Below are positions 1 through 58,627 of a stretch of 58,627 nt of DNA, in pieces. How positions within the stretch are numbered: the first letter of the stretch is position 1; each line of letters begins with the position of its first letter. The notes beneath the pieces are model-generated. The model searched no databases. It was not told where the DNA came from and saw nothing but the letters and a program-made list of their open reading frames with translations. Made by a program: the position numbers and the translations under genes. Source of the DNA: Candidatus Poseidoniales archaeon. GTDB taxonomy: Archaea; Thermoplasmatota; Poseidoniia; Poseidoniales; Poseidoniaceae. Location: assembly GCA_009887135.1 (NCBI GenBank), contig QXYA01000112.1:1-58627 (forward strand), in the 5' to 3' direction.

Positions 1-344
1 GGCGGGAGAGCGCCGATTCTTAGAAACTCATTTCGCAGCATAGGCATGTCAAATCTGCGAACATTATGGCCTACGAGCACGCTTCCTTGTATTAGCGCAG
101 CAACCTGGTCAGCAATTGCGGAAAAGTCGGGTTCACCCCGAACATCAGAATCTGAAATCCCATGAACTCGTTGTGCTTCATATGGAATTGGACGGCGTGG
201 GTTCACTAATCGATCATAGGAAAGTTCTGATCCATCGGCATCTGAGCCAATAAGTGCTAATTGCACAATCCGATCACGGGAAGTGCTTATGCCAGTAGTT
301 TCCAAATCAAATGCAAGAACTCGTTCGCCTTCAAGGAGTTCCAT
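1..344 (-). CDS. DnaQ/epsilon-like DEDDh 3'-5' exonuclease, N-terminal part (gene continues beyond the window start)
   Basis: Absent from the ORF track because there is no stop in the window. The reverse-strand ATG at 344 gives MELLEGERVLAFDLETTGIS...LVGHNVRRFDMPMLRNEF. This carries the Exo I motif (FDLETTG) and Exo II motif (HNxxFD) of DnaQ-like exonucleases. Confidence 0.7.
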   Translation of the reverse strand, partial: MELLEGERVLAFDLETTGISTSRDRIVQLALIGSDADGSELSYDRLVNPRRPIPYEAQRVHGISDSDVRGEPDFSAIADQVAALIQGSVLVGHNVRRFDMPMLRNEFLRIGALP

Positions 345-406
345 ATGTCCTGCTGAATGTGACGATTGAAGAACTATCGCTTTAGGCAGCAAGATTAGAA
401 AAGGCA

Positions 407-802
407 ATGAAGAAGAGACTTCTCATCCCAAACATGGGATTCTTTCGCCGCTTCTTCACCAAGAAGAATCAAGACGTAGAGACAGAAGCAAGTTTCGAAG
501 AATCTGAAGAGGAAATACTTGAGGTACTAAAGGAGAAATATGTTGTCGATGTAGATGAGAATGTAGAATCGATTGAATCTATTCTTGATGAGGACGAAGA
601 AGAGATTCTTCCTGGCAACGTCCAACCAGCCCCTGATTATGACCAATCAAATGCTGCACTAGAGGATGTTTTTGTTGATGAGAAGATGGAAAATTTCTCA
701 GAAAAGAACGTTGTAACTCACGATTCTATTGAAGAGATGGGAGATCATCTCAACACTGCGGAAATAATAGGAGACCTTCCCGAAGAGGTTTCGTTCGATT
801 GA
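407..802 (+). CDS. Hypothetical highly acidic protein with a basic amphipathic N-terminus (MGFFRRFFTKK)
   Basis: Open frame of 131 aa in the same orientation as downstream genes. Composition is Glu/Asp-rich and low in complexity, and I recognise no family motif. The start could instead be the internal Met at residue 10. Confidence 0.4.
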   Translation: MKKRLLIPNMGFFRRFFTKKNQDVETEASFEESEEEILEVLKEKYVVDVDENVESIESILDEDEEEILPGNVQPAPDYDQSNAALEDVFVDEKMENFSEKNVVTHDSIEEMGDHLNTAEIIGDLPEEVSFD

Positions 803-892
803 TTCTGGCTAAAATAGAGGGCATTTGAAACACACCTCTGTGTGTACAGAATTACAACATGGTTAGATATAGGATTAGTTTGAAGACAAATT

Positions 893-2068
893 ATGCAAGA
901 GAAGAGTATGCGATTAAAAGGGCTAGGGTTAGTCCTTCTGATGTGCTCTTTTTCTCTTGCTGGTTGCACCGGGATTCTTGACACAGCTCCTGAACCTAGG
1001 GCCACAATGGAAGCCTATCCTCTCCTCATACAAGAAGGCGAAATGGTGACCTTCGATGCTCGAGAATCCGACGCGGTTGAAGGGATCATCACCGAGTACC
1101 GTTGGGATTTTGGTGACGGAGAAAAACGGAATACAGTGACCGGATTTACATCGCACACGTACGAGATGTTTGGAGCCTATACGGTGACTCTAACAGTCGA
1201 AAATGACCAGGGAGGAGTTGATGATACCTCGGCGGTAGTTGTTGTAAACGGAGCGCCAGTCATCGATCTAACATATCCTGAAAATCCAAGGGCAGGAGAT
1301 TCCATCCTTCTCGATGCTTCAGCTTCCGTAGACCCGGAAGGAAATAATTTACTCTTTTCTTGGGATCTCGACTGGGGGGTTGATTCAGACGGCGATGGTG
1401 ACGGCCGTAATGACGTCGATTCCTCTGAGAACCAAGTGCTACTTCCGACCAATAAAAGTGGGATATATCTTGGTTCTGTTACCATCGATGATGGGCAAGA
1501 AGGTGTTCTAACCGAGGTGTTTGAACTCAACGTATCCTCTCGACGTTTTAGCGTTGTATGGAAAGAGAAAGTTATCGAACAAACTTGGTCGGACTATCTT
1601 GCAGAAGGGGATGAATGGAGCCAAGAAATTACACCAGGCTCTTCTGGTAGAATAATTTCTTATGAAGCAATTCTTGAATTAGAAAACGACCTCATTCAGC
1701 CTTACGATAATTTCACGCTTTTAGTAACTGTTCCAGAAGATAATTATCAAGAGAAAGCCGATACTGAAGGCGGAAACATAACTGCCAATGAGAACGCAAA
1801 AGCAACACTTTCCGAGGACAAACTCAACCCACTAGGCTCTGAAGGGATTTATGATTCTGATAACATGGAAATGGTCATCAGCATGTTGCTTAATGAACCA
1901 GGCTCAGCATTCGGCCAACCTCCCTGGGTGTTACTCGTGCAAGCTTTGCAGTCAAATCCGGACTCCGCCATTGAAATCCTCCCAGATCCAGATCCAGGAA
2001 ACGACTGGACACTAACGATAAAAATCACAATACAAGAACCGGTCATAACAGAAATAGCGTTCGAGTAG
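893..2068 (+). CDS. Secreted lipoprotein with tandem PKD domains
   Basis: Signal peptide ends in a lipobox-like LAGC (MCSFSLAGCTG). The first PKD signature is FDARES...YRWDFGDGE...HTYEMFGAYTVTLTVENDQGG. The second PKD-like unit is LDASASVDPEGNNLLFSWDLDWG. Confidence 0.75.
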   Translation: MQEKSMRLKGLGLVLLMCSFSLAGCTGILDTAPEPRATMEAYPLLIQEGEMVTFDARESDAVEGIITEYRWDFGDGEKRNTVTGFTSHTYEMFGAYTVTLTVENDQGGVDDTSAVVVVNGAPVIDLTYPENPRAGDSILLDASASVDPEGNNLLFSWDLDWGVDSDGDGDGRNDVDSSENQVLLPTNKSGIYLGSVTIDDGQEGVLTEVFELNVSSRRFSVVWKEKVIEQTWSDYLAEGDEWSQEITPGSSGRIISYEAILELENDLIQPYDNFTLLVTVPEDNYQEKADTEGGNITANENAKATLSEDKLNPLGSEGIYDSDNMEMVISMLLNEPGSAFGQPPWVLLVQALQSNPDSAIEILPDPDPGNDWTLTIKITIQEPVITEIAFE

Positions 2069-2109
2069 GTTAAGACGAAAAGAGTTTGAAGGACTGTTGA
2101 CTGGAAGGG

Positions 2110-2472
2110 TTGAGTGGCATGGTTGAATCTGTTGAAATCAGTCGAGTAAACATACGAGACACATTGTCTCTGGACCTATCTGTTTGGATGCATCACCCCG
2201 ATGACATGGACTTCAGGCCAGCAATGTCCTGCAAGGATAAAACACTCACAATTTTTTCTCAAACCTCTGGAGAAACACTTGCATCAGTTGATCTCGATGA
2301 TGATCAAATGCAAGCATTAGAAGCATCACTTACCGCAGAACTGCGTGTCAAATTCCATGTCCATGGCATGCACGGCCGATTGGATAAAATTGCTCCGATT
2401 ATAGCGGATGGCAAAGCAAAGAAACTTGCGACGGCAAATTGGAAAACTACCCAACCAGTTTCATTTGAGTAG
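2110..2472 (+). CDS. Hypothetical protein
   Basis: 120-aa ORF with a TTG start (an ATG alternative lies at 2119), co-oriented with its neighbours. No recognisable motif. Confidence 0.4.
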   Translation: MSGMVESVEISRVNIRDTLSLDLSVWMHHPDDMDFRPAMSCKDKTLTIFSQTSGETLASVDLDDDQMQALEASLTAELRVKFHVHGMHGRLDKIAPIIADGKAKKLATANWKTTQPVSFE

Positions 2473-2520
2473 GGATTCCCCCCATTTCTTTCATAACCGT
2501 AAACGACGAAAGTCGTAATT

Positions 2521-2805
2521 ATGTCTCCAAGACGATTAGGGAAAGGTTCCCAGAAGAAAGCACGATTTGACCGACTAAAAACTGAGATAATGCGATTTGT
2601 TACGGCAAATCCAGGATGTTCCGCCCAATCCATTGTTGCAAATCTATCTCACGATAGGGTAATGAGAAACCATGGTCTTACCCCTAGGAAAGTTGGATTC
2701 TTTATCCCAAGGCATCTTGCAGACCGACTGACTTGGTGGCAAGATCATCGTGCAGGAAGGCGAGTCTATGGCCGTCTTGAAGAAAACGATGACACTACTG
2801 CATGA
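2521..2805 (+). CDS. Small basic protein, possible winged-helix DNA-binding protein
   Basis: 94 aa and Lys/Arg-rich. The segment LKTEIMRFVTANPGCSAQSIVANLS is HTH-like. Its stop overlaps the next ORF's ATG (ATGA at 2802..2805). Confidence 0.4.
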   Translation: MSPRRLGKGSQKKARFDRLKTEIMRFVTANPGCSAQSIVANLSHDRVMRNHGLTPRKVGFFIPRHLADRLTWWQDHRAGRRVYGRLEENDDTTA

Positions 2806-3536
2806 AACTCCCTCTCTCAAAGAAGAGATACCGACGAACTCATGAGGCTTCACTCCTTGCTATGCACATGAGCGAAGAGCAAGAGGTTGCTGCATACTTC
2901 GATCTCGATGGGACGTTACTCAATGCTTCAAGCGAAAAAACGCTGACAGGAGTCCTTGCAAAAAGGCGACCTTGGCGAATACCCCATGCAACAATTGCGT
3001 GGTCACTTGGAACTGTATTCGGCCTCTTAACAGGTAAATCTCCTTATGATGCTCTACGCAACAGAGGTCATCTTTCTCTCGCTTCTTGGGCGACATTGGA
3101 GAAATATTCCGATGAAATCGCCCCTAAATTACTCGAGCCGAAAGTCTCTCAACAAGCATGGGAAAAGATTGCTTGGCACCGCCAACAAGGCCACAGGTTG
3201 GTATTGGTTACTGCTACTGTCGCTCCCATGGCTGAAGCGATGGGCCGGATATTGGGTATGGATGAAGTCTATGGATGCGGGCCAAGCGACCGTAGTGGGA
3301 TTCTTTCTGGTTCCGAACGAGGCTGGTCTGTTCCGAGACGAAAAGGAAAAGTGCCCGTAGTTGAATTAGATGCTAAGGAAAACGGTCATGATTTATCAAA
3401 ATGTTACGGTTACGGGAATACCCTTGCTGATTCGTGGTTTATGCGAAAATGTGGACACGCAATTGCAGTTAACCCGGAGCCTTCTCTGAGATCATATGCT
3501 CAAGAGAATAAATGGGAGATTGTAGAATGGCCTTAG
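2802..3536 (+). CDS. HAD-superfamily hydrolase, subfamily IB (SerB/phosphatase-like)
   Basis: Motif I is DxDxT (YFDLDGTLL). Motif II is VLVTATV. The C-terminal acidic motif is GYGNTLADSWF. The true start may be the Met at 2862 or 2868, which would place motif I near the N-terminus. Confidence 0.75.
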   Translation: MKLPLSKKRYRRTHEASLLAMHMSEEQEVAAYFDLDGTLLNASSEKTLTGVLAKRRPWRIPHATIAWSLGTVFGLLTGKSPYDALRNRGHLSLASWATLEKYSDEIAPKLLEPKVSQQAWEKIAWHRQQGHRLVLVTATVAPMAEAMGRILGMDEVYGCGPSDRSGILSGSERGWSVPRRKGKVPVVELDAKENGHDLSKCYGYGNTLADSWFMRKCGHAIAVNPEPSLRSYAQENKWEIVEWP

Positions 3537-3569
3537 AACCTTCATATAGTCTAGAAAATAGATTCTTTC

Positions 3570-4469
3570 ATGAGCGATTTATTCGGTATGGACGACGAAG
3601 GTGAAAAGGAAACCCCATCAGCATCTTCTGAGTATCAAGAAGAGAAAAAGAGCGTTTTCAAGAATCTTGTAAATGACAGTTTTACAGCAATGCAGACTTC
3701 TTTTGACTACCTTCTAAAAACAATTGAAAGAAATCCCGACCGGATTATTTTCGGAGTTGACAAAATAATCATCCTCGGAAATCTAGCAACCTATTCAATT
3801 CCTCTCGAGGGGCTCATTCAACGAATGAGGAACCCGTATGCTGGTGGAACAGGCCTCAACGCAACAACTGCTACGTTCAAGGGAAAACTCGATGGAAAGG
3901 AAGCATCGGTCTGTATCCAACCAGATCATCAAAATACAGCTAATCTTCCTGGATGCGATGTTCTTGACTCGTATTTCCTGATGCTGCTCAATGATGATAA
4001 GTTCATTCAACAGGAGAGGCATGGTCCCCTACGACATGCCTTGCTCAATTTGTATGGCCTATCTGCAAGCCCCGCATCTGCAGCGTTCAAGGAATTCCTT
4101 GATGTGACGATGGATGCCACATACATTCCCGGAGAAAATATGGTTGAAATCAAAGGAACAAACGGTTGGAAATGGAGAATGAGTGATGGAAACCCACTCG
4201 TCAAAGGTTTCACAATCTGGTTTAAGAAACCAAGACAGAGAGCATGGAAGAAAGTTGTTCAGGATACTGTAGAGTTTGAGTATGCGTACCATTATGACGA
4301 TGTTTTCAGTGTTCTTGAGTTGCTCTCCGATTCCCCTAGGGTGTTGGTTGAAGACGAAACATATGCTTCAGACGGTTACTTTAGAAAGATGGTTGGTCCT
4401 CACTATTCACCTCTAGAGAAGCGGCTAATCGCTGATGAAAACAACGAGCGCGAAGGCGCAGAGTCTTGA
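3570..4469 (+). CDS. Hypothetical protein
   Basis: 299-aa ORF with normal-looking codon usage. No motif recognised. Confidence 0.5.
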   Translation: MSDLFGMDDEGEKETPSASSEYQEEKKSVFKNLVNDSFTAMQTSFDYLLKTIERNPDRIIFGVDKIIILGNLATYSIPLEGLIQRMRNPYAGGTGLNATTATFKGKLDGKEASVCIQPDHQNTANLPGCDVLDSYFLMLLNDDKFIQQERHGPLRHALLNLYGLSASPASAAFKEFLDVTMDATYIPGENMVEIKGTNGWKWRMSDGNPLVKGFTIWFKKPRQRAWKKVVQDTVEFEYAYHYDDVFSVLELLSDSPRVLVEDETYASDGYFRKMVGPHYSPLEKRLIADENNEREGAES

Positions 4470-4471
4470 GT

Positions 4472-4548
4472 TGGCGGCCCCACCGCGATTCGAACACGGG
4501 TTGCTGGCTCCGCAAGCCGGCGTGATATCCAAGCTACACTATAGGGCC
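4472..4548 (-). tRNA. tRNA-Arg (anticodon GCG), CCA encoded
   Basis: The reverse complement reads GGCCCUA-UA-GUGUAGCUUGGAUAUCAC-G-CCGGC-UUGCGGA-GCCAG-CAAC-CCGUG-UUCGAAU-CGCGG-UGGGGCC-G-CCA. It has a 7-bp acceptor stem, a T-arm with a UUCGAAU loop, and an anticodon loop with U33 and G37. There is one C:A mismatch in the anticodon stem. Total length is 77 nt. Confidence 0.85.
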
Positions 4549-4575
4549 CTTGGTAATCGAATCCACCGACCACTT

Positions 4576-4585
4576 GGATATAAGC
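4576..4585 (-). promoter_or_regulatory. Candidate TATA box for the tRNA-Arg gene
   Basis: The minus strand reads GCTTATATCC. The TTATAT core lies 30-35 nt upstream of the mature tRNA 5' end, which fits archaeal TATA spacing if a short leader is present. Confidence 0.4.
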
Positions 4586-4648
4586 GCAACGGCACGATTT
4601 ACCAGTTTCTGTACAAGAGTTCATTGCGTTTACCCTCCTGGGCTAAGC

Positions 4649-5074
4649 ATGGCAGTTCATTTGCAAAGAGGTGTAGATTTTCCAATGGTCGACCTTGCAA
4701 ATATTGCCTATTACCCGAGGATTTTCGATTTAGCACACCGCTTCTTTGAAGACTCTTGGGAGCCTATTTGTGGAATCAAGTACTCGGAATTAATATTGGA
4801 ACGACAGATTGGTTTCCCAGTCGTTCATGTAGAATCTGATTTTATTGCACCACTTCGATATGGAGATACGGTGACGGCAACAATTTGGATCCAAAAAGTT
4901 GGAGATACATCGTGCACTTGGTGCTACGAGTTTCACAATCAAGAGAATGTTTTACTTTGGACATCAACTCAGGTTACCGTTTGTGTTAATATGGATACAA
5001 TGGAGCGTATTTCGATTCCGATTTTTCTCAGATCGGGGTTGGAAAATTGTGGCAAAGGTGTTCAAAATGGATGA
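4649..5074 (+). CDS. 4HBT/YbgC-like hotdog-fold acyl-CoA thioesterase
   Basis: VDLANIAYYPRIFDLAHRFFEDSW...GFPVVHVESDFIAPLRYGDTVTATIWIQKVGDTSCTWCYEF matches the 4HBT pattern. I moved the start to the ATG at 4649 because the upstream part of the ORF runs through the tRNA promoter region. Confidence 0.7.
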   Translation: MAVHLQRGVDFPMVDLANIAYYPRIFDLAHRFFEDSWEPICGIKYSELILERQIGFPVVHVESDFIAPLRYGDTVTATIWIQKVGDTSCTWCYEFHNQENVLLWTSTQVTVCVNMDTMERISIPIFLRSGLENCGKGVQNG

Positions 5075-5657
5075 AGATACGCCCGACATGTTTGCAATTC
5101 GACCAGATAGAAAGGGAGTAAAAACAGTTGCAGTTTTACTGATATTCTTCTCCATCTTCCTGGCTTTTGTCGCGAAAGCAGATCTTGATTTAGCTGGAAC
5201 AGACGAGGTTTCCGACGCTTATATGGAGAAAATTCTTGAGACTCCAAATCAACAAGGCGACAATGTTTCTTTTGAAGAGTACCAGTCGTATCACAAAGAG
5301 ATTAACGACAACAACGGCTATCTCATCAGAGGTGTATCTCTGGCAATTGGAAGCGCTGCGGGCATTATTGGGGGAGCCCTCATCTATCGCATGAAACCTC
5401 TTGGAAGCAAACTAGCCTTATCTGGGGCAGTGATTTCGTTCGTTGGAGGAATCATAGGGAACATGATCTTCTACGATGCGGCCCAACTACATTTACGGGG
5501 AACGATTCAGGATAATGCCGAATACTTCGGTTATGCCTGTGGAGTATGCACTTTCTTTGTCGCAACTCTTGCTCTTCTTCCACTGATAAATGCGAGAGCA
5601 AAACTAGCGTTTATTGAGGCAAATTCTGTACAATTGGTTCATGAAGAATCCGAATAA
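5067..5657 (+). CDS. Hypothetical integral membrane protein
   Basis: Start set at ATG 5067 (MDEDTPDMF), which overlaps the previous stop by 8 nt. At least four hydrophobic helices are present (VAVLLIFFSIFLAFV, GVSLAIGSAAGIIGGALIY, LALSGAVISFVGGIIGNMIF, CGVCTFFVATLALLPLI). Confidence 0.5.
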   Translation: MDEDTPDMFAIRPDRKGVKTVAVLLIFFSIFLAFVAKADLDLAGTDEVSDAYMEKILETPNQQGDNVSFEEYQSYHKEINDNNGYLIRGVSLAIGSAAGIIGGALIYRMKPLGSKLALSGAVISFVGGIIGNMIFYDAAQLHLRGTIQDNAEYFGYACGVCTFFVATLALLPLINARAKLAFIEANSVQLVHEESE

Positions 5658-6097
5658 TCCGCTGGTTTAGGCCACTTCTTTTTCAAGGTCTTTTCAAGGT
5701 CCTCACTCACGATTGCATTCCACCAATCACTCCCCTGCCAGATAGCATATTTTCCGCGTATGCCTCGCAAATCAGCGCCTTTAAGTTTACAATTTCTGAA
5801 ATTTGAGAGATTACATCGTGCTTTTCGTAAATCAGCGCCTCTGAAATCAGCTCCATCGAAAGCAGATTTCATAAGGTCCGCTTCGACCAAAGAGGCTTTG
5901 CGGAAATCACAATCAGTAAAGTCGCCTTCCGTTAAATCGGCCTCATCGAGTATTGCTCTTCGAAACGTTGAGCCCTTATGTCTTCCTTTACGGAGTAGAC
6001 TCTTGCTATGATTTTGATACGAATAGTCAAGGATGACATTTTCACCAGATTCTGGGTCGTCACGGGGGTCTCCCGTTCCGCCGCCTGACATGACCAT
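5639..6097 (-). CDS. Pentapeptide-repeat protein
   Basis: Consecutive A(D/N)LxX-type pentapeptides are present: ADLTEGDFTDCDFRKASLVEADLMKSAFDGADFRGADLRKARCNLSNFRNCKLKGADLRG. Confidence 0.8.
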   Translation of the reverse strand: MVMSGGGTGDPRDDPESGENVILDYSYQNHSKSLLRKGRHKGSTFRRAILDEADLTEGDFTDCDFRKASLVEADLMKSAFDGADFRGADLRKARCNLSNFRNCKLKGADLRGIRGKYAIWQGSDWWNAIVSEDLEKTLKKKWPKPADYSDSS

Positions 6098-6104
6098 GAT
6101 TCAC

Positions 6105-6605
6105 TCAGGAGGTTGATTGTTTATCGAGGTGCGCCCTACCGGCATCTGTTAGAACTGCGAATCGATTTTTGTCTCCATGCTCAAATGGCACTTCGAGTAA
6201 ACCGCGCTCTCTAAGTCTGTTTAGGTAAAGAGATAGATTGCCAGGGGGGTCGATTCCCCCATCTGAAAAGAGTTGGTTGACAACACGAGGGGGGCTATCC
6301 TGTACATTCTCGACATCACGGAGGTAATGGATGGCAGCAAGCACTTGATCGGGTTTCTTAGTTAGTGCACAATTTTCTACGAGCGATCTAAATGCAGAAC
6401 CACGTTCTGGCAAACCAGCATCTCTTGCGGCATCAATAGCAGCCTCAATAGCCGCATCTCTTGCATCTTTTACGCGTTCGAGTACAATTGACCATGTATC
6501 ATCATGCCTCATTTGTATGAGTCGTGCATCGACTTCAACAGTTGCTCCGGATACGTCAATTTCTAAGTCGCCTGCAGTGACCATTATTTTCGCTTGTGCT
6601 ACCAT
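6105..6605 (-). CDS. Hypothetical protein with a C-terminal winged-helix (MarR/PadR-like) domain
   Basis: Start set at ATG 6605 (MVAQAKIMV). The C-terminal LYLNRLRERGLLEVPFEHGDKNRFAVLTDAGRAHL resembles a wHTH recognition helix plus wing. It lies 7 nt upstream of the pentapeptide gene, so the two are a probable operon. Confidence 0.5.
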   Translation of the reverse strand: MVAQAKIMVTAGDLEIDVSGATVEVDARLIQMRHDDTWSIVLERVKDARDAAIEAAIDAARDAGLPERGSAFRSLVENCALTKKPDQVLAAIHYLRDVENVQDSPPRVVNQLFSDGGIDPPGNLSLYLNRLRERGLLEVPFEHGDKNRFAVLTDAGRAHLDKQSTS

Positions 6606-6661
6606 GGGTATCAGTCTAAGCACACCCCCCACCTATTGATAACCCTTGTATATTTACCACG

Positions 6662-6697
6662 ATAACAAAATATCCGCCGAAGTAACAAAATTTCGCC
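6662..6697. repeat. Imperfect tandem direct repeat in a divergent promoter region
   Basis: ATAACAAAATATCCGCC (6662..6678) and GTAACAAAATTTCGCC (6682..6697) share the core TAACAAAAT. They lie between the wHTH gene (minus strand) and the FG-GAP surface-protein gene (plus strand). Confidence 0.3.
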
Positions 6698-6766
6698 TTC
6701 TAACTCTGCAATCCAAGCGTAATCGACTTGAAGTATAGGTAGTCTGCGTAGAGTGTAGGTGATACC

Positions 6767-9700
6767 ATGGACGAAACCCAATCCCGTCGAAAATCTCTTT
6801 TCTTAGTCTCAATTTTATTGGCTTCAGTTCTATTTATTTCGCCCTCCACAGGCTCTGCAACACAAGTTACAACATTCGCTAACAATACCTCGAGCCTCTC
6901 TATTTCTTCAGATGGCAACAATACTTCGCTTTCTCTAGAAATCGATTTGGAGAGAAATGTCACGTATCAAGATGCATCATTCATTGTTGATAGCTCACAT
7001 GCCTCTGCAACACCAGGGGCTGTATACATCAACAACACCCAGGGGAATACAATTTGGAGTTACTCGGGACTTGGGTATGGGGATTTATCGCATCAAAACA
7101 GTTTCCAAACAGGAGACACATACGATTTGGTTCAACTTAACAACAGCAGTGGAATGCCCACTCCAATCCTACTCCCCAAGAATGCTTCATTGCAAACAAG
7201 TCAAATGAACGTCACGTACACGCCGAATATCGAAGCTCAATTTGTCCAAGTTGGATCTATTCAACAAATGGAAATGGGTGATTCAAATGGTGATTCGATG
7301 GCAGATGCCTTTGTAATGTCAACACAAAACTACTCAACTGGAGTAGGTACTGGTTTTGCAGTCGTAACAAGTAACGCCACCACGATGACGTATAGCCTCT
7401 CCAACTGGACGACGACGTGCCAAACATCACAAAGCCTCAGAGTAGCTGACATGAATAACGATTCCTTCGACGACGTGATTACGTTCGAACAATTCAATGA
7501 AACAATGTGCATCCACTACTATAATTCAACGACATCAACGTACGATCCTTACTTCAACGTAAACATCACAACCACACCTATTGATGTTCAATTAAGTGAT
7601 CTAAACGGAGACAATTTTTCTGACTTTATTTCTGTTCACGGCTATTTCGATAACGGGCTCGTTGCTGTTAATTCGTTCAATGCAACAACAAAAGGCTCGA
7701 AATTAGCGGATACGGCCGATATTCGTAAATGGAATTATGGGGATGGGAGAGCAGAAATGCGTAGCTTGCACGTTGGAGAATTCTTCGCGCCTAATCGCAA
7801 TCAGACAATTATTTTGGTGTCAGATGATGAGAATGATGCAACCGAATTGACTTATGATGCGGTAACAAAGACTCTCAATCCGAACATCAATAAATTCCGA
7901 AATCTTTCAGAGTTTTCTATACCAGGTGACGTTGATGGTGACGGTGATATTGACTTCATTACACCAAAAACGATGGGTTCTAACATTCTCTTGAATGATG
8001 GGCAGACGTGGACTCAGGTTCAAACAAATGATCAGATAAATACCGATAATGCTACAATTGCAGATCATGATAACGATGGAAATCCATCGTTCTTCTTACC
8101 TGATCCTGGATTTGGAGATAACAACCCAGCTACATTAGATGGCGATATCGGATTCAGATCAATCAGCGCCGCAGGAGTGGGCGTTCCGACACTAACTCCT
8201 CTCACGCCGTGGTCCCAACCGCGTGATATTCACTTCGCAGACGTTGATGCAGACGGGTTGATGGAACAATTTGTTCTTGCAGGAGAAACCTCTCAAGGGA
8301 TTTTCATTGGCGCCTGGCACAATCTGTCGATGGATGTTGATGTTGACAGCAATATCGATCTCTGGGCAGAGGGTTACTCAAGTAGCACAATTTCAAACAT
8401 CGGAGTTCTAACTCTCTCAGATACGAACGATATCATACGAGATTCACTTTCACCTCGCATCCCTGCCTACCCCGGTCTTTCAGACGGATATGGTGTTGAA
8501 ATGGTCAATAACATGATGTCCCTTTCGAGCAATTCAAATGGAACCGCTAATCTCACCGATTTGGATATCGCCTATGATATCACATTCCAAGTTACATCAA
8601 GCGCTGGAACAATTGGTTCACTGAGTAATTCCTTGAATCAGCAAATGCTTCCAGGCACAGGGGCGTTCACTGTGACGCTACCAGTTGAAACATCCAAAGA
8701 AGGTAGTTTCGATGTTACTTCATTCAGTGCAAATTACACCCTCGGCGCACCGAATCTGGCACTGCCTCCTACACCGGCCCTATCCATTCAATCGCTTACT
8801 GAAAATCATGTCACCATAGAATGGCAGCAGTTGTCAACCTACGGTTCTGATTTACAATCGTTCCAAATTTTCAAGATGTCCTCATCTACAGCATACGATT
8901 GGACAACACCTCACGATATTGTGACTGGTTCGAATAATTATACTGACACTCAAGTTGACATCGGTTCAACCTACGGATACGTTGTACGTTCAACTCACAC
9001 CTATGGAGTCATAAGCAACCTTTCTCAATCCCTGACAGTAACTATCCCATACCCTGCTGCACCGGAAAATGCAACAAATGTTCAACTCATGGATCTCGAC
9101 ATAAGTGTTGAGACCACTCCTCTGCGGGCTTCTTGGGATCTAAGTGCAGATTCATTCGTCGAAGAATATCTTGTTTATGTATCGAATATGAGTCTTGATT
9201 CATCGACAGAAACTTCCATTGAATTTACCTCAGAAAAGAATTTCAAATTGGGCGATAGAACCTATTCCCCTGTTGCAACACTTGCTAACTCAATTACATC
9301 GTATGACATCTCAGTCATGTCAGATTATACTGATTCAAGTGGAAGTGTATCTGGAAAAGCAATCGAAGACACATCGCAGTATTGGGTTGCTATTGCTGCT
9401 GTAGACATCTATGACAACGTATCTCTTCCTCTTCCGTTTGCTGGCCCTACCGTTTCGTTCAACAACACCTATCTTCAAAGCAACTTAGACATCACAGTAA
9501 CGACCGGAAATCCCGATCAATACCTCGTCTCTACCCAGCCTCTCAAGATTGAAATTAGTGCGACTGTTGAGGATGGAACTGGATTTTCACCTCTTGGAAA
9601 TGCACAAATTACGCTGGTCATAACAGCTGGAAACGAAGAATCCACCTTATCTGGAACAACCGATGTTTCAGGAATTTGGACGCCCGTGGATGTCACGAGC

Positions 9701-11059
9701 CTGCATGATATTGCTGCAGCAACTTTCCTGGATTTCAGCTCAACCTATGGTGAAAATCTTACCTTAGATGCTACAATGGCAGCTATTGAGCCCACCGATG
9801 TTCAACCAATCTTAGGTAACTCAGTACAATCGAACATGAGCACTGGAATTAGCGCTCTTCTTTCAGGCCCAACAGATATCGACAAGGATTCGAATGATGC
9901 GATAGATCTCAATATCACTCTAACGGCAAACGATGCTGATGACATTGAACAACAGGCTTCCTTGGAAGGAACATCAATTGCATGGACTGCATACAATGAA
10001 TCAGACGTCGCAATCAACAGCGGAATTGAAACAATATCCCTAGGGAAAATTCGTGTTGTTTCAGAATTTGAAAACACCACATATATTCAATTCGATGTCA
10101 TGACAAACGACCGAAATTGGTTTGGAACATTATCGCATACAACGTTACTAAATGGGTATGAAGATGACTCAACAGATAACGAAACAGACACGAATACAAC
10201 TGAGCCTGAATGGGAGCCAACCGTTCTTTTACCTGCAACGGTTAGTTGTGAAAGCTCAACAATTCTTACCAACAAGAAGATGGATAGCGATCCGATTGAA
10301 TGCCAAATAGTCAATCCAAATCCATTTGGTATTTCAGTAGAATTAACTGCTACAGATGTACCTGCATTGTTTAACAAACCGTCAACAGTCATGATTGTTG
10401 CGAATGGTTCTGCAACAATTTCATTTGAACCAACATACGATCAGATATGGAATGGGCAAAAGGATGAAGATGTAGTGAAAACACTCACCTTTTCAATCTA
10501 TACAACCTCTCCTGATTACACTTCACTTCAGCCTGAAATGACTTCTAGCACTGTAGAATGGACTGCATCACAGGATGTTCCAGAAGACACATCAAAGACA
10601 GATGGCGATAACAAAGAGTCGTCAAATACCCTGCTTTACGGGGGAATTGGCGTCGCAGTTCTCGCTCTAATATCTCTTGTAGTCGTTGGATACCGTCGAG
10701 CAAGCACAGGATTCGAGGATGACGAATTCTATGGAAGCGATGATGAATTCCCGATTGAAAAGAGCGAACCTGCTCCAGAGATTCCTGAAGGCCGTCCTTT
10801 GGACGAATTTGAGGACAAAACCATCAGCGCTGAACCCGAAATCATCGAACGTCCTGGCGATTCGTTAATCTCTGAACTGTCTGGTGTAGATTCAAATGAA
10901 TCCATTACGGAACCTGAGGAGCCACAGGTGGAAGAATCCGTTGAAGAAGATGACGGAATCTCAGTCGATGAATACGGAACTGAATGGTGGGAAGACGAGA
11001 ACGGAACGTGGTGGTACCGCGAAGAAGGCGCTGAAGATTGGTCTGAGTTCACAGAATGA
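6767..11059 (+). CDS. Very large single-pass surface protein with an FG-GAP/VCBS-type propeller, FN3-like modules, a C-terminal TM and an acidic cytoplasmic tail
   Basis: The N-terminus is hydrophobic (LFLVSILLASVLFISPS). Repeated Ca-loop motifs are present (GDSNGDSMADAF, DMNNDSFDDVI, DLNGDNFSDFI, DVDGDGDIDFI, DHDNDGNPSFF, DVDADGLMEQF). An FN3-like segment reads LTENHVTIEWQQLS. N-x-S/T sequons are very frequent. The TM helix is LLYGGIGVAVLALISLVVVGY (10631..10693), and the tail ends EWWEDENGTWWYREEGAEDWSEFTE. Confidence 0.8.
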   Translation: MDETQSRRKSLFLVSILLASVLFISPSTGSATQVTTFANNTSSLSISSDGNNTSLSLEIDLERNVTYQDASFIVDSSHASATPGAVYINNTQGNTIWSYSGLGYGDLSHQNSFQTGDTYDLVQLNNSSGMPTPILLPKNASLQTSQMNVTYTPNIEAQFVQVGSIQQMEMGDSNGDSMADAFVMSTQNYSTGVGTGFAVVTSNATTMTYSLSNWTTTCQTSQSLRVADMNNDSFDDVITFEQFNETMCIHYYNSTTSTYDPYFNVNITTTPIDVQLSDLNGDNFSDFISVHGYFDNGLVAVNSFNATTKGSKLADTADIRKWNYGDGRAEMRSLHVGEFFAPNRNQTIILVSDDENDATELTYDAVTKTLNPNINKFRNLSEFSIPGDVDGDGDIDFITPKTMGSNILLNDGQTWTQVQTNDQINTDNATIADHDNDGNPSFFLPDPGFGDNNPATLDGDIGFRSISAAGVGVPTLTPLTPWSQPRDIHFADVDADGLMEQFVLAGETSQGIFIGAWHNLSMDVDVDSNIDLWAEGYSSSTISNIGVLTLSDTNDIIRDSLSPRIPAYPGLSDGYGVEMVNNMMSLSSNSNGTANLTDLDIAYDITFQVTSSAGTIGSLSNSLNQQMLPGTGAFTVTLPVETSKEGSFDVTSFSANYTLGAPNLALPPTPALSIQSLTENHVTIEWQQLSTYGSDLQSFQIFKMSSSTAYDWTTPHDIVTGSNNYTDTQVDIGSTYGYVVRSTHTYGVISNLSQSLTVTIPYPAAPENATNVQLMDLDISVETTPLRASWDLSADSFVEEYLVYVSNMSLDSSTETSIEFTSEKNFKLGDRTYSPVATLANSITSYDISVMSDYTDSSGSVSGKAIEDTSQYWVAIAAVDIYDNVSLPLPFAGPTVSFNNTYLQSNLDITVTTGNPDQYLVSTQPLKIEISATVEDGTGFSPLGNAQITLVITAGNEESTLSGTTDVSGIWTPVDVTSLHDIAAATFLDFSSTYGENLTLDATMAAIEPTDVQPILGNSVQSNMSTGISALLSGPTDIDKDSNDAIDLNITLTANDADDIEQQASLEGTSIAWTAYNESDVAINSGIETISLGKIRVVSEFENTTYIQFDVMTNDRNWFGTLSHTTLLNGYEDDSTDNETDTNTTEPEWEPTVLLPATVSCESSTILTNKKMDSDPIECQIVNPNPFGISVELTATDVPALFNKPSTVMIVANGSATISFEPTYDQIWNGQKDEDVVKTLTFSIYTTSPDYTSLQPEMTSSTVEWTASQDVPEDTSKTDGDNKESSNTLLYGGIGVAVLALISLVVVGYRRASTGFEDDEFYGSDDEFPIEKSEPAPEIPEGRPLDEFEDKTISAEPEIIERPGDSLISELSGVDSNESITEPEEPQVEESVEEDDGISVDEYGTEWWEDENGTWWYREEGAEDWSEFTE

Positions 11060-11110
11060 CAAGCGTGATATTTTTCTAACACGAGTCAACCAGAGAAATG
11101 AGGGGGAGCC

Positions 11111-11863
11111 ATGAGTCAGCAGTTTGGAACGTATGATCTCGTGCTTCGCTCTGGGGTTGATCCAACCACCGGAGGCGTTGCAGTGTGTGGTTTTACCACT
11201 GCTGGAATGGTTGGAGTTATTGCAACTTCCCACATTATTGAGTCCCTTGGATTGACCCAGCTAGGTACTGTAATGGATGAACGGTTCCCTGCAGTAGCTC
11301 TCATACAAAATGAAGTTCCCCGACACCCAGTTCGAGTCTATCAAGGAAATGGAATTGGTGTCTTCACTGCTGAAATTCAATTCGAGAAAGAGCAAGATAT
11401 TGCCTTTGGTTCAACTGTTTTAGAATGGTTTACTGCTGGGGGATTTGAACAACTTATCATAATCGATGGAATCCTTAAGCCTGAAAAGGAAGTACAAGGT
11501 GAAGGATTGTTCGCAGTAGGCGCATCTGAGAAGGCAAGAAAGCGATTGAAAGAGATGGATTTGAATACAATTCAACGAGGAATTGTCTCTGGAATTACTG
11601 GCTTTTTGTTAAGTGAAGGCGACCGACTCAATCTTGATATCACTGCCCTTCTCTCTGAAGCAAGCCCAATGTATCCCGATGTTCGCGCAGCAGCCGTGGC
11701 TATCGAAGCAATCACAGAAATGACAGGTGTTGAAATTCCACTTTCCAAGATGCTTGAAAATGCAAGAGAAATTGAGCATTCGGTTCAGGAAATTATTCAG
11801 AATTCAACACCGCTTCTGCCTTCTCCAGACGATGATGTTGAAAACGATCCTTCATTCGGTTGA
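11111..11863 (+). CDS. PAC2-family proteasome assembly chaperone (PbaA/B-like)
   Basis: GFTTAGMVGVIATSHIIESLGL...RVYQGNGIGVFTAEIQF...IIIDGI...GIVSGITGFLLSEG...DVRAAAVAIEAITEMTGVEI matches my memory of the COG1938/PAC2 pattern. An SD-like GAGGGGGAG precedes the ATG. Confidence 0.7.
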   Translation: MSQQFGTYDLVLRSGVDPTTGGVAVCGFTTAGMVGVIATSHIIESLGLTQLGTVMDERFPAVALIQNEVPRHPVRVYQGNGIGVFTAEIQFEKEQDIAFGSTVLEWFTAGGFEQLIIIDGILKPEKEVQGEGLFAVGASEKARKRLKEMDLNTIQRGIVSGITGFLLSEGDRLNLDITALLSEASPMYPDVRAAAVAIEAITEMTGVEIPLSKMLENAREIEHSVQEIIQNSTPLLPSPDDDVENDPSFG

Positions 11864-13240
11864 ATCCATTTTACGAACCATCTCTAGTACCACTTCGTAA
11901 GGGGCTTTTGTAGCGATATAGGGCCTTAGGTCCGGAACTCGACCAGTTTGATACCCTTCCTCATTTAATGCTGCAATAAGGTCGACCATTGATGGCATTG
12001 ATGCAGCTTTTGCCCAGGGGGCAATCTGGTCATAGGGTAGCAGGAGGTGTTCGGACGAAAGCAACGATGAAGCCTCTGAGATATAGCGAACAGATCGCCG
12101 TAATTCTCGTTCAGCATAGACTTGGTCAAGATCACTCCACTCAAGCCCAATATCGCTTCCAGATTTCAAATCCCCCTCTGTTGGTAAACAGCAATTGACA
12201 GCATGGTCTTCCGTCATCCGGCTTGTGATATCCTCATTCCATAAAGGCCCAATCCACATAGGTCCACTCGACCGTTCAAACTGTTCAGGTGTTGGATGTT
12301 TTACGAAGGTGTAAGGGACATCGTTTTGTCGAACTCTCCATCCCATCTGCTGCCGATTTTCATCAGCCCCCAATTTGCTCTTTCGAACGAGAACTGAGAC
12401 ACGTACATGATGGCCATCGAAGAGAGCAAGAATAGGCTCAATAGAGCGGTCTAGTCGTGCAGCACTGGTTGCTACAGTCCCGAGCAAGACTCGCACAGCA
12501 TCATCATGTGCGTAATGATCGACGATTCCATTATGCCCGTATCTTCTCATCCCTGAAGTCGAAGATGATCCAGTTAATGCTGCAGTATCTGTTGCAGTCA
12601 CCTCCAAAACACCAACGCGTCCAAGCCCCTGTAAGGCAGTATCAAGGAATTGTACAGGCGAACCAAATGGGTCGAGATCAATCCATTGGAATGAGCCCTG
12701 TATCATTGCCATTCGTGCATCATAACGCTGGAAATGAATTCCATCTTCAGTGATGTGTTCAATCGGCATTTGTTCGTCTTCAAGTTCAGGAAAAGTTCCA
12801 TTCACCCTGTTCTTTCGAACAGAAGAAAGGGCCCAATCGAGCGCTTTAGAATCAAGATCATTTGCAGTAATGTGGAGGCGCTCTTGTAGTTTAGGAGCGA
12901 TTTCATTCCTCCATCTACGTACTCGAATTCCAGTTGCACACAAGGCGTCAAGAGCCCGTATTGGCCGCTTATCAGCGAGCCAACCATGTTCAAGAGCGTC
13001 TTGTAATAAGAGCACAGAACGTGTTCGAGCAGGCGCCATTGCAGGATTTACGAAACCAGTTCTCGACCTTGCCACCGGCCCTCTTGGCATATGAGAAGGA
13101 CGTTCTTGATCGGATTGAAGATGAACAACAGTCCGGCCTTCAAGCCAGAGATGTCCAGGCCAACCAGCAGGGTCATCTGCTCCGCTGAACGTATCGGCCA
13201 TGGTCGATGGAACCGATTCTTCTTCTTGACCGCACCGCAT
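11852..13240 (-). CDS. trm1: tRNA (guanine26-N2)-dimethyltransferase Trm1
   Basis: FVNPAMAPARTRSV, LDALCATGIRVRRW and IDLDPFGSPVQFLDTAL are Trm1 signatures. The ATG at 13240 shares one nucleotide with the purM stop (TGATG). An internal Met (MADTF) is an alternative start. Confidence 0.9.
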   Translation of the reverse strand: MRCGQEEESVPSTMADTFSGADDPAGWPGHLWLEGRTVVHLQSDQERPSHMPRGPVARSRTGFVNPAMAPARTRSVLLLQDALEHGWLADKRPIRALDALCATGIRVRRWRNEIAPKLQERLHITANDLDSKALDWALSSVRKNRVNGTFPELEDEQMPIEHITEDGIHFQRYDARMAMIQGSFQWIDLDPFGSPVQFLDTALQGLGRVGVLEVTATDTAALTGSSSTSGMRRYGHNGIVDHYAHDDAVRVLLGTVATSAARLDRSIEPILALFDGHHVRVSVLVRKSKLGADENRQQMGWRVRQNDVPYTFVKHPTPEQFERSSGPMWIGPLWNEDITSRMTEDHAVNCCLPTEGDLKSGSDIGLEWSDLDQVYAERELRRSVRYISEASSLLSSEHLLLPYDQIAPWAKAASMPSMVDLIAALNEEGYQTGRVPDLRPYIATKAPYEVVLEMVRKMDSTE

Positions 13241-14349
13241 CAATAGTGCTGAAACACAACGTGGGAATTCACGTGTGTAACCTTGTGCCCGTCATCGTGT
13301 ACATGGCCAATGATTTGAGCACCAGAGTTCTTTGCTGCTAAGAATTCGAGAATGGTTTCACTTGCACCTTTTGATACTGCAAGTACCATTCCCAATCCCA
13401 TGTTGAATGTGCGGTGCATTTCCAAATCTGTAACGTTCCCATTTTGTTGAAGCCATACAAATTCTGGAGGAATCGGCATAGGGCTATCGATATGCCATCC
13501 AAGTGAATCATGTAATCTGAGAAGATTGGATAACCCTCCTCCAGTGATATGCGCAATTCCGTGGACATCATGTACCGTTCCACTCTCTGCTTTGAGATGA
13601 TGAAGTAAGTTGACGACAGGATCGCAATAGATTCGGGTTGGTGTCAGCAGTACTTCTGCAAAAGTAGGATTTCCTTCAGTCCATCGAGCGATTTCTCTTC
13701 CATCAAAGCTTGAGTCAAATGGACAAGCATCCTCGTATCCAAGACCACTGTGCTTGATGATGTTTCGAACAAGAGAAAATCCGTTTGAATGAATTCCAGA
13801 TGATGGAAGTCCAATGAGGACATCTCCCACCTGAAGCGTCTCGCCAGTTATCGCATCATCTTTGGCTAGATAGCCAAGAGCGGTACCTGAGAGGTCAAGT
13901 TCTGTAACGATTCCAGGAAGAGATGCAGTTTCTCCTCCAGCCAATGTTACATTTGCTAATTCACAGGCTTTTGCGAGAGATGCTCCAACTGCTGCATGAA
14001 CTTCAGGGTCAGGTTTTGGGACTGCAATGTAATCAACAAAGGCAATTGGTTCAGCACCAACACAGAGTAAATCGTTGACATTCATTGCCATACAATCGAT
14101 GCCGACACTTTCCCATTGATTGACTGCTGTAGCGATTTGCAATTTGCTTCCGACTCCATCAGTAGCCATAGCAAGAAGATGGTCTCCAAATTCAATAAGT
14201 CCTCCAAAGCCACCAGGCAAATCGACTGGTGCCCCCGGTGTACCAGGCTTTCTAGTGGAACGTTGTAAAGAACCAATCAGTGAAGCGACAGCGGCCCCTT
14301 CAAGATCAATATCAACGCCGCTTGAAGCATAATCCATTGAGTCGCTCAT
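13240..14349 (-). CDS. purM: Phosphoribosylformylglycinamidine cyclo-ligase (AIR synthase, PurM)
   Basis: MSDSMDYASSGVDIDLEGAAV..., GGFGGLIEF, LAMATDGVGSKL and GIHSNGFSLVR are PurM signatures. I moved the start to the ATG at 14349, because the ORF-track extension to 14598 overlaps the upstream gene. Confidence 0.9.
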   Translation of the reverse strand: MSDSMDYASSGVDIDLEGAAVASLIGSLQRSTRKPGTPGAPVDLPGGFGGLIEFGDHLLAMATDGVGSKLQIATAVNQWESVGIDCMAMNVNDLLCVGAEPIAFVDYIAVPKPDPEVHAAVGASLAKACELANVTLAGGETASLPGIVTELDLSGTALGYLAKDDAITGETLQVGDVLIGLPSSGIHSNGFSLVRNIIKHSGLGYEDACPFDSSFDGREIARWTEGNPTFAEVLLTPTRIYCDPVVNLLHHLKAESGTVHDVHGIAHITGGGLSNLLRLHDSLGWHIDSPMPIPPEFVWLQQNGNVTDLEMHRTFNMGLGMVLAVSKGASETILEFLAAKNSGAQIIGHVHDDGHKVTHVNSHVVFQHY

Positions 14350-14371
14350 ACCGTTGCCAGAGCAAGACGTT

Positions 14372-14884
14372 TCATGAATCAATCGTTTGTGAATACAAGG
14401 CATTAGCACCTTCGATAATCGAACTATGTGATTCAGAAAGGCGGTGCCCATCATCCACTTTGTGGAACTGTAGTATATCCTTCCCAGAACGTTCAGCGTA
14501 TTCAAGGCTGCAGGAAATAGGGACGATATCATCTCCAATACCGTGGACAATGACCGTTGGCATACCGTTTGGGGCGACAAGGATTGTCTCCGCATCAACA
14601 GGGTCCTCTTTTAGATGCAGAGCAGGGGCGCACAAAAGGAGTCCAGTAAATTGATGCGGCATTCTCATTGCAATAATCGCAGCAGTAAGGCCGCCATAGC
14701 TCGAGCCTGCCAAGATTGGCTTCTTGTTTGCGTGTTGTTCACATATCTTTTCCAGAAGTGCAACTCTTTCACTCAAAACCATTCCTTGAAAATCTGGGGC
14801 AAGAACTTCGAATCCTGATGCTCTCAAAGCCTGAATTTTACTTCCGTTAGGCGTACCCTCAAGTCCATGAGCAAATATAATCAT
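14372..14884 (-). CDS. Small alpha/beta-hydrolase (esterase-like)
   Basis: MIIFAHGLEGTP begins the protein. The nucleophile elbow is GSSYGG (GxSxG), followed by VHGIGDDIVP (Asp) and DDGHRL (His). Confidence 0.7.
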   Translation of the reverse strand: MIIFAHGLEGTPNGSKIQALRASGFEVLAPDFQGMVLSERVALLEKICEQHANKKPILAGSSYGGLTAAIIAMRMPHQFTGLLLCAPALHLKEDPVDAETILVAPNGMPTVIVHGIGDDIVPISCSLEYAERSGKDILQFHKVDDGHRLSESHSSIIEGANALYSQTIDS

Positions 14885-14967
14885 GAATCATCTCATGGGT
14901 TCTGTTCTTATCAATTTATTGAGTAAATAATACGCTAATATGGTGTAAAAAATATTCTTTGGAGAAG

Positions 14968-15042
14968 TTCCACTGGCGTTAAATAAAGCGGCTAAAAAGC
15001 GGATGACATCTCTATTATTCTCCAGTGGAAACAGGGGGGTGG
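14968..15042. promoter_or_regulatory. Inverted pair of Orc1/Cdc6 origin-recognition-box-like elements (mini-ORB at 14968..14976; full ORB with G-string at 15021..15039)
   Basis: TCCAGTGGAAAC is followed one nucleotide later by GGGGGG on the plus strand. The same core CCAGTGGAA occurs inverted 45 nt to the left. The spacer and the stretch 14885..14960 are A/T-rich. The element sits at a divergent strand switch directly upstream of mcm. Confidence 0.55.
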
Positions 15043-15108
15043 ATTTGATTGAGCGCGCTTTCTATAAACTGTAGCCCATTATCTATAACTCCACGCAGTG
15101 TGAATACT

Positions 15109-17223
15109 ATGATTCAGGATTTCGATTTAACAGCTCGCTGGTCCACTCTCCTCCACGCCCATTTCACTGAAGCCGTTCACAATATCGCACAGCTTTGGCC
15201 CGATGTCCAAAGTCTCGAAGTCTCTTACCAAATCATCGAAGGGTTCGATCATGATTTCGCACAGAGTATACTGAGCCAACCTGAACTTCATTACGATGCT
15301 TCAAACAGAGCCCTGAGAGAACTTCTTGCAGATGTTGGGCACGGAGCAATCCACCCATGGGTTCGAATTGTTCATCTTCCAAGTGACCAAGTACGAACTG
15401 TTTCACAACTTCGTTCAGATGACATTGGGGCCATGTTAGCCATTGATGCAGTCATAACAAAAATTTCAGGAGTACGTCCGAGAATGTACTCTGCGACATT
15501 CAAGTGTGTCGCCTGTGAACATTTGATTACAATCAACCAACCGAATGAACAGGAACTCATTCAACCGATGGAGTGCACTCAAATCGATGGCGGTTGTGGC
15601 ATGAACAGCAGGCAAACACGATTCGAATTACTCCATGACCGATCTGTGCTTATCAACTCCCAATTTATCGAACTGCAGGAACTTCCCGAACAAGTCCGAG
15701 GTGGCATTCAGCCAGAACGACTTGCTTGTATTGCCGAACATGATTTGACCGGAAAAGTAAACCCTGGAGATCGAGTAAAAGCAAACGGAGTGTTGTTCAT
15801 ACGTTCTCAAAGAAAGCATGGAAAAGATACGCCAGTCTTCGATATCTTCCTTAGAATGCAATCGCTTGAACGCCAGAACCTTGCGTTAGAAGAGATCGTT
15901 GTTTCGGATGAAGAGGAAGCTGAAATTCGAGAACTTGCCAGTTCACCTGACATTTATGATCGCTTGTCGAGTTCTATCGCGCCATCAATTTTTGGTATGG
16001 AGAAAATCAAAGAAACGCTGATGCTGCAACTGTTTGGAGGAGTAGCACGCCTCAACCCGGACGGAACGAGGAATCGTGGTGACATTCACATCTTGTTGAT
16101 GGGAGATCCCGGGGTTGCAAAATCTCAACTCTTGGCGTACATGGGTAAGATTTCTCCTCGTGGTAGGTTTACTTCTGGAATGTCTGCTTCAGCTGCTGGA
16201 CTTACAGCAGCAGCGGTTCAAGATTCGAATGCAGATGGCCGTTGGACACTTGAGGCTGGGGCACTTGTTCTCGCAGATCAAGGACTTGCTGCTATTGACG
16301 AATTCGACAAAATGAACCAATCGGACCGTTCAAGCATGCACGAAGCGATGGAACAACAACGGATCTCAATTTCAAAGGCAGGAATCAATGCCAGTCTGAG
16401 AACTCGATGTGCAGTTCTTGCAGCAGCAAACCCGAAAGCAGGTCGATTCCAACCCGTTTCTGAAGTCCCATTTACGGGCCAGATAAACCTTGATCCCCCT
16501 CTCATTTCACGTTTCGATGTTATCTGGCTATTGACCGATGAACCATCCGAAGACAAAGATGCAAAGATTGCGGGGCACATCGTAAACAATCGATTTTCGG
16601 GAACAAGTGAATTACTTGTCAATGAAGGATCAGCTCCAGATCCAACGAAACAGAGTTCTGTTGTAACAACCCCATCGCACACAGAAGGCCATCTTCACCG
16701 AGAATTTATGCGCAAATACATCGCATTTTCAAAGCGTTCAATTCATCCAAATCTCGATGAAGAAGCCAGGAAGTACATCATCGATTACTATGTTGGAGAA
16801 CGGAAAAAGGCTGGGGATTTCCAAGACACTGTGGCAATCACAGCACGTTCTCTCGAGGCTCTCGCAAGACTAACAGAAGCGAGTGCAAGAATTCGTCTTG
16901 CAGAAACAGCAAGTCTTCAAGATGCCGAACGAGCGGTTCGTTTAACCAAAACATGGCGGTACGATTTGATGGGTGAAAACTTCGATGAAACAGCGGTGCA
17001 GTCCAATAAAAAGGGTACTGCCCGACATGCTGAACGAACCATTCTAGACATTATAGCGCGCTTCCAACAAAATGGGGGAGGGGTTGCCCAACTTTTGGAC
17101 GTCATCAACGAAGCTGAGCGTGAAAATATACCTCGCTCCAAGGCAGAAGAAGTCATTGAGAAACTCAATCAAACAGGTCGTTTGATGAGGCCAAATGGAT
17201 ATGATACCCTTCAAATTGTTTGA
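15109..17223 (+). CDS. mcm: MCM replicative helicase
   Basis: The zinc motif is CVACEHL...C...GGCG. Walker A is GDPGVAKSQLL, Walker B is IDEFDKM, and the Arg finger is SRFDVIW. The C-terminus is a winged helix. The ORF track starts at TTG 15049, which is also preceded by an SD-like G-run, but I prefer ATG 15109 (MIQDFDLTARW). Confidence 0.95.
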   Translation: MIQDFDLTARWSTLLHAHFTEAVHNIAQLWPDVQSLEVSYQIIEGFDHDFAQSILSQPELHYDASNRALRELLADVGHGAIHPWVRIVHLPSDQVRTVSQLRSDDIGAMLAIDAVITKISGVRPRMYSATFKCVACEHLITINQPNEQELIQPMECTQIDGGCGMNSRQTRFELLHDRSVLINSQFIELQELPEQVRGGIQPERLACIAEHDLTGKVNPGDRVKANGVLFIRSQRKHGKDTPVFDIFLRMQSLERQNLALEEIVVSDEEEAEIRELASSPDIYDRLSSSIAPSIFGMEKIKETLMLQLFGGVARLNPDGTRNRGDIHILLMGDPGVAKSQLLAYMGKISPRGRFTSGMSASAAGLTAAAVQDSNADGRWTLEAGALVLADQGLAAIDEFDKMNQSDRSSMHEAMEQQRISISKAGINASLRTRCAVLAAANPKAGRFQPVSEVPFTGQINLDPPLISRFDVIWLLTDEPSEDKDAKIAGHIVNNRFSGTSELLVNEGSAPDPTKQSSVVTTPSHTEGHLHREFMRKYIAFSKRSIHPNLDEEARKYIIDYYVGERKKAGDFQDTVAITARSLEALARLTEASARIRLAETASLQDAERAVRLTKTWRYDLMGENFDETAVQSNKKGTARHAERTILDIIARFQQNGGGVAQLLDVINEAERENIPRSKAEEVIEKLNQTGRLMRPNGYDTLQIV

Positions 17224-17261
17224 ATCTTAAGCGTTCACCTCATGAAGTGGATACACGTGGG

Positions 17262-19298
17262 ATGGTTATGGCTGAGATTGTCCGTGAAGAACCAGAAGGC
17301 GTTCTCGAGGACGCTTCTTCGTTCGATACCGAACAACTTGGCTTCATGTGTGGTATCGAAGTTCACCAGCAATTAGCCACTGGGAAACTCCATTCAAGGC
17401 AACCATGCGATCTCTTCGATGTGACTATTGAAACCGTTCCTGATGAGTGGCCTCGATATAGCAGGAAATTGCGTTTAGCAAGTGGAGAAGGCGGCGTTGT
17501 GGATATCGCAGCCCGCTTCGAGAAGCGACGGAATCGCTCTTTTGTATACATTCAATCCCCAAATGCAGGCCTTATCGAACTTGATGATAGTCCGCCTCTT
17601 CCGCACGATTCCGATGCACTCAATATTGCTCTGACCGTTTCTGCATTGCTTGACTCAAAGCCAGTTACTGCGATTCAGACAATGAGGAAAACCGTTGTTG
17701 ATGGTTCGAATACGAGTGGATTTCAAAGAACATCTCTCATCTCCACTGATGGTGTCCTCAAGACAGACATGGGTGATGTAGGAATCGATGTATTATGCTT
17801 AGAAGAAGACAGTGCTCGAAAATTGGAAACGATTGCAACATCATCAGGGGAGCAAGTTATTTACAACCTTGATCGACTTGGCGTTCCTTTGATTGAAATT
17901 GCAACATCACCAGACATTATTTCACCAGAACATGCCCAAATTACAGCAAAGGCATTGGGAAGAACACTCAGAGATACTCGAAGTGTTCGACGCGGACTTG
18001 GCTCCATTCGTCAAGATCTCAATGTGAGTGTTGCCTGCGGCGATCGTGTTGAAATCAAGGGCTGTCAAGATTTAGGATGGATTCCTAAGATTGTTCGATT
18101 AGAAATGGTACGCCAAGTCCATATGTATCGCCTTGCAAACACGCTTCGCCAAGAACTCAATCTCCCCTTATTACCAACAGACCGACGACTTGATGATGCT
18201 TCGATGGAAGCAGAAGTGTCAAGAGCAGTCGAACAACACCTTCCTACAGAACTTTCAGATGTTACCTCTGTTTTCTCTGATTGCGAAAGTAGAATGGTCC
18301 GTGAAGGATTAGATTCTGAATACAAGATGATTGCACTGAAACTCCCTGGTTTTGCCGGAAGATTCGGAACGAAAACACTGGATTCTGAAGGCTCTCAACT
18401 ACCACGACTTGGCAGGGAACTCGCAGGTGCTGCAAAATTAGCAGGTGTACGCGGCGTCTTCCATTCTGATGAACTTCCTGCGTATGGAATTGAGCAGTCC
18501 TTTGTCGATGGTGTGAGAACGCAACTTGAACTTTCAGAAGGAGATGGATTTGTTCTATGCCTTGCGCCAGAGTGGCAAGCCAAACTTGCCCTTGAATCAG
18601 TTGTTCAACGAGCTCGACTTTCTTATCACCGAATACCGCAGGAAGTTCGTAATGTAGTTGTCAAAAAGGGAGCTCCTGAAGATGGAACAACCTCACCTAT
18701 GCGCCCACTTCCTGGTGGTGCACGAATGTATCCAGAAACAGATGTACCTCCAGTTCTTGTTCACGATGAGCATTGGGCTACAATCCTCGGAAACTTACCA
18801 ATGAGCCAAGATGAACGAATGACTCGATTGAAGGAGACTGAACTTTCTGAAGATCAATGCAAGCAACTTCTTTCACGAGAATTAGACGATGTCTTTTTCC
18901 AGTCTCATCCAACTCCAACAAAGGCTTGGGCATCGCTTTTATTAGTTCATGAATCGGTTGCAGCTACGGTTCTTTCAACAGTTTTAGCAGTTCGTGAAAA
19001 CGGTGGAATTACAAGAGAGGGAATTGAATCAACCATTGAACACTTTGCTCAAATGAAGGAAATTTCAGCAGCAGAAGTAGAAGCCTACGCAGAAGAAAAT
19101 GGACTTGTACCAGCAGATGTCGGAGATCTTGAATCGATTGTTGAATCGATTGTTCTCGAGCGCTTAGACTTCGTAAAAGAACGTGGAATGGGAGCTATGG
19201 GGCCACTCATGGGTATTGTTATGGGAGCCTGCCCTGGTGTCGATGGCAAAGAAGTGAGTACCGTTCTTCGCACTGTCATCCAGAGGCATTCAGCATGA
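17262..19298 (+). CDS. gatE: Glutamyl-tRNA(Gln) amidotransferase subunit E (archaeal GatE)
   Basis: The GatB/E N-terminal signature CGIEVHQQL is present. Length and the inserted domain fit GatE, and the tail is YqeY-like. Start set at ATG 17262. No gatD is present in the window. Confidence 0.9.
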   Translation: MVMAEIVREEPEGVLEDASSFDTEQLGFMCGIEVHQQLATGKLHSRQPCDLFDVTIETVPDEWPRYSRKLRLASGEGGVVDIAARFEKRRNRSFVYIQSPNAGLIELDDSPPLPHDSDALNIALTVSALLDSKPVTAIQTMRKTVVDGSNTSGFQRTSLISTDGVLKTDMGDVGIDVLCLEEDSARKLETIATSSGEQVIYNLDRLGVPLIEIATSPDIISPEHAQITAKALGRTLRDTRSVRRGLGSIRQDLNVSVACGDRVEIKGCQDLGWIPKIVRLEMVRQVHMYRLANTLRQELNLPLLPTDRRLDDASMEAEVSRAVEQHLPTELSDVTSVFSDCESRMVREGLDSEYKMIALKLPGFAGRFGTKTLDSEGSQLPRLGRELAGAAKLAGVRGVFHSDELPAYGIEQSFVDGVRTQLELSEGDGFVLCLAPEWQAKLALESVVQRARLSYHRIPQEVRNVVVKKGAPEDGTTSPMRPLPGGARMYPETDVPPVLVHDEHWATILGNLPMSQDERMTRLKETELSEDQCKQLLSRELDDVFFQSHPTPTKAWASLLLVHESVAATVLSTVLAVRENGGITREGIESTIEHFAQMKEISAAEVEAYAEENGLVPADVGDLESIVESIVLERLDFVKERGMGAMGPLMGIVMGACPGVDGKEVSTVLRTVIQRHSA

Positions 19299-20917
19299 AG
19301 CGTGTTGTCCTGTTGTTGCTTCTACTCATCCTTTTACCGTTTGCAAAGGCTGAATCAACCCATTCATGGGAACATGAATTTGAAAACGGTTACATTACAA
19401 CTCAACCTCTTCTTGTCGAAGATTCAGTCTTTGTCCGCACCTCTGGTTTCTGGATTGGGGATGAACGGCCACAGGTATCTGCGTTTGAGATAACATCTGG
19501 GGATGAATTGTGGACATATCGTTCTGATACTACGCTTCAACACGATATGTCTCCGTTGATGTTTGTCGGTTCTGGAGACGGAGTTTGTGGCTCATGGCAA
19601 GATATTTTGATCGTTGCATGGGCTGATGGGAAGGTGACTGCACTGAATCCTTCGAACGGAGAATTAGTATGGGAACAACAAACAGAAGTGAACGTTATCG
19701 GAATTACTGGTCAACTCGGAATTGATGAAGATCGAGTTGTTGTTCCCACCAGACAAGGATTGTCGACGTTTTGTCTTGAAGATGGAGAACAGCTTCTTCG
19801 AGTAGACTTTGAAGAAATTGGTTGGAGAAATGGCGTATTGATCTCAGAGAGTGGATATCACGTAGGTACTGAAGCGGGTGTTCTCTATTCTGTCAGCAGA
19901 GATGGGGCCGTATCAAATTCTTCAATTGGTGACGGGAAGATTCGCCATGCTCCAATTGAAACGCAACATGGGCTACTCATTCATCTTCAAACAGCAACAG
20001 GTTCAACGCTCTATCTCAATAACAGCATAATCGGGAACTATGGATATTCTCCTGCTATTCCTCTTCAATACGAGGGACGTGTTTTCCTTGCTACATCCAA
20101 TGAATGGGTTTCGTTATCATGTGATGACATAACCTGTTTCGAAGAATCAAAAAGTTCGTTTCATTCAAATGGAGAAATGTCCATGCGCATCCTTGAGAAC
20201 AATTCGGTTGAAATTTGGGTTCCTTCAAACACCCCAGATGGGGGCTGGGGTGTCTTTAATCGTACTTCTCTGCAGAGAATGCATACGACTTCATTTGATA
20301 CCTACACCACTGCAGCGCCGGGGTTTTCTCCAGTAGCAATGGCGCTTGGTAATGACATGGGCTTGTTACATGTCACTCTCTTTGGATCAGAGGAATCTCC
20401 TGAAACCCCGTCATCGTTTTCGTTAATTGAAGCATTTCATTACGTTCTTCTTCTTTCCTCGTATCTGCTTTGTTGCCTTTTCTTTGCAACCAATAACAAA
20501 CCGAAATTATGGAAGGCTCTGACGTTGTTTCTTCTCTTGTTTACCGTTGCGGCGGTACCAGAGATGTCTGCTAAATGGCCGACATTTGCCGAATCAGAGG
20601 TTGAGGCTACATGGGATACTGAATGGCCAGAAGAATGGAGAGATACGCAAATTGTTGTCATAGAAATTGACGGCAAAGAGAACGTTATCGGCGGCCTTAA
20701 TGGTTATTCAAATGTCTATGAATTAACCCAAGCGGCATCCGCCTCACTTGGCATTACAACGGACTATGAAGATCAATACCTAGGCTTGTATTTGCTTTCA
20801 TTCAATGGAACTGAAGGTGATGGATGGGAGTTTACACTCGATGGTTCACGTTCGAATACAGGCATTGTTGATACAGCGATAGATTCTGACTCAATTCTTC
20901 GTTGGAGACCAGCCTAA
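19295..20917 (+). CDS. Membrane-anchored PQQ-like beta-propeller protein with a C-terminal DUF4430 (transcobalamin-like) domain
   Basis: The signal peptide is MKRVVLLLLLLILLPFAKA. PQQ/BamB-type repeats are present (SGDELWTY, NPSNGELVWEQ, LEDGEQLLRV). Two TM helices follow (YVLLLSSYLLCCLFF, LTLFLLLFTVAAV). The C-terminus IVVIEIDGKENVIGG...GLYLLSFNGTEGDGWEFTLDGSRSNTGIVDTAIDSDSILRWRP matches my memory of the DUF4430 pattern. The ATGA overlaps the gatE stop. Confidence 0.65.
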   Translation: MKRVVLLLLLLILLPFAKAESTHSWEHEFENGYITTQPLLVEDSVFVRTSGFWIGDERPQVSAFEITSGDELWTYRSDTTLQHDMSPLMFVGSGDGVCGSWQDILIVAWADGKVTALNPSNGELVWEQQTEVNVIGITGQLGIDEDRVVVPTRQGLSTFCLEDGEQLLRVDFEEIGWRNGVLISESGYHVGTEAGVLYSVSRDGAVSNSSIGDGKIRHAPIETQHGLLIHLQTATGSTLYLNNSIIGNYGYSPAIPLQYEGRVFLATSNEWVSLSCDDITCFEESKSSFHSNGEMSMRILENNSVEIWVPSNTPDGGWGVFNRTSLQRMHTTSFDTYTTAAPGFSPVAMALGNDMGLLHVTLFGSEESPETPSSFSLIEAFHYVLLLSSYLLCCLFFATNNKPKLWKALTLFLLLFTVAAVPEMSAKWPTFAESEVEATWDTEWPEEWRDTQIVVIEIDGKENVIGGLNGYSNVYELTQAASASLGITTDYEDQYLGLYLLSFNGTEGDGWEFTLDGSRSNTGIVDTAIDSDSILRWRPA

Positions 20918-20949
20918 GCGGGAACACTCAAGGCTAACCGTCTTCTGGA

Positions 20950-21615
20950 ATGTTCATGCTGAGCGGACTTGGTACACATGGGCCTCAAGTTTCATCACTA
21001 GGTTTACTCGCTATCAATTCGATACTTTTCGCCTCAGCAATTTGGCTACTGATGCGCCCAAATAATCACCATAAAGGGTGGCTATGGTCTCTATTTCTCC
21101 TTGCTATCATCGCCTCGGGATCCCGGATATTACTGAGTGGCCTTCCAAACATTATGCCAGTCACAATCCTCGTAATAATGGTCGGTTCAAAGTATGGCCT
21201 TCAACGCAGCATCGCCTTTGTTATTCTTGTTACTGTATCCAGTAACGCAGTCCTTGGCGATGGCTGGTGGACTCTTTTCCAAGTCCTTGCTTGGTCCAGC
21301 GTCGCTGGCGTAAGTGCAGTGTTCTCGGTTCATAACAATCAGGGTAATCTTTCTATGAAGCGTCTTTCATTTGCTGCGGTTTGGAGCGTTCCATTGTTCA
21401 GTATGATCGTCTCACTTTCAATTCTTGATGGCTCAATGTCAAGTCTGGAATTTGTTCTTTACTTATTCAACGGAATTCCATTTGACGCCCTCCACATGAT
21501 GGGGAATATTTTCTTTGCAGTTTGGTGCGGAGTTTGGTTTGAACAAATCCTTTCTCTTCAAACCCCTTCCCAGCAAAGAATTGTTCGAGAGGATCAACAT
21601 GTCAGCATTGTCTGA
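20950..21615 (+). CDS. Polytopic membrane protein, possibly ECF-type S-component-like
   Basis: About six hydrophobic helices are present. LPNIMPVTILVIMVGSKYGLQRSIAFVIL resembles the helix-1/2 region of ECF substrate-capture subunits. That assignment is weak and from memory only. Confidence 0.45.
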   Translation: MFMLSGLGTHGPQVSSLGLLAINSILFASAIWLLMRPNNHHKGWLWSLFLLAIIASGSRILLSGLPNIMPVTILVIMVGSKYGLQRSIAFVILVTVSSNAVLGDGWWTLFQVLAWSSVAGVSAVFSVHNNQGNLSMKRLSFAAVWSVPLFSMIVSLSILDGSMSSLEFVLYLFNGIPFDALHMMGNIFFAVWCGVWFEQILSLQTPSQQRIVREDQHVSIV

Positions 21616-21970
21616 GCCTCCTACAATGGCCTTTCTTTGCCGTGCTGATTTAGAATTATCAGCAGGAAAACTTGCTGTACAATGCGCTCATGCAGCAATT
21701 GGTTCACTCAAGCAAGCGAAAAAGACACATTCGCGAATGGTACAGCGATGGCAGGAAACTGCTTCACGAAAAATTTGCTTGTCCGTTGAGGACGAAGAAG
21801 ATCTGATGTATTTTCTTGGTTTAGTCAAAGCAGCATCATTACCGTATTCACTTATTCAAGATGCAGGATTGACAGAAGTCGCGCCAGGAACCGTAACTGT
21901 GCTAGGAGTAGGGCCAGCACCTCGCCATACAATGGACCATCTTTTTTCTGAACTCAAGACCTACGATTGA
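21599..21970 (+). CDS. pth2: Peptidyl-tRNA hydrolase, archaeal/eukaryotic type (Pth2), divergent copy 1
   Basis: AGKLAVQCAHAAIGS...KICLSVEDEEDL...IQDAGLTEVAPGTVTVLGVGP matches the Pth2 family pattern. Start set at ATG 21599 (an alternative is 21626). It overlaps the end of the upstream membrane gene. Confidence 0.8.
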   Translation: MSALSEPPTMAFLCRADLELSAGKLAVQCAHAAIGSLKQAKKTHSRMVQRWQETASRKICLSVEDEEDLMYFLGLVKAASLPYSLIQDAGLTEVAPGTVTVLGVGPAPRHTMDHLFSELKTYD

Positions 21971-21979
21971 GGTGGATTC

Positions 21980-22399
21980 ATGGGGTTACGAAGTTTCATT
22001 CATCGTTTAACAGCCCCCAAACCTCTGAGGAGTTTGTCTCTTGATGAGAAGTTGAAAATGGTCTTCGTCGTAAACCATGAACTCAAAATGGGTAAAGGAA
22101 AGATTGCAGCTCAAGTAGCGCATGCAGCTGTTAAGGCTACACTTGCGTGTGGTGAACGAGATCCCGCTCTTCTCGATGCATGGTTCAAAACTGGTCAGAA
22201 GAAAATATGCGTTAAAGGAGATTCAGCAAAGCATTTGGAGCAATTATCCACCGATGCAAAAAGGAACGGCCTTCTTGCAAATAAGATTCACGATGCAGGG
22301 CATACCCAGATTCCAGCAGGTTCGTTCACAGTGCTGGCTCTAGGGCCTTGTAGGGACGAAGATGTCGAAACGATTACAGGCGATTTGAAATTACTTTGA
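21980..22399 (+). CDS. pth2: Peptidyl-tRNA hydrolase Pth2, canonical copy 2
   Basis: [22 protein letters not shown]...[12 protein letters not shown]...[21 protein letters not shown] matches the Pth2 family pattern. The 26-aa N-terminal extension may not be translated, in which case the start is ATG 22058. Confidence 0.85.
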
Positions 22400-23484
22400 G
22401 TCGATTCTTTGAACATGGGATGCTTGCTAGCGCATCTATGCGAGACCATTCATCAAGTCGTATTGACCTTCGCTCAGATACGGTTACACAACCTACTGTG
22501 GCTATGAGAGACGCTATGGCAACGGCTGAAGTTGGTGACGATGTTTTGGGTGATGACCCAACCGTTCAACGATTGGAAGAACTCGTTGCTAAACGATGTG
22601 GAAAAGAGGCAGGCCTCTTTGTTCCATCAGGTACAATGTCAAACGCTGTCGCACTGAAAACACACACCGTTCCTGGTGATGAAATCGTCACTGAACGCTA
22701 CAGCCATATCTATCTCTACGAGGGTGGGGGATACGCAGCTCTATGTGGTTCAAGCATCGCATTACCAGAAGGCAAGTATGGTATGCTAACGCCTGAATTG
22801 GTTTCAGGCGCAATAAGAAAACAAGCAGGATCACAATCTCACTATCCCGACGGCCGTCTTGTTTGTGTTGAAAATACAGCCAATAGAGGTGGAGGTACAT
22901 GCTACGAGCAATCCATCCTCGATGAAATCGCATCCGTAGCGAATGAACATAATTGCGGCACACACATTGATGGCGCCCGTATTTTCAATGCCTCGATTGC
23001 TACTGGTGTTGCTTTACCGCGTATGGCCGAGCATTACGACTCAGTTTCAATATGCCTTTCAAAAGGTCTTGGGGCGCCCGTAGGTTCAGTACTTGTTGGT
23101 TCTCAAGAGTTCATTGATCAGGCTCATCGCTGGAGGAAAATGTTTGGAGGAGGCATGAGGCAATCTGGTATCCTTGCTGCCGCAGGAATACATGCAGTTG
23201 AACATCATGTAGACAGGTTGGTTGATGATCACCGTAGAGCAATGAATCTAGCAACAGCTATCGATGAAATGAACCATGTGCACGTCGACCTTGATGCTGT
23301 TCAAACCAACATGGTTTATTTCTCGGCAGATGGCTATACAGCATCACAAGTTGCAGAACATATGGGCAAGCAAGGAATCGATATGTTTGACATCTCGCCA
23401 ACACATTGTCGGCTCGTAACTCACCTTCACATTACAGATGAAGATGTAGAAAACGTCGTAGCGGCTCTTGGAACACTTCGCTGA
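22396..23484 (+). CDS. ltaE: Low-specificity L-threonine aldolase (PLP-dependent)
   Basis: [33 protein letters not shown] is present, and [14 protein letters not shown] carries the PLP lysine. The start is uncertain: TTG 22396, ATG 22420 or ATG 22438. Confidence 0.85.
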
Positions 23485-23516
23485 ACGTTTTTAATCTCTG
23501 GAAATCGAAAGATTAC

Positions 23517-25739
23517 ATGGTTCAACCTTCATGTGGCGTATGCCTTCAAGATGAAACAACAAACCAATGCTCTTTGTGTGAGCGATGCATAGAACTCGCA
23601 CTCGAAAGAAATTGGGCACCAGAATTAGACTTTGCTGTACATAAGCAAATGGCCCATGTGCTCGGTGGACCAATCCGTTCTCTGAAACGCAGATGGGATC
23701 ATTTGGAGCAGTTTATGATAAACACGCCAGACGTTGATTGGGCCCGATTAGGGAATCCACAGGAAGATCCTGTGCGCTACTCTCCGTTCCCTGAAGAGGA
23801 AGAGGAAATTTTCATCGATAAACTTAGATCAGGAGATGGGGTTTCAGGTTATGAGAAAGAAAAGCTGGAAGATGGGTTTTTGATGCGTAACGGTTCAATT
23901 ATCTCATTCAGTGATGGACGTATGTTTGTGGATGGGCAACGACATAATGTCCAGATTCCGATCCGGCAATTTCTGATTCTTCTAACCGATAAAGAGAATA
24001 GGATTGGCTGGGATATTGTTTCGATTTTCCTTGCAGTAAGCGCATTATATCAGCCTATTCGGAAGTCTGGAGAGGATGCGAGATTCATGAATCGATACTA
24101 CAATCTTTTCTTTAGAAACAATCGAACTAACCGAATTACACCATTTGATTCGATGATTCAAACATCATATCTGTTGTGTGAACAAAAGAGAAAACTCGGA
24201 TTTAATCCACTTGTAAATCATCATTGGGCAAGAAATCTACTCGAACGGCTTGATGGCAGAAGGCCACGGCAGAGAATGAAATTCTCACGACGATTTCTCC
24301 GAGATGGTTCCAACAATCTTCTGGAGGATGTAGAATGGCCATGGGCTCGTCGTTGGGCCAATCTAACAGATCTGACAGAACACAAAAATGTCCCTTCACC
24401 AATCATGCTGAGTACAAAAGGAGAATTGTGTTTTAGGGCTATGACAAAGAAAGGAGCGACGAGAAGAACACCTATTCCGCCTCGTCCTGGATTGCTTGCA
24501 GGTCTCGTTTCATGGTGCAGTTCTCCTCATGAATCTCGAGAAGGGGAGATGCTCATTGCAACTCAAATGAATTGGTCTTCAGCATATCAGGAGCAAGAGA
24601 AATTAAGTCCACCATTGGTGAAATCAATGCAATTTCTTCGTGGTGTTCTAAACCAATTTCCAAACGACACGTGGGTGGAAGGCGATCGGATTCTTGTTCG
24701 TGGAATGATCGGCCACTTCTATGAAATCCGGCTCGAACAAGGTTCACACATGGCACCGTTCAAAATCCATGGTGTTCGCTTAGGTTCTACCTCTCCACAA
24801 TCATTGTGTATTCACACAGGGCGGTATCACCGAGATATTCCAATTGGCGATACCATTGCCATCGTTGTGTTATCGCTTATTTCAGATGCTATTACTGCCG
24901 AAAAAGTGAACAGTCTAATGATGTATCTTCGTACAAATGAACCTCCAGGGGAGCCTCAATCGACATCTCGTCTTACTCCAAAAGAATTCTATTCAGGTGC
25001 GAAAAGAAGACTCCCTGATTTTATGATGTTTGGAGGACCCCAGCCCTTCAACAACGTTGTAAATCCGGTCGAAGTAAACGGTGCTCAAACAGTATCCGAC
25101 TCCGTTATTGTAAAGGATTGGCGAATTCGACCGGCGGCAATAAATGACGGCATATTCAATCATGATGCCATTGATTTCGATGGAATGGAACTGCCTCGAC
25201 TTGAATGGAGGAATAGACAACGTGTCGATCGACGTTTATTCATTGAAGATCCACCGGTAGAAGTGATTGACGTTCTTGAAGATGTAGAACAAGAACCAGT
25301 GGCTCCTCTTCGAGAAGAAGATGGTCAATTCCATAGATGGTATCGCACAATGCCACTTGTTTGGGAAGCGCTTTCATTACAGCCCATAGGAAACCATGTC
25401 TCTGTAGGTGGCCTAAGAGGGGTGTTACGACTTCAAGGATGTGGGCTTAGAATTACGATTCGTACAGCTCAAGAAGAAGATGCCATTCTTCGTTTTTTGG
25501 AGATTCTTGGGTATCATTACTCACGTAGGCTTAATGGCGATCAAGTGTTCATTCGACGAGACTTTCCAATTGCTAATCCGAGGCAAGAATTACGTAATAT
25601 CTTGAATCCACTCGAACAGGAACTTGGCTTTTTCAATATTGAGAATTATGTTCTTCGTTACTTAGAAGTCGGAAGACCACCAGATAGAATGCCAGAAGTT
25701 GACCGGAGACTGCATGCAAATTTAGTTGATCACTACTGA
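23517..25739 (+). CDS. Large basic hypothetical protein with an N-terminal CxxC-x8-CxxC zinc knuckle
   Basis: 740-aa uninterrupted ORF. The N-terminus reads CGVCLQDETTNQCSLCERC. The protein is Arg/Trp-rich throughout (RRPRQRMKFSRRFLRDG, WPWARRWANL), in contrast to its acidic neighbours. No family recognised. Confidence 0.6.
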   Translation: MVQPSCGVCLQDETTNQCSLCERCIELALERNWAPELDFAVHKQMAHVLGGPIRSLKRRWDHLEQFMINTPDVDWARLGNPQEDPVRYSPFPEEEEEIFIDKLRSGDGVSGYEKEKLEDGFLMRNGSIISFSDGRMFVDGQRHNVQIPIRQFLILLTDKENRIGWDIVSIFLAVSALYQPIRKSGEDARFMNRYYNLFFRNNRTNRITPFDSMIQTSYLLCEQKRKLGFNPLVNHHWARNLLERLDGRRPRQRMKFSRRFLRDGSNNLLEDVEWPWARRWANLTDLTEHKNVPSPIMLSTKGELCFRAMTKKGATRRTPIPPRPGLLAGLVSWCSSPHESREGEMLIATQMNWSSAYQEQEKLSPPLVKSMQFLRGVLNQFPNDTWVEGDRILVRGMIGHFYEIRLEQGSHMAPFKIHGVRLGSTSPQSLCIHTGRYHRDIPIGDTIAIVVLSLISDAITAEKVNSLMMYLRTNEPPGEPQSTSRLTPKEFYSGAKRRLPDFMMFGGPQPFNNVVNPVEVNGAQTVSDSVIVKDWRIRPAAINDGIFNHDAIDFDGMELPRLEWRNRQRVDRRLFIEDPPVEVIDVLEDVEQEPVAPLREEDGQFHRWYRTMPLVWEALSLQPIGNHVSVGGLRGVLRLQGCGLRITIRTAQEEDAILRFLEILGYHYSRRLNGDQVFIRRDFPIANPRQELRNILNPLEQELGFFNIENYVLRYLEVGRPPDRMPEVDRRLHANLVDHY

Positions 25740-25745
25740 ATAAAG

Positions 25746-26852
25746 TTAGCCGACATCTTGCCAACCGGTTCCATTCCACCATCGCCCGCTGCCATCACTC
25801 ATTTTTCTCCATGTATGACCTGATTCATCCGTCCATTCATTGAGTACTGTTGGTTCAATCGGAGAGGATGGATGTGGCACATCGGGAGTAGTTGCTGTAG
25901 GCAGAGTAAGTTCATTCTCTAAGGATGCGTGCAGGGGATCGGGTGTTGATTTTTTCTTAAGCACAAGGAAAGAAACAATTCCAACGATGACAAGCAATCC
26001 TACAGAGAGTGAAATAAGCGTACCACTAAAGCCGCCCTTATCTTCATCTTGTTCAATACTATCAACGATTTCAGATTCTACAATCTCGTGGAACATAAGG
26101 TGGACTTCAAGGTCGGTTCCATCGTATGCGTCTGCATAGGTAACGGATTGAATGCCTTGACTTAATCCGGAAGAATTGACGATATCTAAATGAATAATTT
26201 CTCGAACGATGTGAGGGTAGTTCACTTTACTATTGGTTCCATCAGGAAATGTGCCAATCTTTTCAACCATCCATATCGAGACATTGAATGAAGAATTAGT
26301 CGACTGTTCGATGCTCCATGAAACAGTTCCGGAATTGGTTCCCGTTGGCGTCCATGCGAATGTGACAAAACCAGTTCCCAGGTTAAGCGATTTCGCTGCT
26401 TGTTCAGTATAATCTGCTTCTAAGGATGTGCCTACAGGAACATTTCCAGATATTGCGTACGTCCCATTGAACCCTACAATCGGTGGTTTCCATGGTAGAT
26501 ATGGATCAAACCGATCACGAAATTGAGCATCTACAGCCTCTGAGCCTAATGGGTCTTCAGGATCACTGATGTTTCTATGAATAGAATAGACTTGCATGTT
26601 TGAGCTTGAGGCTACATTTTCCAGAGCATCTTCAACTGCTAGGCACTGCCCACACCATGTAGCAGTATAGTCTTCAGCGATAGTAGGGAGATCGTTCAAG
26701 GAACTGTTCAAAGCAATGGTTTCATTTGCAAGACCGTGAAGCCCTCCAAACAACATGCCAGAATCGAGTTCCTCTACTTCAGCCGCTTGAGCGGGGCTAA
26801 GAACAGACAAAGCGAAGATGATTACTAGAACAGCCACTTTAGTACGTGCCAT
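25746..26852 (-). CDS. Membrane-anchored extracytoplasmic thioredoxin-fold protein (WCGQC) with a Trp-rich cytoplasmic tail
   Basis: The signal peptide is MARTKVAVLVIIFALSVLSPAQA. The redox motif is TWCGQC (26643..26657). The TM helix is LISLSVGLLVIVGIVSFLVL followed by KKK. The tail ends EWTDESGHTWRKMSDGSGRWWNGTGWQDVG. Confidence 0.65.
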   Translation of the reverse strand: MARTKVAVLVIIFALSVLSPAQAAEVEELDSGMLFGGLHGLANETIALNSSLNDLPTIAEDYTATWCGQCLAVEDALENVASSSNMQVYSIHRNISDPEDPLGSEAVDAQFRDRFDPYLPWKPPIVGFNGTYAISGNVPVGTSLEADYTEQAAKSLNLGTGFVTFAWTPTGTNSGTVSWSIEQSTNSSFNVSIWMVEKIGTFPDGTNSKVNYPHIVREIIHLDIVNSSGLSQGIQSVTYADAYDGTDLEVHLMFHEIVESEIVDSIEQDEDKGGFSGTLISLSVGLLVIVGIVSFLVLKKKSTPDPLHASLENELTLPTATTPDVPHPSSPIEPTVLNEWTDESGHTWRKMSDGSGRWWNGTGWQDVG

Positions 26853-26897
26853 GATTTTTGCATGCCATTCTGCTTAAAGAGACAGCGTATCAAAGCA

Positions 26898-27983
26898 TCA
26901 AAAAGACAAGTCGAATGCTCCATTATCATAGATTTGACCAGCATCGATAGCAGAAAGGAGCTTTCCCAGTCGGGATTTAACCGCATTTCTGGTTTTGTCA
27001 GCAGCACCAGCTATTGCGGTCAATCTGTTCTCTGCGACACTGAACTTCATACATGTTATTTGGAAAAGCATTGAACACAAAATTCGAGCAGGAACATTTG
27101 GTACAGGAGAGTCCCCGATGGTTGGTTCACCTAACTTGAAGAGTCTTTGATTCAAATCCTCCATAAGTTCGTCCTGAACTCCCTTCTCCAAATCAGCAAC
27201 CACATTTCGTAATCGTTGTTTCATGATTCTGATTTCTTCTGCTCTATTTGCAAGGGCCAATTCTCTTCTGTCCTTTGCAGGAGCGATGAGTTTCTTACCA
27301 TCCATCTCGACCTTTTCGCAGATTGAAAAGTACTTCTCGATGATCTTAGAGGCATCGATAACTTGTTTCATTGAAATTCCAGTATTCTCCAGCATAGCAG
27401 CCCAGTCAATACTCATTCCACCCCATCTTCCTTGGTAAACACGAAGGCAACCAAGTGCCAACAATTTCTCATTGTGGTGGGTATCTGCTCCTCTGGTTTT
27501 CATTCGACAAACAGAGTTCTTTGGAAGAATAACCTCTTCGTCTCCGGCGACTTCCTTCATGTTTGCCAAAACGGCCTCATCTTCGATAGGAAGTGTGGCA
27601 CGCGTTATGGCTTCCTTGGCTTTCATAGCATTCTCAGTCCCACTGAGTCTGACAGCAGCATCCATTGTGGCTTGGACCATCGGATGACAATCTTTAGCAT
27701 CGCGAGAGCTGATGTTGCGTAGAATCTTCCACTTGCCCTTTGCCTCTTTTTGAGTTCCAATATAGGATCCCAAACCGTTGCCCTTATTACCGGTCTTGAT
27801 TTTGGTAACTCTGGTGGTTGGAGTGTTGAATCCGTTTTCTCCCCAGATGGCACTACCATTGTCGTTTTGGTTGTTGGAGACTTGGTGTTCAGCCACCAGC
27901 CCACATTCATTGCAAACGAGTTCTCCTCGTGCAATGTTCATTTTCATGTCGTTACTTCCGCATTCTTCGCATTTTTCAGTCAT
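26898..27983 (-). CDS. tfb: Divergent TFIIB/TFB-like transcription factor
   Basis: The N-terminal zinc ribbon is CEECGSNDMKMNIARGELVCNECG. The C-terminal AENRLTAIAGAADKTRNAVKSRLGKLL resembles the last HTH of TFB cyclin repeat 2 (TQxEVAxxAGVTEVTIRNRYKEL). The central region is poorly conserved and longer than in canonical TFB. Confidence 0.6.
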   Translation of the reverse strand: MTEKCEECGSNDMKMNIARGELVCNECGLVAEHQVSNNQNDNGSAIWGENGFNTPTTRVTKIKTGNKGNGLGSYIGTQKEAKGKWKILRNISSRDAKDCHPMVQATMDAAVRLSGTENAMKAKEAITRATLPIEDEAVLANMKEVAGDEEVILPKNSVCRMKTRGADTHHNEKLLALGCLRVYQGRWGGMSIDWAAMLENTGISMKQVIDASKIIEKYFSICEKVEMDGKKLIAPAKDRRELALANRAEEIRIMKQRLRNVVADLEKGVQDELMEDLNQRLFKLGEPTIGDSPVPNVPARILCSMLFQITCMKFSVAENRLTAIAGAADKTRNAVKSRLGKLLSAIDAGQIYDNGAFDLSF

Positions 27984-28277
27984 TATATCGCCTTCTTCTT
28001 CCTTTTCCTAGTAACATGATTGCCGCAAACAAACCCGTTGATTAGGCTATATGGGAGCAAATCGGTTAGCAGGATTATATCTATATCCGGCGAACTATTT
28101 AAACCCATGTATTCTTGATGGCATTTAGAGTAAACATGAATTATTCTTGTTTCGAAATCATATGCTCTGGCCAAATAAAAAATCAACTTGATTTTCCCCT
28201 GACGAATAAAAAATAACAAAATGAAGTGAGTTTCCTTTTATACCCTCGTGATTCTTGTAGAGAACTGGGGGAGAAAG

Positions 28278-31200
28278 ATGATACAGAACGTTACTGTTGA
28301 AGCATGCTCTCCTTCTACTGTTGTGCCGCAATGGCTTCTACAACATTTAGAGGATGGCTCTAGCGATATCTTGATCATCTATCCCAATGAAACTGTTCGA
28401 GAGAATGTCATGAAGCGCATTAGTCTCGCCAGAGGAGCCATTGATTCCAGCCGCCACACAACACTAAATCGCCTCTGTACATCCTTGCAAATGGACTTCC
28501 GGTTTCCAGTAATAATTCCGAGATCTACAGTTGGTATCGTTCAAGTCCACAAGAAATTTTCAGATGCCGCTTCTGAATTTAGATTCCCACGAATGCATCC
28601 AGATGCATCAAGGACATGGTCACTATCCAAGACTGAACGATTGCTCCAACTCCATCGGTTCTCTACAATGCATGGCATTCTTAGAAAATGGGACGATGAT
28701 CCAGGAGTATCCGAGGCTGACCGCCTTCTTTCCACTTTCAGGGAAGTCAATCTTCTTCATGAACATCAAGTTATGGAAGAGTTAACAAACGCTCTTTTGC
28801 AAACTGATACGCAGACTCCATATTCATTATCAGCGGTAGAGGGGATTATTTTACTCAACCATCCTCCAGATTTCCAGAGTAACGAAAAACAATTTTTTAC
28901 CGCTTTAGCAACAAGGATTCCAATCCATCACCTTTGCGTACAAGGATCCTTCCGACTGGGATTACATGGTGCCTATATTGATGATGAAATCCAATATGTC
29001 AAATCCAAAGAGGAATTGCCTGATTGGGTTCCAGAACATCCTCTCATAACCTCACTTGAAGATATAAATAGAACAGAAGGAATCCATCTTGTATCCTTTG
29101 ATCAGGCTCCCCAAGTTCTTGATGCAGCTCTATCTGCTATCCGCCTTTATCGACAACATTACGCTGGTAAGATACTGGTTATCGATGCAGATCAAAATCG
29201 AAGAAGTGTTTGGAAGCGTAGACTTCAACAAATTGGCTTGGATTGTGACGCAGGTTCCGAAACAGTCGGTTCGACTTCGGCAGTTCAAGCAGTCCTTCGT
29301 TTCCTTTCAATCGCCGAAGGCCAAGACGCTTGGTCTGGGAATAAGTTGTTTGACATCATACAATCTCAAGCATTTCCGATTATTGAAAATCTCTTTTCGA
29401 ATCTCTCTCACCCGATAAATAAACATTGGAAGCCACAACCTAATCTCGATGTGCTGGAAAATATAGGGAGAAGTTTCCATGTCATCGGTGGTAATGGAGC
29501 ACTTTTCCGGTGGCTTGGTTCGTTATCAGTCGCTACTCCAACATCTTCTGAACCTTATCGAAGAAAAGCAGAAGAACAGGCCATTGAAGAAACAAGGTGG
29601 TGGCTCTATTCACTTGCCCGCGTCTGGGCTCCATTCCTAGATTCTGAAACACAATCGTTCATACAGCAACCACTGATTGGGAATTCAAGCGAGGTGGAAC
29701 TCCCATTACCTGAGATAAATTCACATCACAGAGAGGTCCTAGCCGATATTCTAGAGGCATGTGAATGGGGGCAACTTTTCAGCCGCACATCAACCTATGA
29801 TAGCTCGATTGGAGGGCTACAATCATGGATTCAAACAATTGACTCGATTACGCAATATGAGGCAACTGTAGATTTTATTGATATTTGCAAACTATCAGCA
29901 AACCAAACCAAACTTCCTCCAAACAGAGTTCGACACTCTGATGTGCAGATATGTATGCCAGAGCAAGCATATGGATCGCACGCCGATATTGTTCTCTTCG
30001 TTGGTATAGATTCAGAATCTTGGTCAATGAAACCTCCCCGTGTGCCATGGATAGATGATGCTGTAAGAGTGCAACTTGGTTTGAATGATTCCGATCATCC
30101 AATTCGCCGAGGACGACACGTATTCAAATCATTATTATCGACATGTAATTCTGCGATATTATTCGATACTAAACACGATGATTCTGCTGGAAACTCAACA
30201 CCTGTTGCAGAATATTTAGCAGAGATTGAACTTGCTGGAAAACTATCGCATCTGGCGGCTCCTCCAGATTTTCTCGTCAATTCTGTTTCTTCAGGTGCTG
30301 GCTGGTCATTCATAACTCGAGAGGACGGAAACTGGCTAACCTACAAGAGTTCAGCTTTGATATTACAAGGAAGTAAGGTCGAACTTTTGCGCGCAGAAAA
30401 CCTACCTCGAGACCGACGACAGCGAACTGGCCTCGCGTTAAAATCAGGAGGAACTCCTGAGGTGAACATCCAAACCCCAATTTCTCTTACAATCGGGGCT
30501 GAGAAGCAACTGAACCTCGATCGTTACCGCAGGCAACCAAAATTCAAAGCCACTGAAAAAGAAGATGCGATGCCCTGGAGTTACCGAGAAAATCTTCTTT
30601 CTGCACATGACCTTGTTCTTTCACCTTCACTCGGCCAAGCCAATACAGGTGGGGGAAGAACCGTAGGACATTGGCCCCATCTTGGATACAAAAAGAACGG
30701 AAACGCCCGGGGCCCATCCATTGACCCAAGGCCACTTCCACCAACGCAGAAAATCTCAGACTCACTCTCATTGATATGGACTACAAATCAACGAAGTGAT
30801 GAAGCAAAAGTTTGGTCCACAAATCGTTTGACTCCATGGATAAACTGTCCACGATTGGCGTGGTCTGAGCAAATATTGGAAGCAAAAGAAACACAACCTG
30901 AGGTCTCAGAAGATCTTGCGCCCCTTGCTCGAGGAACTCTTGTTCACTCGATAGAAGAATACCTCCTTTCATTACTTGGAGTCAATGTTGGTGATACACC
31001 ACTTGCTGAAGGTACACCAATTCATGTTGGCCTCGACCTTCCATTGGATCAGATTTGGGAATCGCTTTTGCAGCATCTCTCTCAACTCGCTCCTTGGTTA
31101 TCAAGAACGAATGCAGTATCTGTACACCGATGCAATGACCTTGTAGGGTGCTCTCCTGAGGAATGGGCCCAATGGCTTGAAGGTGAAAATCCACCGCAAA

Positions 31201-31955
31201 TTGGCGGACGGCTTGGACAACTCTTGTTGGCTGATTTCGCTCTAAATGCCGCAGGACCAATCGCTTCAGAGTGGCCACTCGAAGTGGAGACAGGTCGTTT
31301 CATCGAACTAGAGGGGCTCGACGACCATCTTGATTCAGCCACGCTGAAGATTTATGGCCGAATTGACAGAGTTGATGCACTCGTTCTTGATGCTGATTTG
31401 AATGAAGAAGTAATCGAAAAAGGTCTTATCGGCGATTCCAAAGAGGTCATTCCACTAAATTTCAATGGCGATGGGCCTCCTGCAAAACGGTTGATTATCA
31501 TAAGAGATCTGAAAACAATCGAAGGGCCAGACCCGAAAAAGGTCGGGTTACGCCATGCTTCTGGTTTGTTCAAAGAGATTCAACTTGCATTGTATGCCCG
31601 CGCATGGGAGATTGCTCACCCAGGTGACCGCGTAATTGGTGTGGGCATTTCAGAGGTCGGGGATACGACGCGTCATTATGTTGAACTCGACCCGGCTTTT
31701 GCATTCATCCCAGAAGAAGCATATTTAGGTGAAAGAACATTCTTTTCAATGAACCACTATAGAATCCCAAGTGAGGAAAACACACCGACAAGTAACCCAT
31801 TTAGAGCCTGGATAAGTTCTCGTCTTACCACCGCAATTCGAGCAAGAGATGCAAGTGAATCAGGATGGAACCATCCAACACCAGGCAAACATTGCAGTTA
31901 TTGTTCACTTGCAAATGACTGCCCTTCTGCCCTGATCGGAGTTGATGTGAAATGA
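28278..31955 (+). CDS. addB: AddB/RexB-like helicase-nuclease subunit: degenerate helicase region plus RecB-family nuclease with a 4-Cys iron-staple
   Basis: No Walker A motif was seen. The C-terminal nuclease motifs are GRIDRVD, IIIRDLKT and QLALYARAW. The cysteines are WINC (30846..30848) and HCSYCSLANDC (31893..31922), giving C-x(n)-C-x2-C-x5-C spacing as in AddB. Start set at ATG 28278, which follows GGGGGAG (the ORF track gives GTG 28248). The stop overlaps the next gene's start (ATGA). Confidence 0.75.
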   Translation: MIQNVTVEACSPSTVVPQWLLQHLEDGSSDILIIYPNETVRENVMKRISLARGAIDSSRHTTLNRLCTSLQMDFRFPVIIPRSTVGIVQVHKKFSDAASEFRFPRMHPDASRTWSLSKTERLLQLHRFSTMHGILRKWDDDPGVSEADRLLSTFREVNLLHEHQVMEELTNALLQTDTQTPYSLSAVEGIILLNHPPDFQSNEKQFFTALATRIPIHHLCVQGSFRLGLHGAYIDDEIQYVKSKEELPDWVPEHPLITSLEDINRTEGIHLVSFDQAPQVLDAALSAIRLYRQHYAGKILVIDADQNRRSVWKRRLQQIGLDCDAGSETVGSTSAVQAVLRFLSIAEGQDAWSGNKLFDIIQSQAFPIIENLFSNLSHPINKHWKPQPNLDVLENIGRSFHVIGGNGALFRWLGSLSVATPTSSEPYRRKAEEQAIEETRWWLYSLARVWAPFLDSETQSFIQQPLIGNSSEVELPLPEINSHHREVLADILEACEWGQLFSRTSTYDSSIGGLQSWIQTIDSITQYEATVDFIDICKLSANQTKLPPNRVRHSDVQICMPEQAYGSHADIVLFVGIDSESWSMKPPRVPWIDDAVRVQLGLNDSDHPIRRGRHVFKSLLSTCNSAILFDTKHDDSAGNSTPVAEYLAEIELAGKLSHLAAPPDFLVNSVSSGAGWSFITREDGNWLTYKSSALILQGSKVELLRAENLPRDRRQRTGLALKSGGTPEVNIQTPISLTIGAEKQLNLDRYRRQPKFKATEKEDAMPWSYRENLLSAHDLVLSPSLGQANTGGGRTVGHWPHLGYKKNGNARGPSIDPRPLPPTQKISDSLSLIWTTNQRSDEAKVWSTNRLTPWINCPRLAWSEQILEAKETQPEVSEDLAPLARGTLVHSIEEYLLSLLGVNVGDTPLAEGTPIHVGLDLPLDQIWESLLQHLSQLAPWLSRTNAVSVHRCNDLVGCSPEEWAQWLEGENPPQIGGRLGQLLLADFALNAAGPIASEWPLEVETGRFIELEGLDDHLDSATLKIYGRIDRVDALVLDADLNEEVIEKGLIGDSKEVIPLNFNGDGPPAKRLIIIRDLKTIEGPDPKKVGLRHASGLFKEIQLALYARAWEIAHPGDRVIGVGISEVGDTTRHYVELDPAFAFIPEEAYLGERTFFSMNHYRIPSEENTPTSNPFRAWISSRLTTAIRARDASESGWNHPTPGKHCSYCSLANDCPSALIGVDVK

Positions 31956-34900
31956 TTCCATTTAATCGAAGTCAACGATTGGGATTAAACCTCGATCAAC
32001 ATATCGCATTGGATGCTGGAGCAGGTACTGGGAAAACAACTGTCATGGCAGAACGTTATGTTCAGCATTTACTCTCCTCAGAACAAAGAGCAACCTGCGT
32101 TTTACCTTCTCCATTACGAAATGAACCATATGGGGCAGGAAAAGTAAAGTCCGCAAAGAGAGATAGGACTCCTTTGAATGAATGGAAAGGACTCCTGCCG
32201 CAGGAGATTGTAGCCATTACCTTCACGAGAAAGGCGGCTGCAGAATTACGTTCAAGAATTCGCAGTCGAATTCAATCTCTTCGAGCAGAGCCCGTGAAGA
32301 AGACGGATCGGTTAGGAATTCATGATCCGCGTCTTCGCCATCAAGGCGATGTATCAATGCTCATGTCGTTACTCGAAGCGGCACCGATTTCGACCATTGA
32401 CTCATTCCTCGGGGAAGTTCTCGCACCACATATTGACCTTGTAGCATTACATTTGAGCAGAGATCAACTGCCAGATGAACAGGCTCCATTATTGAGAACT
32501 CAAGCTCTAAACGCTGCCTGGAGGATTCGAAATGCACGAGATGGGTTTGAGGCTGGGCTCACACAATCCTGTGAAGAGTTCATCGAAGCCCGAAATCGTC
32601 TTGCGATTCGATTGGGAGGGCAATCTTCTGCTCAAACCGTGCTCACAGGCCTGCTTGAATCTTCTCTATTTGTTGAAGAATCAAAACGAAGATTGCGGAT
32701 GCGATCGATTCGAAACGAAATGCCATGGGATGGGTCTTCGCCTCCGAACTATCTTCTGATCGAGGATATGATTCTTGAGCGCTGTGGGCATCTTATTGAT
32801 GGTGTAGTTGAAGAGGCGTATGAATACCTGAATCAGTGGGTTGAAGTATTTACAAAAGATGGACGCCATGCAATGTTGGTGAATCCAAGTGGGGCTCCAA
32901 ACGAAAACACTCGTTTTAATCAACTTTCACAATTAGCTCGCGACCCACTTCCAACAACTCCAATCTCTCGGCTTCAATGGATTCACCAAGTGATCGTATC
33001 TGCCTGTGCCCCAGGCCAAGTAAAGAATACGACCCCCACCATTTTGAAATCAGGTGGATTCCATAGTCAGACAATGGGTGGATGGCATTCAGGACTTGTC
33101 AAATGGACGAATGTTTCCTTCCCTGGAATTACCAAGAAAGAATCGAAAACAATCACGAAAGGGATTCAAGATGAGGCGAAAGAAGCAGCCACCTTACTTC
33201 GAAATAGGCTTCACAATCCAGAGGATGGGCGCCTTCTCATGATGCTTTCTCGCGCATCATATGCTCTCAATCCACAACGAACTTTCGCCTTCAGAGATGC
33301 CAACGAAAATTATGATGTTACGGACATTGGGACTTCGCCTTGCCGCGACCCACCGCAAGGCAATCTACGAGTCTCAAGAGAACTTCAGGTTGAGGTTCTG
33401 GACGATTTGTATACTGTTCATGCTGGTTGTAAAGATCTTCTTCGCCATCTCAAGGCTCAAGAAGAGGCTCATGACTTCGACGATGTCCAATTGATGGTGG
33501 GCGATTTACTACTCGTACGTTGTCCAGAAATTGTTCGGCACTATTACCCACCTCAAGCGGTTCAAGCCTTGGATGACTTAGGAGAGGAAGCTTGGACTGA
33601 TGAGCATATTCGTAGAGCGCTGCAGTTGATGCAAGGGGATGAAGAAAAACAAAACGACCTTCGAAGAAGGTACGCACTTTTACAACAGATACGAGCAAGG
33701 TATGGGGCCTTCATTATTGATGAATATCAAGATACAAATCCAGAGCATGCACGTCTTCTAGCACGACTCTGGGGGCATAGAATGGATGGTTCCGATGAAA
33801 CGCCAGACCCTCTCGGCCCTTGGGATCCAACGATCTGTATTGTTGGGGATATGAAGCAGAGCATATACCGATTTAGACAAGCAGAAGTCACAGTAATGCG
33901 TCGAATGGTTGCCTCTATTCGCCTGGCTAATCGCCTTGAAGAGCATGAACCAAGAATGGAACATATCGCTCAGCAAGGGCATGGCCGAGACCCCCGCCCA
34001 GTAGGAGCAGGGGGAGAGACCGGCTCATTCATTCAAGCCAGCGAAATGGCTTCAGACGAATCGTCAGCAACATGGGATTATGTTTCCTTTGGAATCAATG
34101 ATTTTGGAACCGCAATCGAAGACAACATAATCCTTCAACGTCAAGAAGGACACATTGAATTAACTACAAATTTCCGTACAGCACCTCGTCTACTCAACAC
34201 ACTGAACCACATTTTCGATGACACATTCTCTGAACGTCATCATCAATTTCCAGGAGACTTCCATGCCTCCGCCCAACCCCTTCATGCTGGAAGGGAAACA
34301 GATAGAGAGGGTGTGCTCGAATGGTTACTGCCCACTCAAGCACAGATCGATGCTCTTCCTTTAGATTTGGAGGTAGGATACCACTTATTCGATTCAGAAT
34401 CTGCAAATCCGAGACACCTTGAACACGAACTTATTGCTGCCAGATTGGATTCTCTTGTCAGGGGTCATGCAACGAAACTCTGGTCATCAGAAGAACAAGA
34501 TTACGTCGATATTGAGCCGGAAGAAGTCATCTCTCCTGAAGATGTGATGATTCTCGTTCACTCAAGGAAACATATTCCTGACTTGATTAAGAGATTACAA
34601 GATCGAGGTTTGCCAGTATTGGCCGATAAGCAAGGTCAGTTGTTACAACAACCTATCGTCAAACCTCTACTGTCAGTACTTACTCTTCTTGCTAAACCAT
34701 CTTCACGTTTAGCTGCACATGGGCTTGTACGTTCTCCAATTGTGGGCGCAACATCCCTTCAAATTGAAGAAATATTTGGAGAGAAAGATGTTGAGAATTA
34801 CTGGCGCCATCTCTCAACCTATTTTTCAGAAGCTCCGATCGGTCATCTCTTGTCAATACTTTCCTCACTTATTGACAAAGGAGCCCTACACGAAATTTTT

Positions 34901-36925
34901 GACGTCGTTCTAGATTATAGCGACCTTTTGACAACTTATCCCGATGAGTCCGAACGTCAAGTTGCTGAAACATGGTGTGCTTTATTGTATAAAATAGGCT
35001 CAGAATGTGGGCATGAACCAAGCGCAATGCTTGCTAAGATGAATGCCTTAGCCTCGCTTGAGAACAAAGGACCTCAAGCGACCTCTTCACCAACAAGTGG
35101 TGCCATCCAAATCATGACAATTCATGGGGCGAAGGGATTGCAGGCGCCCGTTGTTATTGTAACAGGATTGTTCGAAGCAGGTCGCCGAAGTTCAAGCAAT
35201 GATGCCCAAAAGAATGTCCTCATTACTCCTGACGTAATTGCAGGAAGAATACAACCTTGGAAATCTAAAGAGAAGCCGCTTGATGGTCTTTGGATGCTTG
35301 CTAATCAAATGAATAAGGCTCAGAACCTGGCTGAGTTGCGACGCCAATTCTATGTTGCTCTTACCAGAGTTCGTGATCGCCTTATCTTTGCAGGTTCTCC
35401 TTCAAAGACGAGTGCAATGTCAACAGAAGGCTTCATCCTGGCAACAGGAAATCTCTCTGGAAACAACATGGGGGATTTACTCTTGGACGGGCTGCGTTAC
35501 ATGGGAGTCGTATCGAATGTTGAACAGCCATGGAGTCTCGGAGGGGACGCACAAGGAGAGCGGTTGACCGATTACAAAGACATTGAACTCGTTCTCGACC
35601 CGATGGGCGTCTTTTCATCATCAGGACTTCCAACAGATTCAGTACATGGTATCAGGATTTATCATCATCCAAATTGTTTTACTCAACAAACACCTGTGTC
35701 AGTTCTAAGCGAATGGTTAGAAGTAGAATCCAATCTGAATTACCAAGTCAAAGAAGTATTGGAAAATGAAATTGTAACGATATCTCCATCCCTAAAAATG
35801 ACCGCCCACGGCCTAGATGCAGCGTATTCCTGCCGCAGACGATTCTGGCTAAATCATGTACGTGGTTGGCAAACGGAACCTTTCAACATCCAATCCAAGG
35901 CAAGGACTATTGCCAGCGAGGAGGAACTTAAGGACAGGACTGGAGGAGAAGATTATGATGGTGAATCCTATGTTGGTTGGCCTTCAGCAACGTCATTTGG
36001 TTCAATGTTCCACCGCCTCGTTGAGATTGGGCTTGCTAATCCAGCGACAATGCAATCCGAAGATTCACCACTTTCTTCCGAATGGTTGAATGGCCAAGAA
36101 AACCGCTTACTTGAAACGAAAGAAATTGATGATGCGATCACATCTGAATCTGAATGGCACAAACTTTCGTATCAAGAGCAACAGCAAACACGATCCCGAA
36201 TTATCGAACTTGCTGAGTTATTGTCGAATGGCTTGCTCGGAAAATTAACCGAAGGAAAAGAAGTAAATGGCCAATTTGTAGAAGGGTTACAAACCGAAGC
36301 CTCATTCTACTTCACGAGAGATGTAGAATTAACTGATGTTTATCGCAATCCAACCGCTGGTCTCTCTCAATCGATTGTCACTCAAATTGATAATGTAGCC
36401 ATCACCTTTGAAGGTCAGGCAGATATTGTCTTAGCAGGCAGCCAAAGGAACGAGAAATGGCTTCAAGTTGTTGATCTGAAAACCTCAGGTTCGAGAACGG
36501 ATGACTTGTCTGAACATCGCTTGCAAAAAGAAATTGAAGATTGGGATTCATCTTCGCCTCAAAATGCTGAAGAGGTTGAGATGTTACGAAACCATCGTCT
36601 CCAACTCACTCTCTATTCAATGGTGTTCCAGAAACAGGAGTCGTTCAAATCGGAAGATGAACGTCGCAATATCAAGCCACCAGCTCTCCTTATCAGTACG
36701 TCTGGAAGGCTTGTTGAAATGCCTCAGAAGATGTATGAGGAAGCACAGACTGAACTCACTTCACTCCTGGAATGGATTGCAGTGCTAACTGCAAATCAAA
36801 ATGATGTTAGCGAGCCGAAAAGGCTTCCAATGGATTCAATCGATACATGTAAGAAATGTCCGTTCTACAAAGGAGAACTTCGAATGTGTGGGCCTGACGG
36901 GACAGATTTGGGAATCAACAACTAA
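31952..36925 (+). CDS. addA: AddA/UvrD-family SF1A helicase fused to a RecB-family nuclease with four Cys
   Basis: All UvrD motifs are present: DAGAGTGKTT (I), FIIDEYQDTNPEH (II), IVGDMKQSIYRFRQAE (III), TTNFRTAPRLL (IV), IMTIHGAKGLQAPVVIV (V) and FYVALTRVRDRLIFAG (VI). The C-terminal nuclease has GQADIVL, QVVDLKTS and LQLTLYS. Cysteines occur at SCRRRFW (35831) and CKKCPFYKGELRMC (36848..36889). Confidence 0.85.
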   Translation: MIPFNRSQRLGLNLDQHIALDAGAGTGKTTVMAERYVQHLLSSEQRATCVLPSPLRNEPYGAGKVKSAKRDRTPLNEWKGLLPQEIVAITFTRKAAAELRSRIRSRIQSLRAEPVKKTDRLGIHDPRLRHQGDVSMLMSLLEAAPISTIDSFLGEVLAPHIDLVALHLSRDQLPDEQAPLLRTQALNAAWRIRNARDGFEAGLTQSCEEFIEARNRLAIRLGGQSSAQTVLTGLLESSLFVEESKRRLRMRSIRNEMPWDGSSPPNYLLIEDMILERCGHLIDGVVEEAYEYLNQWVEVFTKDGRHAMLVNPSGAPNENTRFNQLSQLARDPLPTTPISRLQWIHQVIVSACAPGQVKNTTPTILKSGGFHSQTMGGWHSGLVKWTNVSFPGITKKESKTITKGIQDEAKEAATLLRNRLHNPEDGRLLMMLSRASYALNPQRTFAFRDANENYDVTDIGTSPCRDPPQGNLRVSRELQVEVLDDLYTVHAGCKDLLRHLKAQEEAHDFDDVQLMVGDLLLVRCPEIVRHYYPPQAVQALDDLGEEAWTDEHIRRALQLMQGDEEKQNDLRRRYALLQQIRARYGAFIIDEYQDTNPEHARLLARLWGHRMDGSDETPDPLGPWDPTICIVGDMKQSIYRFRQAEVTVMRRMVASIRLANRLEEHEPRMEHIAQQGHGRDPRPVGAGGETGSFIQASEMASDESSATWDYVSFGINDFGTAIEDNIILQRQEGHIELTTNFRTAPRLLNTLNHIFDDTFSERHHQFPGDFHASAQPLHAGRETDREGVLEWLLPTQAQIDALPLDLEVGYHLFDSESANPRHLEHELIAARLDSLVRGHATKLWSSEEQDYVDIEPEEVISPEDVMILVHSRKHIPDLIKRLQDRGLPVLADKQGQLLQQPIVKPLLSVLTLLAKPSSRLAAHGLVRSPIVGATSLQIEEIFGEKDVENYWRHLSTYFSEAPIGHLLSILSSLIDKGALHEIFDVVLDYSDLLTTYPDESERQVAETWCALLYKIGSECGHEPSAMLAKMNALASLENKGPQATSSPTSGAIQIMTIHGAKGLQAPVVIVTGLFEAGRRSSSNDAQKNVLITPDVIAGRIQPWKSKEKPLDGLWMLANQMNKAQNLAELRRQFYVALTRVRDRLIFAGSPSKTSAMSTEGFILATGNLSGNNMGDLLLDGLRYMGVVSNVEQPWSLGGDAQGERLTDYKDIELVLDPMGVFSSSGLPTDSVHGIRIYHHPNCFTQQTPVSVLSEWLEVESNLNYQVKEVLENEIVTISPSLKMTAHGLDAAYSCRRRFWLNHVRGWQTEPFNIQSKARTIASEEELKDRTGGEDYDGESYVGWPSATSFGSMFHRLVEIGLANPATMQSEDSPLSSEWLNGQENRLLETKEIDDAITSESEWHKLSYQEQQQTRSRIIELAELLSNGLLGKLTEGKEVNGQFVEGLQTEASFYFTRDVELTDVYRNPTAGLSQSIVTQIDNVAITFEGQADIVLAGSQRNEKWLQVVDLKTSGSRTDDLSEHRLQKEIEDWDSSSPQNAEEVEMLRNHRLQLTLYSMVFQKQESFKSEDERRNIKPPALLISTSGRLVEMPQKMYEEAQTELTSLLEWIAVLTANQNDVSEPKRLPMDSIDTCKKCPFYKGELRMCGPDGTDLGINN

Positions 36926-37542
36926 GCCTTCTTTCCAAGAATTGCCAATGTACCTGGCTTTCCATCTTGAGCATTCGCTCGCCAAGCATGGATCTCTTGG
37001 AATCCAACATCCTTCCACATCTGAATCCATTCGTTTTCTGAAAATGTCGACATATGAACATCAAGAGCTTCAGGCCATCCAAGGCTGTCTTCATGTTCTG
37101 CATAATGATCGATACCAATTACAGCCCAGCCATTTTGTTCTAACCAATCATCATGTATGGATTGCAGCATATTCTTTGGGTCTTTGAGATAATACAGAAA
37201 TTCCATTGAATGAACAAATTGATACGTTTTATCAGGTTTCGTTTCAGGGAATTTAGCACAATGATAAGCATTGATGAAATCGACTTCCTTTGCTTTCTCA
37301 ATCATATGATCTGCACCATCATAGCCAACGGCTTCAACGCATGCAGGATGCTGGGATAGTTTCCTTACAACCCAACCATTTCCGCACCCGAGATCTACCG
37401 CTGAAAAGGCTACTCGATCAGTTAACACTCGTTCTAAAGCAACATCAATCATTTCATTGACAGCGCCCGCATGACCTCGTTCCATCCCTTCATCCTTACC
37501 GAGATGCGCCCATTGATTGAACACGTCCGTTGCTTCCTTCAT
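36922..37542 (-). CDS. Class I SAM-dependent methyltransferase
   Basis: Motif I is AVDLGCGNGWVVRKL. Start set at ATG 37542 (MKEATDVFNQW). Its 3' end overlaps the addA-like stop by 4 nt in convergent orientation. Confidence 0.75.
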   Translation of the reverse strand: MKEATDVFNQWAHLGKDEGMERGHAGAVNEMIDVALERVLTDRVAFSAVDLGCGNGWVVRKLSQHPACVEAVGYDGADHMIEKAKEVDFINAYHCAKFPETKPDKTYQFVHSMEFLYYLKDPKNMLQSIHDDWLEQNGWAVIGIDHYAEHEDSLGWPEALDVHMSTFSENEWIQMWKDVGFQEIHAWRANAQDGKPGTLAILGKKA

Positions 37543-37611
37543 GACTCTCCGAAGGGGTAGGTGAAAAAAAGGCATCGAAAGCAACATCATCCGACTTCAC
37601 TTGGAAGTATC

Positions 37612-38571
37612 ATGAGCATCAACACACAATCAATCGACGACGTCTTGTTTCCCAAGATTGAGGCATATTCAACCGGTATGCTAGCGGTTTCACAACGACA
37701 CACAATTGCTTGGGAATGCAGCGGAAATCCAGATGGGATTCCAGTCATTGTCATTCACGGTGGACCAGGCGGCGGAAGCCAACCATCGTACCGCCGGTAT
37801 TTTGATCCACAGAAATGGAACATCGTTCAATTTGACCAACGAGGCTGTGGCCAATCAACCCCATATGCAGACCTTGAAGAAAATACAACCATGCATCTGG
37901 TTTCAGATATTGAAGCTCTACGTGAACATTTTGGAATTGAAACGTGGCACGTCTTTGGAGGTTCATGGGGATCAACACTCGCCCTCATCTATGGCCAAAA
38001 CCATCCAGAACGTGTTCGTTCTTTCATATTGAGGGGGATCTTCATGTGTCGAAAATCTGAACTTCACTGGTTCTATCAAGATGGAGCAAGCCATGTCTTC
38101 CCTGATGCCTTTGAGCCTTATCACAATCACATTCCTGAAGGTGAACAAGATGCGCTTATTCCTGCATATTACAAGCGGCTAACAGACGAAGATGTAGACG
38201 TCAGGAGGGCCGCTGCTAAGGAATGGACACGTTGGGAAATGGCAACGAGTCGCCTCTTCCCAGATCCGTCCTATCTCGAAAAGGCAGAGGATCTTGACTT
38301 CGCAGTTGCATTCGCTCGAATAGAATGTCACTATTTCATCAATGGAATATTCGTTGAAGAAGCTTACATACTGAATAATTCGTCAATTATCGAACATATT
38401 CCTGCTGTAATTGTACAGGGCCGATACGACATGGTTTGTCCAGTGAAAAGTGCATGGGAATTGCACAAAGAATTGCCAGCTTCAGAACTTATCATTGTTC
38501 CAGATGCTGGTCATTCGATGGGTGAAGTTTCGATTGCAAAGTCCTTAGTGGATGCGACCAATACCATTTAG
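37612..38571 (+). CDS. pip: Proline iminopeptidase (prolyl aminopeptidase)
   Basis: VIHGGPGGG is present, along with the nucleophile elbow GGSWGSTLAL and the C-terminal DAGHS. Start set at ATG 37612. Confidence 0.9.
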   Translation: MSINTQSIDDVLFPKIEAYSTGMLAVSQRHTIAWECSGNPDGIPVIVIHGGPGGGSQPSYRRYFDPQKWNIVQFDQRGCGQSTPYADLEENTTMHLVSDIEALREHFGIETWHVFGGSWGSTLALIYGQNHPERVRSFILRGIFMCRKSELHWFYQDGASHVFPDAFEPYHNHIPEGEQDALIPAYYKRLTDEDVDVRRAAAKEWTRWEMATSRLFPDPSYLEKAEDLDFAVAFARIECHYFINGIFVEEAYILNNSSIIEHIPAVIVQGRYDMVCPVKSAWELHKELPASELIIVPDAGHSMGEVSIAKSLVDATNTI

Positions 38572-38641
38572 CCTCAATACATTGTCTAAGTGGGAAATCG
38601 TGAGTATATATGTGATAAGGGAGAAGGAAGGAGTTCTCATC

Positions 38642-40381
38642 ATGGCAAGAGATTCAGGTCATGGGACTGGTAATTCTTTTCGATTGTTTATCTACCTGGG
38701 AATGCTATTATTGATGCCTATGAGTGGTATAGCAGAAAACGACACAATCCCGTCCGTTGACTGCTCCACAATCTCGGTGGAAGCTGATTCTGAAACCGAC
38801 TGCACTATTGATCTAAGCGACTATCCTGGAGTGTCTTCAATTCGATATGAATATGTTCTTTCTTCTACGAATACAGAATCTGTTTCATCTGTGATCGACA
38901 CAGGAGCTGCTCATACTTGTGGTATACTTGAAAATGGTTCAGCAATGTGTTGGGGGCGAGATACATATGGCCAACTTGGAGATGGCGGAGAGGCTACAAA
39001 CAATATCAGGCCGAGCACGTATGTCGATGTGCCAAACGATGTCACGATTTCACAAATCTTTACTGGGCCCTACAGGACGTGTGTACTTCTTAGCAACGAT
39101 GGAACAAATTGCTGGGGATTTAACGAAAATGGTCAAAGCGGCGATGAATCCACAAATACCTACAAATCACCAACGAATCCTGTGAATTTCCCAGATGGAC
39201 GAGTTGCTAAATCAATAGGAATGGGGCATAAACACACATGTGCAATTTTAGATAACGACCAACTTGCTTGCTGGGGTGCTGATTTGTACGGTGCTCTAGG
39301 AAACGGGGAATCAACTTCTGAAGATGAATATGCGCCCGTCATCATATCCACTCCGGCAGATCGAACAACGGTTAAGGTTGAAGCAGGAGTAAGCCATACG
39401 TGTATTCTCATGGATGATGGAGGAATTATGTGTTGGGGTAGAGACAATGTGGGACAACTCGGCAATGGAGAGAGTAACCCAACCGCATACGCTCCTGCAT
39501 CAGATACCATATTGCCAGAAGGAAGAGTTGCAATGGATCTTTCTGTTGGTAATGAGCACGCATGTGCAATTTTAGACAACGGTTCAGCGGTTTGTTGGGG
39601 AATGAATAACTACGGGCAACTTGGAGATAATTCTACAACGAATGCCAAAAGCCCAACGTTTGTACATTTGCCAAATGGAACTAAAGCGACTAAGATCAGT
39701 TCTGGATCTGCACATACATGTGCAACAATTGACAATGGAAGTTTGTATTGTTGGGGGCACAACAAAAATAGTCGCTTAGGCATTGGTACGAGCGGAGGAG
39801 TTCACACAATCCCAATGTTTGTATCTGCAAATCAAAGCATCGTCGAAATTAGTGCTTCAGCGGAACACACATGTGTTCTTTCTGAGAACGGGTCAATCTC
39901 CTGTTGGGGGCGTAATAATTACGGTCAACTAGGATTGGGACATACCGGTGAACGAAATACCCCAAATCAATTAGATTGGAACATTGCTCCATTTTCATCC
40001 ACATATGGTCCTGCTCCAGTTGAGGCGTGGGAAGATGAACAACCCTTGAGAGGACGAGCAACTTCTGGCGAGAATAATGTTTGGACTGTTCGCCTGGAAG
40101 TTCCTGAAACGAGCGAATTAGGAACCTATGATTTGGAAATTACACTTCTGAAAATAGGGGGTGTACGATCGACTTTGATTATAGATGAAGCCCTTCAAAT
40201 TTCAGAGAAGACTGCGGCCGATGAATCGGACGAGCGAACCCTGATGTACATGGCGATAGGAGGAGGAGTGGTTGTATTGCTTTTATTGTCCTTATTATTC
40301 AGGAAAAAGGATACTGAATCACCAGCTCGTTCAGAAATAAAGAAACATAAGCCCCAAGAAGGGCCATCTCAGAAGTTCTAG
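38642..40381 (+). CDS. Secreted, C-terminally anchored RCC1-repeat (seven-bladed propeller) protein
   Basis: The N-terminus is hydrophobic (FRLFIYLGMLLLMPMSGIA). Seven repeats of the form H(T/A)C.(I/L)..(N/D)G...CWG.N.YGQLG are present. The C-terminal TM is MYMAIGGGVVVLLLLSLLF followed by RKK. Start set at ATG 38642, which follows GGAAGGAG. Confidence 0.8.
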   Translation: MARDSGHGTGNSFRLFIYLGMLLLMPMSGIAENDTIPSVDCSTISVEADSETDCTIDLSDYPGVSSIRYEYVLSSTNTESVSSVIDTGAAHTCGILENGSAMCWGRDTYGQLGDGGEATNNIRPSTYVDVPNDVTISQIFTGPYRTCVLLSNDGTNCWGFNENGQSGDESTNTYKSPTNPVNFPDGRVAKSIGMGHKHTCAILDNDQLACWGADLYGALGNGESTSEDEYAPVIISTPADRTTVKVEAGVSHTCILMDDGGIMCWGRDNVGQLGNGESNPTAYAPASDTILPEGRVAMDLSVGNEHACAILDNGSAVCWGMNNYGQLGDNSTTNAKSPTFVHLPNGTKATKISSGSAHTCATIDNGSLYCWGHNKNSRLGIGTSGGVHTIPMFVSANQSIVEISASAEHTCVLSENGSISCWGRNNYGQLGLGHTGERNTPNQLDWNIAPFSSTYGPAPVEAWEDEQPLRGRATSGENNVWTVRLEVPETSELGTYDLEITLLKIGGVRSTLIIDEALQISEKTAADESDERTLMYMAIGGGVVVLLLLSLLFRKKDTESPARSEIKKHKPQEGPSQKF

Positions 40382-40493
40382 AATCGCCAAGGCGTTTACA
40401 TTTGTAGTCACGCAAAAACAGTCTCAATGAAGCGTCGGCTTCATAGTGTATAGGCGGCTGGGATGAATCGGAGGCATTCCTCCAGGTGAGTAA

Positions 40494-41264
40494 ATGACTG
40501 AAGAAGGGACAATCACTCCAGAAATTCAAATCAATCAACTTGAAGACGCTTTAGCAACGGAAACAGACCGTTTGAAGAAGCTCTTCGCTGCATACGAAGC
40601 GCAAGAAAAAGAACTTGTAGATACACGTGCAGAAATCGAAGTTCTTGAGAAAGAAATTATCGATAAAGAAATAGAGCGCGAAGCACAAGAATCACTCATT
40701 GCTGAAAAGGATTTCAGAATACGTGAACTCGAGATGAAGGCTACCAAGGCCGACAAGCGCGTCGAACATCTTCAACCAGCTCTCCAAACAATGGAAGAGA
40801 AATACTCACGTGAGAAAGACCGTCTCGGTAAAGTCTTCGGAATTGCAGAAGAACTTGACAATGATCTGAAACTCGCAGTTACTGAAATGAAGGCTCGAGA
40901 CGATTGGTATGTGTCTCACATGACACTCTTCGAAGACCTCAACAAGGCCATCAAGGAACGATATGAGATGATTGAACGAGCAGTTGAATCTGAACGACAA
41001 TCTCAACATATGTCTCGTGCATTCACAGAAAGAATGGATGAGATGGTCGAAGCCCGAGCAGAAGAAATGACGAATCAAGAGCCTGAAGCACCCGCTGAAG
41101 AGGCAGATGAACCTGAAGAAGTCGTTGAAGAAGCACCTGCTGAAGAACCAGTCGAAGAACCTCAAGAGGAAACTCCTGAAGAATCCGTTGAAGAAGAAGT
41201 TGTTGAAACTTCTGAAGAACCTGCAACATGGAACGCTGATGTCGACCCATGGGCAGACAATTGA
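40494..41264 (+). CDS. Coiled-coil protein with a Pro/Glu-rich acidic tail
   Basis: The N-terminal 180 aa look heptad-like and are rich in charged residues (EIEVLEKEIIDKEIEREAQESLIAEKD). The tail is EEAPAEEPVEEPQEETPEE and ends PATWNADVDPWADN. An SD-like AGGTGAG precedes the ATG. Confidence 0.5.
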   Translation: MTEEGTITPEIQINQLEDALATETDRLKKLFAAYEAQEKELVDTRAEIEVLEKEIIDKEIEREAQESLIAEKDFRIRELEMKATKADKRVEHLQPALQTMEEKYSREKDRLGKVFGIAEELDNDLKLAVTEMKARDDWYVSHMTLFEDLNKAIKERYEMIERAVESERQSQHMSRAFTERMDEMVEARAEEMTNQEPEAPAEEADEPEEVVEEAPAEEPVEEPQEETPEESVEEEVVETSEEPATWNADVDPWADN

Positions 41265-41269
41265 GGTGA

Positions 41270-42127
41270 TTGAAGTTGGGAGGCCTCGCTCAAGGAGGTC
41301 ATGCTCCTGTTGGTACATTTTTAGTGGCAGGCATTGCAATTCTTGTGGGTGGAATCTATCTTGATTCTCTGTACGGCCTAATGCCTTTAGCAGGAGTTCT
41401 TTGCCTCATGGTTTCAGTCTTCTTTGCCAATTTCTGGAGAGATCCCGACCGACCAATTCCACAAGAGAAAGGCATCTTGGTTTCACCTGCAGATGGACAC
41501 GTAATGTTCGCCCGCAGAGAGCGACCAACAGGCCGCCGCCCATCGAAAGAAGAACGAGAATCTTCATCGATTGAAACAGATGTTCACACAGGTGATTGGT
41601 TCCCACAACCATGCGAGAATCCACTGGAATTCACTACAGAACAACGATTTGAACCTGCAGATACGCCAGGCCCAGATGATGTTTGGAGAGTTGCAATCTT
41701 CATGTCTCCACTTGATGTTCACGTCAACCGTGTTCCTTTCAGTTCTACGATTGTTGCTATGGAGCACAGAACCGGGAAGGGGCGAAGGAGAGGTCCTTTT
41801 GCAGCAGCCTTCCGTAAAGAAAGCGAATACAATGAGCGAGTTCGAACAGTTCTGGAAGGCGAAGATGGGGGGCGAATCGAAGTCATGCAGATTTCAGGGG
41901 CACTCGCTAGAACGATTGTTCCATGGACAGGTATTGGAGATTCGCTTCGACGTGGCGAACGATACGGTATGATCCGATTAGGGAGCCGCGTTGATGTTCG
42001 TGTTCCAGCATCATTGTACACTCCGAATGTAATTTCAGCAGAGGATGGAGATTCTGCTTATCCTAAAGGCCAATTCATCAAAGCAGGATTAGATATTATC
42101 TTCAAACCAATAACGGAAGAAGAGTAA
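41270..42127 (+). CDS. psd: Phosphatidylserine (archaetidylserine) decarboxylase proenzyme
   Basis: FWRDPDRPIP and FMSPLDVHVNRVP are present, along with the self-cleavage-type motif RLGSRVDV. Membrane helices lie at the N-terminus. The start is a TTG and is uncertain. Confidence 0.85.
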   Translation: MKLGGLAQGGHAPVGTFLVAGIAILVGGIYLDSLYGLMPLAGVLCLMVSVFFANFWRDPDRPIPQEKGILVSPADGHVMFARRERPTGRRPSKEERESSSIETDVHTGDWFPQPCENPLEFTTEQRFEPADTPGPDDVWRVAIFMSPLDVHVNRVPFSSTIVAMEHRTGKGRRRGPFAAAFRKESEYNERVRTVLEGEDGGRIEVMQISGALARTIVPWTGIGDSLRRGERYGMIRLGSRVDVRVPASLYTPNVISAEDGDSAYPKGQFIKAGLDIIFKPITEEE

Positions 42128-42144
42128 TCTCAAGAGGGGATATC

Positions 42145-43311
42145 ATGCTAGACCGTCATTCATCAACACTCCTCGGCGGAGATGAAAAGAGTCTGAAAAT
42201 TCACGACTTGGTCAAAGCTCCTGCAAATACTCCTTGGGCGAAAGAGCGTCAACAATCGTGGGATGCGAGTAAACCAGCTACTGTATATCACACTCCAGAA
42301 ATGACTGCTAATGGAGAGCCATGTACTGCTGTTACAGTTATCCTAAGAACGAAAGGATGCCATTGGTGGTGGTCTTCAGGATGTACATTCTGCGGGTATT
42401 TTAACGATACACGAGATGACGTAACAAGTGATGATCTTCACGCACAATGGAATGAAGCGAAGAAAAAGTACAACGATTTCGAAGGTCATTCGATGGTTAA
42501 AGTCTACACTTCAGGCTCCCTTCTTGAAGATCGTGAAATCCCGGTCGATTTCCAGGAAACTGTTCTAACCGACTGCCATACCCTTGGGAAAGAATTGATT
42601 GTAGAAAGCCGCACTGAACAACTAACAGACGAAAAGTTAGCCTGGGCATCTTCACTGAACCCATCATTTACTGTTGCTATTGGCTTGGAAGCATACGACG
42701 ACGAGGTCCTTCGCTTCCACGTCAACAAAGGATTTTCTGTCGCTTCTTGGGACAGAGCTGTCGAACGTCTGGAAAAATATAATTTGAGAATTAAAACATA
42801 TTTGATGTTCAAACCACCGTTCATGAGTGAAGCTGATGCATTGGACCACTGCATAAAGTGGATTGAATCCGTAGCAGAACAAAGCGATGAAATTTCAATA
42901 AATCCAATGAATATTCAACGAGGGACAGTCATTGATCGCCTTCACCGTCATCAAGAATACAGGCCTCCATGGCTGTGGTCATTGGTTGAACTCATCCAGA
43001 AGAGCCATCATATCGTCCATCCAAAGGGCGGAATGAATGGTGATGAAGACCAGATTTCCCGCCTTATTATTCATCCAACCGCTGGCGGTAAAATCAGAGG
43101 CTCCCACAACTGTGGCGAATGCGATCCTGAAGTCGTAGCGGCAATTGAGAGATATGCTGTTTCGGGCTCATTGGATGAATTCACAGGTCTTGATTGTGAA
43201 TGTAAATCACTCTGGAGCAAGGAATTAGAAAACGACCGAACAATCCCTGTTCCATTAGGAACTTCTCGACCGCGGAGAGGCTCGATTATCGAAATGCTCC
43301 GCTCATCTTAG
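42145..43311 (+). CDS. Radical-SAM-like Fe-S protein of the COG1244/TIGR01210 type (RaSEA-like, possible role in archaeosine synthesis)
   Basis: The cysteine cluster is GCHWWWSSGCTFCGYF (C-x8-C-x2-C). VYTSGSLLEDREIP and the later IGLEAYDDEVL fit my memory of this family. Functional assignment is by family only. Confidence 0.6.
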   Translation: MLDRHSSTLLGGDEKSLKIHDLVKAPANTPWAKERQQSWDASKPATVYHTPEMTANGEPCTAVTVILRTKGCHWWWSSGCTFCGYFNDTRDDVTSDDLHAQWNEAKKKYNDFEGHSMVKVYTSGSLLEDREIPVDFQETVLTDCHTLGKELIVESRTEQLTDEKLAWASSLNPSFTVAIGLEAYDDEVLRFHVNKGFSVASWDRAVERLEKYNLRIKTYLMFKPPFMSEADALDHCIKWIESVAEQSDEISINPMNIQRGTVIDRLHRHQEYRPPWLWSLVELIQKSHHIVHPKGGMNGDEDQISRLIIHPTAGGKIRGSHNCGECDPEVVAAIERYAVSGSLDEFTGLDCECKSLWSKELENDRTIPVPLGTSRPRRGSIIEMLRSS

Positions 43312-43413
43312 AACACCAAATATACGGCCTTGTTCGATGGATGGCTTAGTGAATGTTTATCACCACGTTTCAAGTCGCAAACATGTCCATCTCGGATTCA
43401 TTTAGGTGATGCA

Positions 43414-43686
43414 ATGTCGAACAGTACAGAACTCCCCGATGCAGTCATAGGAACTGCGGAACCATCGTCCAGTCGAATTATGTTGGTTTTACTCTCTGTA
43501 GTGGCCATTGGTATGTTCGGCCTCTTTAGTACAATCTTTGGATGGGACAACATTCCAGTCATAGGGGATATCGTTCCATTAATGTCAAATCTTGGCGGTT
43601 CGGGAATCTGGTATTATCTTCTTGGATTCATTATTGGAATTGGAGCGATTGCCTCCACATTAGCGGGAGAGGTAATCTCGAAGTAG
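43414..43686 (+). CDS. Small two-TM membrane protein
   Basis: Start set at ATG 43414 (MSNSTELPD). The helices are IMLVLLSVVAIGMFGLFSTIF and WYYLLGFIIGIGAIASTLA. It ends 9 nt before the next membrane-protein gene. Confidence 0.45.
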   Translation: MSNSTELPDAVIGTAEPSSSRIMLVLLSVVAIGMFGLFSTIFGWDNIPVIGDIVPLMSNLGGSGIWYYLLGFIIGIGAIASTLAGEVISK

Positions 43687-43695
43687 GTGATTTGA

Positions 43696-45660
43696 ATGGA
43701 AGCAGTATTTATCGCATTATTTTTCTTCTTTACCGTCGTTGGGTTTTCAACGTTCTATCTCCAGAAAGGAATTGGCACCATGGCCGATCCTATGCGCCAA
43801 TTTGGATTGTTCCTTCTCAACAAAGCACCAGCAGGTATTGTTGATTTGTTCAATGACGAAAAGGGCAGTGGAGCAAAGACTTGGATGAACCTTGGAATGA
43901 TTTGGCTGACTCTTGCAGCTATTGGAACATTCCTTTCCCTTTGGCATGATTATGATCCAGCCGCACTTGACTCTCTTGCGAGTATCGGATGGGCATATGA
44001 TGACGGCAGTGCCCTCGCCACATTTGTTAACGCAACTCTAATCACAGGTCTTTTCTCTATTCTTCTCGGTGGCGGTCTAGTTGCAGTTGCTCGAAGTGGC
44101 GCAGGTAAAATGGCCAGTGAGTCAAATGCGAGTCTGACTGCGCTTCTCTTCAGCGTACTCACTGCAGCAGCTCTTCTCCTTCCAACAATTCTCGGCCTTC
44201 TGGCTGACCTTAGCGCTGAAAATGAAACACTTCTCCAAGATCTGTTTATGCATTCTCTGCGGGCATTCATCATCATCGCAGTTATGATCAACGTTCTTCT
44301 TACAGTTGCTCAACGCAAGGGTGAGACTATTCAGGCGAGTAATTGGTTCGTCTTTATGGCTCTTGCATCCTTCATCTTCGGTTCACAATTCCGATTCTTT
44401 GGTGAATTAGCCGACTCTACACAAGTTGTTTGGCTTGGTGAAAGAATGACTCAATCTTGGGTTATGATTTCTCTATTCTTTGCAGTTGCATATCATCTTG
44501 TTCCACGTGCGGCAAGCCGTCCAATATGGTCTGATTCAATGACAAAGGCCAGCATGCTCCTTCTCTTCTTTACGCTTCCACCGTTCATGATGTCCTCTGC
44601 AGACGCAGGTACGCTACTCGAGAATCTCGGTGCTATTCTAATGACGCTTGCACTTCTGCCTATTTTCGCAGGTTCAGTCAATATCATCATGACTGCAGCA
44701 GGAAACGCCACTGGCATAATTGCTCGACCTGGGGCTATGGCAGCAACTCTCGCAATGATTGCATTCCCAATCTTTGCCATCGGAGGCTACTTCACTTCCC
44801 TGGATGTTTTCATCGGGCTGGGAACACTCAATGACATGGCTACAACCGTCGATATCGGATTCCTATGGACTGTAGGTGGACTGATGGCAGTTGCTTGTAT
44901 CAGTGAATCATATCCACTTGCTGCAAACCGTCAATTGGCCTCTTCTTCCTCTGCATCTCTAACCACACTCTTCGTCGCCTTTGGTGGCATCACTTCGACC
45001 GTTGCAAAGATCATGGGAGACTTCACCGAAAAGGCACTTCTCGAATCTGGCAGTGAAGACATTGTAATGACCGATGGCGGATTTAGTTTAACGGCAGCAG
45101 TTCTATTCTATGTCGCCTCGATTGGTATCATTCTCCTTTTCATGAATCTCATTCGAACTTCTGTCGGTGGAATGAAGACCGATACGACCGCATCCACAAC
45201 CTCTGACATTGCTCGTTACTCTCTTCAGACAGGTGAATCCTCAATCCGTAAACTCTTGCAACGAGGCGTCGGTGTCGATACTGTTCTCGTAGTTGGTGCG
45301 GATGTTGAAGATGACGGAGGGGTCGAAATAATCGAAGTTTCCTCAACACTTCACAATGATGAAATCTCAGAGTTCCCGGTCGTCAAAACCGAACTTGAGA
45401 TGCTTTCAGACTATTTGGAAAAGAAGAACATGACCATCTTCGAATTCTTTAGATCCATTGATTTGGACGATTCAGGAAACATCGATGGATTTGAATTACA
45501 ACAGGCTCTCATCAATTCTAACATTGCAGACCTTCCTCCATGGGATGTGATTAAGCTCATGGAAATGATCGACCTCGATGGTGATGGTAGAATCAACCTT
45601 CCTGAATTAGATATTGCAATTGCCCGAGTTCGACCAAACCCATTCTCTGAAGAAGAGTGA
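43696..45660 (+). CDS. Polytopic membrane protein resembling a ligand-less heme-copper-oxidase/NOR subunit I, fused to a C-terminal EF-hand pair
   Basis: At least ten hydrophobic helices are present. The segment AVAYHLVPRAASRPIWSDSM...LLPIFAGSVNIIMTAAG...LNDMATTVDIGFLWTVGG parallels, from memory, CcoN MYYFVPKQAERPVYSYRL...LLAPSWGGMINGMMTLSG...HYTDWTIGHVHAGALG, but without the histidines. Two canonical EF loops are present: DLDDSGNIDGFE (45460..45495) and DLDGDGRINLPE (45571..45606). Confidence 0.6.
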   Translation: MEAVFIALFFFFTVVGFSTFYLQKGIGTMADPMRQFGLFLLNKAPAGIVDLFNDEKGSGAKTWMNLGMIWLTLAAIGTFLSLWHDYDPAALDSLASIGWAYDDGSALATFVNATLITGLFSILLGGGLVAVARSGAGKMASESNASLTALLFSVLTAAALLLPTILGLLADLSAENETLLQDLFMHSLRAFIIIAVMINVLLTVAQRKGETIQASNWFVFMALASFIFGSQFRFFGELADSTQVVWLGERMTQSWVMISLFFAVAYHLVPRAASRPIWSDSMTKASMLLLFFTLPPFMMSSADAGTLLENLGAILMTLALLPIFAGSVNIIMTAAGNATGIIARPGAMAATLAMIAFPIFAIGGYFTSLDVFIGLGTLNDMATTVDIGFLWTVGGLMAVACISESYPLAANRQLASSSSASLTTLFVAFGGITSTVAKIMGDFTEKALLESGSEDIVMTDGGFSLTAAVLFYVASIGIILLFMNLIRTSVGGMKTDTTASTTSDIARYSLQTGESSIRKLLQRGVGVDTVLVVGADVEDDGGVEIIEVSSTLHNDEISEFPVVKTELEMLSDYLEKKNMTIFEFFRSIDLDDSGNIDGFELQQALINSNIADLPPWDVIKLMEMIDLDGDGRINLPELDIAIARVRPNPFSEEE

Positions 45661-46955
45661 TTCTAGGCGGTCTATCCGTGCGGATTGGATTGGTGGGAAA
45701 ACCCAATGTTGGGAAGTCTACTTTCTTTGCAGCATCTACACTTATTCCCGTTGATATTGCGAATTATCCGTTCTGTACGATAGACCCCAACGTCGGGATA
45801 TCCTTCATCCCGAGTCGACTTCCTTGCCCTTGTGGTGAATTGCGTGCTCGTTTAGAAGAGGATGGGAGAGTTGAATTGTCCTCTGAACGAGGCGGAAGTA
45901 TTTGCACACCACGCACAGGTTCCTGTGAACATCATCAACGATACGTTCCTTGTATGCTTGTTGATGTTGCAGGGCTTGTTCCTGGAGCGAGTGAGGGGAG
46001 AGGAAGAGGCAACGCATTCCTGTCAGACCTAGCAGAATGTCATGCCCTGATTCAGGTCATTGATGTTGCAGGTACAACTGATGCAGAAGGAAACCCGATA
46101 GGAGCAGGTAAATCGAAACAAGAAGCCATTGAGCAAGCCCTTGCCGAAGTTTCTTTCTTAACAAACGAATTAGACGCTTGGATTCTTGGCCTTCTCAAGG
46201 ATGGTTGGGTACGGGGTGCTCGGAAAATACAAGCAGAAGGCGTGAAAGGATTCGTTCAATTCCTTCACGATCGACTCTCAGGTTTAGGAGCAACACAGAG
46301 CATTTGCCAACGCTCGTTTGAAGCCTTCTTTGCACAACATGGAGATATGACATCACCATGGGATTGGTCAGATGACATTCTAAGGATTCTAGCATCCTCT
46401 GTTCGTATTCACCTCTTCCCACTTTTCATTGCAGGAAACAAAGCAGATCTCGCCCCAGAAGGCGTAATCGAACATCTGTCTGAAGTGATACCCCAATTTA
46501 TTCCGTGTTCAGCAGAGACTGAGTTTGCACTACGAAAGGCGAATGAAGCAGGCTTCATCGATTACACATCAGGTGAATCAACCTTCACAATTTTAGATCC
46601 AAATGCTCTCAACGAAGCACAAGCAAAAGGGCTAGGATTGCTTCAACAGAGATTGACAAATATGGGCGATACTGGGCTTAACAAATTACTCGATAAGGTT
46701 CTGTTCGATGAACTCGATCGAATTGTCGTTTATCCTGTCCAAGATGAGTCACATTGGACTGATGGGGATGGAAATGTATTACCAGACGCTTTAGTTGTTG
46801 AATCGAGTATACAAGCAAAAGAGGTTGCGTACAAGGTACACAGTGATCTTGGAGACGGATTCATCAAAGGTGTTGATGGACGAACACGTCGAATTGTTGG
46901 AGCAGAACACGAATTGTCTGATGGAGACGTTCTGCGCATCCATTCAAAATCTTGA
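45657..46955 (+). CDS. ychF: YchF/OLA1-like Obg-family GTPase/ATPase with a C-terminal TGS domain
   Basis: G1 is GLVGKPNVGKSTFF. ANYPFCTIDPNVG is present. G3 is VDVAGLV and G4 is GNKADL. The C-terminal DGDVLRIHS is TGS-like. A Cys-containing insertion lies after G2. The GTGA overlaps the upstream stop. Confidence 0.85.
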   Translation: MILGGLSVRIGLVGKPNVGKSTFFAASTLIPVDIANYPFCTIDPNVGISFIPSRLPCPCGELRARLEEDGRVELSSERGGSICTPRTGSCEHHQRYVPCMLVDVAGLVPGASEGRGRGNAFLSDLAECHALIQVIDVAGTTDAEGNPIGAGKSKQEAIEQALAEVSFLTNELDAWILGLLKDGWVRGARKIQAEGVKGFVQFLHDRLSGLGATQSICQRSFEAFFAQHGDMTSPWDWSDDILRILASSVRIHLFPLFIAGNKADLAPEGVIEHLSEVIPQFIPCSAETEFALRKANEAGFIDYTSGESTFTILDPNALNEAQAKGLGLLQQRLTNMGDTGLNKLLDKVLFDELDRIVVYPVQDESHWTDGDGNVLPDALVVESSIQAKEVAYKVHSDLGDGFIKGVDGRTRRIVGAEHELSDGDVLRIHSKS

Positions 46956-46956
46956 A

Positions 46957-47343
46957 TCAGTGGCCTTCGGGTCGCTCAAAATCAGGAGTCAACCTTGCAA
47001 GTGTGCTCGTGTACCTTGCCCCACTTGTAATGAAGAGTACGAGAGATGCAAGCGTGAGTAGTGTAAGCATGATCAGCATGTACATGCCCCACGGGCTTAT
47101 ACTGCGAACAGTTGTGATGTAAAGTCCCCAGAGAACTGTGAGGTATAGGAAAGGTCGATATCGGCGAGAGACTGTACTCAATCGTGCTGATTTGAGCGTA
47201 TCATCGTAGAGATTTACAGCGTCTTCCTTACTGACCATACCGTGTTCAACTCCACATCGAGTGCAGACTTGCGTATTTGGTCCATTTCCATGGATGAAGA
47301 ACTCACGAGGATAGGTTGCAGAACATAGGCGACAGGTTGGCAT
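46957..47343 (-). CDS. Zinc-ribbon membrane protein
   Basis: The N-terminus is CRLCSATYPREFFIHGNGPNTQVCTRCG (CxxC...CxxC). Two hydrophobic helices follow (FLYLTVLWGLYITTV, MYMLIMLTLLTLASLVLFI). Confidence 0.5.
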   Translation of the reverse strand: MPTCRLCSATYPREFFIHGNGPNTQVCTRCGVEHGMVSKEDAVNLYDDTLKSARLSTVSRRYRPFLYLTVLWGLYITTVRSISPWGMYMLIMLTLLTLASLVLFITSGARYTSTLARLTPDFERPEGH

Positions 47344-47380
47344 CTCTCTCCCTCAGTCCATCCCACCGACTGCCGTCATT

Positions 47381-49543
47381 TCAACCATGCGCTTGATAAT
47401 TTAGAAAAGCCTCAAGGATAAGCGTTCCAGATTGACTTCCAACAGACTCTGGGTGAAATTGAACACCAAAAACAGGATATGTTTTACTTCGTATAGCTAG
47501 AACAAGTGATTTTGTGGCATCAGTTGCGTCAATAAGCACTGCTGAATCCTCTTGATTATCTGAAGATAGAAGGGTCAAGGAATTGTATCTCGTCATATTG
47601 ATGTCAGATAGATTCGAAAAAAGACCATGGCCGTTATGCAGACATTCGACAGGAGTTCCGTGAACTGGACCAGATGGACTGTGAATCAGCGGCCAGCCAG
47701 CAGCGATGCCAAGTGCTTGATGGCCGAGGCAAATTCCAAGCGTTGGGGGTAATTTACCTGCCAGAGCCAGTGTTGCGAATTCCATTGTCAACGGACTGTC
47801 CTTTGGCCAACCAGGACCAGGACCAAGAATAATGTGCGAAGGATTCAATTGTTCCATGATCTCTTTTGCTGAACGAGTTGTATCGCTCCTGCCATTCATG
47901 ATGTTTACATCATGTCCAAGACCACAAACCATGTGAGCAATATTGTATGTGAACGAGTCAAGGTTATCGATAAGGAGTACAGAATTTTGTTTGAATTCAT
48001 CAGTAAAGATGGCGTTTGAACTCGGGGTTGATTTCAAATCACCTTCAATTTGAAGAGAATGGACTGAGAGGTCTCCACGCGGAATGGAGAGACGATCATC
48101 ATCCATCCAGCCACAAGATCTCAATAAGGCGTTTGCCTTCCACTTAGCTTCAGCAACTTCGGACTTTGGATTTGATTCAATTGTAATCCCTCCTCCAGCA
48201 GTTACTCTTGCCTTCCATCCAGCAACATCTTTCTTCAATTCCGCAGTTCGAATCATAATATTCCAAGAAGACATGTTCGTTGTTGTTTCAAACCATCCTA
48301 ATGATCCTGTCCAGAACGATCTCGGCTGTTTTTCTAATTCATCGATTGCAGCACAGACCACTGTTCTAGGGCAGCCTGTAATCGAGCCGCCTGGGAAAAC
48401 AGCTTGAAACGCATCAAACGCATCAAGCCCATCTTTCATTCGTCCTTGAACGCGAGTGACAAGATGTTGTACCTCCGCATATGTTTCGACATCAAATCTT
48501 TCAATCCATATTTGGTTCGGTTTTGCAATACCTCCAACATCATTACGCATGAGGTCGACAAGCATTCTGTGTTCTGCTCGTTCTTTGCGATCCGAAATCA
48601 TATCTTCTCTCAATAGGAGTTCCTCTGCAAGCGATGCCCCTCTTGGGCGGGTTCCTTTGATTGGAGCAGTTGTTATGACGTCTCCTTTGGTGGAGAGTAG
48701 AGATTCAGGAGATGCGCATATGAGTGCTAAATCTTCATCCTTAACATGAACAAAACCAGAGAATGGCGCTGGGTTTGAAGAAACGGAATGGCATAGAATG
48801 TCCCATGGTTCAGATGCAACAGAACCCTCCCAAGTTCTACCATAGTTGAGTTGATACAATTGCCCGTCTTTGATGGCTGAATGTATGGTTTCCACAATTT
48901 GTTCATGTTCTTCATCGGTGCAATTTGAAACTGGAACATTTGAAGACTTCACAGATGGAAGGGTTTCAATCACCTCATGATTTGAAAGAGATTCAATCGC
49001 CAACTCCTTCCAGCGCTCATCTGTTGAGAAAGCCTTCATCACGTCAGTCTCTTTGCAATGGACAATACATTTGTCAATTCTCCACAAAATGCAAAGAAGA
49101 TCATTCTCTTTGGGCGGGTGTTGTAATCCAATTGGTTGGGTCCATTGGACTAAATCATACGAGAAGGCACCAGTCCAAAATGGACCTGAGATTGGAACTG
49201 TAGCCAGATTCTGTTCAAATGCAATGTGCTCTTTAGGACATAGATAGCGAAGAATTTCTGATATTGTAGTTGAAGTAAATGCTTCTCCGACTTCCCACGA
49301 AAGTCCATTCCAGTGTTGCAATTCAGCGGTTAACGTTGATGATTCAGTCAATCTGATTTCACCATTCAATGGAGAATGAGAAGGCATTGGAGGAGTAACT
49401 TCGTTTGAAGGTTGCCGAATGATAATTCGAGTTGTACTTGGTCCACAAAGAAGAGAAAATGTAGCAAGGTGGCTTTTTGGACCCGAAGAAAGCAACATCA
49501 TTTCATCCGGAGAGCCAAATTCAGAAGCATCTTCTCCGAGCAA
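47381..49543 (-). CDS. pabB: Fused aminodeoxychorismate synthase: component I (PabB, N-terminal) plus glutamine amidotransferase (PabA, C-terminal)
   Basis: The chorismate-binding motifs are PIKGTRPRG (Lys as in PabB, not the PIAGT of TrpE), EHRMLVDLMRND and FPGGSITGCPR. The C-terminal class-I GATase has LLIDNLDSFTYNI, GICLGHQ and VQFHPES. Confidence 0.85.
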   Translation of the reverse strand: MLGEDASEFGSPDEMMLLSSGPKSHLATFSLLCGPSTTRIIIRQPSNEVTPPMPSHSPLNGEIRLTESSTLTAELQHWNGLSWEVGEAFTSTTISEILRYLCPKEHIAFEQNLATVPISGPFWTGAFSYDLVQWTQPIGLQHPPKENDLLCILWRIDKCIVHCKETDVMKAFSTDERWKELAIESLSNHEVIETLPSVKSSNVPVSNCTDEEHEQIVETIHSAIKDGQLYQLNYGRTWEGSVASEPWDILCHSVSSNPAPFSGFVHVKDEDLALICASPESLLSTKGDVITTAPIKGTRPRGASLAEELLLREDMISDRKERAEHRMLVDLMRNDVGGIAKPNQIWIERFDVETYAEVQHLVTRVQGRMKDGLDAFDAFQAVFPGGSITGCPRTVVCAAIDELEKQPRSFWTGSLGWFETTTNMSSWNIMIRTAELKKDVAGWKARVTAGGGITIESNPKSEVAEAKWKANALLRSCGWMDDDRLSIPRGDLSVHSLQIEGDLKSTPSSNAIFTDEFKQNSVLLIDNLDSFTYNIAHMVCGLGHDVNIMNGRSDTTRSAKEIMEQLNPSHIILGPGPGWPKDSPLTMEFATLALAGKLPPTLGICLGHQALGIAAGWPLIHSPSGPVHGTPVECLHNGHGLFSNLSDINMTRYNSLTLLSSDNQEDSAVLIDATDATKSLVLAIRSKTYPVFGVQFHPESVGSQSGTLILEAFLNYQAHG

Positions 49544-49588
49544 TCCTTGAGACTGAAATGAATTCCGTAAGGAAAGAAGAGGCTCGAT

Positions 49589-50359
49589 TTACTTCACCCC
49601 TGTCCATGAGGAAGCATCATCTTCAAGACGAGATAGTGCAATTCTACACAAATCGGTCAACCGTGTAGTCCCATCTCCAATTTCTTCGCTATTAATCGAT
49701 TCAATTGTTGAGGCGCCAAGGCCGCTTCCTAACACAACACATTCGATACAACGCGCAACCATGCGCTCGTTGAGTTTCCCCTTTTGAACAGGAAACCCAG
49801 AGGATTTCAATTCTGGTAAAATCGAATGCAGTGTAATTCCGTCAACTGCTTGGGCAGATGAACTGTACCAAACAGTTCCATCTTCATCGAGTAAAATTGG
49901 TGAACCACGATCACCATCAATAACGGCAAATTCATGAACAAATAATGCTACATCAACTCCAGAGGCTTCAGCTTGTTGTTTCGCTTCATGATACGTATCC
50001 CATGCTGCGTGTTTCGTTCCAGAGATTCGCTTTGGCCATATTTTCGCTGAAACCGTAATCGCATCACATGTCTCGTTTCGTGTTGAATATTTACGGTTGG
50101 ATATATTCCATGTACCCTCAGAAGTATATTCGATCCGTACAAGTCCATCTTGGAATTCAGATTTCATTGCCACTATCTGGCTAAGGACATCCCTTTTCCA
50201 TTCATCTGGTAAGTCAATCTTAAGTTTTTCAGCATGGTCTTGGAAACGAACTGAATGTTGTTTAAAGAGAAACAATCCTCGCTCTTTTGAATATCTCAGA
50301 GTTGTAAAAACAGCGGAACGTGGAGGTCGCTGCATACTGCTCACATCATGACCAGTCAT
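49589..50359 (-). CDS. pabC: Class IV aminotransferase-fold protein, probable aminodeoxychorismate lyase (PabC)
   Basis: FTTLRYSKERGLFLFKQHSVRF, the Lys in ISGTKHAAW, and VDVALFVHEFAVIDGDRGSPILLDEDGTVW...DGITLHSIL follow the fold-type IV pattern. It lies immediately downstream of pabB-pabA. Confidence 0.65.
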   Translation of the reverse strand: MTGHDVSSMQRPPRSAVFTTLRYSKERGLFLFKQHSVRFQDHAEKLKIDLPDEWKRDVLSQIVAMKSEFQDGLVRIEYTSEGTWNISNRKYSTRNETCDAITVSAKIWPKRISGTKHAAWDTYHEAKQQAEASGVDVALFVHEFAVIDGDRGSPILLDEDGTVWYSSSAQAVDGITLHSILPELKSSGFPVQKGKLNERMVARCIECVVLGSGLGASTIESINSEEIGDGTTRLTDLCRIALSRLEDDASSWTGVK

Positions 50360-50383
50360 TCCTATGACTTGAGCATCACGGTA

Positions 50384-53300
50384 TCAAAGGAGATCGTCTA
50401 GGAATGATGTATCAATACCTGGGCTTGAAGCGTTTTGTTTGGTCCCAATATCCAAATCACTCAGTAAATCATTGTCAATAGGCGTTCGTACAGGGTTCAT
50501 CACTGGCATTGGAGGAATGTACTCTTGTCGATCAAGCGGTTGATTTTGGATACGATCTGCAGCTTGGAAGAGTGAACCAGTTTCAACAGGTGGTGGTGGC
50601 GGAACACCTGCATCTGGTGGTGAATTCCACGCGTCATCTTCTCCAAGTCCCCAAGTAGCAGTTTGAATTTCCCACTGCTTATCTTTTTGTGACTTCTTTC
50701 CTCTTCCACGAACGATAGCTACGAGTAGAATCAACGAGACAAAGACAAGTCCTGCTGCAAGCAGGTTTGGTGTGGTTAGGAGAGATTGGAAGTCTGTTCC
50801 ATCATTTGAATCATCACTGTCTACAACTCCATTTTCAACTGCATTAATCATCAAAGGATCCACAGATTGACGGACTTGATTGTCATCGAATGTTGTAACT
50901 GAAACGTACCAAGCGGACTTGTTGTTGAGTTCAGTAAACACTGTTGAGGTGATAACGAATGAGTTCGCTGTTAGCGTGTCGCCTACGAATGTTGCATCCG
51001 AGATGTCCATAAAGTCTTCATTGGATATATGGATTTGATACCCTTCAACACCGAAATCATTTGTGTGGTTCCATGTTACTAAGATGTCTGTTTCTGCAAC
51101 CCACGCTAAGGTTATCCCATCGATTGTCGGAAGGTAATTGCCCGGATCTGTAATCCCATCATCAACCGATTGTGATGAGACTACAGTCAGATCAGTCTTG
51201 TGTGCATTAGCAGAAGAATCAACAGCTACTACAGCAACCCAAGTTTCCTGTCCTGGAAGTACCGGGAGATCACCAGCAATAATCGTTAGAATAAGTGGGA
51301 ATTCCGGGAGTCTGTCAAGAGTCATAATTGGTGCATTTGGCCCATCAGAGCCAACGCCAACGCTTGTGAACGACCAGGATGCGGCATAGACCTCGTACTG
51401 ATAGATATCACTTGCAGTTGATAGTCCGAATTCAAGATCGAGTGCTGAACCATCATCCATCGGTCGGTCGCCGAGTACAATCTCATCAAGACGTGGAGGA
51501 GGTGTTGTATCCTCTAGGTTGTTGATTGGAATAACACTCGCAGATAATAATGAATCAACATAGACGTTTCCTTGTAAATCATGGACGGTGACGGTTACGA
51601 AGAGTTCGATTCCTGGTTGAATCAATTGTGGCGTATCTGCAGATGAGAATTCGTTTGTTTGGGAAGCATCTCCATACAGGGCAGTATTCAATGTTAATTC
51701 AATTGGATTCTTATCCTCGTCAATCCATTGCTTGTCGATAGAGATACAGCCACAGGTTGCAGGGTCGTCTCCATAGGCGTTCCATACGTAGGAAATATCA
51801 TCAACAGGTTTGTCGGCTGCCCAGACGATATAATGGCTGAAATCATCAGCAGAAGAAATTGACCAAACCACATCGATTGCAGTTCCATCATCATTTGCAT
51901 GATCGAATGCTTGAATATTCTCAATTCGAGAAGGAGGCATAGAGGCTCCATCTGAATTATCGAGTGGTGTTGCTTGAACGATGCTTACATCGTTTAATTC
52001 TGCATTCAACCATGTATCATATGCTACGACACCTATGTAATATTCAAGCCCGTTAACGAGTGGTAAATCGTCTAATTCCGATACAATCGTTGTGTTCTCT
52101 TGACAAGAATTGACTACTGTTGCTGGTGAGAATCCAGCGACTGAAGTAGGCTGCGTTACGAAGACAACCCCTGTAATCATGTAGACCGTGTAGAAAGCAC
52201 AATCCCCAGCATCGCTTGGGTCCCATCCGACAGTAATTCTTCCACCTTCATCTTCAGGTGTGTCTATTGCCCAGACATTTTCGAGTTTAGCAGGAGCTTG
52301 TCCATCATCGATACCACCGGTTGGAACGACTGGGCCAATGATTGTCGCATTCATGATGTCTTCTTGGCCACTAATATCGACACATGTGAATCCAAGCCAA
52401 TACGGCTTTCCAGCATCAAGATTTAGAATGGTAAGATTTCCTTCTGTTGGCATCACAGTGTAAGCAACAGACAAACCTAGGATATCGTTCATGGCTTGTG
52501 TCGATGTGTAGATTCGGGTTTCGAGAAGATCGAGTGCTGAACATCGAGCCCATTCAGTTTCTAAGTCGCCTTCTACACCACCATCAAGCGGTTGAGCAGA
52601 AGCCCAAATTGGTGGGGTCGGTACTTCGTTGCTGGTTGTAACTGGCCCAGCAATTTGACTTGGTAATCCGAAGCGTCCATTATCGTATTCAACGACCACA
52701 AGGGCATAATATTCAACACCGTCGACCAAAGGTACACCGTTGGCTGTTGTTACGTCAACCTTGAGTCGGCTGTGAAGTGATTCTGTCTTGTCGATGATTC
52801 TTCCAGCAAGATCGATATCGGTTGGTAGCGAGCCCCACGGACCTTCGTTAACATAGACAAGATAACGATTGAAGTCAGGATCATGGACAAGGGACCATTC
52901 GACGGTTAATGCTTCACCGCCATCATCAGGACGATCGTAAATATCTGCAATTTCAACAGGTGTATCCTTTCGTATCCAATCATAGACAAGTCGAACTTCG
53001 ATTGTTCCGTTACTTGGTGCTACGAGTTTAATCGGAACAATTCGAGTTCCGTTGATCAATTGGCCATTATTGATGGCTAATTGGAGGCTATTTTCCACTC
53101 CAGTTGTGTTATCAAGTTCCAGTACAGCATCGTATCTGAGTGTACTTGATTGAGCCCATACTGCCGCATTTGAGACAGGAGAAGTCATCACGAGAGGAAC
53201 TGTTTGGAACAAGAGTCCGTGCACACCTGCTACGCCAACAGAACTGTTGAGAGTTACAGGATTGTCTTGGGTAACAAGATCGATTTGAAGTCCTGGATGA

Positions 53301-56300
53301 GTCATATCAGTGATTTCCATGTACTGTGAATTAAATCCGATGTTAAGTGGATCTGCATATCGTACACTTTGCGTTTCCATTTCGTCAAAGGCAGTAGCTG
53401 GCGTCCATCCTCTCAAGCCAGCATCAGAAGTGGTCAGCCAGAAACCATTTGCCCCAACCGCAACATTGGTTGGGTTCTGTACGATTGCTGATTTGAGCAA
53501 TGAATGTGAACTTGTTTGCGCTTCAAGAATTGCCATTCCAGAGGCGCCCATGACCATCAAGTGCGAGCCATCACTGTCCATACGATAGATTGGCCAGCCA
53601 GATCCGAGTTCAAAACTTGCAAGTCCATCTTCGAATTCTCCGGTCAGGCCATCGTAGTGAACTAACGGTCCAACATCGGTTGCAATGTGAAGACCAGCGT
53701 AATCTGAGGCGACTGCCGTAATGTAGTTGGAAGGTAGTTGGTCGAATCGGTGCGTGGCAGCAACAGAATTTGACGATGTGTCAATGACAGTGAGACCTGG
53801 TCGTTCAGTTCCTGCACCATCATGTCCGAGAATCAACCATGTGCCTGCTTGACTTGTTGTGTAGGTTTCAATAGACCATACAGAATTTCCGAGCAAACCA
53901 TCAGCAGTCGTGTTTGTATTCATCGCACCTGTTGTTGGGATGTACTGAGTAAGGCCACTAGGACTTGCAATGTAGAGTGTGTTTGAGATATACCGAATGT
54001 CTTCTATGTTTGACGTTGGTAGTCCATCGGAGGTTGTTAACGGATTATCCCAGTCATTTGTCGTTAGATTCCAACGACCGATTCCGTTTTGTGTTGCGAT
54101 GTAGACATGAGAATTTGAGAAGGCAAATCCTTGGATATTGTCTGAAGGGAGTCCAGATAGGAGTTGGCCGTTTGTGAATTGCTGGGTTCCGATATCAAAC
54201 ATTTGAACACCGGCAGCAGTTGATGTTGTGCCGAGTAATCCGACGAAGAGCGTTGAAACACTGCCTGATTGGTACAGTGCGAGACCGTCTTGACTGTTGT
54301 GGACCGCTCCACTCTTCCTTTGCAACACGTTCGATGTCGTATCAAGGGTGTACATGCCGCCATTCTGAGTGGTAATGTAAATCATGTTCCCTTCCATAAG
54401 CATGGAGTTTACCTGGTTGTTGAAAGATAAAGACCAACCTTCGTTCCAGTCAATACCTCCACTGGAGTTGAATGTTCCCTGTAAAATACCGCCGGATCCA
54501 GCGCCAGGATTATTTCCGTTTACAGTGACTGAGTACGTTGAAACCCAGATACGAGAACCGTCGCTGACCATTGCTTCGATGTTACCACTGACCAATGCTG
54601 GCAATTCAAATTCAGTATTCAATCCAGTAGAGCTCAGTTTGTCGACGTGAGAGTAGCCACTCGCACCTCCTGCTTGCCCAATGAGCCATTCGTTTCCACT
54701 GTATTTGATCGATGTAACTGCAGTTCCAACCGATTGAACACTGGCCTGACCAGTAATTGGTCCAAGTGTTGAAATTGCTGCAAAACCTCCATTATCATCG
54801 TAACCGATTAGCAATTTACCGTTAGCATAACTGAATGCATCAAGCCATACTGGGTCTGTTGGAATTCCGTTTCCGTTCGATGTTATTTCAGCAATCCATG
54901 CAGATTGGACGGTATCGTATTTTGAAATTGGCAGATCGTCATCATCGTAGCCGACGTAGAGCGTATCAGATGGATCACAAGCAACTGCAGCAACTCGCCC
55001 GCTCTTGAGAACAGAGGTGGTAAACGAGCCTACAGCAGTTGTGTTTGCAAGGTCAATGTATGTCACGCCTCCATTGTTATTGAAGAGTCCAACATACAGG
55101 TAAGAGCCACATTCATTCATTGAGATAGGGTACCCATTTGGAATCCCGTTTTGACCAGTGGTGTAGGTTGTCCAGGTGCCCGATGCATCGAGTTGACCGA
55201 TTGTACCTCGCTGGAATCCACCCCAGCCTGCAAAGCTTGCAGAACCAACTACCAAGGTACTTCCATCAGTCCAAAGTTCTCCAATCCAGTCTCCCATTGC
55301 ACTTGGTAAGCCGTTACCAGGCGTCCATGCTGTTTCCCATTGGAAGGAAGACTCGTTGAATCGCTCAACACCGTCTTCGGTGGCAAACAGAATCAAACCA
55401 TCAAATTCGATAATTTCCCGAACTGGGAAAGAAAGTGTATCCCAAGAGCCAAGTTTTGTTCCGCTTGGGCTGTAAACTTCAAGGCCAATTTCTCCCCAAG
55501 AAATCCATGTGTGTCCAGTTGATGAGTTGAATGCTGTAACTCGATCAACTGAGCCTTCGGGCAAAACCGATGTATTCCAAGTTTGAGATACTAAGTCGTA
55601 TTGAGCGATTCCTCCGCTCCCTTCCTGGTTCCACCATTGTCCAGAAACAACGCTTGCGAGAAGTGTATCACCCACAATCGTCATGCCGACAACATCTCCG
55701 CCATTTTCGCTGACTTCCTGGCCAGCATCAAGTGGCGTAATCGCAGTAAAATTCCCAACATCAATGCCGTAAATACTGTCGCTGGATGTGCCTTGATGGT
55801 AGTACATGATGTATCCATACAGTGTCAAATCATACGGATCTCCATTGCCAACATAAAGGCTGTTTGAAACCTCGATGTCATAGGCTTCGGCACCGGTTGT
55901 AGTGTTGATCAACTGAAAACCATCTTCCCCGCCAATCCAGATGAACCCTGGTCTGATGTCTTCAATCATTCCAGTAACAAACTCATTTCCATTGTCAAGG
56001 ACGTTACTTGTTGTCCACGTTGTGAGCCATTGGCTGTTTGCTATATCCCACCGAGCTACACCGACTCCATTGAGTCCGATGTAGGCAATATCATCGATGA
56101 TTTCTACAACTGCATTATCTGTTTGAGAACCAGCATCCCATTCACCAACAACGCTGAATGAGGATTTTTCGATGAGTCCTACGCCAGAGAACGTTCCACC
56201 AAAGACAGTTGTACTGTTGACGCCAACAGCATATGTCGCCCAATTTGGCATACCATCGTAGACGTTGAGGCAGTCAGCAATGTTTCCTGAGAGATCGTAT

Positions 56301-58624
56301 TTGCATACGCCTATGTTTGTACCGGACCACATTGCATTCCCATCAAGCACGTAGTCAAAATGCTGAGAAGGGCGTTTTGTCCAATCACTGCGGGGTCCGA
56401 TTGTTGTTTCACTAACTGAGAATCCATCCCAGATGTATCCGGCAATATTGGTTCCAATCCACAAGTCGTTCCCGCTTGCTTCTAAGGAATAAATTGTATT
56501 TGTTTGCATGTTGGTTGTATCGGAATTAAGCGGAGTCAATATTTCCCCAGTCAGGATATTCTTTCGAGCAACCCCGTATCCAGACAGGCCCATGTGAACA
56601 ATATCTCCGACGACTGCGATAGGGGCATAATCAACACCATTGACGCCAGTCGATCCCCAAGAAGCAAGGAATGTATCGTTACTAATTTCGTATCTTAGCA
56701 ATCCTTCTGTCGATGCTACATAACATATGTCTGCATAAATTGCAAGTTGTCCAGTTAAACCAACCCCAGACTTCAGGAGTGTTGCAGAGCCTATGGCTGT
56801 TGCATCAGAATCTATTCTGTAAATTCCATTGGGTTGAACAACGATGATGTTACATCCAATCGAATCTCCACAATCACCTACAGCCGCAATATCGAGAACG
56901 TAATTGTCGGCAGCATCTGGTGAAGATGTAGAGGAACTAGGTGGGACATTTGCTCGGATAGTGCCGTTCTCGATCAGGAAGACTCCATCGTTAAGAGTTC
57001 CAGCAAGTATTGTGTCTCCTGCTAGAGCAAGGGCAGTAATTTTGTCTCCTAAGTCGATCGAGGTTAGCCAGAGCGAGTTTGCGATATCGAATCTATCGAG
57101 TTGCTCCGAAGTATATCCTGCAACGTAGAGAATTCCATCATGCTCGACTGCATCGCTCATTTCAGGTCCAGAGGGGCCACTGGCAATGACAATTTCTCGC
57201 TGCATTGTGCTTTGCATGGTGGCATCGATGAGAACAAGGCGACTACCATCGGTCATAGCATGCATCATCGAGGATGGAGCACGAGCACCACCTGGTGCCC
57301 AGGGCATCATCATGTTGGCGGATGTGTCAGTTAGGTTCATCTGGCTCAAATCGATTGAGGAGCCGAAAACGCCAGTTGAGAGATCGTAACGATGGAGTTG
57401 ATTTCCACTCATGATATGGAGTGTGTCTTGATGTGCTTGTGCACCGGAAACGGTATTCGATGCTAGCCAGTTCGCATCATTCCATGTTGCAAGCCAAAAG
57501 CCTGAGTTCCAGTTGAATCTTGCAAGACCGTTGTCGGGGGAAGAAAAGAGGAGTTGATTTCCTGCAGTCGTAATTTCTGTTATTTCGTTGCTGTGAAGAA
57601 CGTTACCAGAATTCCAAGAGGAAAGTGCTTGGTTGGTGGTTAGATCATATCGGTCTACACCATTATCGGTTGCGATGTAAAGGATATTGTTTTCCTCGTG
57701 TAGGTCATTGACGACACTTGATGTGGAAGCTGAAAGAAGAAGGTTCCAACTGGATGAACTTGAATCGAACGTGTACAAATCGCCGTTGGTATTTGCTGCA
57801 TAAATACCCGAATTGAGAACTTCAAAGGCTTCGATATCTCCTGCAGTGAAAGATGGTAAACCAGCACCTACAGTTCCGTCAGTCGCTGAGATCATCCTAA
57901 ATTCTGAAGGTTCTGTAAACGCCACGTGGAGGTTACCACTTGGTCCTATTGCTATGTCTGATATCGTTCCGAGTGCAGATTCAGCCTCAAGCAGGTCAAA
58001 GTCATAGAAATCAATGATTGCGGGATTGTTTGTGGCATCGAATACCAGAATGGTTTCACCTGTTGCCAGATACAGTTGCCCATCAACAGGATGCTGGGCA
58101 TAGGACGTGATTGGTATTGTTACCGGAGTAAAGGATGTAAGAGGATCAACTGGAGCAAGCGCTTCGAAAGCAAGTTCGGTAATCATTGCACCTGAAGGAA
58201 GCGTCCAACCGGCGCCACTAGCGCTGTTTGGAGAGAGCCGATCGGAATATGGATTGGCCCCATCAAAAGAGTCTGAAGCACCGAGAATACCCAATCCTCT
58301 CCAATCGAAGAGATTGACGCCAATGTCGTTGGCTACGAGGAGGGGTTGATCGATCATCAATCCATCAGATCCATTGACATGGATTTGGAGAGAAGCATTG
58401 GAGATTTCAGCACCAGGTGCGAACTCGAGGATCCAATCTGCAGTTGCTTGACTGCTGAGAATTGGATCTGAACCAATCGTGGCATTGAGTTGAACCCAGC
58501 CCGTATCATTACTGCCCGAAAGAGGCCACGAAATGACATCTTGGGTTTCATGAGCAGATGCCATTGGAACAGCGGCAAGTGCCAGAGACCAAGATGAGAG
58601 TAACATCAATCCAGTCAGAAACAA
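50384..58624 (-). CDS. Giant (at least 2746 aa) surface protein with multiple beta-propeller-like repeat regions, an FN3-like module array, a C-terminal TM and a Trp/Pro-rich cytoplasmic tail
   Basis: The N-terminus is signal-like (LMLLSSWSLALAAVPMASA), from a TTG at 58624. The true start may lie beyond the window edge. A long Gly/Trp/Asn/Thr-rich repeat region follows. Four modules starting D(R/T/H)(P/A)xD(D/E)G...(V/L)xW lie at 51440..52936. The TM is LLAAGLVFVSLILLVAIV, and the tail is 108 aa (50387..50710). Confidence 0.8.
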   Translation of the reverse strand: MFLTGLMLLSSWSLALAAVPMASAHETQDVISWPLSGSNDTGWVQLNATIGSDPILSSQATADWILEFAPGAEISNASLQIHVNGSDGLMIDQPLLVANDIGVNLFDWRGLGILGASDSFDGANPYSDRLSPNSASGAGWTLPSGAMITELAFEALAPVDPLTSFTPVTIPITSYAQHPVDGQLYLATGETILVFDATNNPAIIDFYDFDLLEAESALGTISDIAIGPSGNLHVAFTEPSEFRMISATDGTVGAGLPSFTAGDIEAFEVLNSGIYAANTNGDLYTFDSSSSSWNLLLSASTSSVVNDLHEENNILYIATDNGVDRYDLTTNQALSSWNSGNVLHSNEITEITTAGNQLLFSSPDNGLARFNWNSGFWLATWNDANWLASNTVSGAQAHQDTLHIMSGNQLHRYDLSTGVFGSSIDLSQMNLTDTSANMMMPWAPGGARAPSSMMHAMTDGSRLVLIDATMQSTMQREIVIASGPSGPEMSDAVEHDGILYVAGYTSEQLDRFDIANSLWLTSIDLGDKITALALAGDTILAGTLNDGVFLIENGTIRANVPPSSSTSSPDAADNYVLDIAAVGDCGDSIGCNIIVVQPNGIYRIDSDATAIGSATLLKSGVGLTGQLAIYADICYVASTEGLLRYEISNDTFLASWGSTGVNGVDYAPIAVVGDIVHMGLSGYGVARKNILTGEILTPLNSDTTNMQTNTIYSLEASGNDLWIGTNIAGYIWDGFSVSETTIGPRSDWTKRPSQHFDYVLDGNAMWSGTNIGVCKYDLSGNIADCLNVYDGMPNWATYAVGVNSTTVFGGTFSGVGLIEKSSFSVVGEWDAGSQTDNAVVEIIDDIAYIGLNGVGVARWDIANSQWLTTWTTSNVLDNGNEFVTGMIEDIRPGFIWIGGEDGFQLINTTTGAEAYDIEVSNSLYVGNGDPYDLTLYGYIMYYHQGTSSDSIYGIDVGNFTAITPLDAGQEVSENGGDVVGMTIVGDTLLASVVSGQWWNQEGSGGIAQYDLVSQTWNTSVLPEGSVDRVTAFNSSTGHTWISWGEIGLEVYSPSGTKLGSWDTLSFPVREIIEFDGLILFATEDGVERFNESSFQWETAWTPGNGLPSAMGDWIGELWTDGSTLVVGSASFAGWGGFQRGTIGQLDASGTWTTYTTGQNGIPNGYPISMNECGSYLYVGLFNNNGGVTYIDLANTTAVGSFTTSVLKSGRVAAVACDPSDTLYVGYDDDDLPISKYDTVQSAWIAEITSNGNGIPTDPVWLDAFSYANGKLLIGYDDNGGFAAISTLGPITGQASVQSVGTAVTSIKYSGNEWLIGQAGGASGYSHVDKLSSTGLNTEFELPALVSGNIEAMVSDGSRIWVSTYSVTVNGNNPGAGSGGILQGTFNSSGGIDWNEGWSLSFNNQVNSMLMEGNMIYITTQNGGMYTLDTTSNVLQRKSGAVHNSQDGLALYQSGSVSTLFVGLLGTTSTAAGVQMFDIGTQQFTNGQLLSGLPSDNIQGFAFSNSHVYIATQNGIGRWNLTTNDWDNPLTTSDGLPTSNIEDIRYISNTLYIASPSGLTQYIPTTGAMNTNTTADGLLGNSVWSIETYTTSQAGTWLILGHDGAGTERPGLTVIDTSSNSVAATHRFDQLPSNYITAVASDYAGLHIATDVGPLVHYDGLTGEFEDGLASFELGSGWPIYRMDSDGSHLMVMGASGMAILEAQTSSHSLLKSAIVQNPTNVAVGANGFWLTTSDAGLRGWTPATAFDEMETQSVRYADPLNIGFNSQYMEITDMTHPGLQIDLVTQDNPVTLNSSVGVAGVHGLLFQTVPLVMTSPVSNAAVWAQSSTLRYDAVLELDNTTGVENSLQLAINNGQLINGTRIVPIKLVAPSNGTIEVRLVYDWIRKDTPVEIADIYDRPDDGGEALTVEWSLVHDPDFNRYLVYVNEGPWGSLPTDIDLAGRIIDKTESLHSRLKVDVTTANGVPLVDGVEYYALVVVEYDNGRFGLPSQIAGPVTTSNEVPTPPIWASAQPLDGGVEGDLETEWARCSALDLLETRIYTSTQAMNDILGLSVAYTVMPTEGNLTILNLDAGKPYWLGFTCVDISGQEDIMNATIIGPVVPTGGIDDGQAPAKLENVWAIDTPEDEGGRITVGWDPSDAGDCAFYTVYMITGVVFVTQPTSVAGFSPATVVNSCQENTTIVSELDDLPLVNGLEYYIGVVAYDTWLNAELNDVSIVQATPLDNSDGASMPPSRIENIQAFDHANDDGTAIDVVWSISSADDFSHYIVWAADKPVDDISYVWNAYGDDPATCGCISIDKQWIDEDKNPIELTLNTALYGDASQTNEFSSADTPQLIQPGIELFVTVTVHDLQGNVYVDSLLSASVIPINNLEDTTPPPRLDEIVLGDRPMDDGSALDLEFGLSTASDIYQYEVYAASWSFTSVGVGSDGPNAPIMTLDRLPEFPLILTIIAGDLPVLPGQETWVAVVAVDSSANAHKTDLTVVSSQSVDDGITDPGNYLPTIDGITLAWVAETDILVTWNHTNDFGVEGYQIHISNEDFMDISDATFVGDTLTANSFVITSTVFTELNNKSAWYVSVTTFDDNQVRQSVDPLMINAVENGVVDSDDSNDGTDFQSLLTTPNLLAAGLVFVSLILLVAIVRGRGKKSQKDKQWEIQTATWGLGEDDAWNSPPDAGVPPPPPVETGSLFQAADRIQNQPLDRQEYIPPMPVMNPVRTPIDNDLLSDLDIGTKQNASSPGIDTSFLDDLL

Positions 58625-58627
58625 CGC

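Follow-up and report, generated by a model that had tools for sequence, protein, structure and literature searches.

A probable AddAB-type helicase–nuclease pair, very divergent and order-wide, in Poseidoniales archaea

What would a pair of overlapping genes, resembling those for the two subunits of a bacterial helicase–nuclease, be doing among the genes of an archaeon? The question is raised by contig QXYA01000112.1 of a Candidatus Poseidoniales archaeon (assembly GCA_009887135.1), which was analysed over a stretch of 58,627 nucleotides, referred to here as the window. A preliminary description had read the two genes as an AddAB-like operon, and regarded such machinery as bacterial and odd in archaea, which were taken normally to use Mre11–Rad50–HerA–NurA. 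The latter point needs to be narrowed, as HerA–NurA is established mainly in thermophiles among the archaea, and Haloferax volcanii lacks it (PMC7776575). The analysis presented here indicates that the two genes very probably encode the subunits of an AddAB-type heterodimeric helicase–nuclease, a genuine and very divergent archaeal variant of AddAB that is found order-wide.

The first gene, ORF1, lies on the forward strand at 28278..31955 (1225 aa) and is followed on the same strand by ORF2 at 31952..36925 (1657 aa). Their start and stop codons share an ATGA overlap, read from the sequence at 31952..31955 as previously described, which points to translational coupling. An alternative GTG start for ORF1 at 28248 would give 1235 aa and falls between two elements read from the forward strand, a TATA-box-like TTTTATA at 28236..28242, about 36 nt 5′ of the ATG at 28278, and a GGGGGAG stretch at 28267..28273, 4 nt 5′ of the same ATG. 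The position of TTTTATA would suit a promoter of archaeal type and a short leader, GGGGGAG is a possible ribosome-binding stretch, and the ATG seems the likelier start as the homologue alignments begin there. Neighbouring genes in the window encode MCM, a GatE-type GatB_N protein, a TFIIB zinc ribbon protein, Trm1, tandem PTH2 proteins and PAC2, and the archaeal character given to the flanks on the strength of MCM, GatE, TFIIB and PTH2 is thereby confirmed. Rfam and tRNA scans of the window returned one tRNA-Arg only, unrelated to the pair.

ORF2 is recognised by Pfam as containing UvrD-helicase, UvrD_C and PDDEXK_1 domains, and among the NCBIfam models it scores best with addA_Gpos (158 bits), recB (138 bits) and addA_alphas (129 bits), while its best PDB sequence match is Bacillus subtilis AddA (3u44_A, E 7.9e-31). 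All of the motifs quoted in the preliminary description could be located in the two proteins and mapped to nucleotides, those of the ORF2 helicase, on the forward strand, being GAGTGKT (aa 23, 32018–32038), DEYQD (aa 590, 33719–33733), GDMKQSIYRFRQA (aa 632, 33845–33883), NFR (aa 740, 34169–34177), TIHGAKGL (aa 1056, 35117–35140) and YVALTR (aa 1134, 35351–35368). Across 21 homologues the majority of positions in these motifs never vary, and almost all others are conserved in at least 90%. The C-terminal nuclease domain (35789..36922, forward strand; predicted model pLDDT 80.1) contains FHRLVE (35996–36028), GQAD (aa 1488, 36413–36424), VVDLKT (aa 1506, 36467–36484), QLTLY (aa 1551, 36602–36616) and CKKCPFYKGELRMC (36848–36889), with catalytic residues that are invariant among homologues. 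ORF2 therefore has what characterises AddA, namely a complete SF1A motor and, C-terminal to it, a RecB-family nuclease of the D...(D/E)xK...QxxxY type. It exceeds AddA 3u44_A in length by about 400 aa (1657 against 1232 aa), the extra segments including a GRDPRPVGAGGE insert conserved in the 21-homologue alignment, and it scores below the curated AddA equivalogs (TIGR02785, 158.3 bits against 707.65; TIGR02784, 128.7 against 860.75). On these profiles ORF2 is placed as a member of the wider AddA/RecB clade, outside the curated equivalogs.

In ORF1 Pfam finds PDDEXK_1 alone (aa 1073–1216), curated models recognise nothing except this PD-(D/E)XK domain, and the NCBIfam AddB model TIGR02786 reaches 13 bits where the cut-off is 486, so that both proteins widely miss the curated AddA and AddB cut-offs, which counts against an AddAB identity. 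Against solved structures neither the single ORF1 sequence nor a 19-sequence profile gave a sequence match, and a 38-sequence profile gave only sub-threshold matches to Cas4 and AdnA, the latter weak and collinear in three pieces corresponding to a helicase-domain remnant, DLKT and C-x2-C-x5-C. As these searches were too weak, structure prediction was needed. The AlphaFold model (pLDDT 86.2, pTM 0.66) has as its best PDB match in Foldseek B. subtilis AddB over its full length (4cei_B, E 2.2e-18, TM 0.51/0.53), and AddB chains make up the top five matches, all full length (E ~1e-18 to 1e-16, TM ~0.52), followed by AdnA (6ppj_A, E 7.8e-13), then UvrD/PcrA and then RecC (E ~1e-5). Identity to AddB in the structural alignment is about 11%. 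The AddAB assignment first proposed is thus upheld by profiles for ORF2 and by fold for ORF1.

The first protein had been described as lacking a Walker A motif, and a regular-expression search of all of ORF1 for G..G.GK[ST] or [AG]....GK[ST] was indeed empty, with DExx motif II and the other ATPase motifs equally absent from it. The N-terminal site expected for the Walker A loop is occupied by ILIIYPNE (28368..28391, forward strand), a beta-strand followed by YPNE, where none of Y35, P36, E38 and R41 varies among 19 homologues and the predicted model opens with a strand and then a helix. The nuclease motifs, with coordinates checked on the forward strand, are GTLVHSIEE (30933–30959), GRIDRVD (aa 1027, 31356–31376), RDLKT (aa 1076, 31503–31517) and QLALY (aa 1102, 31581–31595). 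Among 38 sequences with identities down to 21%, no substitution is seen at H890, D1030, K1079, Q1102 or Y1106, and D1077 is conserved in at least 90%. By way of its predicted structure, ORF1 shows the combination typical of AddB, a helicase-like fold, predicted to be without helicase activity, joined to a C-terminal RecB-family nuclease.

Both nuclease domains are accompanied by four cysteines. In ORF1 the first putative iron-staple ligand is Cys857 (NCPRLAW; 30846..30848, forward strand), which is invariant in the alignments of 19 and 38 sequences and aligns with the CPRLLW motif of Cas4 4r5q. The three C-terminal putative ligands, C1206-x2-C1209-x5-C1215, lie in CSYCSLANDC (31893..31922, forward strand), and in the 38-sequence alignment C1206 and C1209 never change, C1215 being kept in at least 90%. 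Judged from sequence, this is the AddB iron-staple pattern of one cysteine before the nuclease core and C-x2-C-x5-C after it. ORF2 has C1294 (SCRRRFW; 35831–35833, forward strand) and then C1633-x2-C1636-x9-C1646, a spacing of x2, x9 that departs from the canonical x2, x5. Here C1633 and C1636 are invariant, C1294 is present in 20/21 sequences and C1646 in 18/21, and sequences without a standard cysteine have a compensating one nearby. The preliminary description was thus right that the AddA-like subunit carries such cysteines, but they are not new, since 110 of 120 cyanobacterial AddA-like proteins have a C-terminal C-x2-C-x5-C with an upstream CPxxF(Y) cysteine, and UvrD helicases fused to Cas4-like nucleases with four cysteines are known from bacteria and mesophilic archaea, where they occur in defence contexts (PMC5704561).

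In a local hhalign comparison the nuclease domains of ORF1 and ORF2 align weakly but collinearly, cysteine on cysteine. The cysteine pattern is canonical in 63/73 species loci for ORF1 and in 53/60 species for ORF2. The three C-terminal ORF1 cysteines are absent together in 5/73, with GRIDRVD and IRDLKT still intact, and all four ORF2 cysteines are absent together in 3/60; such joint loss is the pattern expected of ligands to a single cluster. Rearrangements affect both subunits inside the same clades. The iron-staple layout of four cysteines per nuclease domain, as it appears in these alignments, is therefore kept by most homologues, with clade-specific rearrangement or loss, and each subunit probably holds one iron–sulfur cluster. 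The existence of natural variants predicted to be cluster-less suggests that the clusters would be dispensable in some lineages; in B. subtilis AddB the cluster is reported as not dispensable.

Compared with B. subtilis AddAB (PDB 3u44, 4cei), the archaeal pair has the same two adjacent genes, the same motor and nuclease in ORF2 and the same full-length fold in ORF1, with the C-terminal nuclease inside C...C-x2-C-x5-C. It differs in its very low sequence similarity, in the lack of Walker A in ORF1, in the four cysteines of the ORF2 nuclease and in its archaeal host. Cyanobacterial pairs, such as that on a plasmid of Picosynechococcus sp. PCC 7117, likewise have the AddB-like gene first, P-loop-less and with four cysteines, and an AddA-like subunit bearing iron-staple cysteines. 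These pairs are bacterial and sometimes found on plasmids amid toxin–antitoxin genes, the Picosynechococcus proteins, at 890 and 1073 aa, are far shorter, the AddA cysteines follow the canonical x2/x5 spacing rather than the x2/x9 of ORF2, and the AddA-like proteins match ORF2 with about 100 bits only.

AddAB-like pairs also occur on haloarchaeal megaplasmids (Halapricum desulfuricans pHSR-Est01 and Salinirubellus salinus), and Poseidoniales are thus not alone among archaea in having such a pair. They share with ORF1–ORF2 the archaeal host, the gene order, the overlap and a P-loop-less AddB-like subunit with four cysteines, whose nuclease domain aligns with that of ORF1 at an hhalign probability of 95.6%, including C-x2-C-x5-C and the first-cysteine region. 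However, these pairs are far nearer to bacterial AddAB (AddA models 311–340 bits, AddB models 45–75 bits; the scan with curated models covered these two haloarchaeal pairs only, both of which were recognised), their AddA-like subunit has no C-terminal cysteine cluster, and they are plasmid-borne, whereas ORF1–ORF2 is in a syntenic chromosomal core. One haloarchaeal pair adjoins Rad50-like and Mre11-like genes. A P-loop-less AddB-like gene in first position is a layout common to the haloarchaeal, cyanobacterial and Sulfurospirillum plasmid loci.

Several other enzymes share parts of this architecture. RecBCD resembles the pair in that RecB models match ORF2 with 138 bits and the fold of ORF1 distantly matches that of RecC; RecC has no functional nuclease site, unlike ORF1, where site and cysteines are intact, and an identity with RecBCD was rejected on this ground, on the much weaker matches to RecC than to AddB, and because no RecD-like SF1B gene was found within the window. 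The best fold match of the ORF2 nuclease domain in Foldseek is the Dna2 nuclease (E 1.3e-5), ahead of RecB (4.6e-4), AddB (1.2e-3) and Cas4 (0.02), and Dna2 also combines a helicase and a PD-(D/E)XK nuclease with four cluster-type cysteines. A Dna2-like identity was rejected as Dna2 has its nuclease on the N-terminal side and its helicase is of the SF1B type. The UvrD-Cas4-like fusions (Hudaiberdiev et al. 2017, PMC5704561) have the same combination, but they stand alone or with restriction–modification or Dcm genes and have no AddB-like partner; ORF2 always has such a partner, and no type III restriction–modification or Dcm/Vsr neighbours are present in the window, so this assignment was also set aside, as was that to Gabija GajB or other PADLOC defence helicases, for which ORF2 gives generic UvrD-type matches of at most 66 bits and ORF1 no match at all.

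ORF2 lies immediately 3′ of ORF1 in 73/73 Poseidoniales species loci, which gives the co-oriented order of AddB gene then AddA gene expected of AddAB. The inferred junction is ATGA in 47, GTGA in 7 and TTGA in 1 of these loci, and one divergent locus has a gap of 48 nt between the two genes instead of an overlap. The conserved neighbourhood consists of MCM, GatE, two PTH2 genes, a beta-eliminating lyase, ORF1–ORF2 and a methyltransferase, and is kept even where ORF1 identity is 33–38%, the pair itself being kept at 21–26%. Relatives of ORF1 number 279 among 1.84 billion representative proteins, and those that are named are all from Poseidoniales. A tblastn search of plasmids with the ORF2 nuclease domain, and one of phages with ORF1, returned nothing.

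The pair might be primarily an anti-virus or anti-plasmid module, similar to the restriction–modification-linked UvrD-Cas4 fusions or to GajB, that degrades invading linear DNA rather than repairing chromosomes. The defence contexts of four-cysteine UvrD-Cas4-like fusions (PMC5704561), the generic GajB matches of ORF2, the setting of the cyanobacterial plasmid pair amid toxin–antitoxin genes and the methyltransferase gene conserved directly downstream all speak in its favour. However, the GajB score of ORF2 (66 bits) stands against 158 bits for AddA, ORF1 is not matched by PADLOC, and the locus is an order-wide syntenic core amid housekeeping genes and no variable island. No restriction, Dcm/Vsr or other defence genes were found near the pair in the window, and the methyltransferase is convergently transcribed and matches generic class I SAM families only (Methyltransf_23/11/12/25). 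We consider this explanation unlikely. RecBCD and AddAB also degrade phage DNA, and a secondary defence role would be compatible with an AddAB-type enzyme.

Alternatively, ORF2 could be a stand-alone helicase–nuclease and ORF1 an independent structure-specific nuclease, or the two could form a two-motor enzyme like mycobacterial AdnAB (PDB 6ppj, 6ppr), a heterodimer in which a UvrD-like motor domain and a RecB-type nuclease are present in AdnA as well as in AdnB. Stand-alone UvrD–nuclease fusions do exist, the one divergent locus with separated genes would suit separate action, and AdnA, whose C-terminal C-x2-C-x5-C aligns with that of ORF1, comes second among the fold matches. We nevertheless hold both versions to be very improbable: the genes are adjacent at every locus and overlap at most, ORF1 matches over its full length AddB, which is a dedicated partner subunit, more closely than AdnA (2e-18 against 8e-13), and cysteine rearrangements occur in both subunits in the same clades. 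The absence of Walker A from ORF1 excludes a second active motor, and an AdnAB identity was rejected since a motor in both subunits is not what is found, ORF1 having neither Walker A nor DExx and YPNE at the P-loop site.

That bacterial DNA was joined to archaeal DNA by mis-assembly or a binning error can be practically dismissed, even though the protein families are typically bacterial and 2/80 related contigs carry bacterial labels ('Salipiger bermudensis' and 'Verrucomicrobiales'), as there is no GC step at either junction (flat at 0.43–0.47), the same archaeal genes flank the pair at all 73 loci, in independent multi-project assemblies with contigs of up to 441 kb and 778 kb and a scaffold of 2.06 Mb, and ORF1 relatives are essentially Poseidoniales-only, so that the two labels are better explained as misbinned archaeal contigs. 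Bacteria were probably the source of the pair, which would have been gained no later than the base of the order Poseidoniales and then inherited vertically as a core chromosomal operon. Extensive early gene transfers into these archaea have been described (PMC4122925), and a 2010 paper (PMC2887965) cites Cromie 2009 for transfer of addAB 'even into the archaea'.

The AddAB-type identification is based on domain content, fold assignment, catalytic and cysteine conservation, gene coupling, synteny and distribution. Reasoning by analogy with B. subtilis AddAB, the two proteins would form a heterodimer that is most likely a housekeeping DNA-end resection enzyme. ORF2, as the AddA equivalent, would be the sole active motor, an SF1A helicase tracking 3′→5′ whose RecB-family nuclease would cut the tracked strand, while ORF1, as the AddB equivalent, would be a scaffold that keeps the shape of a helicase but no longer the P-loop, and whose nuclease would cut the displaced 5′ strand. 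A [4Fe-4S] iron staple, held by a cysteine on the N-terminal side of the catalytic core and three on its C-terminal side, probably pins each nuclease domain. The complex would load onto double-stranded DNA ends that are blunt or almost so, unwind and degrade them, and yield 3′ single-stranded DNA for homologous recombination; the host being an archaeon, the downstream recombinase would be RadA and not RecA. Linear foreign DNA would be destroyed incidentally. More tentatively, and more likely wrong than right, a bacterial-derived AddAB-like machine with two iron–sulfur clusters may be the main long-range end-resection system of Poseidoniales, feeding RadA and standing in for the HerA–NurA of thermophiles, and some open-ocean clades may have swapped the cluster cysteines of either subunit, or of both, and retained the nuclease, perhaps to spare iron.

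In databases the two genes are named 'hypothetical protein', 'PD-(D/E)XK nuclease family protein', 'UvrD-helicase domain-containing protein' or 'exonuclease V beta subunit'. The pair is not annotated as AddAB and no description of it was found in the literature searched, where Poseidoniales are not connected with AddAB or RecBCD in any paper and the Marine Group II genome surveys do not discuss DNA repair. Marine Group II are among the most abundant archaea of the surface ocean and, to our knowledge, have no cultured representative. The findings suggest that machinery of bacterial type handles broken DNA ends in these abundant marine archaea, and provide a concrete candidate for DNA-end resection in a mesophilic archaeon, a step for which archaea without HerA–NurA pose the question of the enzyme. 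They also offer a clear case of order-wide, anciently acquired bacterial-type informational genes, in line with the transfers described in PMC4122925. The family includes natural variants predicted to hold two clusters, others whose ligands are rearranged and others that would have no cluster, and comparing them could reveal the purpose of the iron staple in AddB, Cas4 and Dna2 nucleases. Recognition of the pair as AddAB raises the question of how a bacterial-type resection enzyme hands over to RadA and, if it is indeed the main resection machinery, Poseidoniales would have a hybrid archaeal–bacterial recombination pathway.

The gene pair comprises two long ORFs on the + strand of the window, that of the AddB-like subunit (ORF1, 28248/28278 to 31955) and that of the AddA-like subunit (ORF2, 31952 to 36925), which overlap in an ATGA at 31952–31955. 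For ORF1 the ATG at 28278 appears a better start than the GTG at 28248, because homologues align from there and because a TTTTATA box and a G-rich stretch precede the ATG, with the alternative GTG sitting between the two. All of the motifs quoted in the preliminary description, which had proposed an AddAB-like operon with four-cysteine nuclease modules on both subunits, were found in the two proteins and mapped back to nucleotides. ORF2 contains the helicase motifs GAGTGKT (aa 23), DEYQD (590), GDMKQSIYRFRQA (632), NFR (740), TIHGAKGL (1056) and YVALTR (1134), the nuclease motifs GQAD (1488), VVDLKT (1506) and QLTLY (1551), and the cysteines C1294 and C1633-x2-C1636-x9-C1646. The C-terminal nuclease motifs of ORF1 are GRIDRVD (aa 1027), RDLKT (1076) and QLALY (1102), with C857 upstream of them and C1206-x2-C1209-x5-C1215 downstream, and a motif search of the whole protein found no Walker A pattern.

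ORF2 matches the Pfam families UvrD-helicase, UvrD_C and PDDEXK_1, and its best NCBI curated models are AddA of the Gram-positive type (158 bits), RecB (138) and AddA of the alpha type (129), with the PcrA and UvrD models well below these at about 70 bits; all of its scores fall far short of the curated AddA/RecB cut-offs. With a 21-sequence profile, the closest match among solved structures was that of Bacillus subtilis AddA (E 7.9e-31), followed by those of UvrD1, AdnB and RecB. The helicase motifs and nuclease catalytic residues are conserved among homologues and mostly invariant, which indicates that ORF2 is an active-looking helicase–nuclease of the AddA/RecB clade, albeit about 400 aa longer than AddA. 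A model of its nuclease domain (pLDDT 80) is closest in fold to the Dna2 nuclease, then to RecB, AddB and Cas4. Between helicase motifs III and IV lies a conserved insert (aa about 650–735, window 33900–34170), which includes an almost invariant GRDPRPVGAGGE segment and gave no BLASTP alignment with the haloarchaeal AddA-like protein.

The identity of ORF1 is less apparent from its sequence, as Pfam recognises only a C-terminal PD-(D/E)XK domain, a single AddB model gives a faint score of 13 bits, and neither sequence nor profile searches of the PDB returned anything significant. When 1.84 billion representative proteins were searched exhaustively with a profile, only 279 matched, about 35 of them over the full length, and none of the best 150 of the 279 was evidently an ordinary bacterial AddB. 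The predicted structure of residues 31–1225 (mean pLDDT 86.2, pTM 0.66) was more informative, the top Foldseek hits in the PDB being five B. subtilis AddB chains matched along their full extent (E 2.2e-18 to 1.8e-16, TM about 0.52), ahead of AdnA (E about 1e-12), UvrD/PcrA/Rep (about 1e-8 to 1e-7) and RecC (about 1e-5). A profile built from 38 sequences, with identity down to 21%, has a sub-threshold but collinear match to AdnA in three pieces: a helicase-domain remnant ('aDlvilagld..sWs' against 'EWDFVVIAGVQEGLWP'), DLKT and the C-terminal C-x2-C-x5-C. The first-cysteine motif matches CPRLLW of Cas4 in the diverse profile, and the first strand of the protein leads into a conserved YPNE. The AddB fold match, together with the AdnA and Cas4 profile matches, indicates that ORF1 is an AddB-like subunit, predicted to consist of a P-loop-less helicase-shaped scaffold and an intact RecB-family nuclease.

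Conservation of the cysteines among homologues, on which the original proposal depended, is extensive. In the diverse alignment all ORF1 sequences keep C857, C1206 and C1209, and at least 90% keep C1215; in ORF2, C1633 and C1636 do not vary, 20/21 sequences have C1294 and 18/21 have C1646, and those without C1294 or C1646 have a compensating cysteine close by. When the two nuclease domains were aligned locally, profile to profile, the match was weak (E 0.004) but collinear, pairing CPRxxW with CxRRxW, then His, DLKT, QLxLY, CxxC and the last Cys. A second iron staple, that is, one cysteine upstream and three downstream of the nuclease core as putative [4Fe-4S] ligands, is probable on ORF2, and we infer the iron–sulfur content of both proteins from these residues. 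A census of genes extracted from GTDB species-representative loci found the canonical arrangement in 53 of 60 complete ORF2 proteins, the others having C-x8-C-x2-C (three), a local four-Cys variant (one) or joint loss of all four (three). For ORF1, 63 of 73 were canonical, four had C-x2-C-x2-C, one was truncated, and in five the three C-terminal cysteines were replaced by Tyr/Ser/Tyr (GRHYSYSSIRHVYP). These five (loci L047, L048, L049, L054 and L059) belong to one Poseidoniales clade and retain the nuclease motifs GRIDRVD and IRDLKT; two of them, L048 and L059, are also among the three loci in which ORF2 has lost all four cysteines, the third being L070. In another clade (L061, L065, L069 and L075) the AddB-like protein has C-x2-C-x2-C in all four loci, and in the last three the AddA-like protein has C-x8-C-x2-C and a shortened C-terminus, so that both subunits are altered there. 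Such all-or-none loss and relocation is what would be expected if the cysteines held a single metal cluster, and it points to the putative clusters being dispensable in some lineages; in the Tyr/Ser/Tyr clade the loss may be an iron-sparing change.

The AddAB-like assignment was upheld, for ORF2 by curated models and profile and for ORF1 by predicted fold. The flanking genes are archaeal in type and encode MCM, a GatE-type GatB_N protein, a protein with a TFIIB zinc ribbon, Trm1, two PTH2 proteins and PAC2. The closest relatives of both proteins are in Candidatus Poseidoniales/Poseidoniaceae (Marine Group II) metagenome-assembled genomes, the best match of ORF1 (96% amino-acid identity) being in a Black Sea genome. 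ORF2 begins directly after ORF1 in 73/73 species loci with room downstream, the inferred junction in these 73 being ATGA in 47, GTGA in seven and TTGA in one. The conserved order is MCM, GatE, a PQQ-like or DUF4430 protein, DUF6580, PTH2, PTH2, a beta-eliminating lyase, up to three more genes, ORF1, ORF2 and a methyltransferase; this neighbourhood is kept where ORF1 identity is only 33–38%, and the pair is still downstream of PTH2 in the most divergent relatives (21–26% identity). Relatives occur in 116 GTDB species, among them the source of the original MG-II scaffold CM001443.1 (2.06 Mb) and those of contigs 441 kb and 778 kb long (the latter CALSTM010000002.1), and even in the most divergent clusters the named members are 'Candidatus Poseidoniales'. 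The shared neighbourhood and order-wide distribution rule out a chimeric assembly, a concern of the preliminary description, and GC content is uniform over both junctions of the pair. They suggest instead that the pair was acquired no later than the base of the order and has since been passed on vertically as a core operon, which fits the reported early gain by Group II/III Euryarchaeota of hundreds of genes, >90% of them from bacteria (PMC4122925). Two contigs with bacterial labels also carry a Poseidoniales AddB-like gene, CAXQWT010000040.1 (Salipiger bermudensis, 58% identity) and NZEQ01000040.1 (Verrucomicrobiales bacterium, 36%), and are probably archaeal contigs in the wrong bins.

Several other genes in the window merit mention. 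Divergent from ORF1 is a 361-aa protein (26898–27983, −), conserved in position in the related locus L003, that is seemingly an atypical TFB-like protein: it has only an N-terminal TFIIB-type zinc ribbon (26.7 bits against a Pfam cut-off of 29), and a cyclin-fold core cannot be recognised. The tandem PTH2 (peptidyl-tRNA hydrolase 2) paralogues (21515–21970 and 21980–22399, +) are kept as a duplication in three related Poseidoniales loci (L001–L003). A giant ORF (50384–58624, −) of >2746 aa, which runs past the window end, begins with a hydrophobic N-terminus, matches nothing in Pfam and may encode a giant surface protein. The remainder are a 609-aa protein (38552–40381, +) with six RCC1 repeats (an RCC1-like beta-propeller), a signal-like N-terminus and a C-terminal hydrophobic anchor, a 654-aa membrane-like protein (43696–45660, +) with a C-terminal EF-hand pair, and a small pentapeptide-repeat protein (5639–6097, −).

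The view of AddAB as a bacterial machine needs qualification: the Poseidoniales pair is indeed divergent and lineage-wide, but there is archaeal precedent, since PMC2887965, with reference to Cromie 2009, speaks of the transfer of addAB 'even into the archaea'. When plasmids were searched by tblastn, the same two-gene layout turned up on haloarchaeal megaplasmids, including those of Halapricum desulfuricans (pHSR-Est01, locus 1–9745; L086) and Salinirubellus salinus (L087). Their AddB-like proteins have no P-loop and carry the Cys4 staple, as does ORF1, whereas their AddA-like proteins, unlike ORF2, are without the cysteine cluster; at 311–340 bits against AddA models and 45–75 against AddB models, they are far more orthodox than the Poseidoniales pair. 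The Halapricum pair directly adjoins genes for a Rad50-like protein (AAA ATPase, double-strand break repair) and an Mre11-like protein (DNA repair exonuclease). The supposition that archaea normally use HerA–NurA also needs tempering, this system being mainly found in thermophiles and absent from Haloferax volcanii (PMC7776575). In reviews of the Bacillus paradigm the cluster is assigned to AddB only (PMC3378879); cysteines on the AddA side are present in ORF2 as had been claimed, but are not unique to it. A Picosynechococcus sp. PCC 7117 plasmid pair (L088) has Cys4 on both subunits, a C-terminal C-x2-C-x5-C (C-x2-C-P-Y-x2-I-C) with an upstream CPxxF cysteine occurs in 110/120 cyanobacterial AddA-like homologues (P0361–P0480), many of them chromosomal, and UvrD–Cas4-like fusions occur in bacteria and mesophilic archaea (PMC5704561). 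As nearly all of these cyanobacterial proteins carry iron-staple-type cysteines, it seems that AddAB in this phylum normally has a set of cysteines on each subunit. Some are named 'BREX-3 system P-loop-containing protein BrxF' in the source, which looks like mis-annotation or a fusion.

By analogy, the pair is best read as an AddAB-type enzyme that combines a single motor with two nucleases and would act on double-stranded DNA ends, resecting them for RadA-dependent recombination and processing broken replication forks. That the pair holds a fixed place among housekeeping genes throughout the order favours a role in chromosomal maintenance. A dedicated defence system is not favoured, as ORF1 has no PADLOC match, ORF2 has only generic GajB matches (up to 66 bits), and no restriction or other defence genes are near the pair in the window. 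RecBCD and AddAB degrade linear viral DNA, and a secondary role of this kind would be compatible with an AddAB-type enzyme. The adjoining methyltransferase gene matches only generic class I SAM families, is convergently transcribed and is not counted as part of the system.

No paper linking Poseidoniales with AddAB or RecBCD was found in the literature searched, and a phylogenomic survey of the order mentions no helicase, nuclease or DNA repair, photolyase excepted. Rather than a new kind of system, the pair is a highly divergent archaeal form of a known machine, shared across the lineage. For an abundant order of archaea that is uncultured, it offers a concrete and testable way into the study of end resection, and its Poseidoniales homologues form a natural series of cluster variants.

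What the first reader, a model, noticed from the sequence alone, without database searches (positions are those of the whole stretch)
43414..45660. Histidine-less heme-copper-oxidase/NOR-like membrane protein fused to two EF-hands, preceded by a small two-TM partner
The 654-aa protein has at least ten TM helices. A central stretch (about 44458..44925) tracks, from my memory, helices 7-10 of cbb3-type CcoN and NorB. AYHLVPRAASRPIWSDSM corresponds to MYYFVPKQAERPVYSYRL. LLPIFAGSVNIIMTAAG corresponds to LLAPSWGGMINGMMTLSG. TTVDIGFLWTVGG corresponds to WTIGHVHAGALG. ATFVNATLITG corresponds to PLHTNAVIFAFG. At each position where the oxidase has a heme or CuB histidine ligand, this protein has a non-ligand residue, and only three His occur in the whole membrane part. 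The C-terminus carries two textbook EF-hand loops (DLDDSGNIDGFE and DLDGDGRINLPE). A redox-dead oxidase scaffold coupled to Ca-binding modules would be a repurposed channel or sensor rather than a respiratory enzyme. A 90-aa two-TM gene sits 9 nt upstream, like a small accessory subunit.
Basis: partly seen in the sequence, partly recalled or inferred. Interest (0 to 1): 0.7.

Follow-up and report, generated by a model that had tools for sequence, protein, structure and literature searches.

The report
Histidine-less cytochrome-oxidase-like membrane protein with EF-hands
A marine archaeon (Poseidoniales) carries a membrane protein that has the fold of the catalytic subunit of cbb3-type cytochrome oxidase but has lost every haem- and copper-binding histidine. 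It carries a calcium-binding tail on the cytoplasmic side and always sits next to a small two-helix partner gene, so a respiratory enzyme scaffold appears to have been reused for a non-respiratory job.

Summary
ORF 43696..45660 (654 aa) is real. It has 13 predicted TM helices and only three His in the membrane part (H84, H186, H267).

- **Fold.** Two AlphaFold models (pLDDT 73.7 and 80.1) match cbb3 CcoN best (Foldseek E about 1e-9, TM 0.77-0.78). cNOR, ba3, bo3 and aa3 subunit I follow.
- **Sequence.** A family profile aligns to three real CcoN sequences with hhalign probability 99.6% (E 1.4e-23, 474 columns). Divergent family members pass Pfam COX1's gathering score.
- **Ligands.** All six canonical His positions hold non-ligand, non-conserved residues or gaps. 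The cross-linked Tyr is also gone.
- **Tail.** Two canonical EF-hand loops (589-600, 626-637) pass Pfam thresholds. Charge bias (11 K/R against 0) puts them in the cytoplasm.
- **Partner.** The 90-aa two-TM gene lies 9-14 nt upstream in 78 of 79 species-representative loci, including in family members without EF-hands.
- **Distribution.** The family was found only in marine Thermoplasmatota MAGs (138 GTDB species) and is annotated 'hypothetical'.

It is most likely a cofactor-free pseudo-oxidase that acts as a membrane scaffold or ion path with a Ca2+-responsive cytoplasmic tail; the function is inferred, not shown. The published HCO survey I read calls the active-site histidines completely conserved outside gNOR. 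I rate this a new variant of a known kind.

The parts
43414..43686 (+). Small partner gene: 90 aa, two TM helices (N-in/C-in by charge), conserved extracellular loop (GW.n.P..G..VP) and GSGIWYY motif, no Cys and no haem-c motif
   Evidence: ORF and sequence. Homologous gene 9-14 nt upstream of the large gene in L001, L002, L007-L010 and in 78 of 79 GTDB loci. No Pfam or NCBIfam hit. No similarity to CcoO/Q/P.
43696..45660 (+). Large gene: 654-aa His-less HCO subunit-I-like protein with a C-terminal EF-hand pair
43696..45168 (+). Membrane domain, residues 1-491: extra N-terminal TM0 (2-24), conserved cytoplasmic segment 25-57, then the 12-helix HCO core (TM1 58-86 to TM12 about 456-491)
   Evidence: AF2 helices. 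Foldseek best match CcoN, TM 0.76-0.78. hhalign 99.6% to CcoN. K/R 11 inside against 0 outside.
44023..44025 (+). F110, at the position of the TM2 His ligand of low-spin haem b
   Evidence: hhalign mapping. The position is variable in the family (top residue F, 7 of 28).
44443..44445 (+). R250, at the position of the TM6 CuB His ligand
   Evidence: Not conserved (R in 10 of 28).
44584..44589 (+). F297-M298, at the position of the TM7 CuB His-His pair. The cross-linked Tyr falls in an alignment gap.
44830..44886 (+). TM10 segment residues 379-397 (NDMATTVDIGFLWTVGGLM), where CcoN has the HxH ligands of haem b3 and haem b. It contains no His. D386 (D, E, H or R in the wider family) sits in or next to the ligand register.
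45208..45294 (+). Family-wide cytoplasmic signature directly after TM12 (residues about 505-533: G513, I517, R518, L520, G524, D528, T529; 'G.(S/T)(S/T)IR.LL..G.G.DT')
   Evidence: Near-invariant in 28 diverse members, including those without EF-hands. Low to moderate pLDDT.
45391..45630 (+). EF-hand pair (residues 566-645). Ca loops at 589-600 (nt 45460..45495) and 626-637 (nt 45571..45606).
   Evidence: Pfam EF-hand_7, _1, _5 and _6 above cut-off. PDB calmodulin/CDPK matches. Loop residues invariant in Poseidoniaceae homologues. pLDDT 75-85.
45657..46955 (+). Downstream Ygr210/YchF-like GTPase (MMR_HSR1 + YGR210-like_G4 + TGS). Its GTG start overlaps the stop of the large gene by 4 nt. It is a conserved neighbour, and a functional link is not shown.
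42145..43311 (+). Upstream RaSEA-type archaeosine radical-SAM gene. It is a conserved neighbour and is probably only syntenic.
   Evidence: NCBIfam TIGR01210, 288 bits. Synteny.

Best explanation
The large gene encodes a cofactor-free descendant of a C-family (cbb3 CcoN-like) heme-copper oxidase subunit I.

Shown:
- It keeps the 12-helix fold and the structural core residues W70, R133, T203, W217, W246, P276, S279, P322, N329, T333, G374, P407 and G430.
- It has lost all six His ligands for haem b, haem b3 and CuB, and the cross-linked Tyr.
- It has no CcoO or CcoP cytochrome-c partner next to it in any locus whose genes I read.
- It is always encoded directly after a small two-TM protein.

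Inferred:
- It cannot reduce O2 or NO.
- Together with the small two-TM protein it forms a membrane module whose working surface is the cytoplasmic face. The family-specific invariant residues cluster there (segment 25-57, the LASE loop, the RPxWS loop and the post-TM12 'SIR.LL..G...DT' motif), while the former catalytic helices TM6, 7 and 10 are poorly conserved.
- In Poseidoniaceae a cytoplasmic EF-hand pair was added. In about a quarter of species a C-terminal SAP (helix-extension-helix) motif was added too. These make the tail responsive to cytoplasmic Ca2+ and able to tether a partner (protein or nucleic acid).
- The most likely mode of action is a non-redox, Ca2+-modulated membrane scaffold or sensor. 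It possibly keeps a relic polar path along TM6-TM8. By my recollection of the cbb3 literature, N329 and T333 (invariant or nearly so) and Y266 (16 of 28) sit at positions lining the cbb3 proton channel.
For: Fold: Foldseek top hits are all CcoN (E 9e-10 to 6e-8, TM 0.71-0.78 on the target), then NorB, ba3, bo3 and aa3. This holds for two independent models (models).

Sequence homology:
- hhalign of the family against three CcoN sequences gives probability 99.6%, E 1.4e-23, 474 columns.
- Single CcoN targets give 96-97.5%, while CyoB and qNOR are not significant.
- Pfam COX1 is above its gathering score in P0133 and P0141.
- A profile of divergent members finds real NorB and cbb3 proteins in a 5.8-billion-protein database.

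Ligand loss. There is no His in residues 268-552.

No cytochrome-c partner: neighbourhoods.

Partner gene.

Topology: 11 K/R in the predicted inner loops against 0 in the outer loops.

Conservation shifted to the cytoplasmic face.

EF-hands.

Purifying selection and wide retention: 138 GTDB species, 49-95% identity, single syntenic copy.

Context: MGII is reported to respire through low-affinity cytochrome c oxidase, not cbb3 (PMC6336850).
Against: - No experiment or expression data exist, so the function is inferred only from what is conserved and what is lost.
- The post-TM12 motif and the linker are modelled with low confidence, so the 'docking surface' idea is not structurally supported.
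- I had no model coordinates, so I could not check whether the haem cavities are filled or open.
- Conserved synteny with housekeeping genes (RaSEA, GTPase) could be inertia and gives no functional clue.
- EF-hand-less members show that Ca2+ sensing is not the core function.
- The proton-channel residue assignments are from my memory of the cbb3 literature and could not be confirmed in the paper library.
Confidence: 0.6

Rival explanations
1. Ca2+-gated ion channel or transporter. The emptied oxidase scaffold conducts H+, Ca2+ or another ion or small molecule through the former proton or gas channels or haem cavities. The cytoplasmic EF-hand pair gates it.
For: Polar residues are retained at positions I recall as the cbb3 cytoplasmic proton path (N329 28/28, T333 26/28, Y266 16/28, T367 18/28). 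A conserved charged or polar residue sits in TM10 at the old ligand site (D386; D, E, H or R across the family). The EF-hands sit on the cytoplasmic side of a polytopic protein. Seawater Ca2+ is high, so influx sensing or extrusion is plausible (general knowledge).
Against: Other channel positions are not retained (T215 to I/L, E323 to I/V, Tyr251 to a gap). N329, T333, P322 and W217 are also core residues of CcoN, so they may be purely structural. The former catalytic helices are the least conserved. Members without EF-hands exist. No pore could be examined because I had no coordinates.
Confidence: 0.25
2. It is still a redox enzyme (oxidase or NOR) that binds haem or metal through non-His ligands such as Met, Tyr, Asp or Glu.
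For: M298 and M299 lie near the CuB site and D386 lies in TM10. Published HCO variants tolerate single ligand swaps: gNOR has Asp for His, and His/Met or His/Lys can ligate the low-spin haem (PMC11214002).
Against: The residues at all six ligand positions are hydrophobic or gaps, and they vary even within the family (top-residue frequency 7-19 of 28). There is no electron-donor subunit (CcoO, CcoP, CuA or a quinol site) in any locus. The partner has no Cys.
Confidence: 0.05
3. Membrane-to-nucleoid or membrane-to-ribosome tether. The oxidase-like domain is only an anchor. The working parts are the cytoplasmic tail (EF-hands plus the SAP/HeH motif) and the translationally coupled ribosome-associated GTPase.
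For: The SAP motif is present in 19 of 75 species and in divergent members that lack EF-hands (P0141, P0151). The gene overlaps the Ygr210/YchF-like GTPase gene by 4 nt, and synteny with it and with a tRNA-modification gene is conserved.
Against: The window protein itself has no SAP motif. A 13-TM domain conserved at 49-95% identity, with a dedicated partner, is far more than an anchor needs. In L010 and L011 the GTPase is separated from it by an opposite-strand gene.
Confidence: 0.1
4. The resemblance to HCO is a chance similarity between helical bundles, or the gene is a decaying relic without function.
For: Pfam COX1 does not hit the window protein itself, and neither the protein nor a profile of its close relatives finds any PDB sequence.
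Against: hhalign gives E 1.4e-23 over 474 columns. COX1 is above its gathering score in family members. Every listed Foldseek hit is HCO subunit I. The intact ORF is retained in 138 species with strongly conserved motifs.
Confidence: 0.01

Closest known systems
CcoN, catalytic subunit I of cbb3-type (C-family) cytochrome c oxidase (e.g. PDB 3mk7, 8smr, 9g83)
   Same: Twelve-helix core fold (TM-score 0.76-0.78 on CcoN). Best profile match (hhalign 99.6%). Shared motifs: Y(Y/H)xVPxxxxRPxxS after TM6, PxxxGxxNxxxT in TM8, RKxxxxxxxNWF at TM4/5, and the FY pair in TM12. N- and C-termini are cytoplasmic.
   Different: All six His ligands and the cross-linked Tyr are absent. There are no CcoO, CcoP or CcoQ genes nearby. 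It has an extra N-terminal TM helix, a different small partner (two TM), a conserved post-TM12 motif, and EF-hand (with or without SAP) tails. Conservation is lowest where CcoN is most conserved (TM6, 7, 10).
cNOR NorB and qNOR (nitric oxide reductases of the HCO superfamily)
   Same: Same fold. These are second-tier Foldseek hits (E 4e-5 to 1e-4). A profile of divergent family members finds NorB-annotated proteins.
   Different: No His ligands. The FeB-site Glu residues were not examined. The single-sequence hhalign to qNOR is not significant.
gNOR and the other recently described HCO families (eNOR, bNOR, sNOR, nNOR; Murali et al. 2024, PMC11214002)
   Same: They are divergent HCO families with altered active sites, discovered from metagenomes.
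   Different: Those families change one ligand at most. [quoted passage not shown] Here all of them are gone.
Unnamed Acidimicrobiia/soil 'cbb3-type subunit I' proteins found here (P0223 family, 76 clusters)
   Same: They are also C-family-like and pass Pfam COX1 (P0223 itself scores 80.9 bits), and they also lack all six His ligands. Their hhalign score to the Poseidoniales family is similar to that of real CcoN (97.6%).
   Different: They keep an operon with FixO/CcoO and a second cytochrome c, next to a Rieske/cytochrome b cluster. They have no EF-hands and no two-TM partner, and they occur in bacteria. This is probably an independent loss of ligands.
EF-hand pair proteins (calmodulin-like domains)
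   Same: Two canonical 12-residue loops (D-x-D-x-S/D-G-x-I-D/N-x-x-E) in a helix-loop-helix pair. Pfam scores are above cut-off.
   Different: There is a single pair fused to the cytoplasmic end of a 13-TM archaeal protein. Ca2+ binding is not demonstrated.

Membership tests
Heme-copper oxidoreductase superfamily, subunit I (Pfam COX1 PF00115) | 12-TM subunit I fold | tested here: met
   Two AF2 models (pLDDT 73.7 and 80.1). Every listed Foldseek PDB hit is HCO subunit I; the best is CcoN (E about 1e-9, TM 0.77-0.78).
Heme-copper oxidoreductase superfamily, subunit I (Pfam COX1 PF00115) | Significant sequence or profile similarity to COX1 | tested here: met
   hhalign 99.6%, E 1.4e-23. COX1 is above its gathering score in family members P0133 (43.2 bits) and P0141 (42.0 bits, cut-off 34.8). 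The window protein itself gets no direct COX1 hit.
Heme-copper oxidoreductase superfamily, subunit I (Pfam COX1 PF00115) | Six invariant His: two for the low-spin haem, one for the high-spin haem, three for CuB/FeB | tested here: not met
   The positions map to F110, R250, F297, M298, and a gap or V385/I387. None is conserved in the family, and there is no His in residues 268-552.
Heme-copper oxidoreductase superfamily, subunit I (Pfam COX1 PF00115) | Bound haems and Cu/Fe; O2 or NO reduction | not testable with these tools
   Needs biochemistry.
C-family oxygen reductase (cbb3) CcoN | Closest to CcoN among HCO families | tested here: met
   Foldseek ranks 1-7 are CcoN. hhalign to CcoN is 96-97.5%, against 0.6% for CyoB and 0.3% for qNOR.
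C-family oxygen reductase (cbb3) CcoN | His-Tyr cross-link (Tyr in TM7) | tested here: not met
   The Tyr position falls in an alignment gap and the His partner is R250.
C-family oxygen reductase (cbb3) CcoN | Adjacent ccoO/ccoP cytochrome-c subunit genes | tested here: not met
   No FixO or cytochrome-c gene appears among the called genes of any locus I read: L001-L003 and L007-L011, and the window's flanking genes.
C-family oxygen reductase (cbb3) CcoN | Cytoplasmic proton-channel residues (P. stutzeri numbering T215, Y223, S240, H243, Y251, N289, Y317; recalled from memory) | tested here: inconclusive
   N329 (28/28), T333 (26/28) and Y266 (16/28) are retained. The other positions are replaced or gapped. 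The residue list could not be verified in the paper library.
EF-hand domain pair (PF13499) | Two helix-loop-helix motifs with canonical 12-residue loops | tested here: met
   EF-hand_7 scores 36.7 bits (cut-off 30), and EF-hand_1, _5 and _6 are above cut-off. Loop residues are invariant in homologues. pLDDT is about 80.
EF-hand domain pair (PF13499) | Ca2+ binding | not testable with these tools
   Needs ITC, 45Ca overlay or a structure.
SAP/HeH motif (PF02037) | C-terminal SAP motif | tested here: not met
   Absent from the window protein. Present in 19 of 75 related species and in P0133, P0136, P0141, P0150 and P0151.

The most novel reading that the evidence does not exclude
An entire order of abundant ocean archaea keeps a haem-free, copper-free cytochrome-oxidase scaffold plus a dedicated two-TM partner as a non-redox membrane device. 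In Poseidoniaceae it would be wired to cytoplasmic Ca2+ (a Ca2+-gated ion path or a Ca2+-controlled membrane tether). Together with the independently His-less 'cbb3' homologues of Acidimicrobiia, this would be, as far as I could find, the first documented pseudoenzyme branch of the HCO superfamily, and evidence that the fold has a cofactor-independent function.
Probability: 0.35. Interest if true: 0.85.

Novelty: new variant of a known kind. Interest (0 to 1): 0.72.

Why it matters
Heme-copper oxidases are defined by their haem and copper centre. The broadest published survey I could read says the active-site histidines are completely conserved in every family except gNOR, which swaps one of them (PMC11214002).

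A family that keeps the fold under purifying selection across at least 138 species of one of the ocean's most abundant archaeal groups, while discarding every ligand, shows that the scaffold can be reused for something other than respiration.

It also gives a concrete, testable case of cytoplasmic EF-hand Ca2+ sensing attached to a membrane protein in archaea, where Ca2+ signalling is barely explored.

In practice, such proteins (and the Acidimicrobiia family auto-named 'cbb3-type cytochrome c oxidase subunit I') can be miscounted as high-affinity oxidases in metagenomic surveys of respiration.

Tried and rejected
- **Direct sequence searches of the membrane domain.** Pfam, NCBIfam and PDB sequences gave nothing for the window protein, and a profile of close relatives against PDB sequences also gave nothing. 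Homology only appeared through structure prediction, profile-profile alignment and divergent family members.
- **Small partner against cbb3 subunits.** hhalign of the small partner against CcoO, CcoQ and the CcoP N-terminus found no similarity. I dropped the idea that it is a relic of a cbb3 subunit.
- **Relation to A-type oxidase or qNOR.** Single-sequence hhalign was not significant.
- **Literature.** Searches for His-less HCO homologues, for a reference listing the cbb3 proton-channel residues, and for Poseidoniales EF-hand proteins found no description of this family. The only related remark is that Poseidoniales-specific gene modules contain Ca-binding domains (PMC9258230).
- **Frameshift or fusion artefact.** Rejected, because the fusion is universal in Poseidoniaceae loci.
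- **Function from gene neighbours.** The neighbours (RaSEA, phosphatidylserine decarboxylase, Ygr210-like GTPase, PabAB) look like conserved housekeeping synteny. They gave no convincing functional link beyond the 4-nt overlap with the GTPase gene.
- **C-terminal domain model.** I considered a second AF2 job on the C-terminal domain alone, but only 14 non-redundant sequences were available.
- **Correction.** My first hand count of ligand equivalents (E249, M298/M299) was off by one. The scripted mapping corrected it.
Full report
**1. What is in the sequence**

The window is from a marine Group II archaeon. The first 500 residues of the protein are 100% identical to contig JADHSC010000004.1 of 'Candidatus Poseidoniaceae archaeon BS30m-G39'.

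ORF 43696..45660 (+) encodes 654 aa. ORF 43414..43686 (+) encodes 90 aa and stops 9 nt before the large ORF's ATG, with a GGTGA between them. The two ORFs are in the same frame, separated by TAG GTG ATT TGA.

The large protein has His only at 84, 186, 267 and 553, and one Cys.

Pfam finds only the EF-hand pair at 580-641: EF-hand_7 at 36.7 bits against a cut-off of 30, with EF-hand_1, _5 and _6 also above cut-off. PDB sequence search finds only calmodulin and CDPK chains over the same stretch. The loops are DLDDSGNIDGFE (589-600) and DLDGDGRINLPE (626-637), with canonical residues at positions 1, 3, 5, 9 and 12.

The membrane part has no direct Pfam, NCBIfam or PDB-sequence hit.

**2. Is the membrane part an HCO subunit I?**

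Yes. Three independent lines agree.

(a) Structure.
- An AlphaFold model from 14 homologues reached pLDDT 73.7 and pTM 0.69.
- A second model from 37 homologues reached pLDDT 80.1 and pTM 0.74, with all five models between 76.8 and 80.1 and the TM helices mostly 85-95.
- Both show an N-terminal extra helix plus a 12-helix core.
- In both Foldseek searches against the PDB, ranks 1-7 are CcoN of cbb3 oxidases (E 9e-10 to 6e-8, TM-score 0.71-0.78 normalised to CcoN, about 480 aligned columns). Then come cNOR NorB, ba3, bo3, aa3 and qNOR. Every listed hit is HCO subunit I.

(b) Profile-profile alignment. I fetched real CcoN genes from plasmids (Rhizobium L004, Alloyangia L005, a second C-type gene of Ralstonia L006).
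- hhalign of a 28-sequence family profile (membrane part only) against the three CcoN sequences gives probability 99.6%, E 1.4e-23, 474 aligned columns.
- Against single sequences, CcoN gives 96-97.5% (E 4e-9 to 7e-12). E. coli CyoB and Acaryochloris qNOR are not significant.
- The affinity is therefore specifically to the C family.

(c) Transitive sequence evidence.
- An exhaustive HMM search of 1.84 billion representative proteins with the membrane-domain profile found only 123 representatives.
- The divergent full-length members P0133 and P0141 pass Pfam COX1's gathering score (43.2 and 42.0 bits against 34.8).
- A profile of the divergent members retrieves proteins with Pfam COX1 domains, some of them annotated NorB or cbb3 subunit I, from a 5.8-billion-protein database (best P0248, E 3e-10).

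**3. Are the ligands gone?**

Yes. The scripted mapping through the hhalign alignment gives:

| CcoN ligand | Window residue | Conservation in the family |
|---|---|---|
| TM2 His (low-spin haem b) | F110 | top residue in 7 of 28 |
| TM6 His (CuB) | R250 | 10 of 28 |
| TM7 His-His (CuB) | F297, M298 | F in 19 of 28; F (not M) in 8 of 28 |
| Cross-linked Tyr | alignment gap | - |
| TM10 HxH (haem b3 and haem b) | 10-residue deletion | - |

In an ungapped local alignment to the Ralstonia protein, the TM10 HxH falls on V385 and I387 instead.

Whatever the register, residues 268-552 contain no His. H267, invariant in Poseidoniaceae, sits at the second Tyr of CcoN's MYYFVPK and is not a ligand position.

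Across 28 diverse members, none has the canonical set. A few deep-branching members keep one lone His: TM2 in P0133 and P0141, TM10 in P0146 and P0160. This looks like a remnant of stepwise loss.

The fourth (TM10) has an uncertain register.

**4. What is conserved instead**

Residues shared with CcoN and near-invariant in the family are W70, R133, T203, W217, W246, P276, S279, P322, N329, T333, G374, P407 and G430. I read these as core packing positions of the fold.

Family-specific near-invariant residues cluster in these places:
- the cytoplasmic segment 25-57 (G25, F39, K43, A44, D50, G57)
- TM1 (W63, G67, W70, F79, W83)
- the outer loop 87-104
- the inner 'LASE' loop (S141, E142)
- a motif directly after TM12 (G513, I517, R518, L520, G524, D528, T529)

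The former catalytic helices TM6, 7 and 10 carry only 1-2 near-invariant positions each. Constraint has moved from the catalytic core to the cytoplasmic face and TM1.

**5. Topology**

Using the modelled helices, loops predicted to be cytoplasmic hold 11 K/R and loops predicted to be outside hold none, with 8 and 9 acidic residues respectively. This agrees with the known orientation of HCO subunit I, where both ends of the 12-helix core are cytoplasmic (established knowledge).

The EF-hand pair, and the SAP motif where present, are therefore cytoplasmic. The extra TM0 puts the N-terminus outside.

**6. The small partner**

A homologous 72-105-aa two-TM protein is encoded 9-14 nt upstream of the large gene in every locus examined.
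- This includes members without EF-hands (P0160, 564 aa) and with SAP only (P0141).
- In 80 GTDB species-representative loci it is adjacent in 78 of 79 evaluable cases. The exception has a broken large ORF.
- It has no Cys, no family hit, and no similarity to CcoO, CcoQ or CcoP.
- The pair is a conserved two-gene module. Physical association is inferred, not shown.

**7. Distribution and architecture**

- 138 GTDB species representatives encode a relative. All 80 that were listed are marine Poseidoniales or Thermoplasmatota MAGs apart from two contigs filed under bacterial bin names, and they include the original MG-II genome CM001443.
- Source names are 'hypothetical protein'.
- All 75 loci with complete C-termini carry the EF-hand pair. 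19 add a C-terminal SAP motif, and a few carry four EF-hand loops (P0043 has a duplicated EF-hand region).
- Deeper-branching members have SAP only, or neither.
- The EF-hands are therefore a lineage-specific addition to an older core made of the partner, the HCO-like domain and the post-TM12 motif.

**8. Neighbourhood**

- Upstream: a phosphatidylserine decarboxylase and a RaSEA archaeosine radical-SAM gene.
- Downstream: a Ygr210/YchF-like GTPase whose GTG start overlaps the large gene's stop by 4 nt. Then come a small Zn-ribbon membrane protein and PabAB on the other strand.
- This order is conserved across the family. In L010 and L011, however, an opposite-strand gene separates the GTPase from the pair.
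- No cytochrome c, CuA or copper or haem chaperone gene lies among the genes flanking the module, in the window or in the related loci I read.
- MGII archaea are reported to respire with low-affinity cytochrome c oxidase, some with cytochrome bd. That paper does not mention cbb3 (PMC6336850).

**9. How it most likely works**

Shown:
- HCO C-family fold
- total loss of cofactor ligands
- cytoplasmic canonical EF-hand pair
- obligate gene pairing with a two-TM protein
- strong purifying selection

Inferred: the protein cannot hold the bis-His haem b or the haem b3-CuB centre, so it is not an oxidase or NOR. With its partner it forms a non-redox membrane module whose conserved cytoplasmic face and tail are the working surface. 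In Poseidoniaceae, Ca2+ binding to the EF-hand pair would change the tail's conformation or partners.

Whether the membrane domain merely anchors and scaffolds, or still conducts something, is open. N329 and T333, and less strictly Y266 and T367, occupy positions that I recall as lining the cbb3 cytoplasmic proton channel. I could not verify that list in the paper library, and the other positions are replaced.

I put the scaffold/sensor reading at about 0.6. The rivals are in their own section: a Ca2+-gated ion path at about 0.25, a membrane tether at about 0.1, and a redox enzyme with unusual ligands at about 0.05.

**10. Comparison with what is known, and novelty**

The closest characterised family is cbb3 CcoN. 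This protein shares its fold and core motifs but fails the defining ligand, Tyr cross-link and partner-subunit tests. It is a relative, not a member in the functional sense.

Murali et al. [quoted passage not shown] A family without any of them lies outside the described diversity.

Méheust et al. 2022 (PMC9258230) noted Poseidoniales-specific gene modules with Ca-binding domains but did not describe this protein. I found no paper describing it.

I rate it a new variant of a known kind.

**11. Side finding that bears on generality**

The profile search also pulled in P0223. Its family has 76 clusters, from a soil metagenome and bacterial MAGs (one member is named Acidimicrobiia), and several members are auto-named 'cbb3-type cytochrome c oxidase subunit I'.
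- It lacks all six His as well (commonest pattern A-A-A-Q-V-Y).
- It still sits in an operon with FixO/CcoO and another cytochrome c, next to a Rieske/cytochrome b cluster.
- P0229 is a CcoN-FixO fusion that keeps only the two low-spin haem ligands.

Ligand-free or ligand-poor C-family scaffolds therefore recur. This supports the idea that the fold has uses beyond the binuclear centre, and it warns against counting such genes as oxidases.

Noticed in passing
L094:5001-6461 and L095:5001-6524 (proteins P0223, P0304; family P0279-P0353): A second, unrelated lineage of fully His-less C-family subunit-I homologues (76 clusters, from a soil metagenome and bacterial MAGs, one named Acidimicrobiia). 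They pass Pfam COX1 and several are auto-named 'cbb3-type cytochrome c oxidase subunit I'. The six ligand positions are mostly A-A-A-Q-V-Y. They still sit in an operon with FixO/CcoO and a second cytochrome c, divergent from a Rieske/cytochrome b/ferredoxin/cytochrome c cluster.
   Followed up: partly
protein P0229 (752 aa): A CcoN-FixO fusion protein that keeps only the two His of the low-spin haem (TM2 and the second TM10 His). The three CuB His and the haem b3 His are replaced (R, R, G and R).
   Followed up: partly
window 45657..45660: The stop codon of the HCO-like gene overlaps the GTG start of the Ygr210/YchF-like GTPase gene by 4 nt (GTGA), which suggests translational coupling. In other species the gap is 13-50 nt, and in L010 and L011 an opposite-strand gene intervenes.
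   Followed up: partly
window 43684..43698: The small and large ORFs are in the same reading frame, separated only by TAG GTG ATT TGA before the ATG.
   Followed up: no
window 38552..40381 (+): A 609-aa RCC1-repeat (beta-propeller) protein (PF25390, 234 bits; six RCC1 repeats) in an archaeal genome. It is absent from the syntenic position in the related loci L001 and L002.
   Followed up: no
window 28248..31955 and 31952..36925 (+): An overlapping pair of very large genes (1235 and 1657 aa) resembling an AddAB-type helicase-nuclease: a PD-(D/E)XK nuclease, then UvrD helicase plus PD-(D/E)XK.
   Followed up: no
window 50384..58624 (-) and 6767..11059 (+): Giant ORFs. The 2746-aa one has no Pfam hit at E up to 1e-5 and is conserved in synteny (2779-2786 aa in L001 and L002). 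The 1430-aa one has only a marginal FG-GAP repeat hit.
   Followed up: no
window 41270..42127 and 43696..45660 (C-termini): Among 36 long ORFs in the window, only the phosphatidylserine decarboxylase and the HCO-like protein end in 'EEE'. Many family members from other species also end in EE or EEE (some with CDRC(E/D)EE(E)). This may be a C-terminal signal, or it may be chance.
   Followed up: partly
window 46957..47343 (-): A 128-aa protein with an N-terminal CxxC...CxxC zinc-ribbon-like motif and hydrophobic segments, with no family hit. A gene of the same size sits at the same syntenic position in L001, L002 and L007.
   Followed up: no
homologues P0043, P0044 and locus L072: Some Poseidoniaceae orthologues carry four EF-hand loops (a duplicated pair) and/or a C-terminal SAP/HeH motif. 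Divergent members (P0141, P0151) have SAP without EF-hands. The cytoplasmic tail is therefore modular.
   Followed up: partly
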